From Pseudovirgaria hyperparasitica (taxonomy: Eukaryota): DNA of 64,000 bases. The stretch lies in assembly GCA_010093815.1 (NCBI GenBank), contig ML996570.1; one strand, 5' to 3'. Position 1 is the stretch's first letter; each line of letters begins with the position of its first letter. The position numbers and the translations under genes are program-made. Positions 1-64,000 of the stretch are shown here, in pieces. The notes under the pieces are model-generated. The model made no database searches and was not told where the DNA came from. It worked only from the letters and a program-made list of their open reading frames with translations.

Positions 1-1
1 G

Positions 2-1528
2 GTTCGACGGCAGCAGCCTGCGCCAATCCACACTAGCCATCAATCTTACTCACGACAGCCGTCCCCAGAGTCAGTTCGCTCTCCATATCACGTATACCAT
101 CCTCAATCTCCATCGTATTCTCGAACAAACTCTACCTACTCCGATCCCATGGTCCAGCCGGCCCACACCACTCACCGCAGGTCATCCTCCGTAAGTCGTC
201 CTAGGCCTGCCAGCTACCACAGCGCGGACGGCCCGCTATACGGACAGTACGGTCGCCTACCTACCGTCGATCATCAACCTGCAGTACATGGTCCACCACC
301 GTCAAGCTCGGCATACGCAAACGTTGCCCGTCCTCAATACATGCCAACATCTACATCTTACAGTCGGACACCGCATCACACAGGCTATTTTCCTCAGATG
401 CAGCAGCCATCACATTTGTCCTATGCTTCGCAGCCTCCGGACAGCACTTACTCAACACGTGGGAATTCTAGACCAACTTCGATGTATACCCCCGCACTCA
501 TTTCACAGTCTATGACGCCCGGCCCTCCTACGCCTTACAGCCGTTCTCCCGCTCCGAGTGCTCGATATGGTCCCCTCGGTCCATCACCTCAAATTCAACC
601 CAACCCGCCAGCTTACTCTTCCCGTGCACACCCTTCTACGTCTGATTACGAGGATGATGACGACGACGAAGACGACGACGACGTGGGCATGCAAGAATTG
701 CAGACGCAGATGAGCCGGGTGCAAATGGATCGCATGCAAATGGACCGTGTTCAGATGCCCCCTCCAAGACGTCCCAGCATTCGCCAAAAACCAGAGCTGC
801 CGGCTATAGATTACTACAGTAAATCGCCCGCCCCGCCTATTATGGAGGTGAGTGCGTCGTCGAGGCGGCGCCAATCTCAGTCTGCTTCAAGCCGCACGTA
901 TACAGACTCTACACGGTCGTCGAAAAGATACTATGACGAAGATCGGTACGCACCGCCACCGTCCCAGAAATATGATGGCAGACGTCGGAGCATTCCTGTC
1001 GAATTCTCTGACGAGGAGACGTTCCCATTTGAGGATGAACGGCGCCCTTCCGTACGTCGTCGCACGCGTACAGAGAATGACATGAGTCGCCTAGAAAGAG
1101 CGGCACGAGAGCACCAGAAAGATCCGGAGCGAGGCGAACAGGTGCACACGTCTGACGCTCTGCTTCGAGACAAGATCGCCAATAACAGCTCTCGTCGCAT
1201 CGAACGCGCCCCCTCTGACGCCAAGTCACAAGTGTCGCGAAGATCCACCATGACCAAGGCCACCAATGGTATCAACCTCCACGTTGCTGGTAATGATGAC
1301 TTCAATATCTCCATCACCGGCGACATGAACGGCCAGACCCTCCAAGTTGCGCCCAGTGCCGATGGTGGTGCTATGATCACTATTGGAGGAAAGCAATATC
1401 ACGACACTGGACGATCGGAAAGGTCGAGTCGCAGTCGAGGTCTGTCGAGCGCCGGCAAGAGTAGCAGATCAAGCCAGAAGGAGTCAAGGGTTGGTCATAC
1501 CAGTCGACGCGACCCAACTTGGTTCTAG
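2..1528 (+). CDS. Ser/Pro/Arg-rich low-complexity fungal hypothetical protein, 5'-truncated by the window edge
   Basis: The frame of ORF 149-1528 is open back to base 2 (VRRQQPAPIH...). More than 500 codons, with an acidic run DDDDDEDDDD and QMDR-type repeats. No recognisable domain. Confidence 0.75.
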   Translation, partial: VRRQQPAPIHTSHQSYSRQPSPESVRSPYHVYHPQSPSYSRTNSTYSDPMVQPAHTTHRRSSSVSRPRPASYHSADGPLYGQYGRLPTVDHQPAVHGPPPSSSAYANVARPQYMPTSTSYSRTPHHTGYFPQMQQPSHLSYASQPPDSTYSTRGNSRPTSMYTPALISQSMTPGPPTPYSRSPAPSARYGPLGPSPQIQPNPPAYSSRAHPSTSDYEDDDDDEDDDDVGMQELQTQMSRVQMDRMQMDRVQMPPPRRPSIRQKPELPAIDYYSKSPAPPIMEVSASSRRRQSQSASSRTYTDSTRSSKRYYDEDRYAPPPSQKYDGRRRSIPVEFSDEETFPFEDERRPSVRRRTRTENDMSRLERAAREHQKDPERGEQVHTSDALLRDKIANNSSRRIERAPSDAKSQVSRRSTMTKATNGINLHVAGNDDFNISITGDMNGQTLQVAPSADGGAMITIGGKQYHDTGRSERSSRSRGLSSAGKSSRSSQKESRVGHTSRRDPTWF

Positions 1529-2300
1529 GATATCCAGCTCTACTGGTCAGCGTGATCAGTGTGGGCGTAGCCGTTCCAGTGACAGCAATATATTACGACG
1601 CACCAGAAAAAAATTAACAGATGCACATTCCGGATACGAAGACGAGGCACGCGAAACGAGCTGATGACCTGGATGTTTAGCAGCGATTGGCAGCAATTTT
1701 GTTGGAGTTCCCTTATTTCCCCTTGATGTTCAAAACACCGCGCCTAGTCCCTTTCTGCATGAGATATCCCCTGTTTTCTTCCATCCCATGTATTCTCTCA
1801 ACGTACGGGTCGGCATCTTGTTGGTCTGCTTTACCCTATTTGTCTCTACAAAAAGCTGGGTCAAAAGTTTGGATCATGTTTCTGGGTGCCTACTTTGTAC
1901 AGGAAAGAAAAAGTTTTGCGAATACCACACCCCCTTTGTTTTTTTTTATCTGAGCGTCCGTCCCGCCAGCACACGATTCCTATACCACTATGTTATCTCT
2001 TTCAACTCGCTTTCTTTGCCTAGATAGCCTCTTTCTGCATGTGTTTCGTTCTTGATAGCCTCTTTTTTTCCCTTAAGCATAGCGTCATGTTGATCACGTT
2101 TCTGTATTGAGCATCAGGGTTGGCGGCAAGAGACGGGACATTTCGGCTCTTATTTATTTATATAGATTAGAGCTTCTTTTTTGGGACGCCGCAGGGCTTG
2201 CTTATTTGTATGTGGTGCGATGGGGTGGAGACTTGTCTTGTATTACACTTCCACGGCCCCGTCAGTCTGGCGGTGTCGCTGGGGTGTGGTCCCGCCTGTA

Positions 2301-2447
2301 TGGTATGATGTTGTGTGGCATGGCATGGCATGATGTGGTGTGGCATGGTATGGTGTGGCATGGTGTGGTGTGGCATAGCATGGTATGGTATGGCATGATA
2401 TGATGTGGCAAGGCATGGCATGGTATGGTGCGGTATGGTACAGTATG
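2301..2447. repeat. Degenerate pentanucleotide microsatellite (TGGCA/TGGTA/TGGTG/TGATG)n
   Basis: About 28 consecutive 5-mer units are visible. They explain the spurious His/Met/Pro-rich ORFs here. Confidence 0.9.
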
Positions 2448-4014
2448 TAGCTGGATCTGTCTTGATCGCTTGTGTCAAATTCATTTGCTTTGCTTGCTTG
2501 CTTGCCTCGATATGCCGATCTTTGACGTGCTGAATTGTGACTTGCTGGCTGTGACTTCCTGATTCGTGACATTGCCGATTCGTGACGTTTTGTCCGTCTA
2601 ATTTCTGTGATGGTGCCGTGTTCTTAGGAAAGAGGTACGTGGAGTTTTCTTCCCTACTTTTTGCCTTGGAGTAGGTATATCTTGATTGCATGATTGGTAC
2701 CTAATTACGTCTACTGGGGGGGTTATGGTATAATTAATAGTTGGGCTTGGAGTGGTTGGTATACTTGGTACTAGCTATACTTTGCTATGCATTAGATCCT
2801 AGATTGATAATTGATACATCATTTTATAGCTGATATAGTCAAACGTCTATGTGACTATCTGTCTATCCTCAGGCCAGATTTATAGCCCCCCAATTAGGCT
2901 AGGCTTGGTTCTTCTTCGATGGATCCACCACCCCTGGTATACCAAACCATACCATACCAAATACAGCAAGCCCTTAAACCAACCTCCTCGGTATATATGC
3001 ATATTCCGCGTATATACATTACCACATATGCCCTTTCCTATGTAGATGGTCCCTTCTCTTTTCTAAGAATTAAATAGAAAAGAGGAGGTTTATTCTCTTG
3101 CTTGTTTGTTTAGTTAGGTATTAGGCTATAGAGAGTGTTTAATTTAGTTAGGAGGAGTATAGTTTGGTTTAGCTAAAGCTAGGAAGTCTTTTGCGGTGTG
3201 GGCTTTTGGGGAAAGCGGATTTTGGTTTTTGAAGGAAGGATAGCTCTGGTTCATAGGTGGAGGTAGAGGTGACGGGGAAGGAGAAAGATGGTATGGTATT
3301 AAGGGTTTCATAAGAGTGATTGGTTGTCTATGCGGCGTCCATGGCTGTATCATTGTTGATCGAACTTGATATTGTTGTGGGATGGTACCGAAAAAATGTT
3401 GAACGACCGTAGATGAGTGCCTTTGGCCATCTCTGGCTGTCCATGCTCGATGTGTTGTGTTCGGTTCGAGTGAGTCTGCGCGACCGTTATTCGGTAGTCA
3501 TGATATTTTAAGCTATGTTGTGTGATGATAATACTAGATGCCTTCAGTTCAGTGACTCTGAGGGTCGAAGGGTGATGTGATACGGACTCGCAACATGCTA
3601 GAGGGGAATGTTAGAGGGCTGAATAAGGCTACTAGAGTCTAGTGGCATGGAGAAGGAGGTTTATGTTTCTAAGATTTCTGCATTGGGCTGGCGTTTGCGC
3701 GGCCTTGTTTAGTAGTTCTACTGATAAAATGATGTGGCTGTGTGGAGAACTTTGAGAGGTGCGGAGGGTGTCAAGTTTCATGAGTGATGGATTCATCCAT
3801 CGCGCTACTTCATCGCTATTTTTTCGCTTCTATGGCAGGTATTCAGGTTCTCTATTGATTTATGTAGAGGCTACGAGAAGTCTAGCGTATCCCCTTGCCC
3901 ATCCCAGCCTGGGATCATTGATCATTGTATTGATATTGTGCAGCCAGTAATACGGTCCCACTAGCCTGGTGTAGCAACGGTCTGCTATATCACTTCGATT
4001 GAGCTGATATTCTA

Positions 4015-4821
4015 TCAGTCATCATCTTCCTTCCATCCATTCCACTGCTGGCCTGTGTAGTTCGTACCGCATGATATACAATAGTAAGTACCTCCCATTT
4101 TTAGACGCTCGTAGTTCCCATCTATTGTCGTTACGTAGCCGCAGGGGCAGTTGTAGTGAGAGATCTTTTTCTCTGTGTAGTCCTCAACGAGGGGAGTCAG
4201 GGATTCTAGCATGCCCTCTCGAAAGCCTTGCAAGGACCCAATGAGATCCCGGAATTGAGAGTCTTCCACCAGTCTCACGTATTGTTCCGTCGCTACACAA
4301 ATGACGATGTTCCGAAGTCTATCGAAAGAATCATTGGTACTCTCATACAGGTGTCGTATGATGTCAGAATAATCGCTCTCTGCCCAGATTCTATCGCCTA
4401 GAGACTCAAAGATCCGCGCAACCTCCTTTCTAAGCCCTGCAAGATCGTATTTTGCAGCTATTGCATACGTGTCAATCGCTCTCCGATACACCTGCTTACG
4501 TTCTTCTTCGCTTGCCGTGTCTGCCAAGGGACTGTTGAATTTTGCTGAGTAAAAGTATTCAATCATAGCCTTGACAGCTGCCGGAGGATCATCGTCAAGC
4601 GTAATGATGTTACTGGAAGCCTCCTGTAGCGCCAGATCAGTCCACAGTTTGAGATAAGATTTTCTGATGCATAAAAGTACCTGGAAACCACCCTCGCAAG
4701 CCTTCTGGAAGAATTCGCACTGACTGCAGAGGATACTCTTGTGGACTTTGTACGAGTCGTTACCGCATTTGATAGTGAGGTCCGAATAGCGGCCATCCTG
4801 GAGCAGGTCGGAAATCGGCAT
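4015..4821 (-). CDS. BTB/POZ domain protein with C-terminal Cys4 zinc-ribbon-like motif (paralog 1)
   Basis: BTB motifs [30 protein letters not shown] and [17 protein letters not shown]. Intron 4624-4680 (GTAC...CTACAG). C-terminus CPCG...YCISCG. Confidence 0.9.
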
Positions 4822-5676
4822 TCTGCATTCAGAGACGGAGCTGAGAGGTGGGAAGCGCGAAGTTGGTGGTTGCTGAAGCGTAGAAAGGTACGGAGGTAAG
4901 AGGCGGCTGGTAAGTCAAGCAGCTTTATAAGAGTGGGAAAAGTGAAGTGACATGAAAAGGCCTTGTTGCAACCCAAGTGAACCGGGCCCCGCTCCGAGAG
5001 ACACACCATAAGTGAGAGACTGTTGTCTAAGAAAGGTCTAGTACATTTTGCTTAGAAATTATTGTATATCGCTATCGGCGCCACCTTTGGATATCTGCCT
5101 GAGTTTCATGGTGACAGGGATGGATCGTCTCAGCAACACAGTATTTTGAGCAATTGAGTTCAACTATTACTATATTCAAGCGAACTGACAAGAATACGCT
5201 GTATCGAACACCGGGCGGGTATGATCATATTGTTCGAGCGAACTGATCATTTCAGATAGGATTTAAAATACGAATGGGATTGACAATAGTCGTGCATTCA
5301 ACATCTTGCCATGATGTTTACCAACGATATATTGTTATACGAGGAGCATCATTTCATGATAGGCATATGAAGTTAGTCGCAATAATAGTGCCTATCAAAA
5401 CCAAGATCTTAAAGGGAAATATTTCAAAGAGTTGAAGTACAGGTTTACAATTTGAAAATAACTACCTGGAGTACACAAAATCTGTAGCAAATGCGGTCCT
5501 TGTGCAAGATTTGAGGCCATCTGAAAAGTCCCTGTCACGAGTTTAACCTTACTGTAATCGTATATCCCAGCAGTCAGAGTTTGTTGAAAGCGTATATATA
5601 TTTATGGGATGATTGGAGCTTGCTTGAGACTTGATAATTTCCTGTTCTCCATACCATGGAGCCGCGCATCTCACCA

Positions 5677-6319
5677 TTATAACATAGTGGCGAAAAGACG
5701 TATTGGGACCCACAAGGAACCATTTGAGTCTTTTCCGCAATCAGGGCACTTATATCCTGAATTGGGCTTGAGATCGATACCAATACCTTCTGCACACTTC
5801 GGGCACCTCCGTAGCCTCTGGTAGATATCTTTTCGAGATATATGCTTAAGCTGTGAATGTAGCAGAATATCTGTCGTGAACCGGCCTTGATCCCAGAGAA
5901 ATCTCTCGAACCCATCCTTCGGAAGTAGTCTCTTTAACATCCGGTAAGCAGAGACGACAACAGACTGTTGGAGGTCAGCAGAAGAGCTGTTCGAGGATCC
6001 ATAGATCTCTCTGATCTTATCGCGGTAGTCCATGGGAGGCCACCACATATTGTCTACGTGACACCTGAATGAAAATACAGCTACTTCGAGTAGCCCTGGT
6101 ATATTATATTTCTTTGCGATTGCGCACACCTGGATGGCAGTATCGATTTGATGATCGTCGTTATGTGGGGAAAAACCTCTGCTCAATGTATTTCCATACT
6201 GTCCAGTGTACATATATTCGATCGTAGCCATGACAGCATTCACTGGGTCGTCATCGAGTCTGATAATCTTGTCAATGGTTCCCTGTAGTGTACACCATTA
6301 GCTCTTTGCGTCCGTAAAA

Positions 6320-6356
<37 letters not shown>

Positions 6357-6532
6357 CAACAAACCTGGGATTCACCGCCACAAGCCTTCTTGAAAAACTC
6401 GCATTCCTTGCTAACAATCCCTTTATGGACATTAATTTTCACCTCGCCGCATGCGACTGTCAGATCAGGTGGTCCGTCACGTTTTACTTTTATTACGATA
6501 GCGATCCAATCGTAACGCTCGAGCGGCGCCAT
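5677..6532 (-). CDS. BTB/POZ domain protein with C-terminal CxxC...CxxC (paralog 2)
   Basis: Exon 1 6365-6532 (PDLTVACG..INVHKGIVSKECEFFKKACGG). Intron 6283-6364 (GTTTGT...CTACAG). Exon 2 GTIDKIIRLDDDPVNAVMATIEYMY...CPKC...CPDC. Intron position matches paralog 1. Confidence 0.85.
6323..6352. repeat. (AT)n microsatellite inside the BTB paralog 2 intron
   Basis: Perfect AT dinucleotide run of about 30 bp. Confidence 0.95.
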
Positions 6533-7400
6533 GAGCAAGGTCTTGAGGTGAAGAATCTTACGCAAGAGGAAAGAGATAACGGGCTACGAGCGCGGATAGT
6601 TCTTAAACTTCAAGAGGTCTACTCTCCAAGTGCTTTTGAAACTTGTCGATAAAAAGGGGTATAAGAATATATGGTGTAAGATATAAAATCGAGTAGCTGA
6701 GAACACACCTTGGTTTCCCACCAGCCCCTGATACGTGAGACGGATATTCCTCACAGCCTAATATCATGACATCTTGAATTCGCCAACCCCAATACATTCT
6801 CAACCTTGGAATTCATTGCGCAGCATGACTCCAGAGGCCAGGCTACTGGACGACTCCGAGACTACTGGCTGAAAACCTATGTCCTCATCACAGCGCCACA
6901 TATATGCCACGAGATTACATGTACATCTCAAACTCGTGCTTGAGCATGCATGTCATTCATGATCTATACATATGGATCCTTCCACTCACCATACACCATG
7001 CCGCGCCCTCTTCCACACGACCAAGGTGACGGCCTGAGATCTGAGGTCTGGTGCGCATGTAAATACTGTCGATCAAGATATGAGGTATGCGCAGCGTGTA
7101 ATACAGTGAGAGTCGTGCATGAAGTCATAAGGCTATGATAACAGACTCGGCGGTCATCATCCACCCCTGCAAACCCTAACCTGGCAACCTGCACCGCATC
7201 CTTGCATCTATCGCTGTCGCGATGACGTCGCTTGTAAAACCACCATACCACCATCACCTGGGAATATATCTACTCTGAAAACACGCTCCGTCCTGCACTA
7301 CCCAGTAACACACCTCCTCCGCTCACGCACACTGTCACAAACACGCACACACGCACACATTCGCACGCACACACGCGCGCACATACCCAATCCAGCAACA

Positions 7401-7748
7401 ATGCCCTTTCCACTCCTATTTACCCTATCAACCAGCACTCGGCACGAAATCATCAGCTTACGCGACTTCCCACCGAGCTTTTCAGAACTCAAAGCTACCA
7501 TCGCGAGAACTATACCCACATCCCCTAACTGCGCCGAGTTCATGGCCAAGTACGCGAAGAAACCCGATGGCGGCGATGATGCCGACGTGGTGGGCGATAT
7601 CAAGGTGCGCTGGAGCACGGTTGGGAGGGACAGCAGGATTTGGCCGGCGGCAACGCTAATGACAGAGGAGAATTGTGAAGCCTTGTTGAGGCTGATGGAT
7701 AACGGGAAGGATGTTCTGGAGGTTGGTTATGGGGAGAAGAAGGAATAG
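7401..7748 (+). CDS. Small fungal hypothetical protein (115 aa)
   Basis: ATG in good context (CAACAATG) after a CA-rich leader. Protein-like composition (IKVRWS...IWPAATLMTEENCEALLRLM). Confidence 0.7.
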   Translation: MPFPLLFTLSTSTRHEIISLRDFPPSFSELKATIARTIPTSPNCAEFMAKYAKKPDGGDDADVVGDIKVRWSTVGRDSRIWPAATLMTEENCEALLRLMDNGKDVLEVGYGEKKE

Positions 7749-8049
7749 GAGGAGAGTGGAAAACGACTTTGCAAAGCGGCGCAGTATTTGTACGGGTTTT
7801 GTTGATCTTTAAGCGTTCGGCTTGCGTGTAGTGGGATTGCAGGCTCCTTTCCTTCTCATACGAGCGAGTACAATTTGAACATCCAAGTGTCATTGGAGAA
7901 TTTTAGTCGCTGGTATGGACCGTCATACCTTCGCCTAGACGTAGCATACATTGCAAAATACGCAAAACACCAACCAAATCTTCGGCGCTCTGTAGACCAT
8001 ACCCAGCTTGCCAACAGTGTCGTCAGATTTCGCAGACTCAGTCCCAGGT

Positions 8050-9444
8050 TTACTCAATCATGTCAATGTCGTCGGTGGCAGGTGCAGCCCCACCATTGGC
8101 AGGAGCGGAACCATTGGTGACCGGCTCGGTCTCGCCTTTTGAGCCCCAGTAATCTTCCATCTCGGCATCAAGCTGCTCCTGTGTCTTCCTCGGTCGGCCT
8201 TGCCTGGTAGCAGCACCGCCGTCCGTCCTTCGATTGCTATCATCTCTCCGCGCCCCAGGCCTGCGGCCACCACGGTCTGCGACTCCACGACGTGGGGGCG
8301 AACGACGTCGGTCACCTCCGTTTCTGCCACCTCCAGGCACGTAGCGATCGATGTTTCCAGGCGCAGGTCCACTGACGTCGCTGTGTCGGATAGGACTGAC
8401 CGATCTGTCATCGCGACGTATTCTGCTTTCCAGAGGGCGCTCGATGCGATCGAACAAGCTCCGAGATGGAGCATTGCGAGCTGCTGCAGGCCTTGCACTC
8501 GTGCTTGGTAGCATCGTCAGATAGATTGTCTGTCCGTAGGCCTTTTGACCGTTGTACTCGTTCATCGCGGCAATCGCATCGTTGGCGTTGGTGTAAGTGA
8601 CGAATCCAAGTCCTCGACTGCGGTCTTGACGATCGTACACCAGTGTGGCTTCGCGGACACGACCGATGCGGCTGAAAAGTTCCTAGTGATATTAGATCTA
8701 GCCGACCAGCATTTTCAATGCACACACCTTCAAGTCTTCTTCTGATATTTCGTAGTGAAGGTTCTCGACCTTGAGCTTGAAACTATTCTCGAATCTGCGA
8801 GTGAATCAATGATAAGCTCGCCATAAATCGTATCCACAACATCACGTACAGTTCTCCGCGGTCGTTCTGTCGTCGTTCTGGTCGGGAGCGGTGATTGTCG
8901 CGTGCTGGATGTGTTAGAGTCGGCCATAGGAAGGGTGCGCGCATATTCGACTGACAGTCATCATCTTCGTACTTGTCGTGGACCCAATCTCTAGTGTCAC
9001 CATTCAGTATACTCTAAGAATGTGCATAATATTCGGCTTCCTACTGGTCTAGATTTCTTGGATAGTCTCTTTGAGAGGGCTGTGGCATCAGAGGAGTCAA
9101 TATTAGCGAATCTCTTACAAGGGCCAGTGTAAAACAGTGACTGGTCGTCGCACAGGAACCGTATTCGACGTGTAGCTATATCGCTACGAATAGGAGGGCA
9201 CCGAGGCGTGAGGGAGGAGGGAGGAATGATGATGCACCTAGACTGCCTGTGAGATGTTGACCCTTAGGTAGAGTAACCATTATATATCCTCACCTTTTTT
9301 ACGCCATCTCGAGGAAAGTTTCCACGGCGGTTACGGCTTCGGTTGTTGTTCTGTCCGGAGGTTTAGCTCTGACGGTATACCAACAGCACGCATTCGATAC
9401 CTTACCTGTCTACCGGAGACGATGTCGTCGAGGCTACGATCCAT
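8050..9444 (-). CDS. ALYREF/Yra1-family mRNA export adaptor (RRM plus N- and C-terminal boxes), 7 exons
   Basis: Exons 9406-9444, 9294-9350, 9045-9079, 8956-8990, 8850-8904, 8728-8794, 8050-8682 splice in frame. Motifs: MDRSLDDIV N-box, WVHD, RRM (LKVENLHYEISEEDLKELF...SRGLGFVTY), C-box KTQEQLDAEMEDYW. Confidence 0.9.
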
Positions 9445-9882
9445 CTTGGAATACGAGGGAAGCAAAGGTTAGGGAAAGCTGTATGAAACAAGAAGGTCCA
9501 ACAAGGGAGCTGAGACTGCTTCAAGGTTGGAGAGTGCGAATGGAGAGGACGATGGCGCAGGTCGAATAGACCGTCAATTGAGAGCACTCGATATGCAGCG
9601 CGGTCGTGGGATGAGACAACGAGGTGTTGCACAGAATGATGAGAGTGAACGCACACGGAATGTCGACCAACAGAGCGCTGTCAGCCTGTCAGAAAGTCGT
9701 GCTAGTTTCGCTGCCCAACCCGCTAGGCCGTGCAGGGTTCTTCCCTGCTGCGGAGTCTTTGTCACGGGCTTGTCGAGTGCTGCCTGATTTCCTTCATTCA
9801 CGATAAATATTTAAGTGAACAGATGTCACAAGCACAATATAAACGAATTAGAAACCTGTTTCTTCGAATCACCAAAAAAATT

Positions 9883-10735
9883 ATGCCCGATAATACCCCC
9901 CGTATAATCCTGCTTGGCGACTCGCTGACCCAAGGCGGTTTCCAACCCGACACAAAAGGCTATGGATGGGCCCTCCAGCGGTACTACTCAACCCGCGCCG
10001 TTGTTGTCAACAAAGGCATCAATGGTATCACAACTGAAAGCATACGCCATCACTTCAACTCTATTCTAACAGACATCACCGCCCCGAATGCTCCTCCAAC
10101 AAAGCTGTTCTCCATCTTTCTGGGCGCAAATGATGGCTGTTTGCATCCATGGGGCGTACCATTACCAGAATTCGCTGCGAACATGACTGCCTTCGTTGAG
10201 AAACTGACAACCCACCCCGCGCTGACTGGTCTCAAAGTCGTGCTCATAGCCACACCGCCGATCAATGTTCGCGACGCCGATCGGGATACATCGCTTGGAA
10301 GTGTGGAGACTGCAAAAAAACGGGCCGGGTGGAGGAATTATGTGAGCAAGAAGACATACGCCGAGAAAGTCATGGAGATTGCGCAGGGGTTCGAGAATAG
10401 GGGTGTCGAAGTCGTTGGGGTGGATCTTTGGGGGGCGTTGGTGGACGCTGCGCTGGTGGACCAAGGCAGGGGGGATGAGGAGGGAGGAAGAGGAGATAGG
10501 AGGGGAAAATATGAAGAGGAGAGACTGCCAGGTTGTGGTTTACCAGATTCAAGGGAGTTTCCGGATGGCTATTTTTGTGATGCACTGCATTTTGAATGGA
10601 AGGTAAGTGCGGGTTGTGTTTGATATGTGACGATTGCTGGGTGCTGACGCGGTGTAGGCTTATGAGGTATTGACGAAGGTCTTTCAGGAGACTGTGTTCG
10701 CGAAGTGGCCTGAATTGCAAGCGGATCGGATATAA
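9883..10735 (+). CDS. SGNH/GDSL hydrolase, Iah1-like esterase
   Basis: Blocks ILLGDSLT, NKGING, FLGAND and DALH. Intron 10603-10657. Last exon ends ...KWPELQADRI*. Confidence 0.88.
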
Positions 10736-10829
10736 GCCAACCAGTCTTTTGATCGCTGATCATTCTTACGCATGCCAGCGCTCTACGTTTGCCGTGCTCT
10801 ACTCCCTCAAATAGGTCAACCCTTTGACC

Positions 10830-12626
10830 CTACAAGCAATACCTAAAGTGCAGATTTTTCTTATCAGTGACATCCTGGAAGCCTTCTAAAATTGCCTGCT
10901 CGTCTACGGCGTCATCCGTCCTCGCCGCCGTTCTAATCTTCCTATCTTTGCTTCTATTCTCCCACCACATATACTGCCTCATGAATATGGCGATGACTAT
11001 GATGCCAGCGTAGCAAGCTATCAGCCCTGCTAAAGCTGAGTAGTATCTTGGACTTTCGCGAGCAAAGAAGATATTTGCACCGGCTATGTTGCCGGCTGCA
11101 TAGAACACGAACCACAGGCCGTTGGCGGTGGATCGCTTGGTGTGGCCAGCGATGTTGGATGTGAGCAGGTTCCAGCACAGAATGACAGGGGCCCCGACAA
11201 GGTATTGGAGCCAGGTACAGCCTGACCAACGTCAGGCGGATGTCAGAGAAGGTAATCGGTAATAGATATGTGCACGAGTATAAGGGAGAATGCAGCAAGA
11301 ACGAAAGTACTTACCAACGAGTGTCCACCGGTGGTCAAGATCCGTCAATCTAATACCTAACAAGCCTCCAAGAGGCGGCAAGCAGATTACTGCGAGCACT
11401 GCACATCTGACGTCCTTAAAGTAGCTCGCTACTAGACCACAAAGAGGTACGAGGAAGAACTCGAATGCACCGGTGGGGAGTTGCAACAATGTTGCATATA
11501 TTCCCGAGAATCCGTATCCGCGGATCAGCGCCGAGGCAAAATTTGAAACACCTCCATTGATAACACCGCACCCAAGACCGATCATGACTGCACAGTGCAC
11601 TTTGATATCGAGCGCAGCTTCGAGAGCTTGCTTTGGCTGGAATTGCTTAGTCTTGACGCCGATCATGTTCTCGGCGATGCGGTGCACGGCAATGACCTTT
11701 TGCTTATGCGTCAAAAAGCGTGCAGTTGATGGCGAGTCTGGCATGACGAATAGCTATGTTGATCAGGATCGGTCACACTATCTCACAATCGGAACGGAGA
11801 CTCACGAAAACCCACCCCCAAACGAAATTCAACAACCCAATAGTGAGAAATATCAGTTGCCAGCTCCGCAGTGCACTACTACCAGCGTGGCCCAAGCCAT
11901 ATCCGAGTAGAGCTCCAACCATCGTCGCCATGCCGTTGAAAGCAAGGAAGATGCACATGCGTAACGGCTGTTCGCTCCTCGTGTAGAACATGCTTACGAT
12001 GGTCATGATGGCGGGGCTGATGCTGGCCTCGAACATCCCGAGAAGAAAGCGTAGGACAAGCATACCGGTGTAGTCCTTCGCAGCAACGTGACAGCATAGG
12101 AGGACGGACCAAATAAGAATCATGGTGCCGGTGTATTTGGCAACAGGTAGACGCTGAATAAGGTAATTTGCTGGAAGGGCCCAGAAGAGGTAACCACTGG
12201 TATAGCGTGAGCGACTGGAATTTTTCTATCTTATATTGACACAACAGTGTGACTCACAAGTTGAAGATGGCTGCAACCCACGAATATCGCTGGCCTTGCA
12301 GGCCCAGATCTGGGATGAGTGTATAAGCTGAGGCATAGTTGAGTGAGAGCTTGTCCAGGAATTGGATCATGTAAGTGAAGCAGATCTATTTGTGTCAGTA
12401 GCTCTCGCGTACTTGATCTACAAGTCAGGCTCACGATTGGCATGATTATCCAGTCAAGCTTCTTCAATACTACGACCCTTTCCCTCTCTAGCTCTTCAAG
12501 ATCATATTGCCCTACCTCGAGATACAAGTCAGCGTCAATGTCTCTCATCTGCCTCTTCGCATCGTCCTGCATGTAGGCAATTGTGCCAGTTGCATTTTGT
12601 ATTGAGTCTGAAGACTCGGAAGCCAT
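10830..12626 (-). CDS. MFS transporter, allantoate permease (Dal5/ACS) family, multi-exon
   Basis: LKKLDWIIMP, LRFLLGMFEASISP..FYTRSEQPLR, MPDSPSTARFLT, NIAGHTKR and FQDVTDKKNLHFRY are spread over ORF pieces separated by short GT-AG introns. Confidence 0.92.
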
Positions 12627-13108
12627 TTTGTCTTAAGACTTGTACGCTCACACGACCTAACAGCGGTGGTTGTATAGGAGAATGCGTCGCTGTCAGTTCG
12701 AGTTATAGTGACGTTGAAGTGCAAGATATGCGTTATATACATCTAGGCCCGGACTTGCTGCTACACATCGGCCAAAGAGCATTCGGCGTCCTATTGGCGA
12801 ATTTAAATGAGTGTTATCAAGATCAAGATAGATAACAGTGGGGCAGGCGCGGCCGACTATCATAAACTGGGGCTTTAGTGGAGCCCGGAGAAAGAACAGG
12901 TCCGGGTTAAGAATGAATGGTATCTGAGATTTGTGCTGGTGTCGTAGTCTGCTATATCTCTGCATGAAAACTATCGTGATATAACTTCAATACGCGCCTC
13001 ACTGGGTATCAAGCGCCGAAGACTATATAGATCGTCATGACAATTGCGGGATTGATAGCATGATGTGACACCGTATAAGATCAGCCAAGCTGAAGTACAC
13101 TCCGATAT

Positions 13109-14231
13109 CTATCGCCAGAGTCCATATGGGCCTGTTGTAAACTTCCAGAGCTTAATGGTCCCGTCTTCGCTACCAGTTGCGTATAGTTTTCCGTCAGGAG
13201 AGAATCCGACAGACCACACAGGACCGTGATGGCCTTTGCCAGTTTCTAGTAACTTGTCAGTATTCCATATCGCAAAACTTCTGCGCATCATTACAACTCA
13301 CCGAGCTCTTTTTCTTCGTCAAAATCCCAGATACGCACCCACGTGTCTCCAGCGCCACCAGTAATGAACTTGCGCTGTCCGCTATGGAGCGCAACACTGG
13401 CAACATCTTGTGGCATTTTGACGCTCTTGATGAGCTGTGCAGGCTGTGCACCGTCGAAAAAGTATGCCGTTTTACCTGATGCTACGCTCAGAACTCCTGG
13501 GCCGCTATTGCCAGCGTCTGATGTAGGGTTATCCAACTCGCAGGTACCAACAACACCGTCAACCTGATATTCTCCGATTGTAGACCGACTGCGCAAGTCC
13601 CACCACCGGATTTTTTTGTCTTCGCAGGCCGTGATCAAGATATTAGGGTCGTTGCCCCAGACGATCGACTTGATAGTACCACCATGCACACCTAAGCCAA
13701 TTTCGTAGCTCGGAGTGGACGCAGCAGAAGACAATTCGTTGGCCGTGACGGGCGAAGAGGATGCGCTACGCGACAGATCAAAGATGCGCAACTTTTTCTC
13801 AACGCCCCCTGTCGCGAGGATTTGTGGTCGCGGCTGATTCGGAAAGGCCACTGCACGAACAACGTGGTTATGCTGCAGTGTATGAAGTGCCTCCCCGGTG
13901 CGCGTATCCCACACTCTTGCAGAAAAGTCAGCAGAGCCAGTCGCAGCAAGTGATGCGTCTGAGGACAGGCGTGCTTGCCACACGGCGCCCTTGTGGCCGA
14001 TGAAGGTGCCAATCCAGTCTCCAGTCATGCCATCCCTGAGCATAGGATTATTGTCCTTGCAAGCAGATATGATGTAGTACTGGTCATCATCGGTGACCGA
14101 AGAGAAGCTGAGATGCGGGACTGGGCGAGAGTGGCCGTGGCAGGTAAGAGGCACGAATTTGGTGCTTTCTGGTTGGTGTTAGTGTTGAGGAAAGCCACAG
14201 AGTAGGACAAGCTGGACTGACCGCTCGCCAT
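13109..14231 (-). CDS. WD40 protein, STRAP/UNRIP-like
   Basis: [12 protein letters not shown]...[26 protein letters not shown] and [30 protein letters not shown]. Introns 14169-14221 and 13246-13301. Confidence 0.92.
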
Positions 14232-17106
14232 ATTGCAATCGTAGACTAATTTGGTGGGGCAGGATTGTATGCGGAGCGAGATAGTCGTGCGCGTAGTATC
14301 CACTACTTCAATGCCAGGTACGTTGAACGAGCGTCTTTGGACCTCCTAAATGTGTCTAGGCACGTTTTAACATCGACTTAGCCTGTCAAAATGCTCTGTT
14401 CCCGAGTATATGTGCTAGTATGCGCTGTTGACAAGAGTGAAGAAAGTAGCTGTGGAGCAAGTCGTCTAAATTGAGCAATGAAATTCGTGAGTAGAGTTCG
14501 TAACGTCGTTAAAGTCGTAAGCGGAGCTGAGAATCATGGAAGAGGGCGGAGAGAAGGAGGCGAAGAATGTGGGTGTGATCTCCTTGCGCACAATACAAAG
14601 AGAGTGGAAAGACATTCAGAAGTCATGCTCCGGCGTTTCAACTTGTCCCGGCGCCAGCCGGAGAGGAAGTGCACGGCCCACCCAACTAGTCCGCCAAGCC
14701 GGACCCCTTTTTTAGAGAATCGCACCCATTCTCAAGGCATGTTTCCTGAACCGCGCATCGTTCTCTTGGCTTCCAGATATCATATAATGCATCTACATTG
14801 ATTATATGTACTATCATTTTCGAAGAGGAGCCCAAACCATATACGGACCAATAGGGACTATATGATATAGCCCCATTAGATCATGCGCTGTGTGCAACTA
14901 CACAAATCCGGCTGGCTATCATGCATGTGAGCTCCCTCGATGTCTGGCAGTGCTCGAAAAAATTTTGAGCATTTCGTCCTGCCCTCCCAGACTGTAATAG
15001 CCAGTTATCGTCCCCTCAGATGATGCAAAGTATTTCGTCTATATGTCAGGTCGCCCAGACACGCGTCTATGCTACAATGCCCCATCCGTGAGCAAAGTCA
15101 CACGCAGTATGTTCATTACAACGTGACCAACCTCCAGATATTATCTGACAATGCGAAGACTGCCTTGTCCAGTCACCATGATCTTTCAACGTGTTGGAGA
15201 CTCGGACAGATTTCTTACCAGAGGATATGAAAGAGTAGCTGCGGATTCAGGAACCCCCCAATACCGATAAGTCATATATATCGTCAAAATCCAAACAATG
15301 TATGGGTTGTGCCCACGATAGTCAATTGTTTTCTCACCGGTACTGCAGTCTATCTGAAAACCGTTCGTGCGTAGAAATGCAATGTAAAGATCATGCAACC
15401 ACTACTGATAGGCTGGAAACGCAAAGGTGCAAAATTAAAGGCTTCACCAGCAATATTTTCTGGTATTTCAGGCTGGAGACGTCTGATCGGTGCGGAGAGA
15501 AATTAGAGCGATATCTGGTGGGTGAGGCGTTGCTTTTGTCTGATCCCAAGACACAACAACACATGATCACTCTCGCACGTGCTCCACTGTGATGAGGGTA
15601 CGACCCATTTCTTATTCTAGGGTGCGCATTGACAAGCACGTATAACGCATCATTCTTTGCTGTTCAGGTGTAGTTGCATACCTAGATACATAATGTCTAG
15701 CACTTATCACCAAGAACTCGCTTTGAAATCTGAACGAAACCAGAACTGTTACGTTCGCTCAATGAGGGTTACAGGAAATGTTCGCAGAGCAAGTTAATCA
15801 GTACGTCACAGCCTTGGATTTGTTCTCGTCCAAGTATACTCTCACGAGCGACAGGACTTGGACCCTGTTGTTCGGGTAAGCAGCTGCAGATGAGCTCACG
15901 TTGTTCGCCTGAAAACAAACTAACGACACTACAGTTGCCCTTGTGCTATGAATCACAGCTCTTCGTGTAGAAATCAGGCCAAGACACAATCGCCTTCAAG
16001 CTGACTGGGAAAATCTTGTCCACTCATTACTGTACGCATTCTACAAGTACAATATCGATCACGATCACCTTGAGACCAAGAAATTTGGAATACAAGGCGT
16101 ACGATACACTAGTACTTGGGTACGAGAACTCGTCCAAAACCGCTGACCGCAGACCCATTACTTACATGAGTATGCCTTTATGGAATATCAGCTCCTTGCA
16201 GAGTAATGTATAGCTCTTACGGATGACGATTAACTGGGCTAGACATGGGGACAGATAATCCGTAAACCTGCAGACCAGGTCAAAAATCTGGCGAGGTGGG
16301 TCTCTCTATACAGGAGCTGACAAGTCTTTACCTGTCTAAGCCCGGCGAAGGCTCGTGCCCCTAAGACATGGATCAGCACCTGTAAATCAACTATGCACTG
16401 CGCATATTAGCAGAATTGTAGCTTTGCGGAGTAGTTTTTCAAGCAAATGTGTCCTATGACCGGGCTGTGTTAACGGGACAGACAGTGGGCGAGATTGAAG
16501 GACAGCTTCTGCGTAGTTGAAGGTATCTTGAATCTCGGTGTCTTGGTTCATTACGCGCCAGTCAGATCTACCATAGTCGGATATGAAGTATATGCGTATA
16601 ATGTATCGATAATATTGGTCATCATAATGAAATTGCAAGTTGGTATAGAAGAATATGTCGTCAATTTGGTCAAAGAAACACAATTTACGGTTCCAGCATC
16701 CCCAAGTAACTTCACATAGTCAGACGCTGGAACGAATGATGAAATCCAACCATGTATGTCTGCCTCAGTTTCGAAATTTCCCAAACGCAAAAACTATGAA
16801 TAGATTTGTAAGACATATACTTCATGAGACAAAATCCGGAAATGATGAACCGACAGGCGATATCATCGCGTATCACGGGGAATGAAACGTAGACTCTGGA
16901 TGTGTGGTTCGTAGGCCGTTCGTATATTCAAACAATCAAAGGAAAATATTTCTGTCTTGACGTTCAGGTAATGCAGCTTTGTCGCTAGAGTGTGGCTTGT
17001 AATTCGAAGTTTTCTGGCGTTGGTCAAATTTTGTTGAGATGCTATGATGCCGCATTTGTCGTCATCATATCTCATCTGCATCAGAAGATTTCCTGTTTCC
17101 CTAGTC

Positions 17107-18867
17107 TTATCTTGCTTCGTCCCCATATTGGGCGTAACCCTCTTCCTCTTCCTGTTCCTCTTCCTCTTCCTTTATTTTCTCTTTTTCTCTACGGCCAGCT
17201 GTTCCTCCTGCAATTATTCGCTCGGAAGGTAACTGGTCATTGCTAACATTCAATAGTGCGTGATTGAATTGCCAACGTAAGCTTGATAGCGAGCCATTAT
17301 CGTCGACCACGCGGCCAAAGTCGTAAACCTTGACATTTGTCTCGACAGTGTATATTTTTTGGAAATTGATACGCGACATTGGATCCAGTTTATTGTCCGC
17401 ATCTTTCACTTGTACGGCTATCGGGTGTCCCATTGGCTCCTCACCTGAGCCGTGAACGGGTATTTCCAAGGGGGTCGGAGCTGGGCAATCATCTCCCGTA
17501 TAGATGATGGCGTGATATTTCTTTACTTCACCCAGTTTTCCAACTCCCTGGCCACTATAGGTTGAGATCGGTCTATAGTATGAATAAGTCCTGTGATCTG
17601 TCCCAGACCGGTAGGGTCACATACAAGCACCAACAACTGCCTTCGTTTACATTTACGACTACGAAGTATCGTATCTTTGCGTAGACTTTCTGGCCATAAA
17701 CTTTCTGACTAACAAGGCTAACGCCTCCCTTACTCGAGTTTCCTTGCAGTTCTGGCCATAGAACTTTAAAGACCTGATGCTCATTAATGTGAAGCTGCGC
17801 AAGTGAGTGTCTGTTTACTTACTCGGCCAACTATGAAGTACTCTGGTTTTCTCCTCTTGAATTCTGCTTCCTTCAGTAAGGTATCGAGAAAGCGCGGTTT
17901 TCACATACGAGAAGCAATTCTCCGATCTTTATTCCCTATAGACCCTCTGGAATCCTTGACAATACGAGGGTGTCCAGCTTCTAGCTCGACAGCCACAGTT
18001 TCTCTGTTCGATATCAAGGGCATCGCCAAAGTATATTGCGCAGTAGCTTGTGGAGCACTATATGCACTGTACTGGGGATCATGTGGGGTTTGGGCCTGTG
18101 CACTGGGATACTGGGTCGGATACGATAGGCCACTTTGTGTATAAGGGTCATGAGGGGCACTTGATGTACGTGATAGCTGATAATTGGGAGTTTGATTCTG
18201 GTTCGATAATGCGTGCTGATATGAGTAGCCAGTGGTATAACTAGACTGAGATGACTGATAGGGATTGTGTGAGTAGGCGTTGCATTCACTCCCTGCTCCT
18301 GCGTGTGTGTGTCCTTCTTGATAATTTGATCCTCCAGGTCCGGGTGCAGGTTGATATGGGGAATACGTATAGATGGAACCACTACTAGGTGCCGGTGCAT
18401 GGTGATAACCATGGTCCTGGTGAGCTATATACCGGTGGAATGTTAGCCACACGACGTATGCTTAAAGGTCGCAAGTGCGACCTCTAGTGAATCTCGACTT
18501 GGCAGACTAACATGCAGAGAGGGATAAGCTTTGGATTGCCTCGTCTAAAGTATTGGCAAAGCCGTAGTTCGCAGAAGCCTGGCTGTTCAGACTTCCTGTT
18601 CTTGTGTGTTGCGGTTGTACGTGAAACGCGAGCGACTCTCGTGGTACAGAGAGGTCTTCGCCGCGACCGGGCCTATATATCTAAGTGTCAGATGAATTAT
18701 AGAACATGAAATCGGATAGCTACGTACACGCTCAAGTGGGTGCTCGCAGTATCTGCGGGTGATTGCCACTCTGACTGATAGATACGGCGCCCATTCATGC
18801 TGATGTACCACTCCTGTTTCTGGGCGTCCAATTTCCAGGGCGATGGCGATGCCATTGCTGGGTCCAT
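17107..18867 (-). CDS. DUF6590-like domain protein (paralog A), 6 exons, with Y/Q/P/S-rich linker and acidic tail
   Basis: Introns 18673-18727, 18425-18511, 17864-17908, 17774-17822 and 17573-17624 give one open frame: MDPAMASPSPWKLDAQKQEWY...FIVGR|VFKVLWPE...KIRYFVVV...CWCL|PISTYSGQGVGK...HAIIYTG...LDPMSRINFQKIYTVETNVKVYDFG. The 5' exons are less certain. Confidence 0.8.
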
Positions 18868-19721
18868 GAAGCCGTCAGGCTGATGACTTACGACTACATG
18901 CTAATGAGACGAGCACTTATAAATTTGGGTCTAAGCAGATTCGAAAGACAAACGCAGAGCCGCATTACCCCCTCCTAATTACGACGGCGCACTAGGAATA
19001 TGCACGCTATCTATATCGCATTGCGAACTCACTCGCCATGTGACGATGCTGAGGGTCTATTCGCCCATGTGAGCGTTCCACACTCACACAGCATATGAAC
19101 CATAGTAATGTGGAACATATAGGGCTCCTATAGGCCGCCAGAAACTTTCGAGGCTTTAGGATACCAAGGCAACGGCACGGTAGCTGGCTGCTGGCACCAC
19201 CCGACTACCCTTGACCTATTCGCGTATGAGTAGCTTGTTCTGGGCCACCTTCAGCCCAGTAAGCGAGGATGAGAAGAGGCGGGATGCTTGTGGATGATTG
19301 TTGGATGGGCGTAAAGGCAAATTAGAGACAGGGAAACAAGAGAGTGTGTGGTGAGGCACGGGAATGTTGCACCTTGTGCAAGTCCGGGCTGAGAGGGCCT
19401 AACCTCATTCGGCTGTAAGCGACGTCTTCGTGCTTTCAACCTGAGACCCGAGGACCAACAGCACGCATGCCCCGGTCACCATCGTTGCATTCCTGGTCGC
19501 GGGAATTTTGCTGCCTTGTTGTCCTCCTACACCAGGTATGAACGTCGGACATTCTGTACTGCACTTGTACCCCGTTCTTGATTCTTGAGACTCCATAGTC
19601 CGCCAGTGCACCAGGCTGATGAGCTATCGAAGCTGGTACATTATAAGAGCTTAGTGTGATGTTCATGAACGATAGCCCCTTTCAATCTTTTAGTACTGGA
19701 TCGCTTCATTTCATTTCATAG

Positions 19722-21101
19722 ATGTCGAGCAACAATGCTGCGTTGAGATCACCGTCACCACCTCTGACTCTCAGCCGGACACCGTCATTATTGCTTCCAA
19801 ATCTTCAAGCACTACCAGTAGACCAGTCGGAATCAGAACTATACCAACATGGCACGCCGCCGCCTCCACCACCACCACCATTATTCTTCCTATCGCCTAA
19901 AGGTAGCGAATCCGTGCAATGGTATCCTGCTCCAGCATATGGAGTCCACCCACCTTCCCATGCCGTCTGGTCGCATAGATCTGGTCCATCCAAATCTGCT
20001 GAGAGTCCCACCGCTGGTAAAATTGCCAAAATCTTAATCCAATGGGACGAGGTCAAACTTCTTCGCGAAGAGGTCCTCAAAGAACGTGTTCGCGAAGGAC
20101 AATATTTAGAGTCGATGGCACGCTTGCGCCGGCATGCACAGGATGCTAGAGCCGATTTGATGAAAATGTTAAATGCAGCAGCAGCTCAGGGCAATTTTGA
20201 GGCCTGTTCAAAGGCATTGAAAGAAGTCTCGGAAAGAGTGATGCGCGCCGAGGAAGCTCTCAATCTGCTAGAACAGGAACGGGCAGAGTTTAGCAAGATC
20301 AATTTTGGACTGCATGATAGGCTATATGAGAAAGACATGGTCTTGCAGAATTATCTGGATTCTATGCATCGCGACCAGTCCTCAGTTCCGGTACCCCACT
20401 CCGACGATTCTACAGCTTTTTCCAGCGAATCCGGATTCGTCATGCCAACTGAGAGCCTTCTTGTCCAGCTTTATGAATGTACCGCAGAATACAAGGTGAT
20501 CAAAGCACGCATCGATCAACTACGCGACGACCACGAGGTCAATCTCGAATTTAGAAGAAGGCATGAGACGGCTGGTCAAATGCTCCAGATCTCAGATGGC
20601 GCGTTCTTCGATGAGTTCTTTACTAAGTACTCTACCTTGCGGAGAGAGCTTCACAGATTATGGAAGAAAATTCGTCGGATTCAAAGTCTGTGTGATCAAA
20701 AAGCATTTGTCTCTTTGGCTGAGAGCGTGAGCGAGTTATCTGCGGCTACGTCCTCTGTGCCATCAGATGATGGAGAAATAGTACTCGCGGACGACCTTAT
20801 AGATGAGAAAAGGCAGGTCGAGGAACAATATCCTGGGCTCTTTCTAAAACCCGGAGACAAAATACTGTCAAATTTTCGGGGCAAAACGGACCGAATCAAT
20901 CGATGGTTGATGCATGTTTTCCGGTTGTCCAGTATCGAAATATGGAGACATCGTTCGAGAACAAGCTTACCAGACCTGCCCTTAGAGACTGATGAAGCAT
21001 GGTCTTCGAAGGTTTGGAGTACATGGTCCATTGCAAACTCTAGCGCGGAATCTATCGCCTCCGTGACAACGCAGATGTCGGAAAGTATTGTAAGTATCTA
21101 A
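19722..21101 (+). CDS. Intronless coiled-coil hypothetical protein (459 aa)
   Basis: Long uninterrupted ORF with a polyproline N-terminus, two heptad-rich segments and a C-terminal KTDRINRWLMHVF motif. Confidence 0.8.
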   Translation: MSSNNAALRSPSPPLTLSRTPSLLLPNLQALPVDQSESELYQHGTPPPPPPPPLFFLSPKGSESVQWYPAPAYGVHPPSHAVWSHRSGPSKSAESPTAGKIAKILIQWDEVKLLREEVLKERVREGQYLESMARLRRHAQDARADLMKMLNAAAAQGNFEACSKALKEVSERVMRAEEALNLLEQERAEFSKINFGLHDRLYEKDMVLQNYLDSMHRDQSSVPVPHSDDSTAFSSESGFVMPTESLLVQLYECTAEYKVIKARIDQLRDDHEVNLEFRRRHETAGQMLQISDGAFFDEFFTKYSTLRRELHRLWKKIRRIQSLCDQKAFVSLAESVSELSAATSSVPSDDGEIVLADDLIDEKRQVEEQYPGLFLKPGDKILSNFRGKTDRINRWLMHVFRLSSIEIWRHRSRTSLPDLPLETDEAWSSKVWSTWSIANSSAESIASVTTQMSESIVSI

Positions 21102-24100
21102 AGATGGAGTCAATCTTGAGCTGCCTTTTCTTAGACAAGACCGCATGCGAGTATCAGTTCCCTTCGCATTCCTTTACTTTGGGTCATCTTCTATTTGGCC
21201 AAGTCATGTATGAGTGGCATTCCTACTTTGTTCGAGCGAGTATACCAGTCTTTCTATTAGTATATCTTTTACTGCATGCTTATTTCTGGTGTTCAAACAA
21301 TGTGTGGTCGGTGGAACTGTATTATATAGACGAATTGTAACGAAAGGTCATAAGGCATAACCGATTCCGATCCATTCAACCACATATAAACAGCTAATTA
21401 TCGTCACCTTCCATACGCTCAGTTTCTTCGAAGTATAATTAATCACTCATAACGACAACGACGATGGCGGTCCATTCGATGGTCTGATAGGCTACCATAA
21501 GTCAACAAGTAAACTGAACTCTCGAAGTTGATTGGTCTGCTGATCAAGAAAGCAACAAAGACCGTGGGGGTCCATTTCTTACTGAGCGGTCTCCGCAAAT
21601 CCAATGATGAAGCCGTAGCGAAGTTGTGCCAAGTAATACGACCAGTCACAAGGCTATACAGTCATTCGCAATCTTGAGTCAGAGAGGGTATCCTGGCGCA
21701 GCCCTCCTATCAGATCCTGTGACTAGAAAGCCGGAGTGTAATGGAGGTGTGGGGGTCTGAACGAGCATATGCTAGGTGACCACTGACCAGCTTTTGTATG
21801 CCTTTACTTGTGCAAGGACTACGCGGTTCTCCAGACATCGGTGACCCCTCAAGCGCCTTACTATGCTGCCCGAGGATAAAGCAAAACACGAATCCTCCGG
21901 ATGATGATCTCCTTGGAGTCAAGCCATTGCCATCGGGCAGCATCGAGGGAAATGGGTCGAATTATGCACACGTACGGCACAGGCAGGGCGGCCTGCCATG
22001 TCTGCTAACCTTATCTGTCGCAGTGGTCGTTCTACATATTGATAGGCGCGATCCATGACCTTTTTCGCTATGCCTGCAACACCAATTCCGCATAGTCAAA
22101 GGTATACAATAACCGCGGGCAACGCAGGAGAATGCAGAAGCTCTACACATTTCCACTCAGGTGTTGCGATATGCTTTAGTGGCGCCATGTCAGCGAGCGG
22201 ATATAAAGCGCGGATGCGGTAAAGTCGGCAGAAAGCAGCAGGCTATACGTGTACAAATGCCTACGGCTTAGACGCGCCGGTGTGCAATATGTAGGGATGC
22301 TGCAAGGCATTGAACTGTGCACGGCATAATGGCATGATGTGAGGCGTCCTGTATGCGTATATTGATGGTTCTATGGGCTATGGGAAAGTGTATGAAATGG
22401 GAACCTGATGCCTGTTGTCGACAAGGATTTGATGACCTTGGTCCTTGGCTTTCTTCACGCTACTGCACCACCGGCACCGGCGGGTAGGAACGGCCCTATT
22501 TCCAACGACGGGAAGCGGGAAAATATTCTGCGAGTCAGCTACCATGCCGGGATTAAGAGAAGCTAGCTACACAGTCACCTAGTCTGACTATTCGACTGGA
22601 GGACTAATACTGGTAGCAAGAGTAGATCTACCAGACTCCGATTTCCTAGTATGCAAGCAATCAAATCATAGCCCAAAGTGCCTTTGATACAACCTACTTC
22701 CTTTCTATCCAATCTTGACATTCATTCAGGGGACCAACTGATCCCACCATGCTTGAAACGTGGGCCCACTCATCTTCGATGGACGGCAGCGCAAGTGGCT
22801 TTCGGAGAAGCCTGGGGACGTGCGGCATCTCCCGTGAAGAAACTATTATAGAAGTGTCTGCATTCTTGTATGGTACGATCAAAATGGCACGATCAGCATG
22901 GTCCGCCGTCGGTAGTGGCGGATAGGGATGGTGAACCATGGTTCTGGCATGATAGGCTGGCGCTAAAGGCAACCTCACTGCATATTTGCATGCAAGGCTG
23001 GTCTTTTAAGTGATGTCCGCAATGTCTTGAGAGAGCATAATGCGAATTGAGATGGTCATTTGATCGACTCTACTGAGCACAACGAACTGAATAATGATCC
23101 TCATGGTAGACTCGCCATCATGTCATTAACGCTATTCATGTCCTGGCCTGGATAGCACGGAATGACACTTTCATGCAACCTTGCCATATGTAGTTGTGTT
23201 ATTGAACTGGCACGTAATGTAGAATGGGTCAGTCCGCGGTAAACACATTACACTTCAATTCCAGCAATAGTTCCGAGGCGTGTATGGAGGAACACCTAGC
23301 ATATCAGATCGAGGAAGGCCTAGCATGACTGCCTCCCCCCTTTATTTGTTATCATACTATGTCCATTCGCAATTGCATATTTGTAGTATCTATCATAGGC
23401 CATTCTTGTATAAATAGCCCTACCATAGGTTGCAAATTCACGCGGTCGATCGTGCGTAAATTTATGGTGAGCTAGGATTTTTCTATAGTCGCATGCGGGT
23501 TGACAGTTGAATGTACGCAATGCTCATATAAGTTCCCTTGATTCCTAAACCAACTGAGCGGAGACTTGTGAGAGCACTCGTCAATAGTAATTCGAATATG
23601 AACACTCGGCGGTACAGATTTCTATACTTCATGGACATATGGCTAACCAGGTTCGAGCCTCTCCCTTCAACAAAATATGCAGCAACACAGTCTACCTCAA
23701 CTGGCGCCACATGCGATTAGCTTTCGGGAGGTCATGGTATGTTGTTGACAGAAATGATCCACTCTGCATGCTCTTGTCAGCCGAGACTGCGTCGACTACG
23801 TCCCTTCACGTTCTGGAATCCAGTTCTTGGTGTACACATCATTCAGATCTCTTCCAGTGTTTCTCAGTGACTTCTGCGTTATAATTTCGTAGTGGATAGC
23901 GGCGCATAACAGCAGAATCGTTGGAAAATGGCGAGCTGAACACGGCGTCATAATCAAGGCATGTTGTCTCTCGTATGGTCTCTCTGGCGGCGCAGATACC
24001 GAGTCTTGAGCACTACACGGTGTAGCAAGGGGCAAGAGACTTGACAAAGTCTTGGGAATCGGGAGGCTAGCCTAAAAGAAGTCAGTTGTATGTAGAATCG

Positions 24101-26241
24101 GTCAACCCAAACTATGGGAATTGATTATAAGAGATGTGGCAGCACTGTAACTACCAAGGAATATGTCGAACGGTAAAAGGAACTCTCTAGCGGATGGTCT
24201 CTTTGTCTGTACATTACAATTGCTGACTGGCCTGACCGAGCTTTATGCAGCATAATTTCACATCTTGCACATTGTGGTGGGCCCCTCAAACCCAATCAAC
24301 ATCGACATAATTAACATCAGCCAATACGCATCCTCCATTCAATACAGCTCTAAACACACATATACCGTAAGCAGAGAGCGAGGATAGCCCAGTCTCGATG
24401 GCGATCATGATGTCGTTGAGCATCGTCACGGGGCTATGCATGCACATGCATCCTTCTATGAGGCACTGAGTACCACTATATCCGTCATAGTAGCCACTGG
24501 ACTCACACTCAGGCTTTTCCCTTTACCAACAGGCTTATGTTAGGGGCTCGGCACGCCCGTATTCAATTTTGATTCCCTATTTCGATGTTCTATTGACCCA
24601 TGGCTCACCAGGGCTAAAGCGCACTTGTTGCAGTATCTACATAATGGGATTCTGCAATATGGATGTCAGAACCGACCCAGTTCTAAGAGAGACGTTTCTG
24701 TTCGTGACGTGGCAGGGCGAGCAAAGGATATCGGGCGGGCCGGTCCTTATGCGACCCCTCTAGCACAAGTATCGCTGGTTCACGCTGTGACTTTCATGCA
24801 TGCACAAAGGGGCTGTCATGTCAATGTTTGTTTCACCCCACTTGTTAAATGATTAGGTGCATCGAGTCAAAGGTGAAATCGTTGATTCTCGCAAATCCTG
24901 ATGTTGTAAGCGTCTAGCAGCTTCGAACTTGTCGAAGAAGGCTTGAAGCCATAGCATTCCTGAAATTGATTGATGCAATAGCTACCAACATGCAGAGCGA
25001 TATGCCCGAAAGCTAGCACGGTTATAGCAGCGTCCTTAGGCCAACTGAAACAAAGCCAATGTGGCGCTCTCGCGTGTCTAGATTTGGCATTCTATCTGGC
25101 TAAGTCGACGTGCTTTCTTTTGCGTAAACCTGCCGTATGCTACTCGATGCAATGCTATAGTTCCCTACGTGTATGCGCCAAGCACCATGCCACTAATGCC
25201 AGTCGCACTGGATATGGACTTCGGTTTGAATCCCGAAGCGTATGCCATAAACGTAACTCGTCACATTCGCCCGGCATACGGTGTCTAGAGATAGCCGTGT
25301 CCGATTCTGCACCTCAATAGATGATCGCAACTCTCGAGCCCATATCCCCCTTGTGAGCTATATCTTGTTCGCCAGTGTTCTGGTGTGGATTCTGTAGCTC
25401 TGACTGCTCGGCAAACCCCTGATATGTAACTGTTTTCACTATTCTCTCAGCGATTGGTAATTGAACTGGATATTGAAGGCCCTAAAAGTGGCGGTTATAT
25501 TTCGAAATCTGAACGTCCTATCAGGCAACAGGCAGTGCTATTGTGAGCTGTGGAGATGCTTTGTAGAGGAGCTATTTCTGATCCTATGAGCCTTGGGGCT
25601 TTTGCCAAAAGGGACTTTGTATAGCTAGACCATCAAGCAGAGACTGTAGATAGGAGGCGATACTTGCTGTACGAGGCCGAAATTGCCAATGCCGTTCCTC
25701 GTATATACAGTGGGCGTATTGGGCATTGTTCGAAACAATTTGCATGCTAAACTAGTGATAGGACAGTCTTGGGTATGTCTTACTTTCGGTAGGTCCAGAT
25801 GACTTGCAGATAGCGTAACATCGTGGAATGATTTTACAAAAGAAGGGCGGTGGACCAGAAGTCAGATTGGAGTTTTCACAGACTACACCTGCAAGGTAAC
25901 ACAACGCATGGCTCAGGGACTCCATTTGATGTCTATCATCTGTCAGAAATACCAATGCAGGCAGTTCTCATAGAGCCTTTCGATGGCATTCCAATCACCT
26001 AGCTGCAGCAAGATGGGGGCATGGATACGATGCGGGCGAGCCGAGCTCAGCCATTCAGGCGGGTTTTCAGCGCTTCAACAGTGAAAACGCGCCAGTGCAA
26101 AAACCTTGCCATAGTGTACTTACCGCTGCAGACTTAAGGCGCCTACTGTTCCATTATTCATGAGACGTTGCTTACTTATAAGGTGCGAATATCCAGGCCT
26201 TTACCTCACCTGTATGATGTAGAGAGCCTTACCAACAAACG

Positions 26242-27369
26242 ATGTCTGATCCAAGCGCTACTAATCCGTATGCTACTGACTGGGTCTGGTCTGATGAAGC
26301 GCAATGCTATTGGAGAAATGAATACATTAATGGTCAGTTGTTGCATCAGAACTGGGATTCTGTTGGCTGCTTTCATTGGTTCCGTGAATGTTTGCTGATG
26401 TTAGGGGTTCCTTAGACCAGTGGCAGGTTGTTTACCATTCGTAAGTTTGGCTACACTCATCATCTCACATTCTAATGCTGAAACACGATTCATGACAGTT
26501 CTTCCTCTGCCACTGCCAGCACCGCCCAACCATCATCGATGTCCACGCCAAGTTATACGTCCTACTCCTACGGTAGAACCCCTGGTGCTGGCGCTCAGCC
26601 TGGAACTGTCCCTACACAAACCACGACTGGAACGGAAACATTGGACCCAAGTTTGTGGAAGACTTTCGCATCTGTTATCAACAGAAGCTGAACTGTGGCA
26701 CTAGGCTACCAATTGAGAACGGATGCTAGGTCATTTTACATACGCGGACGAGTACGTTCGTGACCCGTTGGAGGCCTGAGCAGAGAGATGGGTACAAAGA
26801 ATACGAGACTGATATACTCGTAGATGTTTGCAACGCTTCACATTGAAGCTTACGGAGGTACAGCTACTGGCGCTGACGCCGAGAATGTCTTCACCGTAAA
26901 GTACGGAGAGAAAGCATACTGTCAGATTCGACGATTTGTCGTGGTAAAGGACGACCGCGGCTACTGCCTGGCGTGGTGAGTGAAAGCCACACCGAAATAT
27001 CGGACCACACTGATGATCAAAAGTCCAGTTGCAACGTACCGCGGTCGAGGAACGACGAAACGTGGTGTGAACCCCAAACAACACGCTGTCATATTCACAA
27101 CCAACAGTGGGCCAAATTGGATGCAAGGCGAGACAGAAATGGACAAAGACCCTATTGGAGTTGATGCGGCTGATCCGTCTATAAGACTTGGACCAGCCTC
27201 TCGTATAAACTTTGGCCAAGTGAGCAAGAGTACGCCTTCGTTATCTAGGGCTGATCCCCTCTAGGTCCACTGTATACAACATAATGTCAAAGTCAAAGAC
27301 CTCGGAGTGGTTCGTTTGGAAGACTTACCGAAGCTAGTTGCATACTGGCGAGCGGAAATGCAAAACTGA
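26242..27369 (+). CDS. DUF6590-like domain protein (paralog B), 7 exons; mostly missed by the ORF track
   Basis: Introns 26333-26415, 26441-26498, 26651-26704, 26752-26823, 26976-27023 and 27220-27264 give MSDPSATNPYATDWVWSDEAQCYW...FYIRGR|MFATLHIE...QIRRFVVVKDDRGYCLAC|PVATYRGRGTTKRG...HAVIFT...LGPASRINFGQ|VHCIQHNVKVKDLG...MQN*. Confidence 0.85.
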
Positions 27370-28201
27370 ACAGCCAATCGGCGTAGGAGCTACTACTTTC
27401 CGTGTTGCCGGGAAGTCTGTCGCGGGATGAAGCATACGCCGAGACTATCATCAAATTTTCTTGGCCTGTTGACCATTTTACAAGCATCTGCTGCAGGCAG
27501 CAGGCTTTACATGACGTTCCATGGAACAGCAATATGGCGAAGTAATTGGAAATGCAGCGGTCGGCTCAGGCTGTCTTTATTGTACGGATGCGATGCAGCA
27601 TGTTCATAAGTCAAAATGTTTTGGCTTGATTCTATCATCGATTTCCAGATCCAAGTTGGAAAATGTGTCGCTCAGGAGATCGCCAGTATCGTCTTAGCAG
27701 TGGTTGGTGTCCGAGGGCCGTTTCAAAGATGTGGACAAGAAGTGCATTCAGCCATTTACGCTCCCGCTCCGCCGAGGAAGGGAAGCCTCTTTGGCATATT
27801 CATGAAATGTGTGTGTGAGAGGACTGACATATAGACTGAAGCCACACTCACTATCCATGCGGACTAGACCGCGTACTTCTCTCAAAGCCGCGATAGCCGC
27901 TGTATTTGAACAGTGATACACGTTTTCTGACTTACTCCACAGTGCAAACGCGATTATAATCATACCGATACTAACTACTACGATTACCAATTCGTCTATG
28001 TAAGCATCGTAACAGTCTTAAGAATCGAAAGTATGGGTGGGCCTGGTAACCAATTGCTAGTAATTAAAGACAGCATAGGCGTTACCTTTGTCCATAAAAG
28101 GCTAGCGCCATCGATGGGAGATCATCGGCAGAAAGAAAAAGTTCTTAGGATTCGAGTTTAGATTTAAGGTCTTTCACAAGACAGTACTGACTATATGCGC
28201 C

Positions 28202-30096
28202 ATGTCAAAGCGCAATTTGAAGCGCAAGCTGAACGAAAGCAATGTTCCAGAAGAGGCTGTGTCCTCTGGTTCTAAGAACCCCGCGAACCAGTCCTTCTCT
28301 GACTTCGGTTTGGATGCGCGAATCTTGAAAGGGATTCAGGGCCAGCATCCGGCATGGTCAAAGCCAACTCAGGTTCAAAGTACAGTGATACCACTTGCTC
28401 TTGAGGGAAAGAATATTCTGGGTTGGTTGGATTTCTACGTACGCCAATTGTTGCTAATGATTTCGTAGCACGTTCCGGTACCGGCACAGGGAAAACCGCA
28501 GCATACGTTCTTCCTCTCATGCAAGCAATCTTGAAACGCAAGACCGCCTCTCGTGCAACGAAATGTACCTCAGCAGTAATCCTAGTACCATCATTTGAGC
28601 TTGCCTCACAGGTCACGAAAGTCATTAGCACATTAGCGGCAGGCTGTGGCGCCGACATACGAGTGGAGAACATTGGTAGGAAAGAGGTGGACAAAGTGCA
28701 AAGAGTGCGACTGGCAGATTTGCCTGACATAGTAGTGGCGACACCCAGCAGAATTATTTCGAGTCTGGAAAGTTCTGCACTTTCCCTTTCCGACGTCAGT
28801 CATGTAGTCATTGATGAGACCGACACGATCATGGCATATGAGCAAGGAGAATATCTTAAAGGGATTTCCACGAATCTTCCGCAAGGCGTTCAAACAATCC
28901 TTATGAGTGCTACGTTGGAAACAGGTGTTGATCAGGTCAGGGATATGTTCTGTCAGAACCCTACTGTGGTAGAACTCGACAACTCCGAAGAAAGCGCCGA
29001 CCGCGTCTTCCAATACGTTGCAAAATGTGCAGAGGATGAGAAGTTTCTCATTGCCTATGTTCTATTCAAACTCAATCTAGTGAAGGGCAAGTGTATTGTG
29101 TTTGTCGCAGACATCGATCGCTGCTACAGGCTCAAATTATTTCTCGAGCAATTTCAGATCAAGAGCTGTATCCTGAATTCCGAACTTCCCGTCAACTCTA
29201 GGCTTCATGTCGTGGACGAGTTCAACAAGGGAATTTACAACATCATTTTGGCGACGGACGAGCATGATATTGTAGGCGATGAGACTAAGAAGCAACCGAA
29301 GACGGAGGAAAGGCCTGATGGCGAGGGTGAGACGCATATCGGGGAGCCGATATCTGGGGAGAAGGAATCTGATCATCCAAAGAAGAAGACAAAGACCACG
29401 AAAAGGGACAAAGAGTACGGAGTCGCTCGGGGTATAGATTTCAAGGACGTCGGATGGGTTATAAACTTTGATCTACCAATTACGTCAAAGTCCTATACTC
29501 ACAGAATAGGGCGGACTGCGCGTGCAGGCAAGGCTGGCACTGCACTTTCATTCGCCATCCCGAAAGATCAATATCGGAAACACAAATCTACGTGGATACC
29601 ATCCACCGAACATGACGAGGAAGTTTTGGACAAGATCACACGACAGCAGACCAAGAAAGGGTTCGAAATTAAGCCCTTCAATTTGAACATGTCTCAATTA
29701 GACCCGTTTCGGTACCGTTTTCAAAGTGCTCTACGGGCCGTTACCAGGACGGCCATTCGCGAAGCACGAACACGAGAGCTCAAGCAAGAGCTACTAAAAA
29801 GCGAGAAATTGAAGAGACATTTCGAGGAGAATCCTGAGGACATGCAACACCTTCGGCACGATAGTGACCTGAAAGCAGCGAGAGTGCAACCACACCTGAA
29901 ACACGTACCCGATTACCTGCTCCCTCCAGCTGCCAGAAAAGCTCTCACTTCAGGCGACATTGGCTTTGTGGGATTCAACAAGGATGAGAAGCGTCTCCGA
30001 AGCTCGAACATCGGCAACAAGAGGTTCGGCCGCAGATCAGGCTTCAAGAAGAAAGCAGACCCACTGAAATCGTTTGGCGGAAAAGGTAGAAGGTAG
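28202..30096 (+). CDS. DBP9: ATP-dependent RNA helicase Dbp9/DDX56
   Basis: Q motif, GTGTGKT, DETD, SAT, ARGIDF and HRIGRTAR, plus the Dbp9-specific YRLKLFLEQF and HFEENP.D..HLRHD. Intron 28422-28468. Confidence 0.95.
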
Positions 30097-31842
30097 ATAG
30101 TTCTGACGCTGGGGTGATTCTACTATTTCATAATTACTCAAGCTTTTCGCTGGACGTTGCGCTAAATGCTTGTCGATGATTTTGCAGAAAACGGTATCCT
30201 CAATCGTGCAATTTGCAATGCGATTACAAAATGATGGCTGTCTATCTATTTTTCTTTGGTCTAAATATACTGAACCCGTCTCTTGACTCCAAGTCGCTAA
30301 AGCATTCCATCTTCTACTCGTGATCACATGCACGTCCATATTCACGTCTGACTGACTCCCGAATCATTGTCCCCCAGCACATCCTGAAGAGCAACCCATC
30401 TCCGCTCTCACCTGGGTCATCTGATAAGTCCCATTGTCTTCCACGGAGTCTCAGTGATTCGACTTGATAAACCCTACGTATGATTGACCATGCACACTGC
30501 TTGCATCTTCGCTTCCATCCAGTCATTTTCCCTGCAATAATACACATGTTCCCAAGAGCTATTATCAACAATTCGATACCCTCACGTATTGATCTCCCTT
30601 GCGCTACCAGACGCACCCTGCGTATCCACGCCATTGACCAGGCATGCGTGGCGCGGCGACAGCCCCTGTCAGTCGGTCGACAGCCAGTAGCAAGAAAATT
30701 TCCCAGGCCCAGGACAGTGCGATGTAAAGTATCTGCGTCCACAGGATAGCATTCGTGCTGACCTGACCAGGACTGCGCTTCGACACAATGATACAATCAG
30801 ATGCCATATCGAGCCATGCAGAAGCAATTGGGTGTCACGAATCGGTGGATGGGAGGCGCCTGTAGCAGGCTCGAAGAAGAGAGATGCGAGGGCCGCTGGT
30901 ATTGCAGGATGGCGTTTCTAAGGCGTGCGTGATATCTTCTGTTGCGGACTGTTTCAGCTAGGCTGAGGCGTACCCCTTCGCATGCCTGTATAGTTCCTAG
31001 GTGTGAGATAGGGCGCGACGTGGTTTTGATCTGGCTGGACATCTGAGGCTGTGCCGCTGACGATATGCTTTTGAACAGGTATTTGGGTCTGGCGAGTATG
31101 GAGTATGTATAGCACTATCTGTGTGTGGTTCAGACGGGTCAGGCACTCATGGCGCCTCGTACTGGTGGATGGCGCTGAGTGTGTACGTTACTCGGGGGCT
31201 CGTTTGTCGGGCGTAGAGACTTTGGCCTTGATAATCGGACACGTCATGGGAGTAGTCCTGTCTCGATTTTGGATTCGATGTGCTTGATTGGCAATGTTTT
31301 GGCGGGTGATCGGATGAACGAAAGGTGTGTTTGTCGATTGGTGCTGAAGCGGCGAGGAATAGGAAAGGGCTGTTGGATACGTCGGGCATCGTCATTGTAG
31401 CGGTGACAAGGACCCTGAGCTGTTCTGATGGTGCAGTCAGATTCGATATAGGTGTATTGATGCAGGTTGACATAGTCTTACCCAGGGGCCTTGACTTTTG
31501 AGATCCGTGGGTGCAGCAGATACACGGATCACCAAGGGCAGATAAGACGGGTGTTCGTACACTATCAGTTGATCATCACCGGTCTTGCAACTGTGTTAAG
31601 CTTCAATCAATGTGATTACACAATAGTAGAAATACTGATCTTGGGTACTTCAAAGTGTTACGGCCGCCTAAATGGCTAGTCGTCGGCGCAAGTTTACATC
31701 TTAGATCTTATTCTAGAGGGTTTGACCGTAGGTATATATCATTGTTTGGTCATCTAGACAGTCTATGGCTCTATGACTTGGATTTACCCTACGCGTGTGA
31801 TGATCATGAGATCGATCGTATGTATGGAGTGGCAGCACTATA

Positions 31843-33105
31843 TCAGGGGCTGGCCTCCCAAGAAACTGCCTCCTCGTCCGTCACGGTATTGGACTTTTCA
31901 GAGTCTTCCTCCTGCTCTTCCAAGTCTTCCTCCTGCTCTTGAGCTTCCGCCACACTCTCCAAGTCTTCGTCCAGAGCTTCTGCGTCCTGGAATATCATCA
32001 CCTCTCCTCCGGGTACGAGTCCAATGCCTTCGCAAGAACCATTGTCATCAAAAACGACACCCAACATTTTCTTAGTGATCCAGTGTGCTGTCTTCGCATG
32101 GAGACTCGGCTCCACAGGTCCGTTCTCGTCTTCTCCTGCATAGACACTCGAGCGTCCGTCGGCCAAGGCCTGGAACACCACCAGCTGATCACGTAGATGC
32201 TTGTCAACAACTCCGCCATGCGCGATGGTTGGCTCAAATGCTGCCAAAACCCTCTTGATGAGTATTTCCACTCCCTTAACGAACATTCCCTGCGGGGGTT
32301 TTATTTCCAGCAGCCTGTCACAGCCAAGTTTGTGGCCGTTCTCAGTTGTAGCTACGAGCAGGAGGTACCATCGGTACATGCTGCGACTATCCTGGAAGGT
32401 CAGTCCTCGAAACGGGATTCCGGGTATCCTTTTGGCAAACATCGCGGGGAGCATCGATTCGAACGTCGACTTGACGGATGCAGGCGCAACTGCAATCGCA
32501 TGTACACGTGAGATCATGCCACGTTCTGAGAGCTCGAAGGCTGGGAGCGGCATGCCTCGTGGCAGAGGCGGGATGGTGAATTTCACAGTGCCCATCTTCA
32601 TACGTCCAAGTGTCCAACCGCGCTCGGGGCAGTGCACCATGATTTGGGGAAGACCGATGAGTTCGAGAGTCGGAAGCAGGACTTGGTCAACATAGTCGAT
32701 GGAGGGACTGTTCGAGACATTGGTCCCACCCGTGATAATGAGTTCCATCGGGCCCTGCAGGCCAGAGAACAGGAGAAAGGGGAGGACGGCCTGGAAGATG
32801 AGACTGATGGATCCGGGGCTTTTCTGCGTGATCTTCATGTAGAGATTTTTTTGTATATCTCCTGGGGTGAAAGTCAAGGTTTGGCTGAAAAGCTCGGCAC
32901 CAGTAAGATCAGCATTGCACGCTTCAGCAAGCCAATTGACGCAATTGAGGTGTTGTCCCCTCAGACCTCCACCTTCGTCTCGGTTGCCTCGAATCTGCTC
33001 AAACTGGACTGCAATTCCTGTGAGTGCAGAAACACCCAGAGCGATTCGAAGGAGTTGACCGCCACCTTCAAGTGTGGTCCCATCGATGGTGATGAGATTA
33101 GCCAT
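31843..33105 (-). CDS. RNA 3'-terminal phosphate cyclase (RtcA-like), intronless, with acidic tail
   Basis: IDGTTLEGGGQLLR, IRGNR...GLRGQH, GSISL, ITGGTNV, VDKHLRDQL and SLHAKT (position of the adenylated His of class I cyclases). Confidence 0.9.
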   Translation of the reverse strand: MANLITIDGTTLEGGGQLLRIALGVSALTGIAVQFEQIRGNRDEGGGLRGQHLNCVNWLAEACNADLTGAELFSQTLTFTPGDIQKNLYMKITQKSPGSISLIFQAVLPFLLFSGLQGPMELIITGGTNVSNSPSIDYVDQVLLPTLELIGLPQIMVHCPERGWTLGRMKMGTVKFTIPPLPRGMPLPAFELSERGMISRVHAIAVAPASVKSTFESMLPAMFAKRIPGIPFRGLTFQDSRSMYRWYLLLVATTENGHKLGCDRLLEIKPPQGMFVKGVEILIKRVLAAFEPTIAHGGVVDKHLRDQLVVFQALADGRSSVYAGEDENGPVEPSLHAKTAHWITKKMLGVVFDDNGSCEGIGLVPGGEVMIFQDAEALDEDLESVAEAQEQEEDLEEQEEDSEKSNTVTDEEAVSWEASP

Positions 33106-35819
33106 GTTAAGAATGTTGGAGTGGAGACAGTCCAATATCTGGTTGATTTTGTTGCAGAAGTTGTGTGTGCAGTGACTCAAATACGCAGTGTAGCCACCTA
33201 CCAAAAGTCGAAGTAAAGTGTGCCGACACTAACTCAGCAGAGACTGAGCACTTTACTCACATATTCTTCCAGCTGTGTCCGTGTCTTGCCGGTGTAAACA
33301 GTTCCCTCGCCGAAGTGACTACAAGGTGTAGTGCAGTCGTGAGATTGGCTGCTTGCTTGTTGAGCTGTATGTATGTGATCCTTTCACATTCGCCGTAGAC
33401 CCTGAAACCCCAGCAAACGAGATGACCAAATCCTGTGTGACAGACTGTAAGATGATTGAACAACAAAGTATAATGCCGGTCCGTGTTTTCCCATCCAAGG
33501 GGTCATGTTTCAACAACAAGTCCTACACCAAACAGTACCATGTCCAAATTCGATCTAGCGTCGACAGTCGTGCATCAGCGAACATCTGTTCGCATGGCCT
33601 TAACATAACCTTAGGCTCTTTTTGGATACATTGGCGTTTACTTGATATTAGAGGCCGCTTGAAGACGGGTGGGTTGCTCCAGTCCTGCAAAGTTCTCGGA
33701 CGGATCGAGGGCATATTGCTGACTGGCACAAAATAGGCTGTCTATGAACATCAACTTCCCGGCGACGTGTCGTATACGAGTAGCAGATCTATATCATGAT
33801 TATGTCGCTCTCGAACTCTCTATAATTACCATCCTGTGGTCGTATGAGGCTGCACGCAACGCTACTCACGGCTTCATCTACTCATCGGCGCATCGCCCGA
33901 GCCCCTTTTCGTCCTCAAAAGGCCTCCTATCTCAATTTACATTCGAACGGCGTCTCGCCGCTCTTGAAAACATTACCAGAGGAGCATCGACGAGGTCTGA
34001 GACTGTCAGTCTGTGTCATGGTCCCGAAGTAAGTTGTCAAGACACCTGCTCTCCGAGAACTACAAGCACTGTCAGCGTCTGACTGACCGGTAATGTCAGA
34101 GTCAAGGAAAACCAAACTGTCGTTTAGCACAGTCCAATTTGAAGGAGGTACGATAGTGGCAGAGATATCAAGAGCCAGTGGAGGTATTGGCCGGCGATTG
34201 GAGCTATCCAGGTCTATAGTCATGATGAGGGTGCCCGTTATCACACCTAAAGTGGTGACCAGTCTCCATTGGCGGCCACTCCACGGCAGCTGCGGTATAT
34301 TCTTTAAATTCGCATCTCTCTCCTCTGCTTGAGTCTTTGCTCGAGATCCGTCCTTTGTGCCGCAGCATGATGGGCGCTAGAGGGGGAGGGTCGCTCCCTT
34401 ATACCATATGGTTCAAGAGGTCTGCAAAACATGAACCACACAGTCGCACTCAACAATCAATGGCCGGCCAGAGTCCGCAGTACGGGGAATCGTCCGTTAA
34501 GATTGATTACAAGTGTCGAGCATATCTCTGCTTCCGGGCCGCACGTGTCGTGTTCTCCCCTTCAGTTCCAAGTCCACAGGCTTCGACACCTTCCGTGATT
34601 TGGGGTCTCGCCAGCACTATACAAGCCTTACAATCAAGGATCTCTACATCGATGATGACTCGTGGGATCAAAACAGCACTGCTGGAGCATCTAGTGACTG
34701 CATGATTGTACGTTGCTCTGTAATATCGATCAGTCCAAGAGCTTGGGATATGCCGCAGATGCAATGGCTTAAGTCCAAAACCACTCTGATATATTAGTGT
34801 AGACGGACGCCTCCTCAGAACACGACAAGGAAAACATGATCAGAAGCGATTGAAGGCCATGGAAAGATCATCCCGATACACACACAAGAATGCTTCGGAG
34901 CTGTAGACGATGGACTGTGGAAAGAAGGTGGACTGACTATGTGCGCATAACAACCGCCCGACCGCCTGCCCTATGCACCTCGGGGGCACGGTTTCGGCTT
35001 GTTATTACCGCTAATCTAAATTATGGCATCAGGAATTCTCTTTCGAGGACGTGGCAAAGCAGTGTATGAGGCAAGCCTGCTATATCAAAACTGTTAGGGC
35101 TGGTATCGTCTAAACAGGCTCACACTGAGTAATTGCACCATCGTCAAAAGCCACTTTAATGTACATTACCAATACTACATCAACCACCCAAGACGTCGAA
35201 TCAGCGGCCTCCGACGTGTCTAGTTTGACAGCTGATATGTTTGGATATTTCATGGCATCCAAAAGACAGCTAGCAACAATGTGATCATACCGCCTTGTTC
35301 ACATGCTCATCAACGCGGCGAAAGTATGATGACAGATACGATCAACACCGGTATATCACCACTTACAGCGGTCTCAGACTTATGGCTTCTGCAGGCGCCT
35401 CGGACGAAATACTCGGTCAGAAGAGCGCAAGTGCAGCCGACCACCAACAACACGTGAGCGTGCTCATCTCCAGCGAGCCGTCTCACGGACGTTCAAGATG
35501 CGGGACTTACGCATCATGCTGCACGGCAACGGATGTCAGTTGTGTCCTTGGCTCTCCCACAAGCATTGGCACTCACCGGTCCACCAACACGATTGGTGAG
35601 CCTCCAGTAGCACTGCTATTGAACACAGCACAATGCTTTTCCCAGCCCCTTTTCTTGGTGTCTCGGGCACAAACATGGTTGCGTCAGAAAAGTCTGGCAC
35701 CGCATACCGCAATGTTCGTACGCCACATCTGCCCATCATTCCTCGAAACCCTAACCTCACCCACGGAAGCGACCGCCATGCTTGATCGGTGTGTGTGTGA
35801 CGAGGAACCCGTCCCATAA

Positions 35820-36050
35820 TCACTCGCTCATAACAGCCAGCGTAGAGGCTCTGCGCCGTAAGACACCGCGATTCCGCGGATCTTCGACTGATACGGCTGC
35901 CTTGTCGCTTGCCGACTTGGTCACAAACAATGATGCACAGCGATGGAGACGCCTTCCCTTTGCCAGGGCAATGCTTGTCGCTCGGCCCATGCCATAGGCC
36001 GCGCCGGTGATTAGATTGCCTTGGCAGAGCGGAAGCATCGCGCCATGAGC
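35820..36050 (-). pseudogene. Decayed short-chain dehydrogenase (SDR) N-terminal fragment
   Basis: LITGAAYGMGRATSIALAKG (about 35956-36014) is the classical TGxxxGxG Rossmann motif. The downstream frame is broken and no YxxxK motif was found. Confidence 0.5.
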
Positions 36051-36466
36051 CCGAGTCGAATTGAGTGATTTGAACGTGTGATAGGCGTGCTTAGAGTGTG
36101 TAGACTGGAGACTGGCGCGCTCTCTGAACCTCCTGGACGGGAGAGCCCCATGAAGGTTTTGATATGGGCCTCGATGTCTGGACAGAGGCCTGAACATTCA
36201 GTAATCATAACGCTTCCGTAGCCTTCGCATACAAAATGCATATCGTCGTCGATGACTGCAGCTACTTGATATCACATGGCGATACGTAGCTTCGTCGAGG
36301 CCAAGCCGAAAGAATGAGCAGTACATATCAGAGAATCAAGCTTGTATTATTGAGGTCTGCGTCTACATAGTTATATGGTGTAGTGTGGCGTGGATGTCGA
36401 CATCACCACGGACCACTGTACATGTGGTTCTACTCCACTGGGCTCCGGCAACCTTGACGACAGTAC

Positions 36467-36557
36467 ATCCGTTTGTCCATAGTTACATGGGAAAGCTTGG
36501 CGCCCGATGCACGTCTGTGCCACCAACACGCGTTTTTATATATAATTAACATTTTAC
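36467..36557 (+). repeat. Left terminal inverted repeat
   Basis: ATCCGTTTGTCCATAGTTACATGGG...AACATTTTAC is the exact reverse complement of 40032-40122. Confidence 0.97.
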
Positions 36558-36666
36558 GGCATTATCGCCGTACCACGCGTATATAGAGTCTATAACTATA
36601 TAATATAGTATATAAGAGTTAGTATATATAATATTTAGTATTTTTAACTTACTAACGCGTGTATAT

Positions 36667-37924
36667 ATAGTGCCCCGGGGCGTTATCTATTCCGATTCTA
36701 TATACGGACGAATCGACTTCCTCCTATAACATGATATACCTATTAATAAGATTATCGCTATTACTAAAGTTAGTAAGAATATAGTATATAGGACGAGGTT
36801 TAACCTTAAGATATATAGATAGAGAAATAAACCGTAGTTAACATGTCGTGGTCCACCTCGTCGACTAAGTAATTATATAATATAATAACTACTTAAGAGA
36901 CTACTTCGTAAGGGCTAGCTATACCTTAATAAGATAGCTAGATAGATATATAAAGAGTTTAATCTTACTATATCTAAATAGCTTCTATCTAAAGAGTTAT
37001 CCGAGTAAGGGTAGAATTATAAGCTATTAAAATATATTAGTAGTACACGCTTAGAGATAGCGCGTACTTTATACCTTAAGGATATTATAGAGCTACTAGT
37101 AGACTTATACGTCTTCTTAGATAAGATTATTTTTAATAAGAAAATTAGATAGAGGCGTTAAGCTAGAGTACTAAAAGAATAGACTCTAACTAAGATTAGT
37201 ACTCTTAATTAAGGACCTACGTATAGCGTATGTAGAGCTATTACGGCTAATAGTTTTATCTACTATTAGATAAAGGAAGGTTATTTCTTAACGGATGAGT
37301 TCTATACCTAGCTATAAGTATACCTATTACCTTGTTAGGCACGTGAGGAGCACGTGGCCTGCCAGTTAATTCTACATGTATGTAGTAGTCGTATATAAGC
37401 AGTGTACTCCACCCTTGAAGCAGTAGCTTTAAGATTCGGTCCTTTTGGTGTAGTTGGTTAGTACGTGGAGCCCGCCTCCTTATATACCTACCCTTAAGGT
37501 AAAATACCCCGGGCGTACAATAATAATTATTATAGATAATCTCGCACTTTATATAAACTAATAGATTAAGCTACTTATACTTAGCGCTAGCTATATTATA
37601 TAGTATACGCTACTATACTTACCTAACTTTAATTCTATTAAGCTTATATAGGCGGTAATAAAGGTATAGATTTATAGGTAGTATACCTAGATACGTTAGT
37701 AATCTCGAACTTTTAAGGACTTCCTCTATATTATATTTATATATAGCTATACTAATTAATAGACTCTACGCTTCTTTAAATATACTATAGATAGGTACTA
37801 TATTAACGAGATGCTCCGGTAGAAGGTAGTTACTAATTTAGAGAGGTTTAGATAAGGTAGAGATAGTAGAGAGATTACTAAAGTTAAGGAGATTAGGAGA
37901 CTTTTTTATAAACTTATTAAGTAA
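36667..37924 (+). pseudogene. Tc1/IS630-like DD34E transposase, RIP-mutated and interrupted by a solo LTR
   Basis: Reverting C>T/G>A gives an HTH-like N-terminus, VFLDE (D at 37120), IxMDN (D at 37535) and PPYSPDFNPIE (E codon now AAG at 37640). There are 34 residues between D2 and E. The frame is continuous once 37333-37489 is removed. Confidence 0.9.
37333..37484. mobile_element. 152-bp solo LTR or TRIM-like insertion with 5-bp TSD
   Basis: Starts TGTTAGG and ends CCTTATA (RIP of ...TACA). Flanked by TACCT at 37328-37332 and 37485-37489. Internal TATAAG. Its removal restores the transposase frame (LLP|TLKVKYPGR). Confidence 0.85.
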
Positions 37925-38079
37925 CTTACTCGTTACTAACTCGCTAATAAGTAAGTCGCTTAGCTAGCTAATAATAGTCTATATATATATCCGTTTTAGG
38001 TACTATTCGTTAAGTATATAGTCTTAATATATAAATATATACTCCTAAATATACTCTAAGAAACACTATACTATCCCTA

Positions 38080-39778
38080 TCTAAATACTAGTTATACTAG
38101 TTATAGTAAACGCCTAGAGCGAGGACGCCGCCTTACTTACCTTAAGTTACTTCTTATACTTATAAAGGTATAGACGTGCGTCTAGTAGAATACTAAGTAG
38201 AATACCTACTATCTTCGCGGCTTTATAATAAGTAGTTCTAGACCGAGTTATCTCCTTAATATAGCGGTAAGTATAGTAGTTATTATCTATATATAGTCTT
38301 AATTCGTGTATTCTAGCCCTCGTCTTATCGTGAGTCTCTATCTCCTTATACTATTTAAGAGCTAATAGTACTATATCCGCCTAGTAACGCCCTAGTTATA
38401 CTAGACTACTAAAGGTTTCTATAACTCGTGTCTAAGGGGGTGTTTTATAATAAGTCTTATAAGTTGGCGAATAATTTAAACTATAAGTAGATAGAGAGTA
38501 AGGTTAAGGTTAAGATTAAGGAAACGTAGGTATCTATATAGGTATTATAGAATTAAATCTATAACGCTATAATTCTATCTAACGAAGTAGTTAAGTATAT
38601 ATAAGCTTATCTTTATTATCTCGATAACGTCTTACCGCCGCCTCCTTACGCTTAATTATCGCCTATCTTATCTACTTATCTTAAAGCCTCGTATTCCGCT
38701 TCTTACGATCTAACTTAGCCTTCTTATATTATAATCTCTTTATTTTAAGGCGCTTAAGTATAGAAGTAGCACTTCTATTAATAGCGGTTAATAAGGTACT
38801 AGTTCTACTACTAGTTTAAGACTTCCTTAGGTACGGTCGAGCGATAATCTTATAGAATAAGTCTATTAACGGCTTATCCTTAGTTACGCCTTAAATACCG
38901 TTAATAATATTATTAGTCTATAGCTCTAAGATAGTCTTATCTACCTTATAGTAGAGTATTCTATTAGGTAATATAATCTTATAGTACTAACCTTAGTAGT
39001 TTATATATATCGCCTTACTACACTAGAGCTTACTCTAAATATTATTAATAATAACTCCTTAGTTACGGCCTCGCTATCTTCGCTCCTCCTATAATTTAAA
39101 TAGCTATTTTAAGTATCCCTTAAGGTTCGGATCTATAGGTAATAATACTAGACTAGTAGAAACTATACTAGTAAGTAGTAATAGCGTGGGAGACTTCGGA
39201 TTAGATACTATAGCCTTCTTATATTCTAGTAGCTAATAAGACTTATAGATAATAGTATTCTCAAAGATAAGGAATATAGCCTCTAGTAGATCCTTTCTTA
39301 CTAGGCTATAGATCTTATTAAGGAAGGTAAGAAGCTTATCCTAGTTATCTAGACTCTAGTCTAGAAGTATTAACTATTTCCTAGTATAACTAGATATTCC
39401 GAGCTTTATAGTAAAGCCTTAAGTCTTAAATAGCTAGTTATTAGTACCGAGAGTCTTATTAATTAACTACTAAATCTCCTCCTTATATAACTTCTTCTTA
39501 AACTTATACTAGGCTTCCGTCTTTAGTAATATAGTCTTAATAATCTTTCTAAAACTATCTACTCTAAGTTACTAATTTATATAAATAGACTATATTATCT
39601 TATTAAGAGCCGCGTTATTATTCTATAGGTTCTTCTTCTCCTCCTTCTTAACTATATCTCCGTAAACTAAAGTAGAGTTATTAGTATTATTAGATATATC
39701 GCCTAGTAAGGCTAGAGGATCGCTTAATAAGAGTACGTTAGAGAGCGCTAGCGGTATATTTTTACGCCTCGCCGCTAT
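38080..39778 (-). pseudogene. RIP-mutated second ORF of the transposon (acidic N-terminus, Cys/His motif, coiled coil)
   Basis: A single frame runs for more than 350 codons from ATA(ATG) at 39778, with stops only as RIP-type TAA/TAG. De-RIP reading: MAARRKN...EEEEEE...KLQCSKATCxNxxGWCY...HYKV...LWxxxI. The 3' end is approximate, with a probable frameshift near 38.66 kb. Confidence 0.65.
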
Positions 39779-40031
39779 CTTCGTAGCCCTTAATACCTTA
39801 TCTATACTATACTAGAGCGCCTTTAATATAGATATACGTAGCTATAGTCTAGAAGATAGTAGTAGAGGTTCTATTAAGTTATTCTATCCGAATTAAATAC
39901 CTTTATACTACTTAGGAGGTATAATAGATAGCGTAAAATAGTTAAAAAAATACTAATATATAGCTAATATCGTATAATACTAATATATAATAGGTATTTT
40001 AATAGGTATATGAGTATTCGTTAACGATGCT

Positions 40032-40122
40032 GTAAAATGTTAATTATATATAAAAACGCGTGTTGGTGGCACAGACGTGCATCGGGCGCCAAGCTTTCCC
40101 ATGTAACTATGGACAAACGGAT
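40032..40122 (-). repeat. Right terminal inverted repeat
   Basis: Exact reverse complement of 36467-36557. Confidence 0.97.
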
Positions 40123-41059
40123 ACGGCAGATCAGCAATGCAACTGGTGCGGGGACACGGCTCCAGGGAGCGAAGGAGCCAGTCCACACTCCACAATGAAC
40201 GTTCGACTGTTGAACGTTGCCAAGCGCGGTGTCTGATTGGGCGGCACGCAGTGAACCATATATCTGAGCTAACTGTCTGCCTTATACTGGTAATGGTGTC
40301 GCGTGCCTGACAAAGCTGATCAATTACGAATCAGCGTGTCTGTACACTCGTTGCTCAGGAATTTAGGGCAGTGACAGGCCACAAGTGACAAGGCCAATCA
40401 GCGCCCAGCTAGCAAACAGCGGTATATCAACCGCCTTATCTATGAATCGTCGGAGTAATGGTTGAGCAATATAAAGCAGGCGGACTCTTCTCTTCCGCAT
40501 TTGCAGAATGCATGACACATGGCAGATGACAGCGACTCAGAGTACTGTGTTCTATGTACACGAGCAGGAGAAGAAAGGAAAGCTCCGAGGGATTTGCAGG
40601 GTTCAGTTGGAATCAGCGGATGAATTGGAGCGCCTGACGAGTAACGTATACACAGCATCGAGTAGGGGAGCGCAAGGGAGCTTGCGTTTGAGCTCGTGCA
40701 TCAGAAGCATACTGGCCAATGAGAGGAACATAGTGGATAGGACCCGTCTCCGATGCGCAAGTTCCCCGGATACCAAATACAGAACGCTTGACAGAAGGAG
40801 TAGAACTTCAACAAAGGCTTCATCGGTTCATGATACAAACGGGCCGAGATAGTGAAGAGCCGAGTAGAACGGCAAGGAAAGGATGATAGGCAAAAGAGTC
40901 GGTATATCCGCGAGCGAGGAGAACAATACACGAGTCGCTCTTTCGCAAGAGCAGTGCCACCGACCCAGATTCTTGGGGTGGTCAAAGAGAGCTTGTATTA
41001 TGCAGCGAGTGACAGGGCAAGACCGCTGTGGGATGCCGGGGAAGAGGGAGATGGTGGTT

Positions 41060-41126
41060 TGTAGGTGGGTTGTTGTAGGTGGGTTGTTGTAGGTGGGTTG
41101 TTGTAGGTGGGTTGTTGTAGGTGGGT
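41060..41126. repeat. 14-bp minisatellite (TGTAGGTGGGTTGT) x about 4.8
   Basis: Directly visible perfect tandem copies. Confidence 0.95.
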
Positions 41127-42068
41127 GTAGGGGTGGTGTGGACTCTGTGGAGAGACGGGGAGACAAGGCACAGCAGAACTAAAGCTTAGTTAGTGCTGGC
41201 CAGGTGCATTCATGGCAGGCATTGCAGGGACCATCTGCCCTGACATCCCTGTAGACCTTCGCTCGCCTGTGGCAATCCCTGTCTACCGGGTTAACGTTGT
41301 GGCCCGGGCCATCATCAAGCGGTGACGGTGCAGTGCTCTCTCGAGATTCTCGCATAATTATCCCCAGGCGGCCCTCGGGCCCCAGCAGGTATTAACTTAG
41401 GGACACAAGGCTGGCGCGCCCTTGCAGACCACACACCACGGTTCATGGTCCACGGTCCACTTGTTGACTGCCCATCAGTTCGTGTGGAAGAAGACGATCC
41501 TGCAGACCCACCTGCAGCGCCCTAAGCTTACTCTTACCGTGTCTAGCAAAACGCGCTCCCAAAGTCCTCTTTCAAGGATCGGTTGTCTCCATCCTCGGGC
41601 TGTTTCAGACCTGTCACCCTGTCAGGCTCCAGCTTTTGTCCAGCGTAGACGATAAGCCAGTAACAGCGGGATACTGTGAGAATAAATGTAATTATTTGCC
41701 GATACTAACTTTGCTTCCGGGGCTTCTGTGACAAGACCTGCAGTCGGACGGACCTGATATCATATGTATGTGCTGGACGTAGGAAGCAAGCAAGGAGCGC
41801 TGTGTACCTGTGCTATCTCCAACACGGCAGATCAGCTCGCCTAGCGGGATCCAACGATTCGTGTCATGGTGTTACAGCAGTGGCAGCGGGGGAGAGTTCA
41901 GGTGTGCGCGGGTGGTCTGGACATGTTGGGTGCATAGCTAAACCGGACGAGTACTGACTGCATGGTTTAGCAGAGGAGTACGAGATGTATGTAGCTGCTC
42001 ACAAGTAGCTGCTAATACTCATTGCCTGTTGGCTTGCTTGCTTGGTGACTGCTGCAGAGATGGAGACG

Positions 42069-42103
42069 GCATTCCAGCATTCCAGCATTCCAGCATTCCA
42101 GCA
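42069..42103. repeat. 8-bp tandem repeat (GCATTCCA) x4
   Basis: Directly visible in the WHI3 upstream region. Confidence 0.9.
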
Positions 42104-43337
42104 CCCCAGGAGCTCAGTTCACTGCTCTAGTAAGCACTTTGACAGCTTGAGAGCGATTCCGCGTGAGGCAGAGGTCAATGTGTGAAAGTGTGAAGGTGTG
42201 AAGGTGTAAATGTGAGAATGTGAGAATGTGTGTGTGCATGTGGTATGTAATTATGGGTGTGTGTGCGTGAGTGAGTGAGGGAGGGTGTGTACGAGTAGGA
42301 GCCTAAAAAGGGTTGCGGGATGACCGTTAGTTGATGGGCGGCGGAAGGGCTGCAAGACGGGCTGCGCTGCGGGCGGAGGCTACCAGCAAACCTGCCCAAC
42401 TGGTTAAGCTGATTAGGCTGGTTCCAAAGGCTGGTTAGGCGGGTTAATTAGCAGGTTAGCCACCTACTCCCGACCTACCTACCTACCTACCGACCTACCT
42501 ACCCACCACCTCCAGTACTCAGCTCACACTACGGGTACGCCAAGTTTCCTTTCTCTCTACTCTCCACCCGTCCTGAACACTCTCCAGCTTCCACTTCCCT
42601 CGATACCACCACATCCTCAATCGAAAGCTCCTCTTCCTTCACGCAACTCATACGTTTCGCTCACACAGCCCTCTGCATCTGCGACTGGTCTATCCTCCAA
42701 ATCATCGCCATATACTCACCACATTGCATTACCTCCATGCCACCACCGCGACGAGAGCCGTGAAGCTATCACCTCAACCGAAATCGTTCGCGTCTCCGCC
42801 GCTATTCACTTACGCCGCAAACTCATAACAGCTTTCCACGTCCCGTCTGGTTCTCTGCGCCATCACGCCTATATCGCCGCATACGCTGGCTTTTCGCTCA
42901 TTCTCCTCGAGTTTACGCCCTATCTTATCGTTGCTGGGGCATTTCAGCACTTCGCGCTGCTGGAACCGTCTTCCATCGTGTGCCGTCGCGACCACTGTCC
43001 ATTTGATCCGCCCACTACCGGCCTTTTCCAGTGATCAAAATAAAGAAGACTCAGTCAAGCCGACCGCTCGCATCCTTTCCTCTCGCATACTACTCACTCA
43101 GGCTATTGCGCATTTCAAACTGCGAAGATACTGCGACTACTGAGAGCTGGGTGTCTAGCTTTGCGTCTTATATTCTACCACTGCTCGTGCGAGGACTTGT
43201 GCGCAGGACTCTTTCCAAGACGCGCCCATCAAAACGTCTACGACGCGTTGTGTCAAGCCTCTGACATCTTCACCTTTGTCCGATCACAACAGCCGTAGTT
43301 GTGGACCACCGCGGCATCGATAAATTTACAGCATATT

Positions 43338-45017
43338 ATGCCCTCAAGCCGACCTTCTCCCAGCAACAGCTCGAGCTCTCCGCACAACTCCATCAGTCCA
43401 TTCATGCCCGCCTCATTCAGTTCGGGCTCGTCGACTCAGACGACCATGAACAATGACGTGTGGCGGTCTCCCGTGGACCGCAGACCGGTCGAAAATGCAC
43501 CTGCGAACAATCTGAACGCCATTGACCAGAATTCGACTGCTATATACATCCATAAACTACCTAAAGCGACCAAAGAAGATTCCTTGAGAAGCATGCTGCT
43601 CTTTGCCAAAGATCTCATCGACGTATCGTTCGCCAACCCTCGATATCCTGACGAAAAAGGCTTTCAGACAGCCCTCGCTCACTTTAAGACGCTCGCTGGT
43701 GCTAAAGAAGCCCAAGAGATTCTTAATGGCAAACCAAACCAGACCAAAGAGGCGAATCTCATCGTCGAGGTAGTCGAACATCCTGGAACAATCGGCTCGA
43801 GAAGGAATACGGTCGACGGAGGATTACGCCAGAATGGACAGGGTAGATCACGCTACAATGGCACCTTTCAGTCGATGGAAAGAGTGTCTCCTCCGAACGC
43901 AACTCCTGCTTTGGGCAATGGCAACGAATTCCCCGTGCCTCATTCGAGCGCTCCGATGCAAAGTCTCTTCTCCCCAACATCTCCAGTAACCGGTGCTTTC
44001 CCGCACCGAAGCCTAGGCAAGACTCTTATCACCAATGGGGATGGCGATGATGATTCTGATGGTCTCCTTCAAGAATCCATTGGTATTGGAACAGGACATC
44101 CGGCTTCAACATCCCGCCGCACTACCAACCCTTCTATTCCGATATCTCGGTTCTCGAACCTGTCCCTAAATACATCAAATAATGCTAATGGACTGTCGTC
44201 TCCGCCATTGAGCAGCTTCGCCTCCCCAAGATCGAATGCTCCGCTGCAGTCACCAAACGCCGGCCTGCATACAATGTCCCCCCACCCAACAGGCAACACG
44301 GGCCATAGTTCGGGATTTGCACCGTTTAACAATCAACACTTCAGCCGCACCAATCTACCACCAGTGAATCCAGCTGACCAGAATCCGCCGTGCAATACTT
44401 TGTACGTTGGTAATCTGCCACTTGACACATCTGAAGACGAATTGAAGGCCATGTTTTCGAAACAGCGAGGCTACAAGCGACTCTGCTTTCGTACAAAGCA
44501 GAATGGCCCCATGTGCTTTGTGGAGTTCGAAGATGTTTCCTTTGCTACAAAGGCCTTGAACGACCTTTATGGATATCCTCTCCATAATAGCGTCAAGGGC
44601 GGCATCAGGCTTAGCTTCTCGAAGAATCCCCTAGGCGTTCGGACTGGGCAGAACAACAACATGGGACCGCCGACTCCTATGACGCCTCAAGCTACCATGC
44701 CTGGTATGCCAAATGGTATGGGAATACCACCTGGGTTTTCGACTGCTACTGGACCTCCGCCAGGGTTAGCAGCCCCTCCTGGCTTCCATAATAATGGTGC
44801 TGCAAACGGGGTTTCCAACTTCATGTTTCCCAACAATACTTTTACTGCGAACGACATTGGCAACCAGCTGCGTCCCCAATCTGTCACTGGCGCTTCTACT
44901 CCTGTCAGCAACAATAACTATAATGGTATGGTTGGCAACGGCGCCCCGATGTCCGGTAATGGGTTTCACCTCCATGCATCTGGTTATCAAAACTATATGA
45001 TGGGTCGCATGAATTGA
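43338..45017 (+). CDS. WHI3: Whi3/Whi4-like RRM RNA-binding protein
   Basis: Signature NPADQNPPCNTLYVGNLP...GYKRLCFRTKQNGPMCFVEFED...KGGIRLSFSKNPLGVR, plus a degenerate N-terminal RRM. The start codon is uncertain (43338 or a downstream ATG). Confidence 0.92.
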   Translation: MPSSRPSPSNSSSSPHNSISPFMPASFSSGSSTQTTMNNDVWRSPVDRRPVENAPANNLNAIDQNSTAIYIHKLPKATKEDSLRSMLLFAKDLIDVSFANPRYPDEKGFQTALAHFKTLAGAKEAQEILNGKPNQTKEANLIVEVVEHPGTIGSRRNTVDGGLRQNGQGRSRYNGTFQSMERVSPPNATPALGNGNEFPVPHSSAPMQSLFSPTSPVTGAFPHRSLGKTLITNGDGDDDSDGLLQESIGIGTGHPASTSRRTTNPSIPISRFSNLSLNTSNNANGLSSPPLSSFASPRSNAPLQSPNAGLHTMSPHPTGNTGHSSGFAPFNNQHFSRTNLPPVNPADQNPPCNTLYVGNLPLDTSEDELKAMFSKQRGYKRLCFRTKQNGPMCFVEFEDVSFATKALNDLYGYPLHNSVKGGIRLSFSKNPLGVRTGQNNNMGPPTPMTPQATMPGMPNGMGIPPGFSTATGPPPGLAAPPGFHNNGAANGVSNFMFPNNTFTANDIGNQLRPQSVTGASTPVSNNNYNGMVGNGAPMSGNGFHLHASGYQNYMMGRMN

Positions 45018-46303
45018 GCGCTCGACGTCTAAAGCGCGCCATGTCTCAATTTTTGACTTTCATCTTTGTTCATGAATCATGAGCCCCGGAGAGTCGCCGG
45101 TGCGTCCGTCCGGTATATGTTGCCATCATTTACATTGTCTGCTCCTACACCTGTCGTCGCCATTTCCACTCACCTCGGTATCCAATCAAACTTCTTTCTT
45201 TTTCTTGGGGACGACGATATATATTGGTGTACTTTTGGCTGGGTTTTGCCGTTTTCCTTTGGGAAAGCGGCTTCGTTCAAACATAAAGCGATGATATCCC
45301 CCTTACGTTTTCCCTACATCACCTTTTATCGGATCATTGTATGGAGCTTAGGCGCATCTCATTCTGTCATCTGCGATCAGAGCTATGTCTGTAAGGTATT
45401 TTCATCTTCCAGCGGCACTGCATGATCTGCCTGACAAAATCCTTGGGCACTTGCTCGTTCTGCAGGAATGGGAAAAGCATCTGGGGGCATACTGCATGAA
45501 AGTTGGGCATAGTCTGACCGTCGCGTCGTTGTTTTACTCAGCATGTCAACAATTCTGCATTCCGCGCGTTACTGTTATTGATTCTGTTCACGTTTCTGTC
45601 TACCATCGCACGCATATCGTTAGTTTCTACGAGACTTCCGAGGTTCGTTCTCAAGGGAAGGCATTCTTGTTCCTGGATGTGCATTTTTTGGTTCCGTATG
45701 CTTGACTGAGCTGCGTCGCAATTGCGTTGGGAGAGCATGTTTTATGACAACCGTCCGCTGCATCGGCAGGAAGTTGGAGGGGCACTGGTTTGGCATCACT
45801 AGAGGGTTACACAGGGGCGTCTTATTCTTGACACGGAGTCTCTCAAGGGGCCTGTCACTACCATACGGATTCTTGGGCGCATCATCTCACTTGCTTTGGG
45901 TGTTTATCTTCATCTTCATGTTTGGCCTGGAGTACATCAATTTCATCAGAGCGGAAATACTTCATAGACTAATAACAAGCAGACAATCTCCATACAATAA
46001 CTCCTGATAGTACTACTGTGAAACCGCTGACAGACGTACCATGGTAATACTTATCCTTTACTCATGGTGCTTGCTAAGAGAAAGGTCAGTCATTACTCTC
46101 TAGGTTGGTGAATAAGCCACCTGCTACTTTGCAGCAGTCCATCCATAAATCTTGGCAGCATGACTCAGCATAAAAGCTCTAATTTTCCACTTGATCGCGC
46201 AGTTGGTCGCCATACTCTATTCTCATCAACATTGTGAAGTCCTTTCCGCTGCCACTCATTGCCGCTTGCGGCCCCTTCCCTTCATGATAGATCTGGATAT
46301 ACA

Positions 46304-47679
46304 ATGCCCGCTCGAATACGCGTTGCTGCCTTCTCTCGCACACCCTTAATATATTCGTCCTCAACCGCCTTCCAACATGAACTTCGCTCTAGTTCACGCT
46401 ATACTCGCCACTTCTCCCAGTCCTTAAGGAGCAGCACTGTACTGCGTGATCAGTTCTATGCATGGCTCTCCGGTCCTGGACAGAACTTTGAGAAACCACT
46501 CCCAGGCTCAACAAATTACCTTTCGGCTTACACAAGCGACGGGGTACTAAGACGACAGAAGGAGGAAACAAAAGTTGACGAGAAAGAAAAAAGCCAAGAA
46601 TCATCAGCAGCGAAAGTAGCAAATGATGGCGCCAGTATAGACGGACAGAATGCAGACGATCCTGCGACCGCCATGGATAATCCCGACAATACTACGGACA
46701 CACCAGAGGAGCCTGAAGAACTCAAAGAAGAAGAGCTAGAGAATGACCAATTGAAGAAGGAATCACTCCGTGATTTACGCCCGTTTCCTATGAATCAACA
46801 ATTCGTCAGCGAGAGCGTTCTCAGTGAATCCGTCCGCGAGGACATCTACAATCAAGTCGTAAATAAAGGCACACACGTCGTCAAGGCGTCCGCCGACGCA
46901 AACATCAGTATAGAGCGCGTCGCTGCTGTTGTGCGTCTAAAACAGATAGAAAAGAACTGGCTGAAAGATGTATGTTTTCCCCCCTTCCTCCTTGCATGTT
47001 CGTCCTGCATGATGATTTTACAACAATTCGATTAGTCTTGAAGACACCTACATGGTTAACATTTTTTTAATCACTGACACGCATCTTTACAATGCCCCTT
47101 CACTCCAACACTATTCCCAAAAGCCTACTGATATAATTTATCCAGGGCAAACCCCTCGCAAGAGCCTACTCTCGGGCTGTACTGAGCATGCTCCCGCAGA
47201 CTACATCTATCGCACAAGCGCACGAGTCCATCACAGATATCCCAATTCTGCCGTCGACTACACGTCAGGTCTTCCATCCTGTCCCAGAATCGCGCCATTT
47301 TACTCGTGCCGACGCAGCAAAGGCTTTCTCGGACAATCTCAAGCCCGCCGACGAGCGCATGCCGCATCAGGAACTCATCCTGACCAGAAAGCTACAGCTG
47401 CAGGGCGAGAGGCAGCATGCAATTCGGATCAAAGTGGCGCAGTTTGCAGCTCAACAGGAGAAGGAACGAATCGGAAAGCGTGAGGCGCTGAAGAGGAGGG
47501 AGGAGAAGAGAACGACGGTGGTGGCGGGACGGAGGTGGGATTTCCAGATTAAGGAGATCAAGGCTGAGGATGTTGGGTACAAGGGGAAGAATCCCAAGGG
47601 TACAGGATGGAGGTATGGAATGCCGCATGAGGACCGAAAGAGGGCGCTCATCAAGATCCCCGAACGTGTGGAGGCATAG
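46304..47679 (+). CDS. Mitochondrial small-subunit ribosomal protein mS45 (Mrps35/Bot1 family)
   Basis: Presequence-like N-terminus. LRPFPMNQQFVSESVLSE, RVAAVVRLKQIE and GWRYGMPHEDRKR. Intron 46970-47145. Confidence 0.88.
47005..47083 (+). ncRNA. Intronic C/D-box snoRNA candidate
   Basis: Box C ATGATGA at 47009-47015. Guide TTCGATTAGTC(TT) at 47027-47039 is antisense to conserved LSU rRNA AAGACUAAUCGAA. D'-like TTGA at 47038-47041 and box D CTGA at 47074-47077, inside an unusually long intron. Confidence 0.8.
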
Positions 47680-48034
47680 ATGTGTGTATACCATAGGTCA
47701 ATGGAGTAGTGTATATATGTTGTTAGAATAATCTTGTATTATATGTGTAATACTGACATATCTACACAACACAACCTCTCTGAATGCACTGCTCCTCGAT
47801 GATGTAGATCTAATCAACCGTTTCCCAACCCATTGTGCCAAGTCGTCTAGCTCCTAACGCCCCTTGTACTGCATGGATATATATAACTGTGCGCAAGCAA
47901 TATTTCAAGAACATGTCCCCCCGACTGAGCGAAATCACCATACACTACTGCCCCCCCCCTCCAATCATTCCCTCATCATTGTCTTCTCGCCTCCTCCACA
48001 TCCCTATCGCACACACTTCTTTGCACAAGCAACA

Positions 48035-49191
48035 TCATGAATTGCCCCCAACCGCCATACCCTTAAATGTATCAAACCCACTAGCCACCGCCTGCGCCTT
48101 CTTCTTCTTCTCCTCCCCAGCCTGCCTCTCCCCCGACCTGCCCGTCAGCCTCACCTGCTCTTCGTACAAGCGATGCAGCTCCGCCAGCATCGCATCCCGC
48201 ACCTTCACCACCAACGAATCCACATCCTCTGCCGTCAAGCCCTTTGTCTTGACCGGCTCCAGCACGACGACGGGGATGACACCGCCCTTGAAGATCTTCC
48301 TCTTCGAATCGAGGATATGCGCGTAGTTTGCGACGACGACGGGCACGATGGGCACCTGGGCTTGCACGGCGAGGTGGAAGGCGCCCTTTTTGAAGGGGAG
48401 CAGGGTGGGTGTTGAGGCGTAGGAGCGGGTGCCTTCGGGGAAGATGTAGACGGATTGGCGGGTGGAGCGCATGGTGGTGGCGGCGGAGTTGAAGGTTGCG
48501 CGGGCGGAGGTGGAGTTTGCGCGGTCGATGAAGACTGTTTTGGAGAGGGCCACTGAGGGGGATGGTTAGCGCTCTTGCTAGATAGTAGGGAAGGGGCCTC
48601 CCGGTGTGGGGATTCTTGGGGGATGGGGAGGAAGGCGTACTGAACCAGCCCAGGAAGGGCACGAGTTTAAGAGACTTCTTTGCGGTGACGGAGCAGTATT
48701 TCGGGAAGATGCAGCCGAGCATGAGGACGTCTAGAGATCTGCATTTGAGCGTTAGACTTCGTCTGCCCACCACCCAGCAAGGCTTTCTTTGCGCAAGACA
48801 GGTACGACCCCCTCCAAACTCACGTCTGATGATTTCCCAAGATAACCCTGCTCTTCCTCCCGACTTTTCTATCCTCCTCATCATCCAAATCGTACTTCTC
48901 ACTCAGATACTCTTCGCCCCGCACAACCTCAAACGTCACCCCGGTCACCAGCCACATCGTCCACTTCATCGCTCGCGCCGTCGTCCACTGGCTTAGCCCG
49001 CCAAAGCCGACAAGTCTTAGCACAATACTGGCAAGTATACCGTAGCATGCGCATACTCCCAGGGCAAGCCATGACGTTATGCCGCGGGCCGCAAACGAGG
49101 CGTACTTGCCCATCACGGGCGGAAGAAAAAATGTGGAGGCGTGGAGGACGACGATGGCCAACGTGATGCCAATAGCGAGAGACTGCCACAT
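48035..49191 (-). CDS. SLC1: 1-acyl-sn-glycerol-3-phosphate acyltransferase
   Basis: NHQTSLD, FIDR, FPEGTRS and PFKKGAF. Introns 48739-48823 and 48553-48640. Confidence 0.95.
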
Positions 49192-50211
49192 GGCAGCTAT
49201 GATATGTAAGAGAGCTGGGGAGGCTCGTCGAAGACAGGGACAAAACGGCTGGAGTTTTTCTCGTATGCGTATGAAGCGGTGAGAGAATGATTCGTGTGTT
49301 GCGGGGAGGACAGAGCTCGGAGGTGTCTCGAACTTGGGCAGACTATGTGAGGTCAGTATACATGGAACCATATGTCAGTTGGGAGAGATGTGTATACATG
49401 TGGCTCAGGCACTTATGCCACAAGGAAGATACTGTGCAGTGTAGTGGGAGCAGTTCGTTTTCGCGGGTGTGAATTCGGTGGGCAGGATCATGGAGGAACC
49501 TTAGCAGCAAAATTACTGCGGGCCGATCCGGCGACGTCACATGGACGCTCAGGAATTCCCCGGACGTTGCTGCGAACCCCCGCTTGGCTCAATCATGTCA
49601 ATGCTGAGGTTCGCGAGGCAATACATTGTAGAGCAAATGAAATCATGACTGTAAAAAGATACGAAATAGCAGAAGTCATAAATTCTTGATGCCTAGGCTC
49701 TACGATAAGGTTTGAACCAAGCATTCTTTGTATAATGGGATGTGCTAGTTTTAGGGCCCCCTGGGTCGGGAGACAACCTTGCATATCCATAGTAAGCAGA
49801 ACGAGCGCACAAGAATACCATATCAACACCATCTTGCGAGCTTCATGAGACATTAACTACTGTGTCATTAAGAGTGAGTAAATCATGCCCCACTTTTTTC
49901 GAAAGACTGTACAATCAGACGCTATGCCTCGTTCGTGTTGCGCTTGCTGTGTGACACTCCATAAGTCAACCAAGCTGCCCTGTGCGGTTTCCAGAGTGTA
50001 TAGACAATCCACAATCACGATCCAAACTCCCTTCTCCTTGACAAAGCTCGTGGTATCCAGTTCAACGCCATGTTCAAAATGCTGTCCCATGCTGTCTCCA
50101 AAAACAACAATTCGCTCGCTGGTCGTCAAGATGGCAATGCTATTAATGATGAATCCACTGTCTTCATCCCCGTCGAGTTTCCAAACACAGCCTATCACAG
50201 GCACGCAACCA

Positions 50212-52819
50212 CTAGATGTCGTTATGATCATCGTCGTACGCGTCGTCGTCATCGTCATCGTCATCGTCCAGAGTCTCCATAGTCTCTTTTATATATTGCG
50301 CAGCCTGAGTGAGAGTTGTTATTAGCTGTCAATGTTGTGAGATTGTGAGAATCAACATACCTTGGGATCGAGATTCAAAGCAATTGTGAAGTGCCTGATC
50401 GCAGATCCTTTGTCTTTCAGCATCTTGTACACCTTTCCTAGTGAGAAATGAACATTGGCCTCGTCTGGTGCGAGGTCCTTCAAAACTTCAAGTTCTGCTA
50501 AAGCCTCATTAAGTCGCCGTAGTTTCATCAGCGCGTGCGCCTTCTTGAATCTTGACAGTGCAGATCTTGGATCCAAGTCGCAGGCGTGTGTGAATTGTGC
50601 CAATGCTGCTTGCGTCTTCTTCATCTTCTCTAAGACCACACCGATGCGGACTATCAGGACTGCGTTTGTTGGGTTGATCTGTGCCGCTGCTTTGTAGTGC
50701 TTTTCTGCGATATCGTATTTACCCATCTTCTCATACACCTTGCCCAACCCATACCATCCGTTGTAGTGACGGTGCTCGGCAGAGATAGCGCATCGGTAAG
50801 CATATAGTGCCTTGTCATATTCCTCGTTTGCAACGTGCTCATGCCCCTGGAGAGTATAACCATACGCGAACTTCGGGTCTAACTGGGTTGCTCTTTTGAA
50901 ACACTTCACAGCTGAATCGTGCTCTCGCTGGAGAGAGAATGAGTTTCCAATTGAGCACCATGCCTCGGGGCACAAACGATCTGCCTCAATGAGCTCATGC
51001 GCAAGGTAGGCCAATTCTGTCTCTTTTCGCATATGCCACAGGACCGTAGAGTAGATCTCCATGTCCTCCATCCGAGACGGACTCATCTTCTTGACTCTTC
51101 TGAACATCTCTTCCGCTTCTGAGTAACGCTGGCCTTCATAATTCGCCTTTGCCATTTGCACCAACACCCAGGGCGTCTCTCGTTGCTGCATTGGAACTGT
51201 CTCAAATGCTCTGAGCGCCTCGGCACATTGATACCGACTCAAGTGGAAATATCCGGCCCCTATCTTTGATAAAAGATCAAGGAGAATTTGCAACGCCTCG
51301 ATCTCTCGGGCTCCATCGTTCGGATGTGCTTTGCTTTGTGGGGCGTTCACCACTGTGCTCGTGGTAGTCCTCGAGCCCCGGGAATCACGAATGTCCCTGG
51401 TATTAGTATCTGTCATCTCTGTCGGCTTTCTGTCGCCAGATACGACTCTCGCAACAGTGGAAGTGGTCCCGGTCCGACTTCGCACACCTGTCGCGCGTAC
51501 TGTTTTCCTAATTTCCCTCATTTCCTTCAATTCCGGATCCCTGTTCGATGAGGATGACATTTTGCTATCCGGTCGAGTTGGCTTGCTAGCAGTATTTGCG
51601 TTTTGCAGCCGTACGCTTCGCCTTGTGGTCGCATTTGGATCTTGTCGTGTGGAGCCGCTAGCCTGAGAGACCTGCCCTGACACAGTCCGCTTGTGGTTAA
51701 TTTGACCGATAGGTTGAGATAATTCGCTAACTTCGGGGCCTTCCGAGCCGCCTTTTGATCGAGAATCTACTGGTAGTGGCTTCATCTTCGGGATTCTCAT
51801 CCCAGAGTCTGCGCTGAATGATTGAAGATTCTTCTTACGAATTGGGGCGCGAGGTGCAGCTAGAGCGGGAATACCTCCAGTGTCTCCTACGCTATTATCC
51901 TCGTAAGGACCCAGATTAGCTATGGGTGTCTCCGCTTCGTTGAATACCTCGACCCCCTCGTTCAATCGAGAGAAAAGGTTAGAGCCGCCAAAGTTGAGGC
52001 CCGGATCAGCCCCATTACGAGTGGACGGATTGAACGGGTCGTGGCCAGGCGTTGCTGCATGTGAGACACTTCTGTTAGCAACTGTTGGAGCTCGCAGAGG
52101 GTGTGATTCAGCTGCACCATGTGAAGCTGCGGCTGCAGCATGCAGCATATATGACTGCATTTCTGGTGTAAGTCGAAACAAATTTGACGTCCGCACTTCA
52201 GCACCTTTGCAAAGTCAGTTTAAACTTTAATGGCTGCTCATGGCCGCCATAATTCATACCTGTATCGCAGAGGTCCAGAAAAGCATCCCACATGAACGGG
52301 TTCAGCTTTAGTGCTTCGACATAGCACACCACAGCTTTCTTCACTTCTCCTGAGGCTTTCCATAGCTTCCCGAGGAGACAATTAACTGCTGCTGCATCGG
52401 GGAGATGTCGTCTCGAGATCTCCGAATGTTTATCTGTTAGAAGTAATCAGTGAACGCGATCAGATGGGCCTTCATCATCACTGACTCCAATAATTTCTGC
52501 CAGCCCAGAGTCCCCGGGCTCTTTCCAAAGCTTGTATGCCCTCTTGATAAGTTTCCAGTCCCAGGCAAGTCTGCGCGAATACATATACACATCCTAAGTG
52601 CTGGCCCCGCCAAGCTTTCTCTTTACTGTAATCATAAGCAGTTTTTAGCCGCCCTAGTCGCAGGTTGCATAATGCTAGCAAGTGCGCAGCATCCGGGTTT
52701 CGAGGCTCTTGGCCATGTAGCCGACCAGCAAGAAATAGCGCATTAGGTACGAGGTCGTTGTCGAGATTGTAGTATATAAGCTGGCGCAGCTGAGTCGCGA
52801 CGAAGGGATTGGGTGACAT
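50212..52819 (-). CDS. CDC27: APC/C TPR subunit Cdc27/BimA/Nuc2
   Basis: TPR arrays (YSTVLWH, PEAWCSIGNSFSLQREH, YTLQGHEH, HYNGWYGLG). Introns 52434-52485, 52205-52259 and 50305-50360. Confidence 0.95.
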
Positions 52820-53456
52820 TTTTGGTGGGGTGGCCTTTGTTTACAGTTCGCGAGGAGACGGCTCGAGGAGTCTGGTCGAGGGGAAATGATGACCACGCAG
52901 ATGTCCTGGGCACGCTGCAGGGTACATACTCTGTCCGCAGGAAAGGCAGTCAGGATTGTATCGAAGTGGTACACCCAGGGAAGAAGTTAATTGGCGGTAT
53001 AGCGCGTGAAGGGAGCGATGTATGCTGAGACTCAGGTTTCAAGGTGACCCGTAGATAGTTAAGTTAGACATTAGGCAGTCCTGAGGTCGCGTGAGGGGAT
53101 GTGAGGAGCGTGATGGTGAAGTGAATGGATTGTTATGTTCCTAACAAGCGCGACGACGAACACAGCCAGCAAGATCGCAGATGCGCAAACGCCAAGTAAA
53201 AGCGGCACGGACGCTGCTCGCTCCTTCTAGTAGTGCCTCAGGCACCAAGCGCACATAGCTCCAAGAGTTCGACACAACATCTAATTACTCCGGTGAAGAC
53301 TTCTACCTCTTTCAGTAAAGTTACCACCGTTGTCCAGCGCCTATACTTACTGATCGGATCACTCGGCTCCGATTGACCACATAGTCCAGCCACGCGACTC
53401 CTGAACCTCGATACCCAAAGGTGTTTGCTTCGCACGTGCTCAGACTTTCGTCAGTC

Positions 53457-54066
53457 ATGGCTCAAGTAAGGACTCTGGCATCTAAACGAGGGCTTGACCA
53501 AGGCTGCTATATATCTCATGCTGACAATTGTGTAGAAGGCAGCGAAGACGCTTGCAACCCGCAATGCAGCACGATTGAACTACACTCTCTACATCACACT
53601 AGGCGTGCATCTCGTTTACGTCCTCCTCCGCCTACTCATCTTCCGATCATCGTTCCAGCGCAGCTCCCTCATCATGTATATCTTGTTCTCCCTGCCGTCG
53701 GTCGTCATCGAGTTCTGGTTTGAAAGTATTGCTCGTCCGACGTACACCACCAGCCCTTCCGGCGCACCGGAGCTAAAGCGCAGCGGCGAGGACCTGGAAG
53801 CGAAAGGACTGACAGAGTACATGTGGGATGTCTTGTACTGGACATGGATTAATATTATTCTTGTAGCTGTAGTCGGTGACTATGCTTGGTGGCTGTATGC
53901 TGTCGTGCCAGCATACTCGGCCTGGCTAGCTTGGACAACATTAATGGGCTACAAGCAGGGCATGAGTGGAATGGTTGGCGCTGGGAGCGAAGGCGCTGTT
54001 GGTACACAGAGCAAGAGACAGCAAAAGATGGAGAAGAGAGGTGGCCATAAAATGGTGTATCGGTGA
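53457..54066 (+). CDS. SND2: SRP-independent targeting protein 2 / TMEM208 (DUF788)
   Basis: MAQ|KAAKTLA start (intron 53466-53535), GEDLEAKGLTEYMWDVLYWTW and SKRQQKMEKRG. Confidence 0.9.
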
Positions 54067-54484
54067 TGCTGTAGCTTTTGTTGTTCAACGCTGGACACGA
54101 AGTATTGAGTATGTCACCAATGGCACCTACAAGAGCACAATGCGGACGATTCGTGGCCTCCATAGCGACAGCTGAGACCTCACATATCAATCTCCTCCAG
54201 TATGGAGTTTGTCCAAGGTCGACGACATTTGTACTCGTACCATCTCGAGTGCAATATGTACTCGAACAATTTACGACGCAAGAGCTAGACACTATGTGTA
54301 GATACCCAGGAATGCAATGGAACGTGGGCATGTGGCATAGCTGCTACCTCGCATGCGATTTGAGTACCTTTGCCGCACACGTGTACCTCTCATACCGGAA
54401 GCTCCACCACTCAGACGTATCCCGTCTTACTAGAGCTCTCTCCAGCATTCCAATCTCTACAATCTCCCATTCGCCCTGGCAACA

Positions 54485-55225
54485 ATGCCTTCAACGCCAT
54501 CGTCCGATACCATTAATACCTCCAAAGCGCACCAAGTTACCCACGAACTGCCTGATGTCTGTCCCCGTCCTCTGCCCGGCGAATCCGTTCAGACATGGTC
54601 CTTCCTCGTAGACTCCGTCGCAACCAACGCCATCGGTGATCTGCGCCGCACACCTTCGCAGCTCTCACAATACAACGATTGGGCAGCGCGCATACGGAAA
54701 ACATACGGATCTGTCGGTGCCTTTGTGATACAACGACGCTTACAATGGGTTCCGCGCAAACACGATGCAGACGGTACACCGCTTTTCGAGACCGTGTGCG
54801 GCGAAGACGGGAATCCGCTGGCGGATAGCAGAGACTACAAAGTTCTCCGTAACGACTGGCCGTATGGGATCGAGGACGGCATCACGCATCTTTGCGTGTG
54901 GATGAAGGGCAGGTTAGGCTCTGGGGACGAGGTCCTTGCAAACGGAGAGACGGGCAGGAGAGGCCAATTGACGAAGCAAGGTAGGGCGTGTGTCGACCAA
55001 TACGTGTACGAGACTTTCACGAAGCCGTTAAGGGAAAAAGCCAATATACAGGGCGAGGAAGTGGTGTTCAATTGGGCAGGGAGTAGTAATGGTGGCGGTG
55101 ACGGTGTGCATGTGTTGTGGTTCAAGAACTGGATTGAGCTGCAGAGTGTCAGGGGCATTGATCATATCCATGTGCTGCTAAGGGGTGCGACCGAGGGCAT
55201 GGTCGAGGCTTGGCTGGATGGTTAA
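54485..55225 (+). CDS. DUF3605 / Gig1-like protein with HIT-like HxHxx motif
   Basis: LRRTPSQL, KVLRNDWPYG..GITHLCVW and WFKNWIELQSVRGIDHIHVL. Confidence 0.88.
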   Translation: MPSTPSSDTINTSKAHQVTHELPDVCPRPLPGESVQTWSFLVDSVATNAIGDLRRTPSQLSQYNDWAARIRKTYGSVGAFVIQRRLQWVPRKHDADGTPLFETVCGEDGNPLADSRDYKVLRNDWPYGIEDGITHLCVWMKGRLGSGDEVLANGETGRRGQLTKQGRACVDQYVYETFTKPLREKANIQGEEVVFNWAGSSNGGGDGVHVLWFKNWIELQSVRGIDHIHVLLRGATEGMVEAWLDG

Positions 55226-55764
55226 ATGGGCCGCGACTGAGCGGTATATAGAACGTGATGAACGACGCATAGAGAATACTGAGGTACCCCTTGTAGAGTC
55301 AGTGGAACTACTAGACGTTCTCTCGGTCAATTAGACTTGGGACTAGATATAGAAATTCAAGATATATACGCCTTACAACAGAAACAGTAATTGATCATAG
55401 GAGCACACATTACCTTTATGAAGTTCTCAATTCGATATCATATCCTTGCTGCAGTTGAACAGTACGCTTTCTTTTCTCTCTAGGATCTCAGACACTAACC
55501 TCGGACACTATTCTTCTCATTATACCAGATAGTGCGAACAAAGGCAGAGCGGGAGAGCATATACAAGTATATGTATATGTAGAGTTCTAACTTCAGACCA
55601 GCTCTATGCTTTAGTAGTACTGTAATTTCTTTAGTCTATGACTGTAGTCCGCTTTCATATCTACAACGCATCTGCCCCTCACGCAAACATAACATCATCT
55701 CTCATCTCATCATGCTACATATACAACAAGACCGCCTCCAACCCATGCATCTGTCACAACCATC

Positions 55765-57844
55765 TTAACTCCCAATCCCGGCTCCAACCGGACAGTCCGG
55801 CACATGTGCCTGCCACATCTGCTTCGCGAATACAGGCAGATAACTATTCGTCGTAAACGTCTTGGGCAAGTAATAGCTTACATCTGCCGCCGCATACGTT
55901 CCTCCGACTTTATTCAGTGCATCAATCACATAGCTCTGTATGAAGTCTAGAAACACGACGTCCACCGTCTCCGGCTCCGTGCCATCGGCGGGGAACGAGG
56001 CATTCGCTTGCAAGTCGTTTGGCTGCGCGTAAAACGGGATCCGGGCGTGCATTGTGTCGTCGCCGTCAGAGCCGAAATCGTCGGTGGTAGTGTAGCCTGG
56101 CGACGGCGTGCTACGGCGGATCGTGCGGCCGGAGCGCTTGTGTAGGCTCGGCGATGTGGTGGGTGGGTCGACACATGTGTCGCCATCGAGGAGGATATAT
56201 GGCTGGAATGCAAAGTCTCGCGTCTCAAACCCACGTTCTGGCGGAGCTGGAGTAGAGCGCTTCTGGAATGCGCCTGCGTTGAGGATGCCGAGGACTTGCT
56301 TTGCTTGTGCGTATGGCACATCGGGGATGAATTGGAAGGCGTCGGCGAAGGGACTGACGATGAAGCTATCGTCGTAGGTGAAGGGGCCTTTTGCGAGGTC
56401 GAAGCGGATGCTACCGGTGTTTATGATGATGATTCGGGGTGTAGTTGCACGAGTGCTGTTCACGACGACCGTGGAGAGTGCAGTGCTTAGCAGGCTGAAG
56501 ATGTTGCCGGCGCTCATGAACGGCGCGCAGGTTTGGCACCATGTCTGTGGCGCGCAGCCGTAGAGTGATGTGAGGTTGAGTTTTGTGCGCTCGGTGGTGA
56601 TGTCGGCGGTTACGGATTTCCCGGCTTGTGTGTCAAGCGGGCGGACTGTATGGGCCTGTGAACCAGAGGCGTGGTAGGCGAAGGTCAGACGGTTCCAGTC
56701 CAGGTAGCGGCGAGCATAACGGAGGGAAGAGGACGTGTTCGAGTGCGGCAAAGTAATGTTTGAGATGATCTTTGCTTCGCGCGACGGATGGGGGACATCC
56801 TTAGGGGACTTGGGACCGCATGATAGGCCATCGATTGCGACCCAGCCAAGGGTTTCACAATATCTGCCGGATTCGAGGGCAGTGGCTTTATTGTCGTAGA
56901 CAAAGAAGTCGCGTATGTGCGTGTGGCCACCGAAACCTTGGATTGGAACATCTGGTCTAGCTTTCCGGATGGCAGAGTACACTGTTGCGAATGTGCCCGT
57001 GTCTCCGGCTTTGCCTGTTGGGCGGACCGGGTTATGCCCAATCAGAAGAAACATGTCGATCGGCTTGTGGTAATTCACCGCATCGAGAAACCATTGCTCC
57101 TTGACCATGTCAGCCCCCTTCGTAATCTTCGACACATTTGAGTTGCCCGTAAAATCGAAGAGAACGCCGAATGACATGATCCGGATTCCTGTGCGGCACG
57201 TCAACTTCAGCTCCCTGGATACGAGATGACAACGTCTTACCGTGTTCTGTCTTGAAGTATCTGTACCTCTGTCCGATATATTCGAATGCGCTCGTACTTG
57301 GATTGTATATTTGCACATTACTTGTCAAATACCGATCGCCATAGAACTTCGAGAATTGCGAAAATGTTTCATAGGCAATCTCCGAGACGTACAGCTCATG
57401 ATTCCCAATCGTAAGTAGATCATAATCAAGCTTCTCGAATATCACATTCGAGACGGCTCCATTCGGCGACGTAGCATCACTCAATCCGGCACCATCGTGG
57501 AGATCTCCTGTGTCAACCACTAGCAGATCGACTCCTAGCTCTTTCGACTTCCTTCTCATCCCCTTGACGAAGCTGACATAGTCACCCCAGTCTGCGCCAT
57601 AGTTCTGCTCCTTCAAATGTCCCTCAAGCCAGCCATGCGTGTCTGTAGTATGCAGGAAGTTGATTTGACCCCACTCTAGCTGCGACTTGGGGCCATTGGT
57701 CGCATTCTGCGATTCGGGCTGCATACGTCGCACGGAGCGTGTCTGAACGATGTCGTGCGCCGGTGCGCCATAACAGTCGTCACACGCACGAGCGAAATTT
57801 ATGAGGCCTGACAGGACCCCAGATAATGAGAGGAAGCAGCGCAT
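55765..57844 (-). CDS. Secreted calcineurin-like metallophosphoesterase / 5'-nucleotidase-like protein
   Basis: Signal peptide, HTTDTHGW, DTGDLHDG, GNHE and GGHTH. Intron 57189-57240. Confidence 0.92.
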
Positions 57845-58675
57845 CGTGATTTGTGGTGCTATAAAGTTCCAGAGTGGACGCAGCGCATATGTCATCCACC
57901 TGCGGCCTGTGTAGTGAGAAATCACGTCAAAATGACCTTGTCAGCGGCGTCGAGCATAGTATACTTGAAGGCGCATCCAAGGATCTTTGTGCAAGATTCA
58001 AGCTACCGGGATTAGCCTTACGTTGGAGATGGATCTGCATCGCATTGCTTAGCGATGAGTAGATGCCGGCGCCATCTCAAGACGGATTTGGAAGGCCATT
58101 GATTGACGGCTGGGGCGGTGGATATGGTGGCTCCATGTCAATTGACGTCTAGGGGTCGTACGCCCATTCTTTAGAAAGTGGCGACTAGGCAAGATGTGGG
58201 AACGTTTGCAAGTGGTAAGGCGTGAACGAGCGCCGTTGAAGCGAGGGAAGCTTATGTGGGCACAAGCTTCTGGTGCATTTGGCGGCCGATTGCCCAATTG
58301 TCCGGGCCCCGGGGCTGCTGCGAGCGTCTGATTCGTCCAAGCCACGGAGTACATATGCATCTCCGTTCTGGAAACCGGGAAATGGATTGGGGATACGTGC
58401 CGGGTGGTGAGTGTGGAGACGACTGGGGCCATAGATAGGGACTCGCCTACACCATAACTGTGGATATGCTCTCGATTGATAACCTCGCCTTTGACGCACG
58501 TGAACAGCACGTGCTGAGGACCTGTTAGAGGTTATTTGACGGACTCACATATGCCTATCGTTCTCTATGAATAGACGTTTAGACGATATTTGGATTGGTT
58601 TCTGGCCTCTTTGGTGGCTCATTATGCTATGTGTTTTGGTTTCTCCTGAAACGCGACAAGGCCGCAGAGAGGACC

Positions 58676-59798
58676 TCAGAGTTTGATCTCCTGCTCGAAC
58701 TTCTTCTGCCACTCTAACACTTGTGGATGCTCGATGCTGCCGGGCTTCACCTTGGTCCATTCCTTCTCGTATCCTTCCTCTATGTGCGGATATGGTCCTA
58801 AAGGCGTGATTGCCAGTGGATTTATATCCGCGTGGCTCTTCGTGTACTGCGAGCTGTAAGCACATCTCTGCCCACTCGTCAAAGTCATTCCAATCGAACA
58901 CTTACATTCTCTTTGATATGTTTCCAATCCGTGCTCTCTCTGAAACCTTTCACACCCCAGTACAACCCCTTCAACCAATTGTTCAGCATGGGATAACTAC
59001 CCCTGATCGATCCCAAGTCGCACTTGAAGTGTTGCACATATACCACGTCGAACCGGACGATCGTCGCATACAGCCTGATGTCCAGCTCCGTCAACTCCTT
59101 TCCAAGCACATATGGTCCTCCGTTGCGAGCGACCAGCTGCTCAACGAAGTTCAGCGCGCCAAATAGCGGCGGGATAGCTTCGTTGTATGCATCTTGCGTC
59201 TTTGCAAACCCGGCCTTGTATACGCCTGCATTAATATAGCTCTGTATAAATGGCGTTAGAACATCGATGGTACCCTTGTGCTTCTCTGGGTAGAAGTCGA
59301 GGCCAGCCTTCTCTGGTTCAAGCAAGCCATTGAATGCATTTGGCAGCCAGCGCAGAATCTCTGCAGACTCGTTCGACACGGCAGTATTCAGCTTGATGTC
59401 CCAGATCAGAGGAACTGAATATCGACCTGTATACGCAGGATCGGCCTGGAAGTAGACCGCTGAGAGATGAGTTGAGTGAAAGAGAGCGTCAACGGTGGCA
59501 TTAGGGTAGGATGTGTCGTCGGTGGGAAATTGCCAGGGCTTAGGGTACGGCAGGACTGTGCTGATGGGGAGAATCGATGTAAGTCCCTTGAGGTGACGCA
59601 CAAGGTTTACGCGATGAGCGAAGGGACAGAAGAGACCTGGAGTGATTAGATCCAACGGCCTGGAGCTTGAGATGAAAGCAGGTTTGAAGGCTCACCGATA
59701 TATAAATGATATCGATCCTTCTCTGGCTCAAATTTCCCCCCTTTCTCGATGACTGCATGCCACCCATCGTCTGTGCCAGCTTTATGTATGTCGCCCAT
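58676..59798 (-). CDS. ECM4: Glutathionyl-hydroquinone reductase (omega/xi-class GST)
   Basis: RYHLYIGLFCPFAHR, YTGRYSVPLIWD, SNESAEI, NAGVYKAGFA and RFDVVYVQHFKC. Introns 59637-59695 and 58847-58905. Confidence 0.93.
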
Positions 59799-60380
59799 GC
59801 TTGCTCGACTCTCCGCTGGCGGCTTATTCAGATCTAGTCCAGGCCTGAGAAGACTTAGTGATGATGTGAATGAAGTCAGTGGTGAAAACCTGACATTGAA
59901 GCAATGAAGATATGTCCAACTTGTTACGCAAGGCGGGGCATGTAAGATAGAATTGCCGTCACACACTTATCAACTCAAAGAAGTCGTGGAATACGTTCCA
60001 ATTAGGTCCCTGCGAATTATTCTGCTTTGATTGAATCTCAGAAATGTGGTTAACACTCACAAGGCAAAAATTGTGAGATTCGTTTGGAAGTACAGGATCG
60101 TGGTGGTATTAGCTTACCAAGGTACTCGTGGATAGACGGTACCTAGAGCTCCACACGCTTGCCTCGGCGGCCAACTGCATTCACTCCAGGCACGCTCCTG
60201 AGACATTCTATCTAAGCTTTATTGCCAACAATGTTTCTCCAGACAAAGTATTACTGTCAACATGTTTACAATGCTCAAAATGCTTTTTGTCTAACATGCA
60301 ATATGTTACATATATGCCCATCTCATGACCTTTTTTCAGTCAGCTCAATCATACAAATTCCCTGCAAAGTACGAACTGAT

Positions 60381-61887
60381 CTACTGGTTCTTCTTCACAC
60401 TCTTCTCCGTTGGCGCCGAGTATAGCCAGAGTGCAACGAACGCTAACCAACCAGCAATTGTGATCCAGATACCCGAAATCCATACCCACGCTCCGCTGAT
60501 GGCATAGCTCCTCGGCCATTCGTCGTGTGCAAAATGCCGCACCGTCACTTGTCTCTTCTCGTCTACATTCGTCAGGAACGGGCGCTTGTAGTTGACACGG
60601 AAGTTAAATATGCCGTGCTGATCGGGAGTCTTGAAGTGTACTCCGTAGATAGTGCTCTCCGGTGTTTGGGAGACAGGAGAGAGGTTGAGACGGTGGAATG
60701 GTGACAGCATTGAAAACTCGAGCTGGACTTTGTCGCCTACTGCTGGGGTGAAAGGTGTCCAGCGATCCTCGACCCATTCCGAGAGCTCGATCATATATGT
60801 CTGGGGACGTTAGTGAGGATCAGGAGCTCAAGCCTAGAATTGTCACTTACGACGTCGCTCTTGATGCGATATATTGTAGGATTGTCCTCCGGTACATTCA
60901 CAGAAGTGACGTTGTAGCTCGGCTTGCCCTTGCTGGAGTCGAAATCATCTGCATAATGCTGCAAGCGGCCAACTTTGAGCACGCCCGTCTCTTTGAAAGT
61001 CCAGCCGGCTACTTTCTTCGAGAAATCACGGTTGACAGTCTTGACCTCTTTGTCATTGTGCTTAACTTTAGCATCGAACCATTTGTTTTGTAGCATCTCC
61101 GACGATCCGAGCACGGTGAAGCGCGCATTATTGCGCGCCTGCATAGTAGTGATCAGAGATAATTGCTCTCCAACGGCGAATGGATCTTCGAGTACGTCCG
61201 CCTCTTCTTTCGGATTGTAGCTGTAGGCAGTGCTCGGGGCACGAAGGACTGGCGAGAGGAGAGGGCTGGTGTTTCCTAAGGTTTGGCCAACAGCTCTCGG
61301 GACCGCAATGAGGCCATCTCCAGAGAAGTAAGTCTTTACACCTGGTCGCAGAGGAGTAGGGGGCGGTAAAAGAAGTACATCGTGCTTATCGGCTGCCGAG
61401 GCAGAGTCATAGTTGAAATGGTCGACCACTATCGAGTTACGGTCGGAGGGAAGATGGATGTCCAGTTCAAGGAGTAGCGAGACGATTGACGTCGGCGTGG
61501 TAGATTCGCCCGAGAGAGCAAGGAGGATGTTGCCTTCTTTGCTGGCAAACTCAAGAATCTTGTGTGGCGTGAGTTCAGGTCCGAGACCTTTGGCCTTGCC
61601 GGGGAAGAGCAGGACATGGTCGTATGCTCGTTCGCCATGCCGGAACAGCGATATACCTGATGATTTGGGCGTCGAATAGTCTATCGAGAAGCCTCGCGCT
61701 ATTCACATTAGCAATGCTTCATATATTAGACTCTAAGCTCCAAACCTTGCAGGTCTGATAGGAACTGTGAATATTTGTCTCTATCAGCCAGTTCTTCCAC
61801 CAACACCAATAATCTGTTCCCGCTCGAACTAGCAGCCTGCACCGCACCTAGCAGTGCAAGCAGAAGAAACGATAATAGCCACTTCAT
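60381..61887 (-). CDS. WBP1: Oligosaccharyltransferase beta subunit (DDOST/Wbp1)
   Basis: Signal peptide, QARNNAR, PDQHGIFNFRVNYKRP, C-terminal TM helix and KKxx. Introns 61699-61745 and 60801-60850. Confidence 0.95.
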
Positions 61888-62133
61888 CGTGCGGCGTCGT
61901 GTGATGAAGCTCTATTACGAACGTGAGCTTTTGTCGCATTACAAGTTCCACGTATGCCCTCGAGTCTTGGCGTCGCCAACTGGAACTACATTTCGCCGAG
62001 CAACGTTCGACCTCCAGTCCGCATAGCTACTGATATCGACACAATACCTTGAAACCTGCCATTGGGGTCATATACTCAGTCAAACGCTCTGTCTGCGACC
62101 TGTCTATTGATCGCATTCCTCTAAACACCCGCC

Positions 62134-62422
62134 ATGTCTGCTGCTCCGCACTTCTTCAGCACGCCCTTCCGTTACATACGATATGCCTCTCACCAATACC
62201 CAGCCTACTTTTGGTCGATCGTTGTCGGAGTTGCAGGCCCTGCATCCTTCTTTTATGCGCCCCCGATAAGAAGAGCGTTTGGAGATAACATCAACCCGAA
62301 GCCTATCCCTCTCACATACCCAGGTATGTATCTTTCTTGCTGGAGTGAGGCGCATCAAGCTGACCTGGTTGCTAGTTCCCAAGGGACCGCGAAACATTCC
62401 CACGGGCTTCGACGACGAGTAA
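62134..62422 (+). CDS. NADH:ubiquinone oxidoreductase 9.5-kDa accessory subunit
   Basis: FFSTPFRYIRYASHQYPAYFWS...IPLTYP|VPKGPRNIPTGFDDE*. Intron 62324-62375. Confidence 0.9.
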
Positions 62423-62952
62423 GCATGAGCTATACCGTAGATGGAACTGTAAATATAGGTCTGAAAGGCGATAGGGCGTTGAACAAAGAAAGAATATGAG
62501 CCTGGGGCAGCAAGACGATTATGCAATAAGTAACACAAGGATTACAATGCAGAGCATTCACTCCAATTCAATCGCATTTTGGTTGTGTAATAGTATGATT
62601 CCATTTCATGTCACACCCATCATCCACTCTGTATGACCTTGAGTAAACGCCATACGCAAGAATGTCAACTGCTCCGGAAACCGAATGTGCATGACAGCGA
62701 AGGATTAACGAACTAGTGAAATGAAAATAGGGAGGGGCAAGGAATTCCTGCAGCGGCCACAACAAGCGTTATACCAAGCCGAATACCAAATGAACCAAGA
62801 AGCGTAAAATCACCACGACTACAGCAAGACGCCTATGAAAACGACCACTTCAACTCGATATCACCGCATTCTTCGTCCTTTGTCGCAATGTGCGAGACCG
62901 ACAGTCTTGTCGATCCTGGCAAGCGGGTCTTTCAGGATGCGTACAAACACCT

Positions 62953-64000: not shown

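Follow-up and report, generated by a model that had tools for sequence, protein, structure and literature searches.

Genes for the DUF6590 domain recur head to head with genes of a coiled-coil family in unrelated contigs, and the two partners co-diverge. One such pair, genes A and B, lies in the 64,000-nucleotide stretch of Pseudovirgaria hyperparasitica DNA analysed here (the window). A high-confidence structure prediction gives the DUF6590 domain the fold of MazF/Kid/CcdB toxins, an SH3-like barrel with a C-terminal helix. A second DUF6590 gene in the window, gene C, is a distant and partnerless member of the family that lies by happenstance 5 kb beyond B. We read the locus as a conserved A+B module, with a MazF-fold effector and its partner, plus a separate C; taken as a whole, this reading seems to us about evenly poised between right and wrong.

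Layout of the locus and its gene structures

The locus is flanked by a WD40 gene and a DEAD-box helicase gene. Gene structures were compared with contigs from two public runs (X1 and X2, from one sample of one study; their kind is not on record), which cover A, B, C and both flanking genes. The features are:

17107..18867, minus strand: gene A, DUF6590 protein, 490 aa, 6 exons (contig joints at 5 introns, CT..AC on the plus strand)
18867-18728, 18672-18512, 18424-17909, 17863-17823, 17773-17625, 17572-17107, minus strand: exons of gene A, stop included
18766..18843, minus strand: W/Y-rich N-terminal mini-motif of gene A, residues 9-34, SPWKLD...YQSEW (BLASTP)
17909..18672, minus strand: S/A/Q/P/Y-rich low-complexity linker of gene A, exons 2-3 (composition)
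17299..17863, minus strand: DUF6590 domain of gene A, predicted MazF/CcdB-like fold, two internal introns (Pfam, AlphaFold2, VIA-align, Foldseek)
17134..17190, minus strand: acidic C-terminal tail of gene A, REKEKIKEEEEEQEEEEGY (10 D/E in one 15-residue window)
18868..19721, no strand: A-B intergenic region, 854 bp between divergent start codons (geometry), presumed to be a promoter region common to A and B
19722..21101, plus strand: gene B, coiled-coil protein, 459-aa open frame, 100% identical to EJ05DRAFT_537314
20007..20699, plus strand: helical core of gene B, hairpin 1 (residues 96-220) and hairpin 2 (residues 243-326), predicted by AlphaFold2
20892..20909, plus strand: RINRWL motif of gene B, residues 391-396, within predicted helix 388-409 of an otherwise disordered tail
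22604..24204, no strand: contig-covered unit in the 5-kb spacer (pieces 22604-24071 in X1 and 22636-24204 in X2)
26242..27369, plus strand: gene C, solitary DUF6590 protein, 255 aa, 7 exons (hand-built model; contig joints)
26242-26332, 26416-26440, 26499-26650, 26705-26751, 26824-26975, 27024-27219, 27265-27369, plus strand: exons of gene C

A sequence-only reading of this DNA had placed A on the minus strand, B and C on the plus strand, and B between the other two, and this orientation stands. Its splice models hold as well: contigs of both runs join across every modelled intron, all 5 of A and all 6 of C (11/11), with GT..AG joints. STRAP and DBP9, its names for the flanking genes, are candidate names for the WD40 gene and the DEAD-box helicase gene. 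It had also called the DNA gene-poor, which is wrong in that at least two additional units there are covered by run contigs. The unit in the spacer has no long ORF (the longest ATG ORF is 81 aa), and Pfam, Rfam and tRNA searches of it gave no match.

The exons of A join into a single open frame of 1473 nt. Annotated protein EJ05DRAFT_326877 (P0035, 256 aa) is the C-terminal part only of this model; the longer gene proposed from sequence, with W-rich motif, linker and domain, is therefore the better one, and the annotation, 234 residues too short, is corrected here. The proposed mini-motif is real and recurs in the family, in that the upstream ORF of A matches the N-terminus of P0016 (BLASTP E 1e-07, 14/29 residues identical) and the N-termini of P0008, P0010 and P0029 resemble it. 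With an E cutoff of 0.1, the N-terminal ORFs of A and C match no Pfam family, WW included. The linker of A is interrupted between exons 2 and 3 by an 87-nt intron (18425-18511), and its ORF gave no Pfam match. Two Trp of the motif have a WW-like spacing by eye only, with no WW profile match at E up to 0.1.

Gene B had been described as intronless. The contig pieces spanning it (19350-22156 in X1, 19479-21780 in X2) agree, having no listed joint and being unspliced at the annotated intron site; the annotation departs from that description, with one 3′ intron at about 21091-21140, an end near 21260 and a product of 497 aa.

The DUF6590 family and its predicted fold

A Pfam search, proposed as a check on the sequence-only reading, found DUF6590 (PF20233) in both A and C, on 4 of the 7 ORF pieces scanned: exon 6 (E 3.7e-25, 89.1 bits) and exon 5 (1.9e-10) of A, and exon 6 (6.3e-20, 72.2 bits) and exon 5 (1e-07) of C. 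Membership was judged by the curated gathering score of 27 bits, and both genes lie above it. In P0035 the domain covers residues 46-193 (E 9.5e-45, 152.8 bits), and all 75 aligned relatives (75/75) match the profile. The family holds 1365 representatives at E up to 0.001 and the query alone at E up to 1e-30, and comprises more than 1000 clusters at 50% identity. Its conserved polar residues, R87 (67/69), T106 (70/75), and H122, E138 and R169 (each 75/75), are present in both A and C. An acidic tail follows the domain in 38 of the 71 members that have a C-tail, and none precedes it in the 54 with an N-side (0/54). The Pfam entry gives no function, and a literature search found no paper naming DUF6590 or PF20233; the present analysis adds a fold assignment and a partner gene to that entry.

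An AlphaFold2 model of P0035, built on a 75-sequence alignment, has a mean pLDDT of 78.6, with block means above 90 across nearly all of residues 41-210 and a lower surface loop at 61-80. Two Foldseek matches in the PDB passed E 0.001, each to MazF-mt1 of M. tuberculosis (best E 6.5e-04), and every match listed was a MazF/PemK-type or type III endoribonuclease toxin. With VIA-align against 48,161 chains, ranks 1-15 were exclusively MazF, Kid, CcdB, CptN, ToxN and AbiQ; the best match reached Z 9.7 at rmsd 2.7 with 102/111 residues aligned, and ranks 1-12 spanned Z 9.7-7.5, against Z 4.5 for the top unrelated fold. Structural neighbours of an Atlas model of the same protein include PemK/MazF clusters (TM by row 0.66, 114 residues aligned).

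The MazF link of DUF6590 is visible in structure searches and not in sequence searches. With an E cutoff of 10, PemK_toxin (PF02452) matched 0/75 family members, and the 16 PDB sequences found by profile included no MazF; hhalign gave a probability of 3.5% (E 0.012) against 77 MazF relatives and 1.5% against E. coli MazF alone. CcdB has the same fold and is not a nuclease; a common fold by itself shows no function. In alignments that are non-significant, R87 falls on E. coli MazF R29 and T106 on T53, one residue past T52. In B. subtilis MazF, catalysis is reported to depend on Arg25 and Thr48 (PMC10893535).

The pair could instead be an ordinary cellular module, in which the MazF-like barrel binds RNA or peptides in an adaptor with SH3, W-motif or kinase heads, and the coiled-coil protein is a co-regulated scaffold, with no toxicity or conflict. 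We regard this as a real possibility. N-terminal SH3 heads in 5 of 33 long relatives and the kinase fusion of one relative, P0177, fit a signalling adaptor; the missing MazF signal at the sequence level and the coverage of A, B, C and their flanking genes by run contigs are also as expected of such a module, whereas the very large size and divergence of the family speak against it.

Pairing of DUF6590 genes with a coiled-coil family

Gene B at first sight has no relatives. In a search of 5.8 billion proteins it matched only itself (1 hit among 8000 scored candidates), and a direct metagenome scan confirmed 0 of 166 pattern matches. These two results would suit the view that A, B and C are unrelated and merely adjacent. 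Against it, profile search revealed 16 head-to-head DUF6590/B-like pairs, with reversed-sequence decoys at E 0.017 or worse; chance neighbourhood is refuted for A and B and may hold for C, and as an account of all three genes it is most improbable. The profile evidence began from tblastn, by which gene B matched one metagenome locus, L017, at E 8.9e-06. Of 3645 ORFs scanned with a 5-seed profile, 21 then scored E 0.01 or better; the first round brought in new members at E 3.5e-25 to 1.7e-10, and the best reversed-sequence decoy lay at E 0.048. The idea of B as an orphan is rejected, the profile placing it in an unnamed, fast-evolving coiled-coil family.

Full-length B-like ORFs, of 14 aligned, are about 450-650 aa, and no Pfam family was found in any of the 13 members scanned (13/13). 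The AlphaFold2 model of B (14-sequence alignment) has pLDDT above 90 in the hairpin helices, and its helical core has no significant PDB match. In the predicted architecture, a disordered head rich in proline is followed by two long helical hairpins and then by the short conserved RINRWL helix. Among the 13 B-like sequences that reach the Trp column of the motif R(V/I)xxW(L/M), 12 retain the Trp (alignment A2, read by eye). We define the partner family here by these elements together with its head-to-head position beside DUF6590.

DUF6590 genes do occur together with RINRWL-type coiled-coil genes, as the sequence-only reading had foreseen: among unique DUF6590 places on metagenome contigs whose upstream DNA spans 3 kb or more, 13/30 have a B-like ORF upstream on the opposite strand, 1.0-2.8 kb from the domain. 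Three extra pairs have shorter flanks, and all 16 pairs at unique places are head to head (16/16). Since a B-like gene stands in this position at 13/30 places, the A+B pair is a conserved unit, and the locus is not a three-gene cassette. The metagenome loci were chosen through DUF6590, and the counts are silent on the frequency of lone B-like genes. At 17 of the 30 informative places, gene C included, no partner was detected; the partner is therefore not obligatory, or it is often missed. These partnerless genes fit the ordinary adaptor module.

Divergence of the two partners is correlated (Mantel r 0.39, reached by 3 of 5000 permutations, with a near-duplicate dropped). In the near-identical pair from L017 and L013, the partner has 86% identity and the domain 97%, so that the partner outpaces the domain. 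Among the 25 loci that span 6 kb or more, 12 carry multiple DUF6590 copies; L017 has three DUF6590/B-like pairs, and L008 has 6 DUF6590 places and 4 B-like ORFs within 20.5 kb. Such arrays and the faster divergence of the partner are further points against an ordinary module, and together with the large, divergent family they would be traits of conflict rather than of housekeeping genes.

The position of gene C bears on the claim that A, B and C form one old functional unit, with outward-pointing paralogs around a coiled-coil gene. The layout in the window matches that description, DUF6590 genes do cluster, as the multi-copy loci show, and L017 includes the arrangement D(-) B(+) B(-) D(+), by which precedent the window could be two back-to-back pairs with one B lost. 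The hand-built model of C reads identically to annotated EJ05DRAFT_475176 (255 aa) in a side-by-side comparison; C keeps the family-invariant residues and lacks the acidic tail. Exon arithmetic and profile alignment bore out the three intron positions said to be shared by A and C. They lie ahead of F/Y, behind GR and ahead of P[IV]xTY, have phases 1, 0 and 2 in both genes and fall at identical alignment columns. The two are not close paralogs. Their identity is 34-36%, they rank 73rd and 119th among each other's 176 family hits, and both have many closer relatives in other fungi. No DNA repeat links A and C. No B-like relic was found in 21100-26300 (best tblastn E 0.05, matches not colinear), nor was any partner or partner relic of C detected. 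A D-B-D triplet with a single B is repeated in no locus, and the recurring unit is the pair. What survives of the proposed module is A with B; C is no part of the unit. The three-gene cassette is already disfavoured, and we consider it improbable.

A possible mechanism and its relation to known systems

In the reading of the locus as an A+B module, A and B would be transcribed head to head from their common 854-bp region. In the protein from gene A, the W-rich motif in the N-terminal part would be joined by a disordered S/Q/P/Y linker to the DUF6590 domain, with an acidic tail behind it. Its MazF-fold domain may be an effector that binds or cleaves RNA. Inhibition may come from the acidic tail of A itself, from the coiled-coil protein expressed alongside it, or from the two together; the coiled-coil protein may do so via its conserved C-terminal helix. 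On this view A and B would form a eukaryotic toxin/antidote or effector/regulator system that serves in stress, defence or genetic conflict. We put this mechanism, an RNA-directed effector restrained by tail and/or partner, forward tentatively. A toxin/antidote-like action was already suggested by the sequence-only reading; it is plausible, we infer, and gains an unexpected basis because the DUF6590 domain has a predicted MazF/CcdB toxin fold.

The predicted DUF6590 fold matches those of MazF/PemK/Kid and CcdB across almost the entire toxin (Z 9.7-7.8, rmsd 2.3-3.4, 89-108 residues aligned). The Arg of the DUF6590 strand K-I-R-x-F-V-V and its P-I-x-T-Y turn are co-placed by a weak hhalign alignment with the R29 strand and P-C-T-T turn of MazF. 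Unlike these toxins, DUF6590 is eukaryotic, intron-split and enlarged by about 60 residues of inserted loops, sits in proteins of 250-1000 aa with disordered linkers and other domains, and has no PF02452 membership by sequence methods. Type II toxin-antitoxin modules have a small antitoxin gene in the same operon, for a protein that binds the toxin and neutralises it, whereas here a coiled-coil gene of about 450-650 aa is divergent; to our knowledge this partner is unlike any known MazE or CcdA antitoxin. The type III toxins are weaker fold matches of the same superfamily (CptN Z 7.5, ToxN and AbiQ 5.3-4.9). ToxN, AbiQ and CptN are neutralised by repeat RNAs, and no tandem repeat RNA gene was seen at the locus.

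Literature searches turned up no endogenous fungal gene reported to have the MazF/CcdB fold. Spok and wtf are single genes that yield both poison and antidote, with folds unrelated to the MazF-like DUF6590; here there are two genes, and only the general killer-protector idea is in common. Both are fungal poison-antidote elements, with killer and protector encoded on the chromosome (Spok, PMC12693581; wtf, PMC5478263). That DUF6590 proteins are the first eukaryotic MazF/CcdB-type toxins with a rapidly co-evolving head-to-head coiled-coil antidote, and their arrays in Pezizomycotina toxin-antidote or non-self-recognition systems, is a stronger proposition that we think rather unlikely.

DUF6590 gains a structural assignment, a conserved genomic partner unnamed in databases and a concrete gene pair that appears spliced in run contigs. 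A hypothesis open to direct test thereby takes the place of a domain of unknown function: that the domain would be toxic, cleave RNA and be countered by its partner. Should the toxin reading fail, the pairing still defines a two-protein module in cell biology. If it is true, DUF6590 pairs would be to fungi what type II toxin-antitoxin loci are to bacteria, and bacterial-type toxin-antidote logic would extend to filamentous fungi, with a bearing on allorecognition, genome conflict and possibly defence.

Locus layout and gene models

The DUF6590 domain (PF20233) was matched by Pfam in four ORF pieces of this locus of the Dothideomycete Pseudovirgaria hyperparasitica: a minus-strand pair at 17.1-17.8 kb and a plus-strand pair at 26.8-27.3 kb. 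A tblastn search with 34 proteins (33 family members and gene B) found only these two DUF6590 loci in the 64 kb. Gene B, the coiled-coil gene between them, has no significant Pfam match; its product matches the NCBI protein EJ05DRAFT_537314 with 100% identity. The layout and genes described in the sequence-only reading are confirmed, and the WD40 and DEAD-box flanks are compatible with its putative STRAP and DBP9. The features are as follows:

13294-14178, minus, WD40 gene (flank)
14760-15506, plus, small transcript interrupted by two GT..AG introns (15107-15158, 15300-15348), lying between the WD40 gene and gene A
17107-18867, minus, gene A (DUF6590)
19722-21101, plus, gene B (coiled coil)
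22604-24204, covered unit of ~1.6 kb, in contigs of both runs with no joint
26242-27369, plus, gene C (DUF6590)
28.1-30.1 kb, plus, DEAD-box helicase (flank)

Splicing was assessed with contigs of two public runs, from one sample of one study, aligned to 14000-30500. We read the runs as cDNA because the contigs skip segments with intron-type ends: all 15 listed skipped segments end in GT..AG or CT..AC, introns of both flanking genes among them. The splice models proposed for A and C are borne out by contigs joining across their introns. For gene C the hand-built model, in which six introns of 45-83 nt separate seven exons encoding 255 aa, equals the annotated EJ05DRAFT_475176, and all six introns are bridged. 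Five introns are bridged in gene A, where removal of the upstream introns 18673-18727 and 18425-18511 puts the W-motif ORF in one reading frame with the linker, and the contig-supported gene has six exons and encodes 490 aa. EJ05DRAFT_326877, the 256-aa protein annotated for gene A, has the same three domain introns and corresponds to the last 256 residues of this model, beginning at an internal Met; as the run contigs support, the public annotation of gene A lacks 234 N-terminal residues and two introns. The three intron positions said to be shared by A and C are indeed shared: they occupy the same profile columns and have phases 1, 0 and 2 in A as in C. The N-terminal motif of gene A matches the N-terminus of the family member P0016 (E 1e-07), and similar motifs stand at the heads of P0008, P0010 and P0029.

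Gene C intron 1 (26333-26415) is spliced in the run contigs; if read through, it is open for ~27 codons and extends the W-rich motif (NGQLLHQNW), resembling the unspliced motif of gene A (NGRRIYQSEW). The longest ORF in the joined form of the small transcript at 14760-15506 is 49 aa. Contig pieces 19350-22156 and 19479-21780 span gene B, and neither has a joint among those listed. Its annotated 3′ intron, 21091-21140 (GTAAGT...TTAG), is absent from the joints listed and is crossed by contig pieces of both runs, so the gene B protein may stop at residue 459 instead of 497, or the two forms may coexist.

Gene B and its head-to-head pairing with DUF6590 genes

A direct protein search with gene B returned itself alone among 8000 scored candidates, and a pattern search of metagenome contigs gave 166 matches, none of them confirmed. 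We retrieved 79 metagenome loci with a DUF6590 alignment, and tblastn of gene B against these gave one match, to locus L017 (E 8.9e-06). The matching ORF, of 602 aa, has polyproline, a coiled coil and a DRVNRWML motif as in gene B (RINRWL), and further B-like ORFs were found from it. A five-seed profile detected 21 of 3645 ORFs at E <=0.01, with new members at E 3.5e-25 to 1.7e-10 and reversed-sequence decoys at 0.048 or worse. The view of gene B as an orphan is overturned by the L017 match and these profile members.

None of 13 B-like members matched a Pfam family. In the Atlas, gene B lies near unnamed Ascomycota clusters (score 0.92), which we take as a lead only; its structural neighbours there, with TM below 0.6, are coiled coils of a generic kind. 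In the AlphaFold2 model of gene B, residues 96-220 and 243-326 each form a long helical hairpin with pLDDT above 90, a short helix lies at the RINRWL motif and the rest is disordered; the model had no PDB match at E <=0.001.

Of the 104 DUF6590 places in the loci, 78 remain as unique at a cut-off of 95% nucleotide identity, and 30 of these have at least 3 kb of sequence upstream of the domain. At 13 of the 30 a B-like ORF lies on the opposite strand, starting 1.0-2.8 kb upstream; a partner was not detected at the other 17, in a sample drawn via DUF6590 in which intron-split or very divergent partners would escape detection. Three more pairs have shorter flanks, and all 16 pairs are head to head. 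L017 has three pairs, and the 20.5 kb of L008 (1-20525, with near-copy L010) contain six DUF6590 places along with four B-like ORFs. Genes A and B of the window form such a head-to-head pair, with 854 bp between start codons.

Divergences of the two partners correlate (Mantel r 0.39, reached by 1-2 of 5000 permutations with all 15 pairs, and by 3 of 5000 without a near-duplicate), a correlation to which relatedness of the source organisms contributes. In the near-identical pair of L017 and L013, the domain is 97% identical versus 86% for the partner.

Two same-strand arrangements were also seen. A B-like piece at 2295-3116 (minus) of L008, similar in L010, is the immediate upstream neighbour of a same-strand DUF6590 place; it may represent a fusion, as may a similar case at 696-1493 (plus) of L005.

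Position of gene C and the DUF6590 family

Within the domain, genes A and C are 34-36% identical. Both have dozens of closer relatives in other fungi: C is 119th among the 176 hits of A, and A is 73rd among the 176 of C. No DNA repeat linking the two was found. Genes A and C are old, distant members of the family; an origin by local duplication is rejected.

The 5-kb spacer between genes B and C was searched for a relic of a second partner. In 21100-26300 the best E for any B-like relic was 2.2 with the B1 and B2 profiles, run over 185 frame segments, and 0.05 with tblastn of 18 B-like ORFs, whose matches are not colinear. None of 66 spacer ORFs matched Pfam at E <=0.001, and the spacer has no Rfam family, no tRNA and no RIP signature (TpA/ApT 0.76, (CpA+TpG)/(ApC+GpT) 1.36). 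The covered unit 22604-24204 within it, whose longest ATG ORF is 81 aa and which has no Pfam or Rfam match, could be a long non-coding RNA.

The interpretation of A, B and C as one three-gene cassette has partial support. What is conserved as a cassette is A paired head to head with B; the placing of C in the same unit does not stand, C being a separate solo member.

The DUF6590 family comprises 1365 representatives of 50%-identity clusters at E <=0.001, with the query alone at E <=1e-30, and its named members are all from Pezizomycotina. Domain heads vary, the W-rich motif being one of them: SH3 heads occur in five of 33 long relatives, P0177 from Pycnora praestabilis has a protein kinase head, and P0036 and P0038 have tandem DUF6590 repeats. 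A protein-kinase-like ORF of 574 aa, so called from motif reading, adjoins one DUF6590/B-like pair in L017 (16523-18247, minus). Together with the P0177 fusion, this ORF may hint at a link of the DUF6590 family to kinase signalling.

Predicted fold of DUF6590 and comparison with MazF

We modelled P0035, the annotated gene A protein, with AlphaFold2 and 75 aligned relatives; the model is confident in the domain, and for almost the whole of residues 41-210 the pLDDT block means exceed 90. The Foldseek matches listed from the PDB were all MazF/PemK-type or type III endoribonuclease toxins, the best being 5hjz_A (E 6.5e-04, TM by target about 0.6). VIA-align, which is independent of Foldseek, was run against 48,161 representative chains; ranks 1-15 were MazF, Kid, CcdB, CptN, ToxN and AbiQ, the best with Z 9.7, rmsd 2.7 and 102 of 111 residues aligned, and the first unrelated fold had Z 4.5. 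PemK/MazF clusters are also among the structural neighbours of the Atlas model of P0035.

None of 75 DUF6590 members matched PF02452 at E <=10, a profile search of PDB sequences gave no MazF relation and acidic-tail noise only, and hhalign against 77 MazF relatives gave a probability of 3.5%. The MazF relation of DUF6590 is invisible to such sequence methods and is seen in predicted structure. The weak hhalign alignment is colinear over 100 columns; in it the conserved R87 (67 of 69) falls on MazF R29, and the P-I-x-T-Y turn (T106, 70 of 75) falls on the MazF P-C-T-T turn, one residue off T52. For B. subtilis MazF, Arg25 and Thr48 are reported as catalytic (PMC10893535). R87 and T106 as possible counterparts of the MazF catalytic Arg and Thr are a lead, not a demonstration. 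Residues H122, E138 and R169 are invariant in all 75 sequences and kept by both A and C.

In 38 of 71 members the domain has a strongly acidic stretch after it, and in none of 54 does it have one before it; A has this tail and C lacks it. MazE blocks MazF through an acidic tail, and by this analogy the DUF6590 tail is suggested as a possible in-cis inhibitor.

Our literature search, which covered article texts, found no paper on DUF6590 or PF20233 and, among the matches listed, none on an endogenous MazF-fold or MazF-like gene in fungi, the latter judged partly at the level of title and abstract start. The Ascomycota passage of PMC2446400 concerns Doc/Fic, not MazF, and on toxin-antitoxin in Pezizomycotina PMC11156358 and PMC12693581 concern RNA editing and Spok, respectively.

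The sequence-only reading had offered toxin-antidote or non-self recognition as examples of what the cassette might do. The toxin-antidote idea finds a structural basis in the predicted MazF/CcdB fold, with toxicity, catalysis and binding as putative properties.
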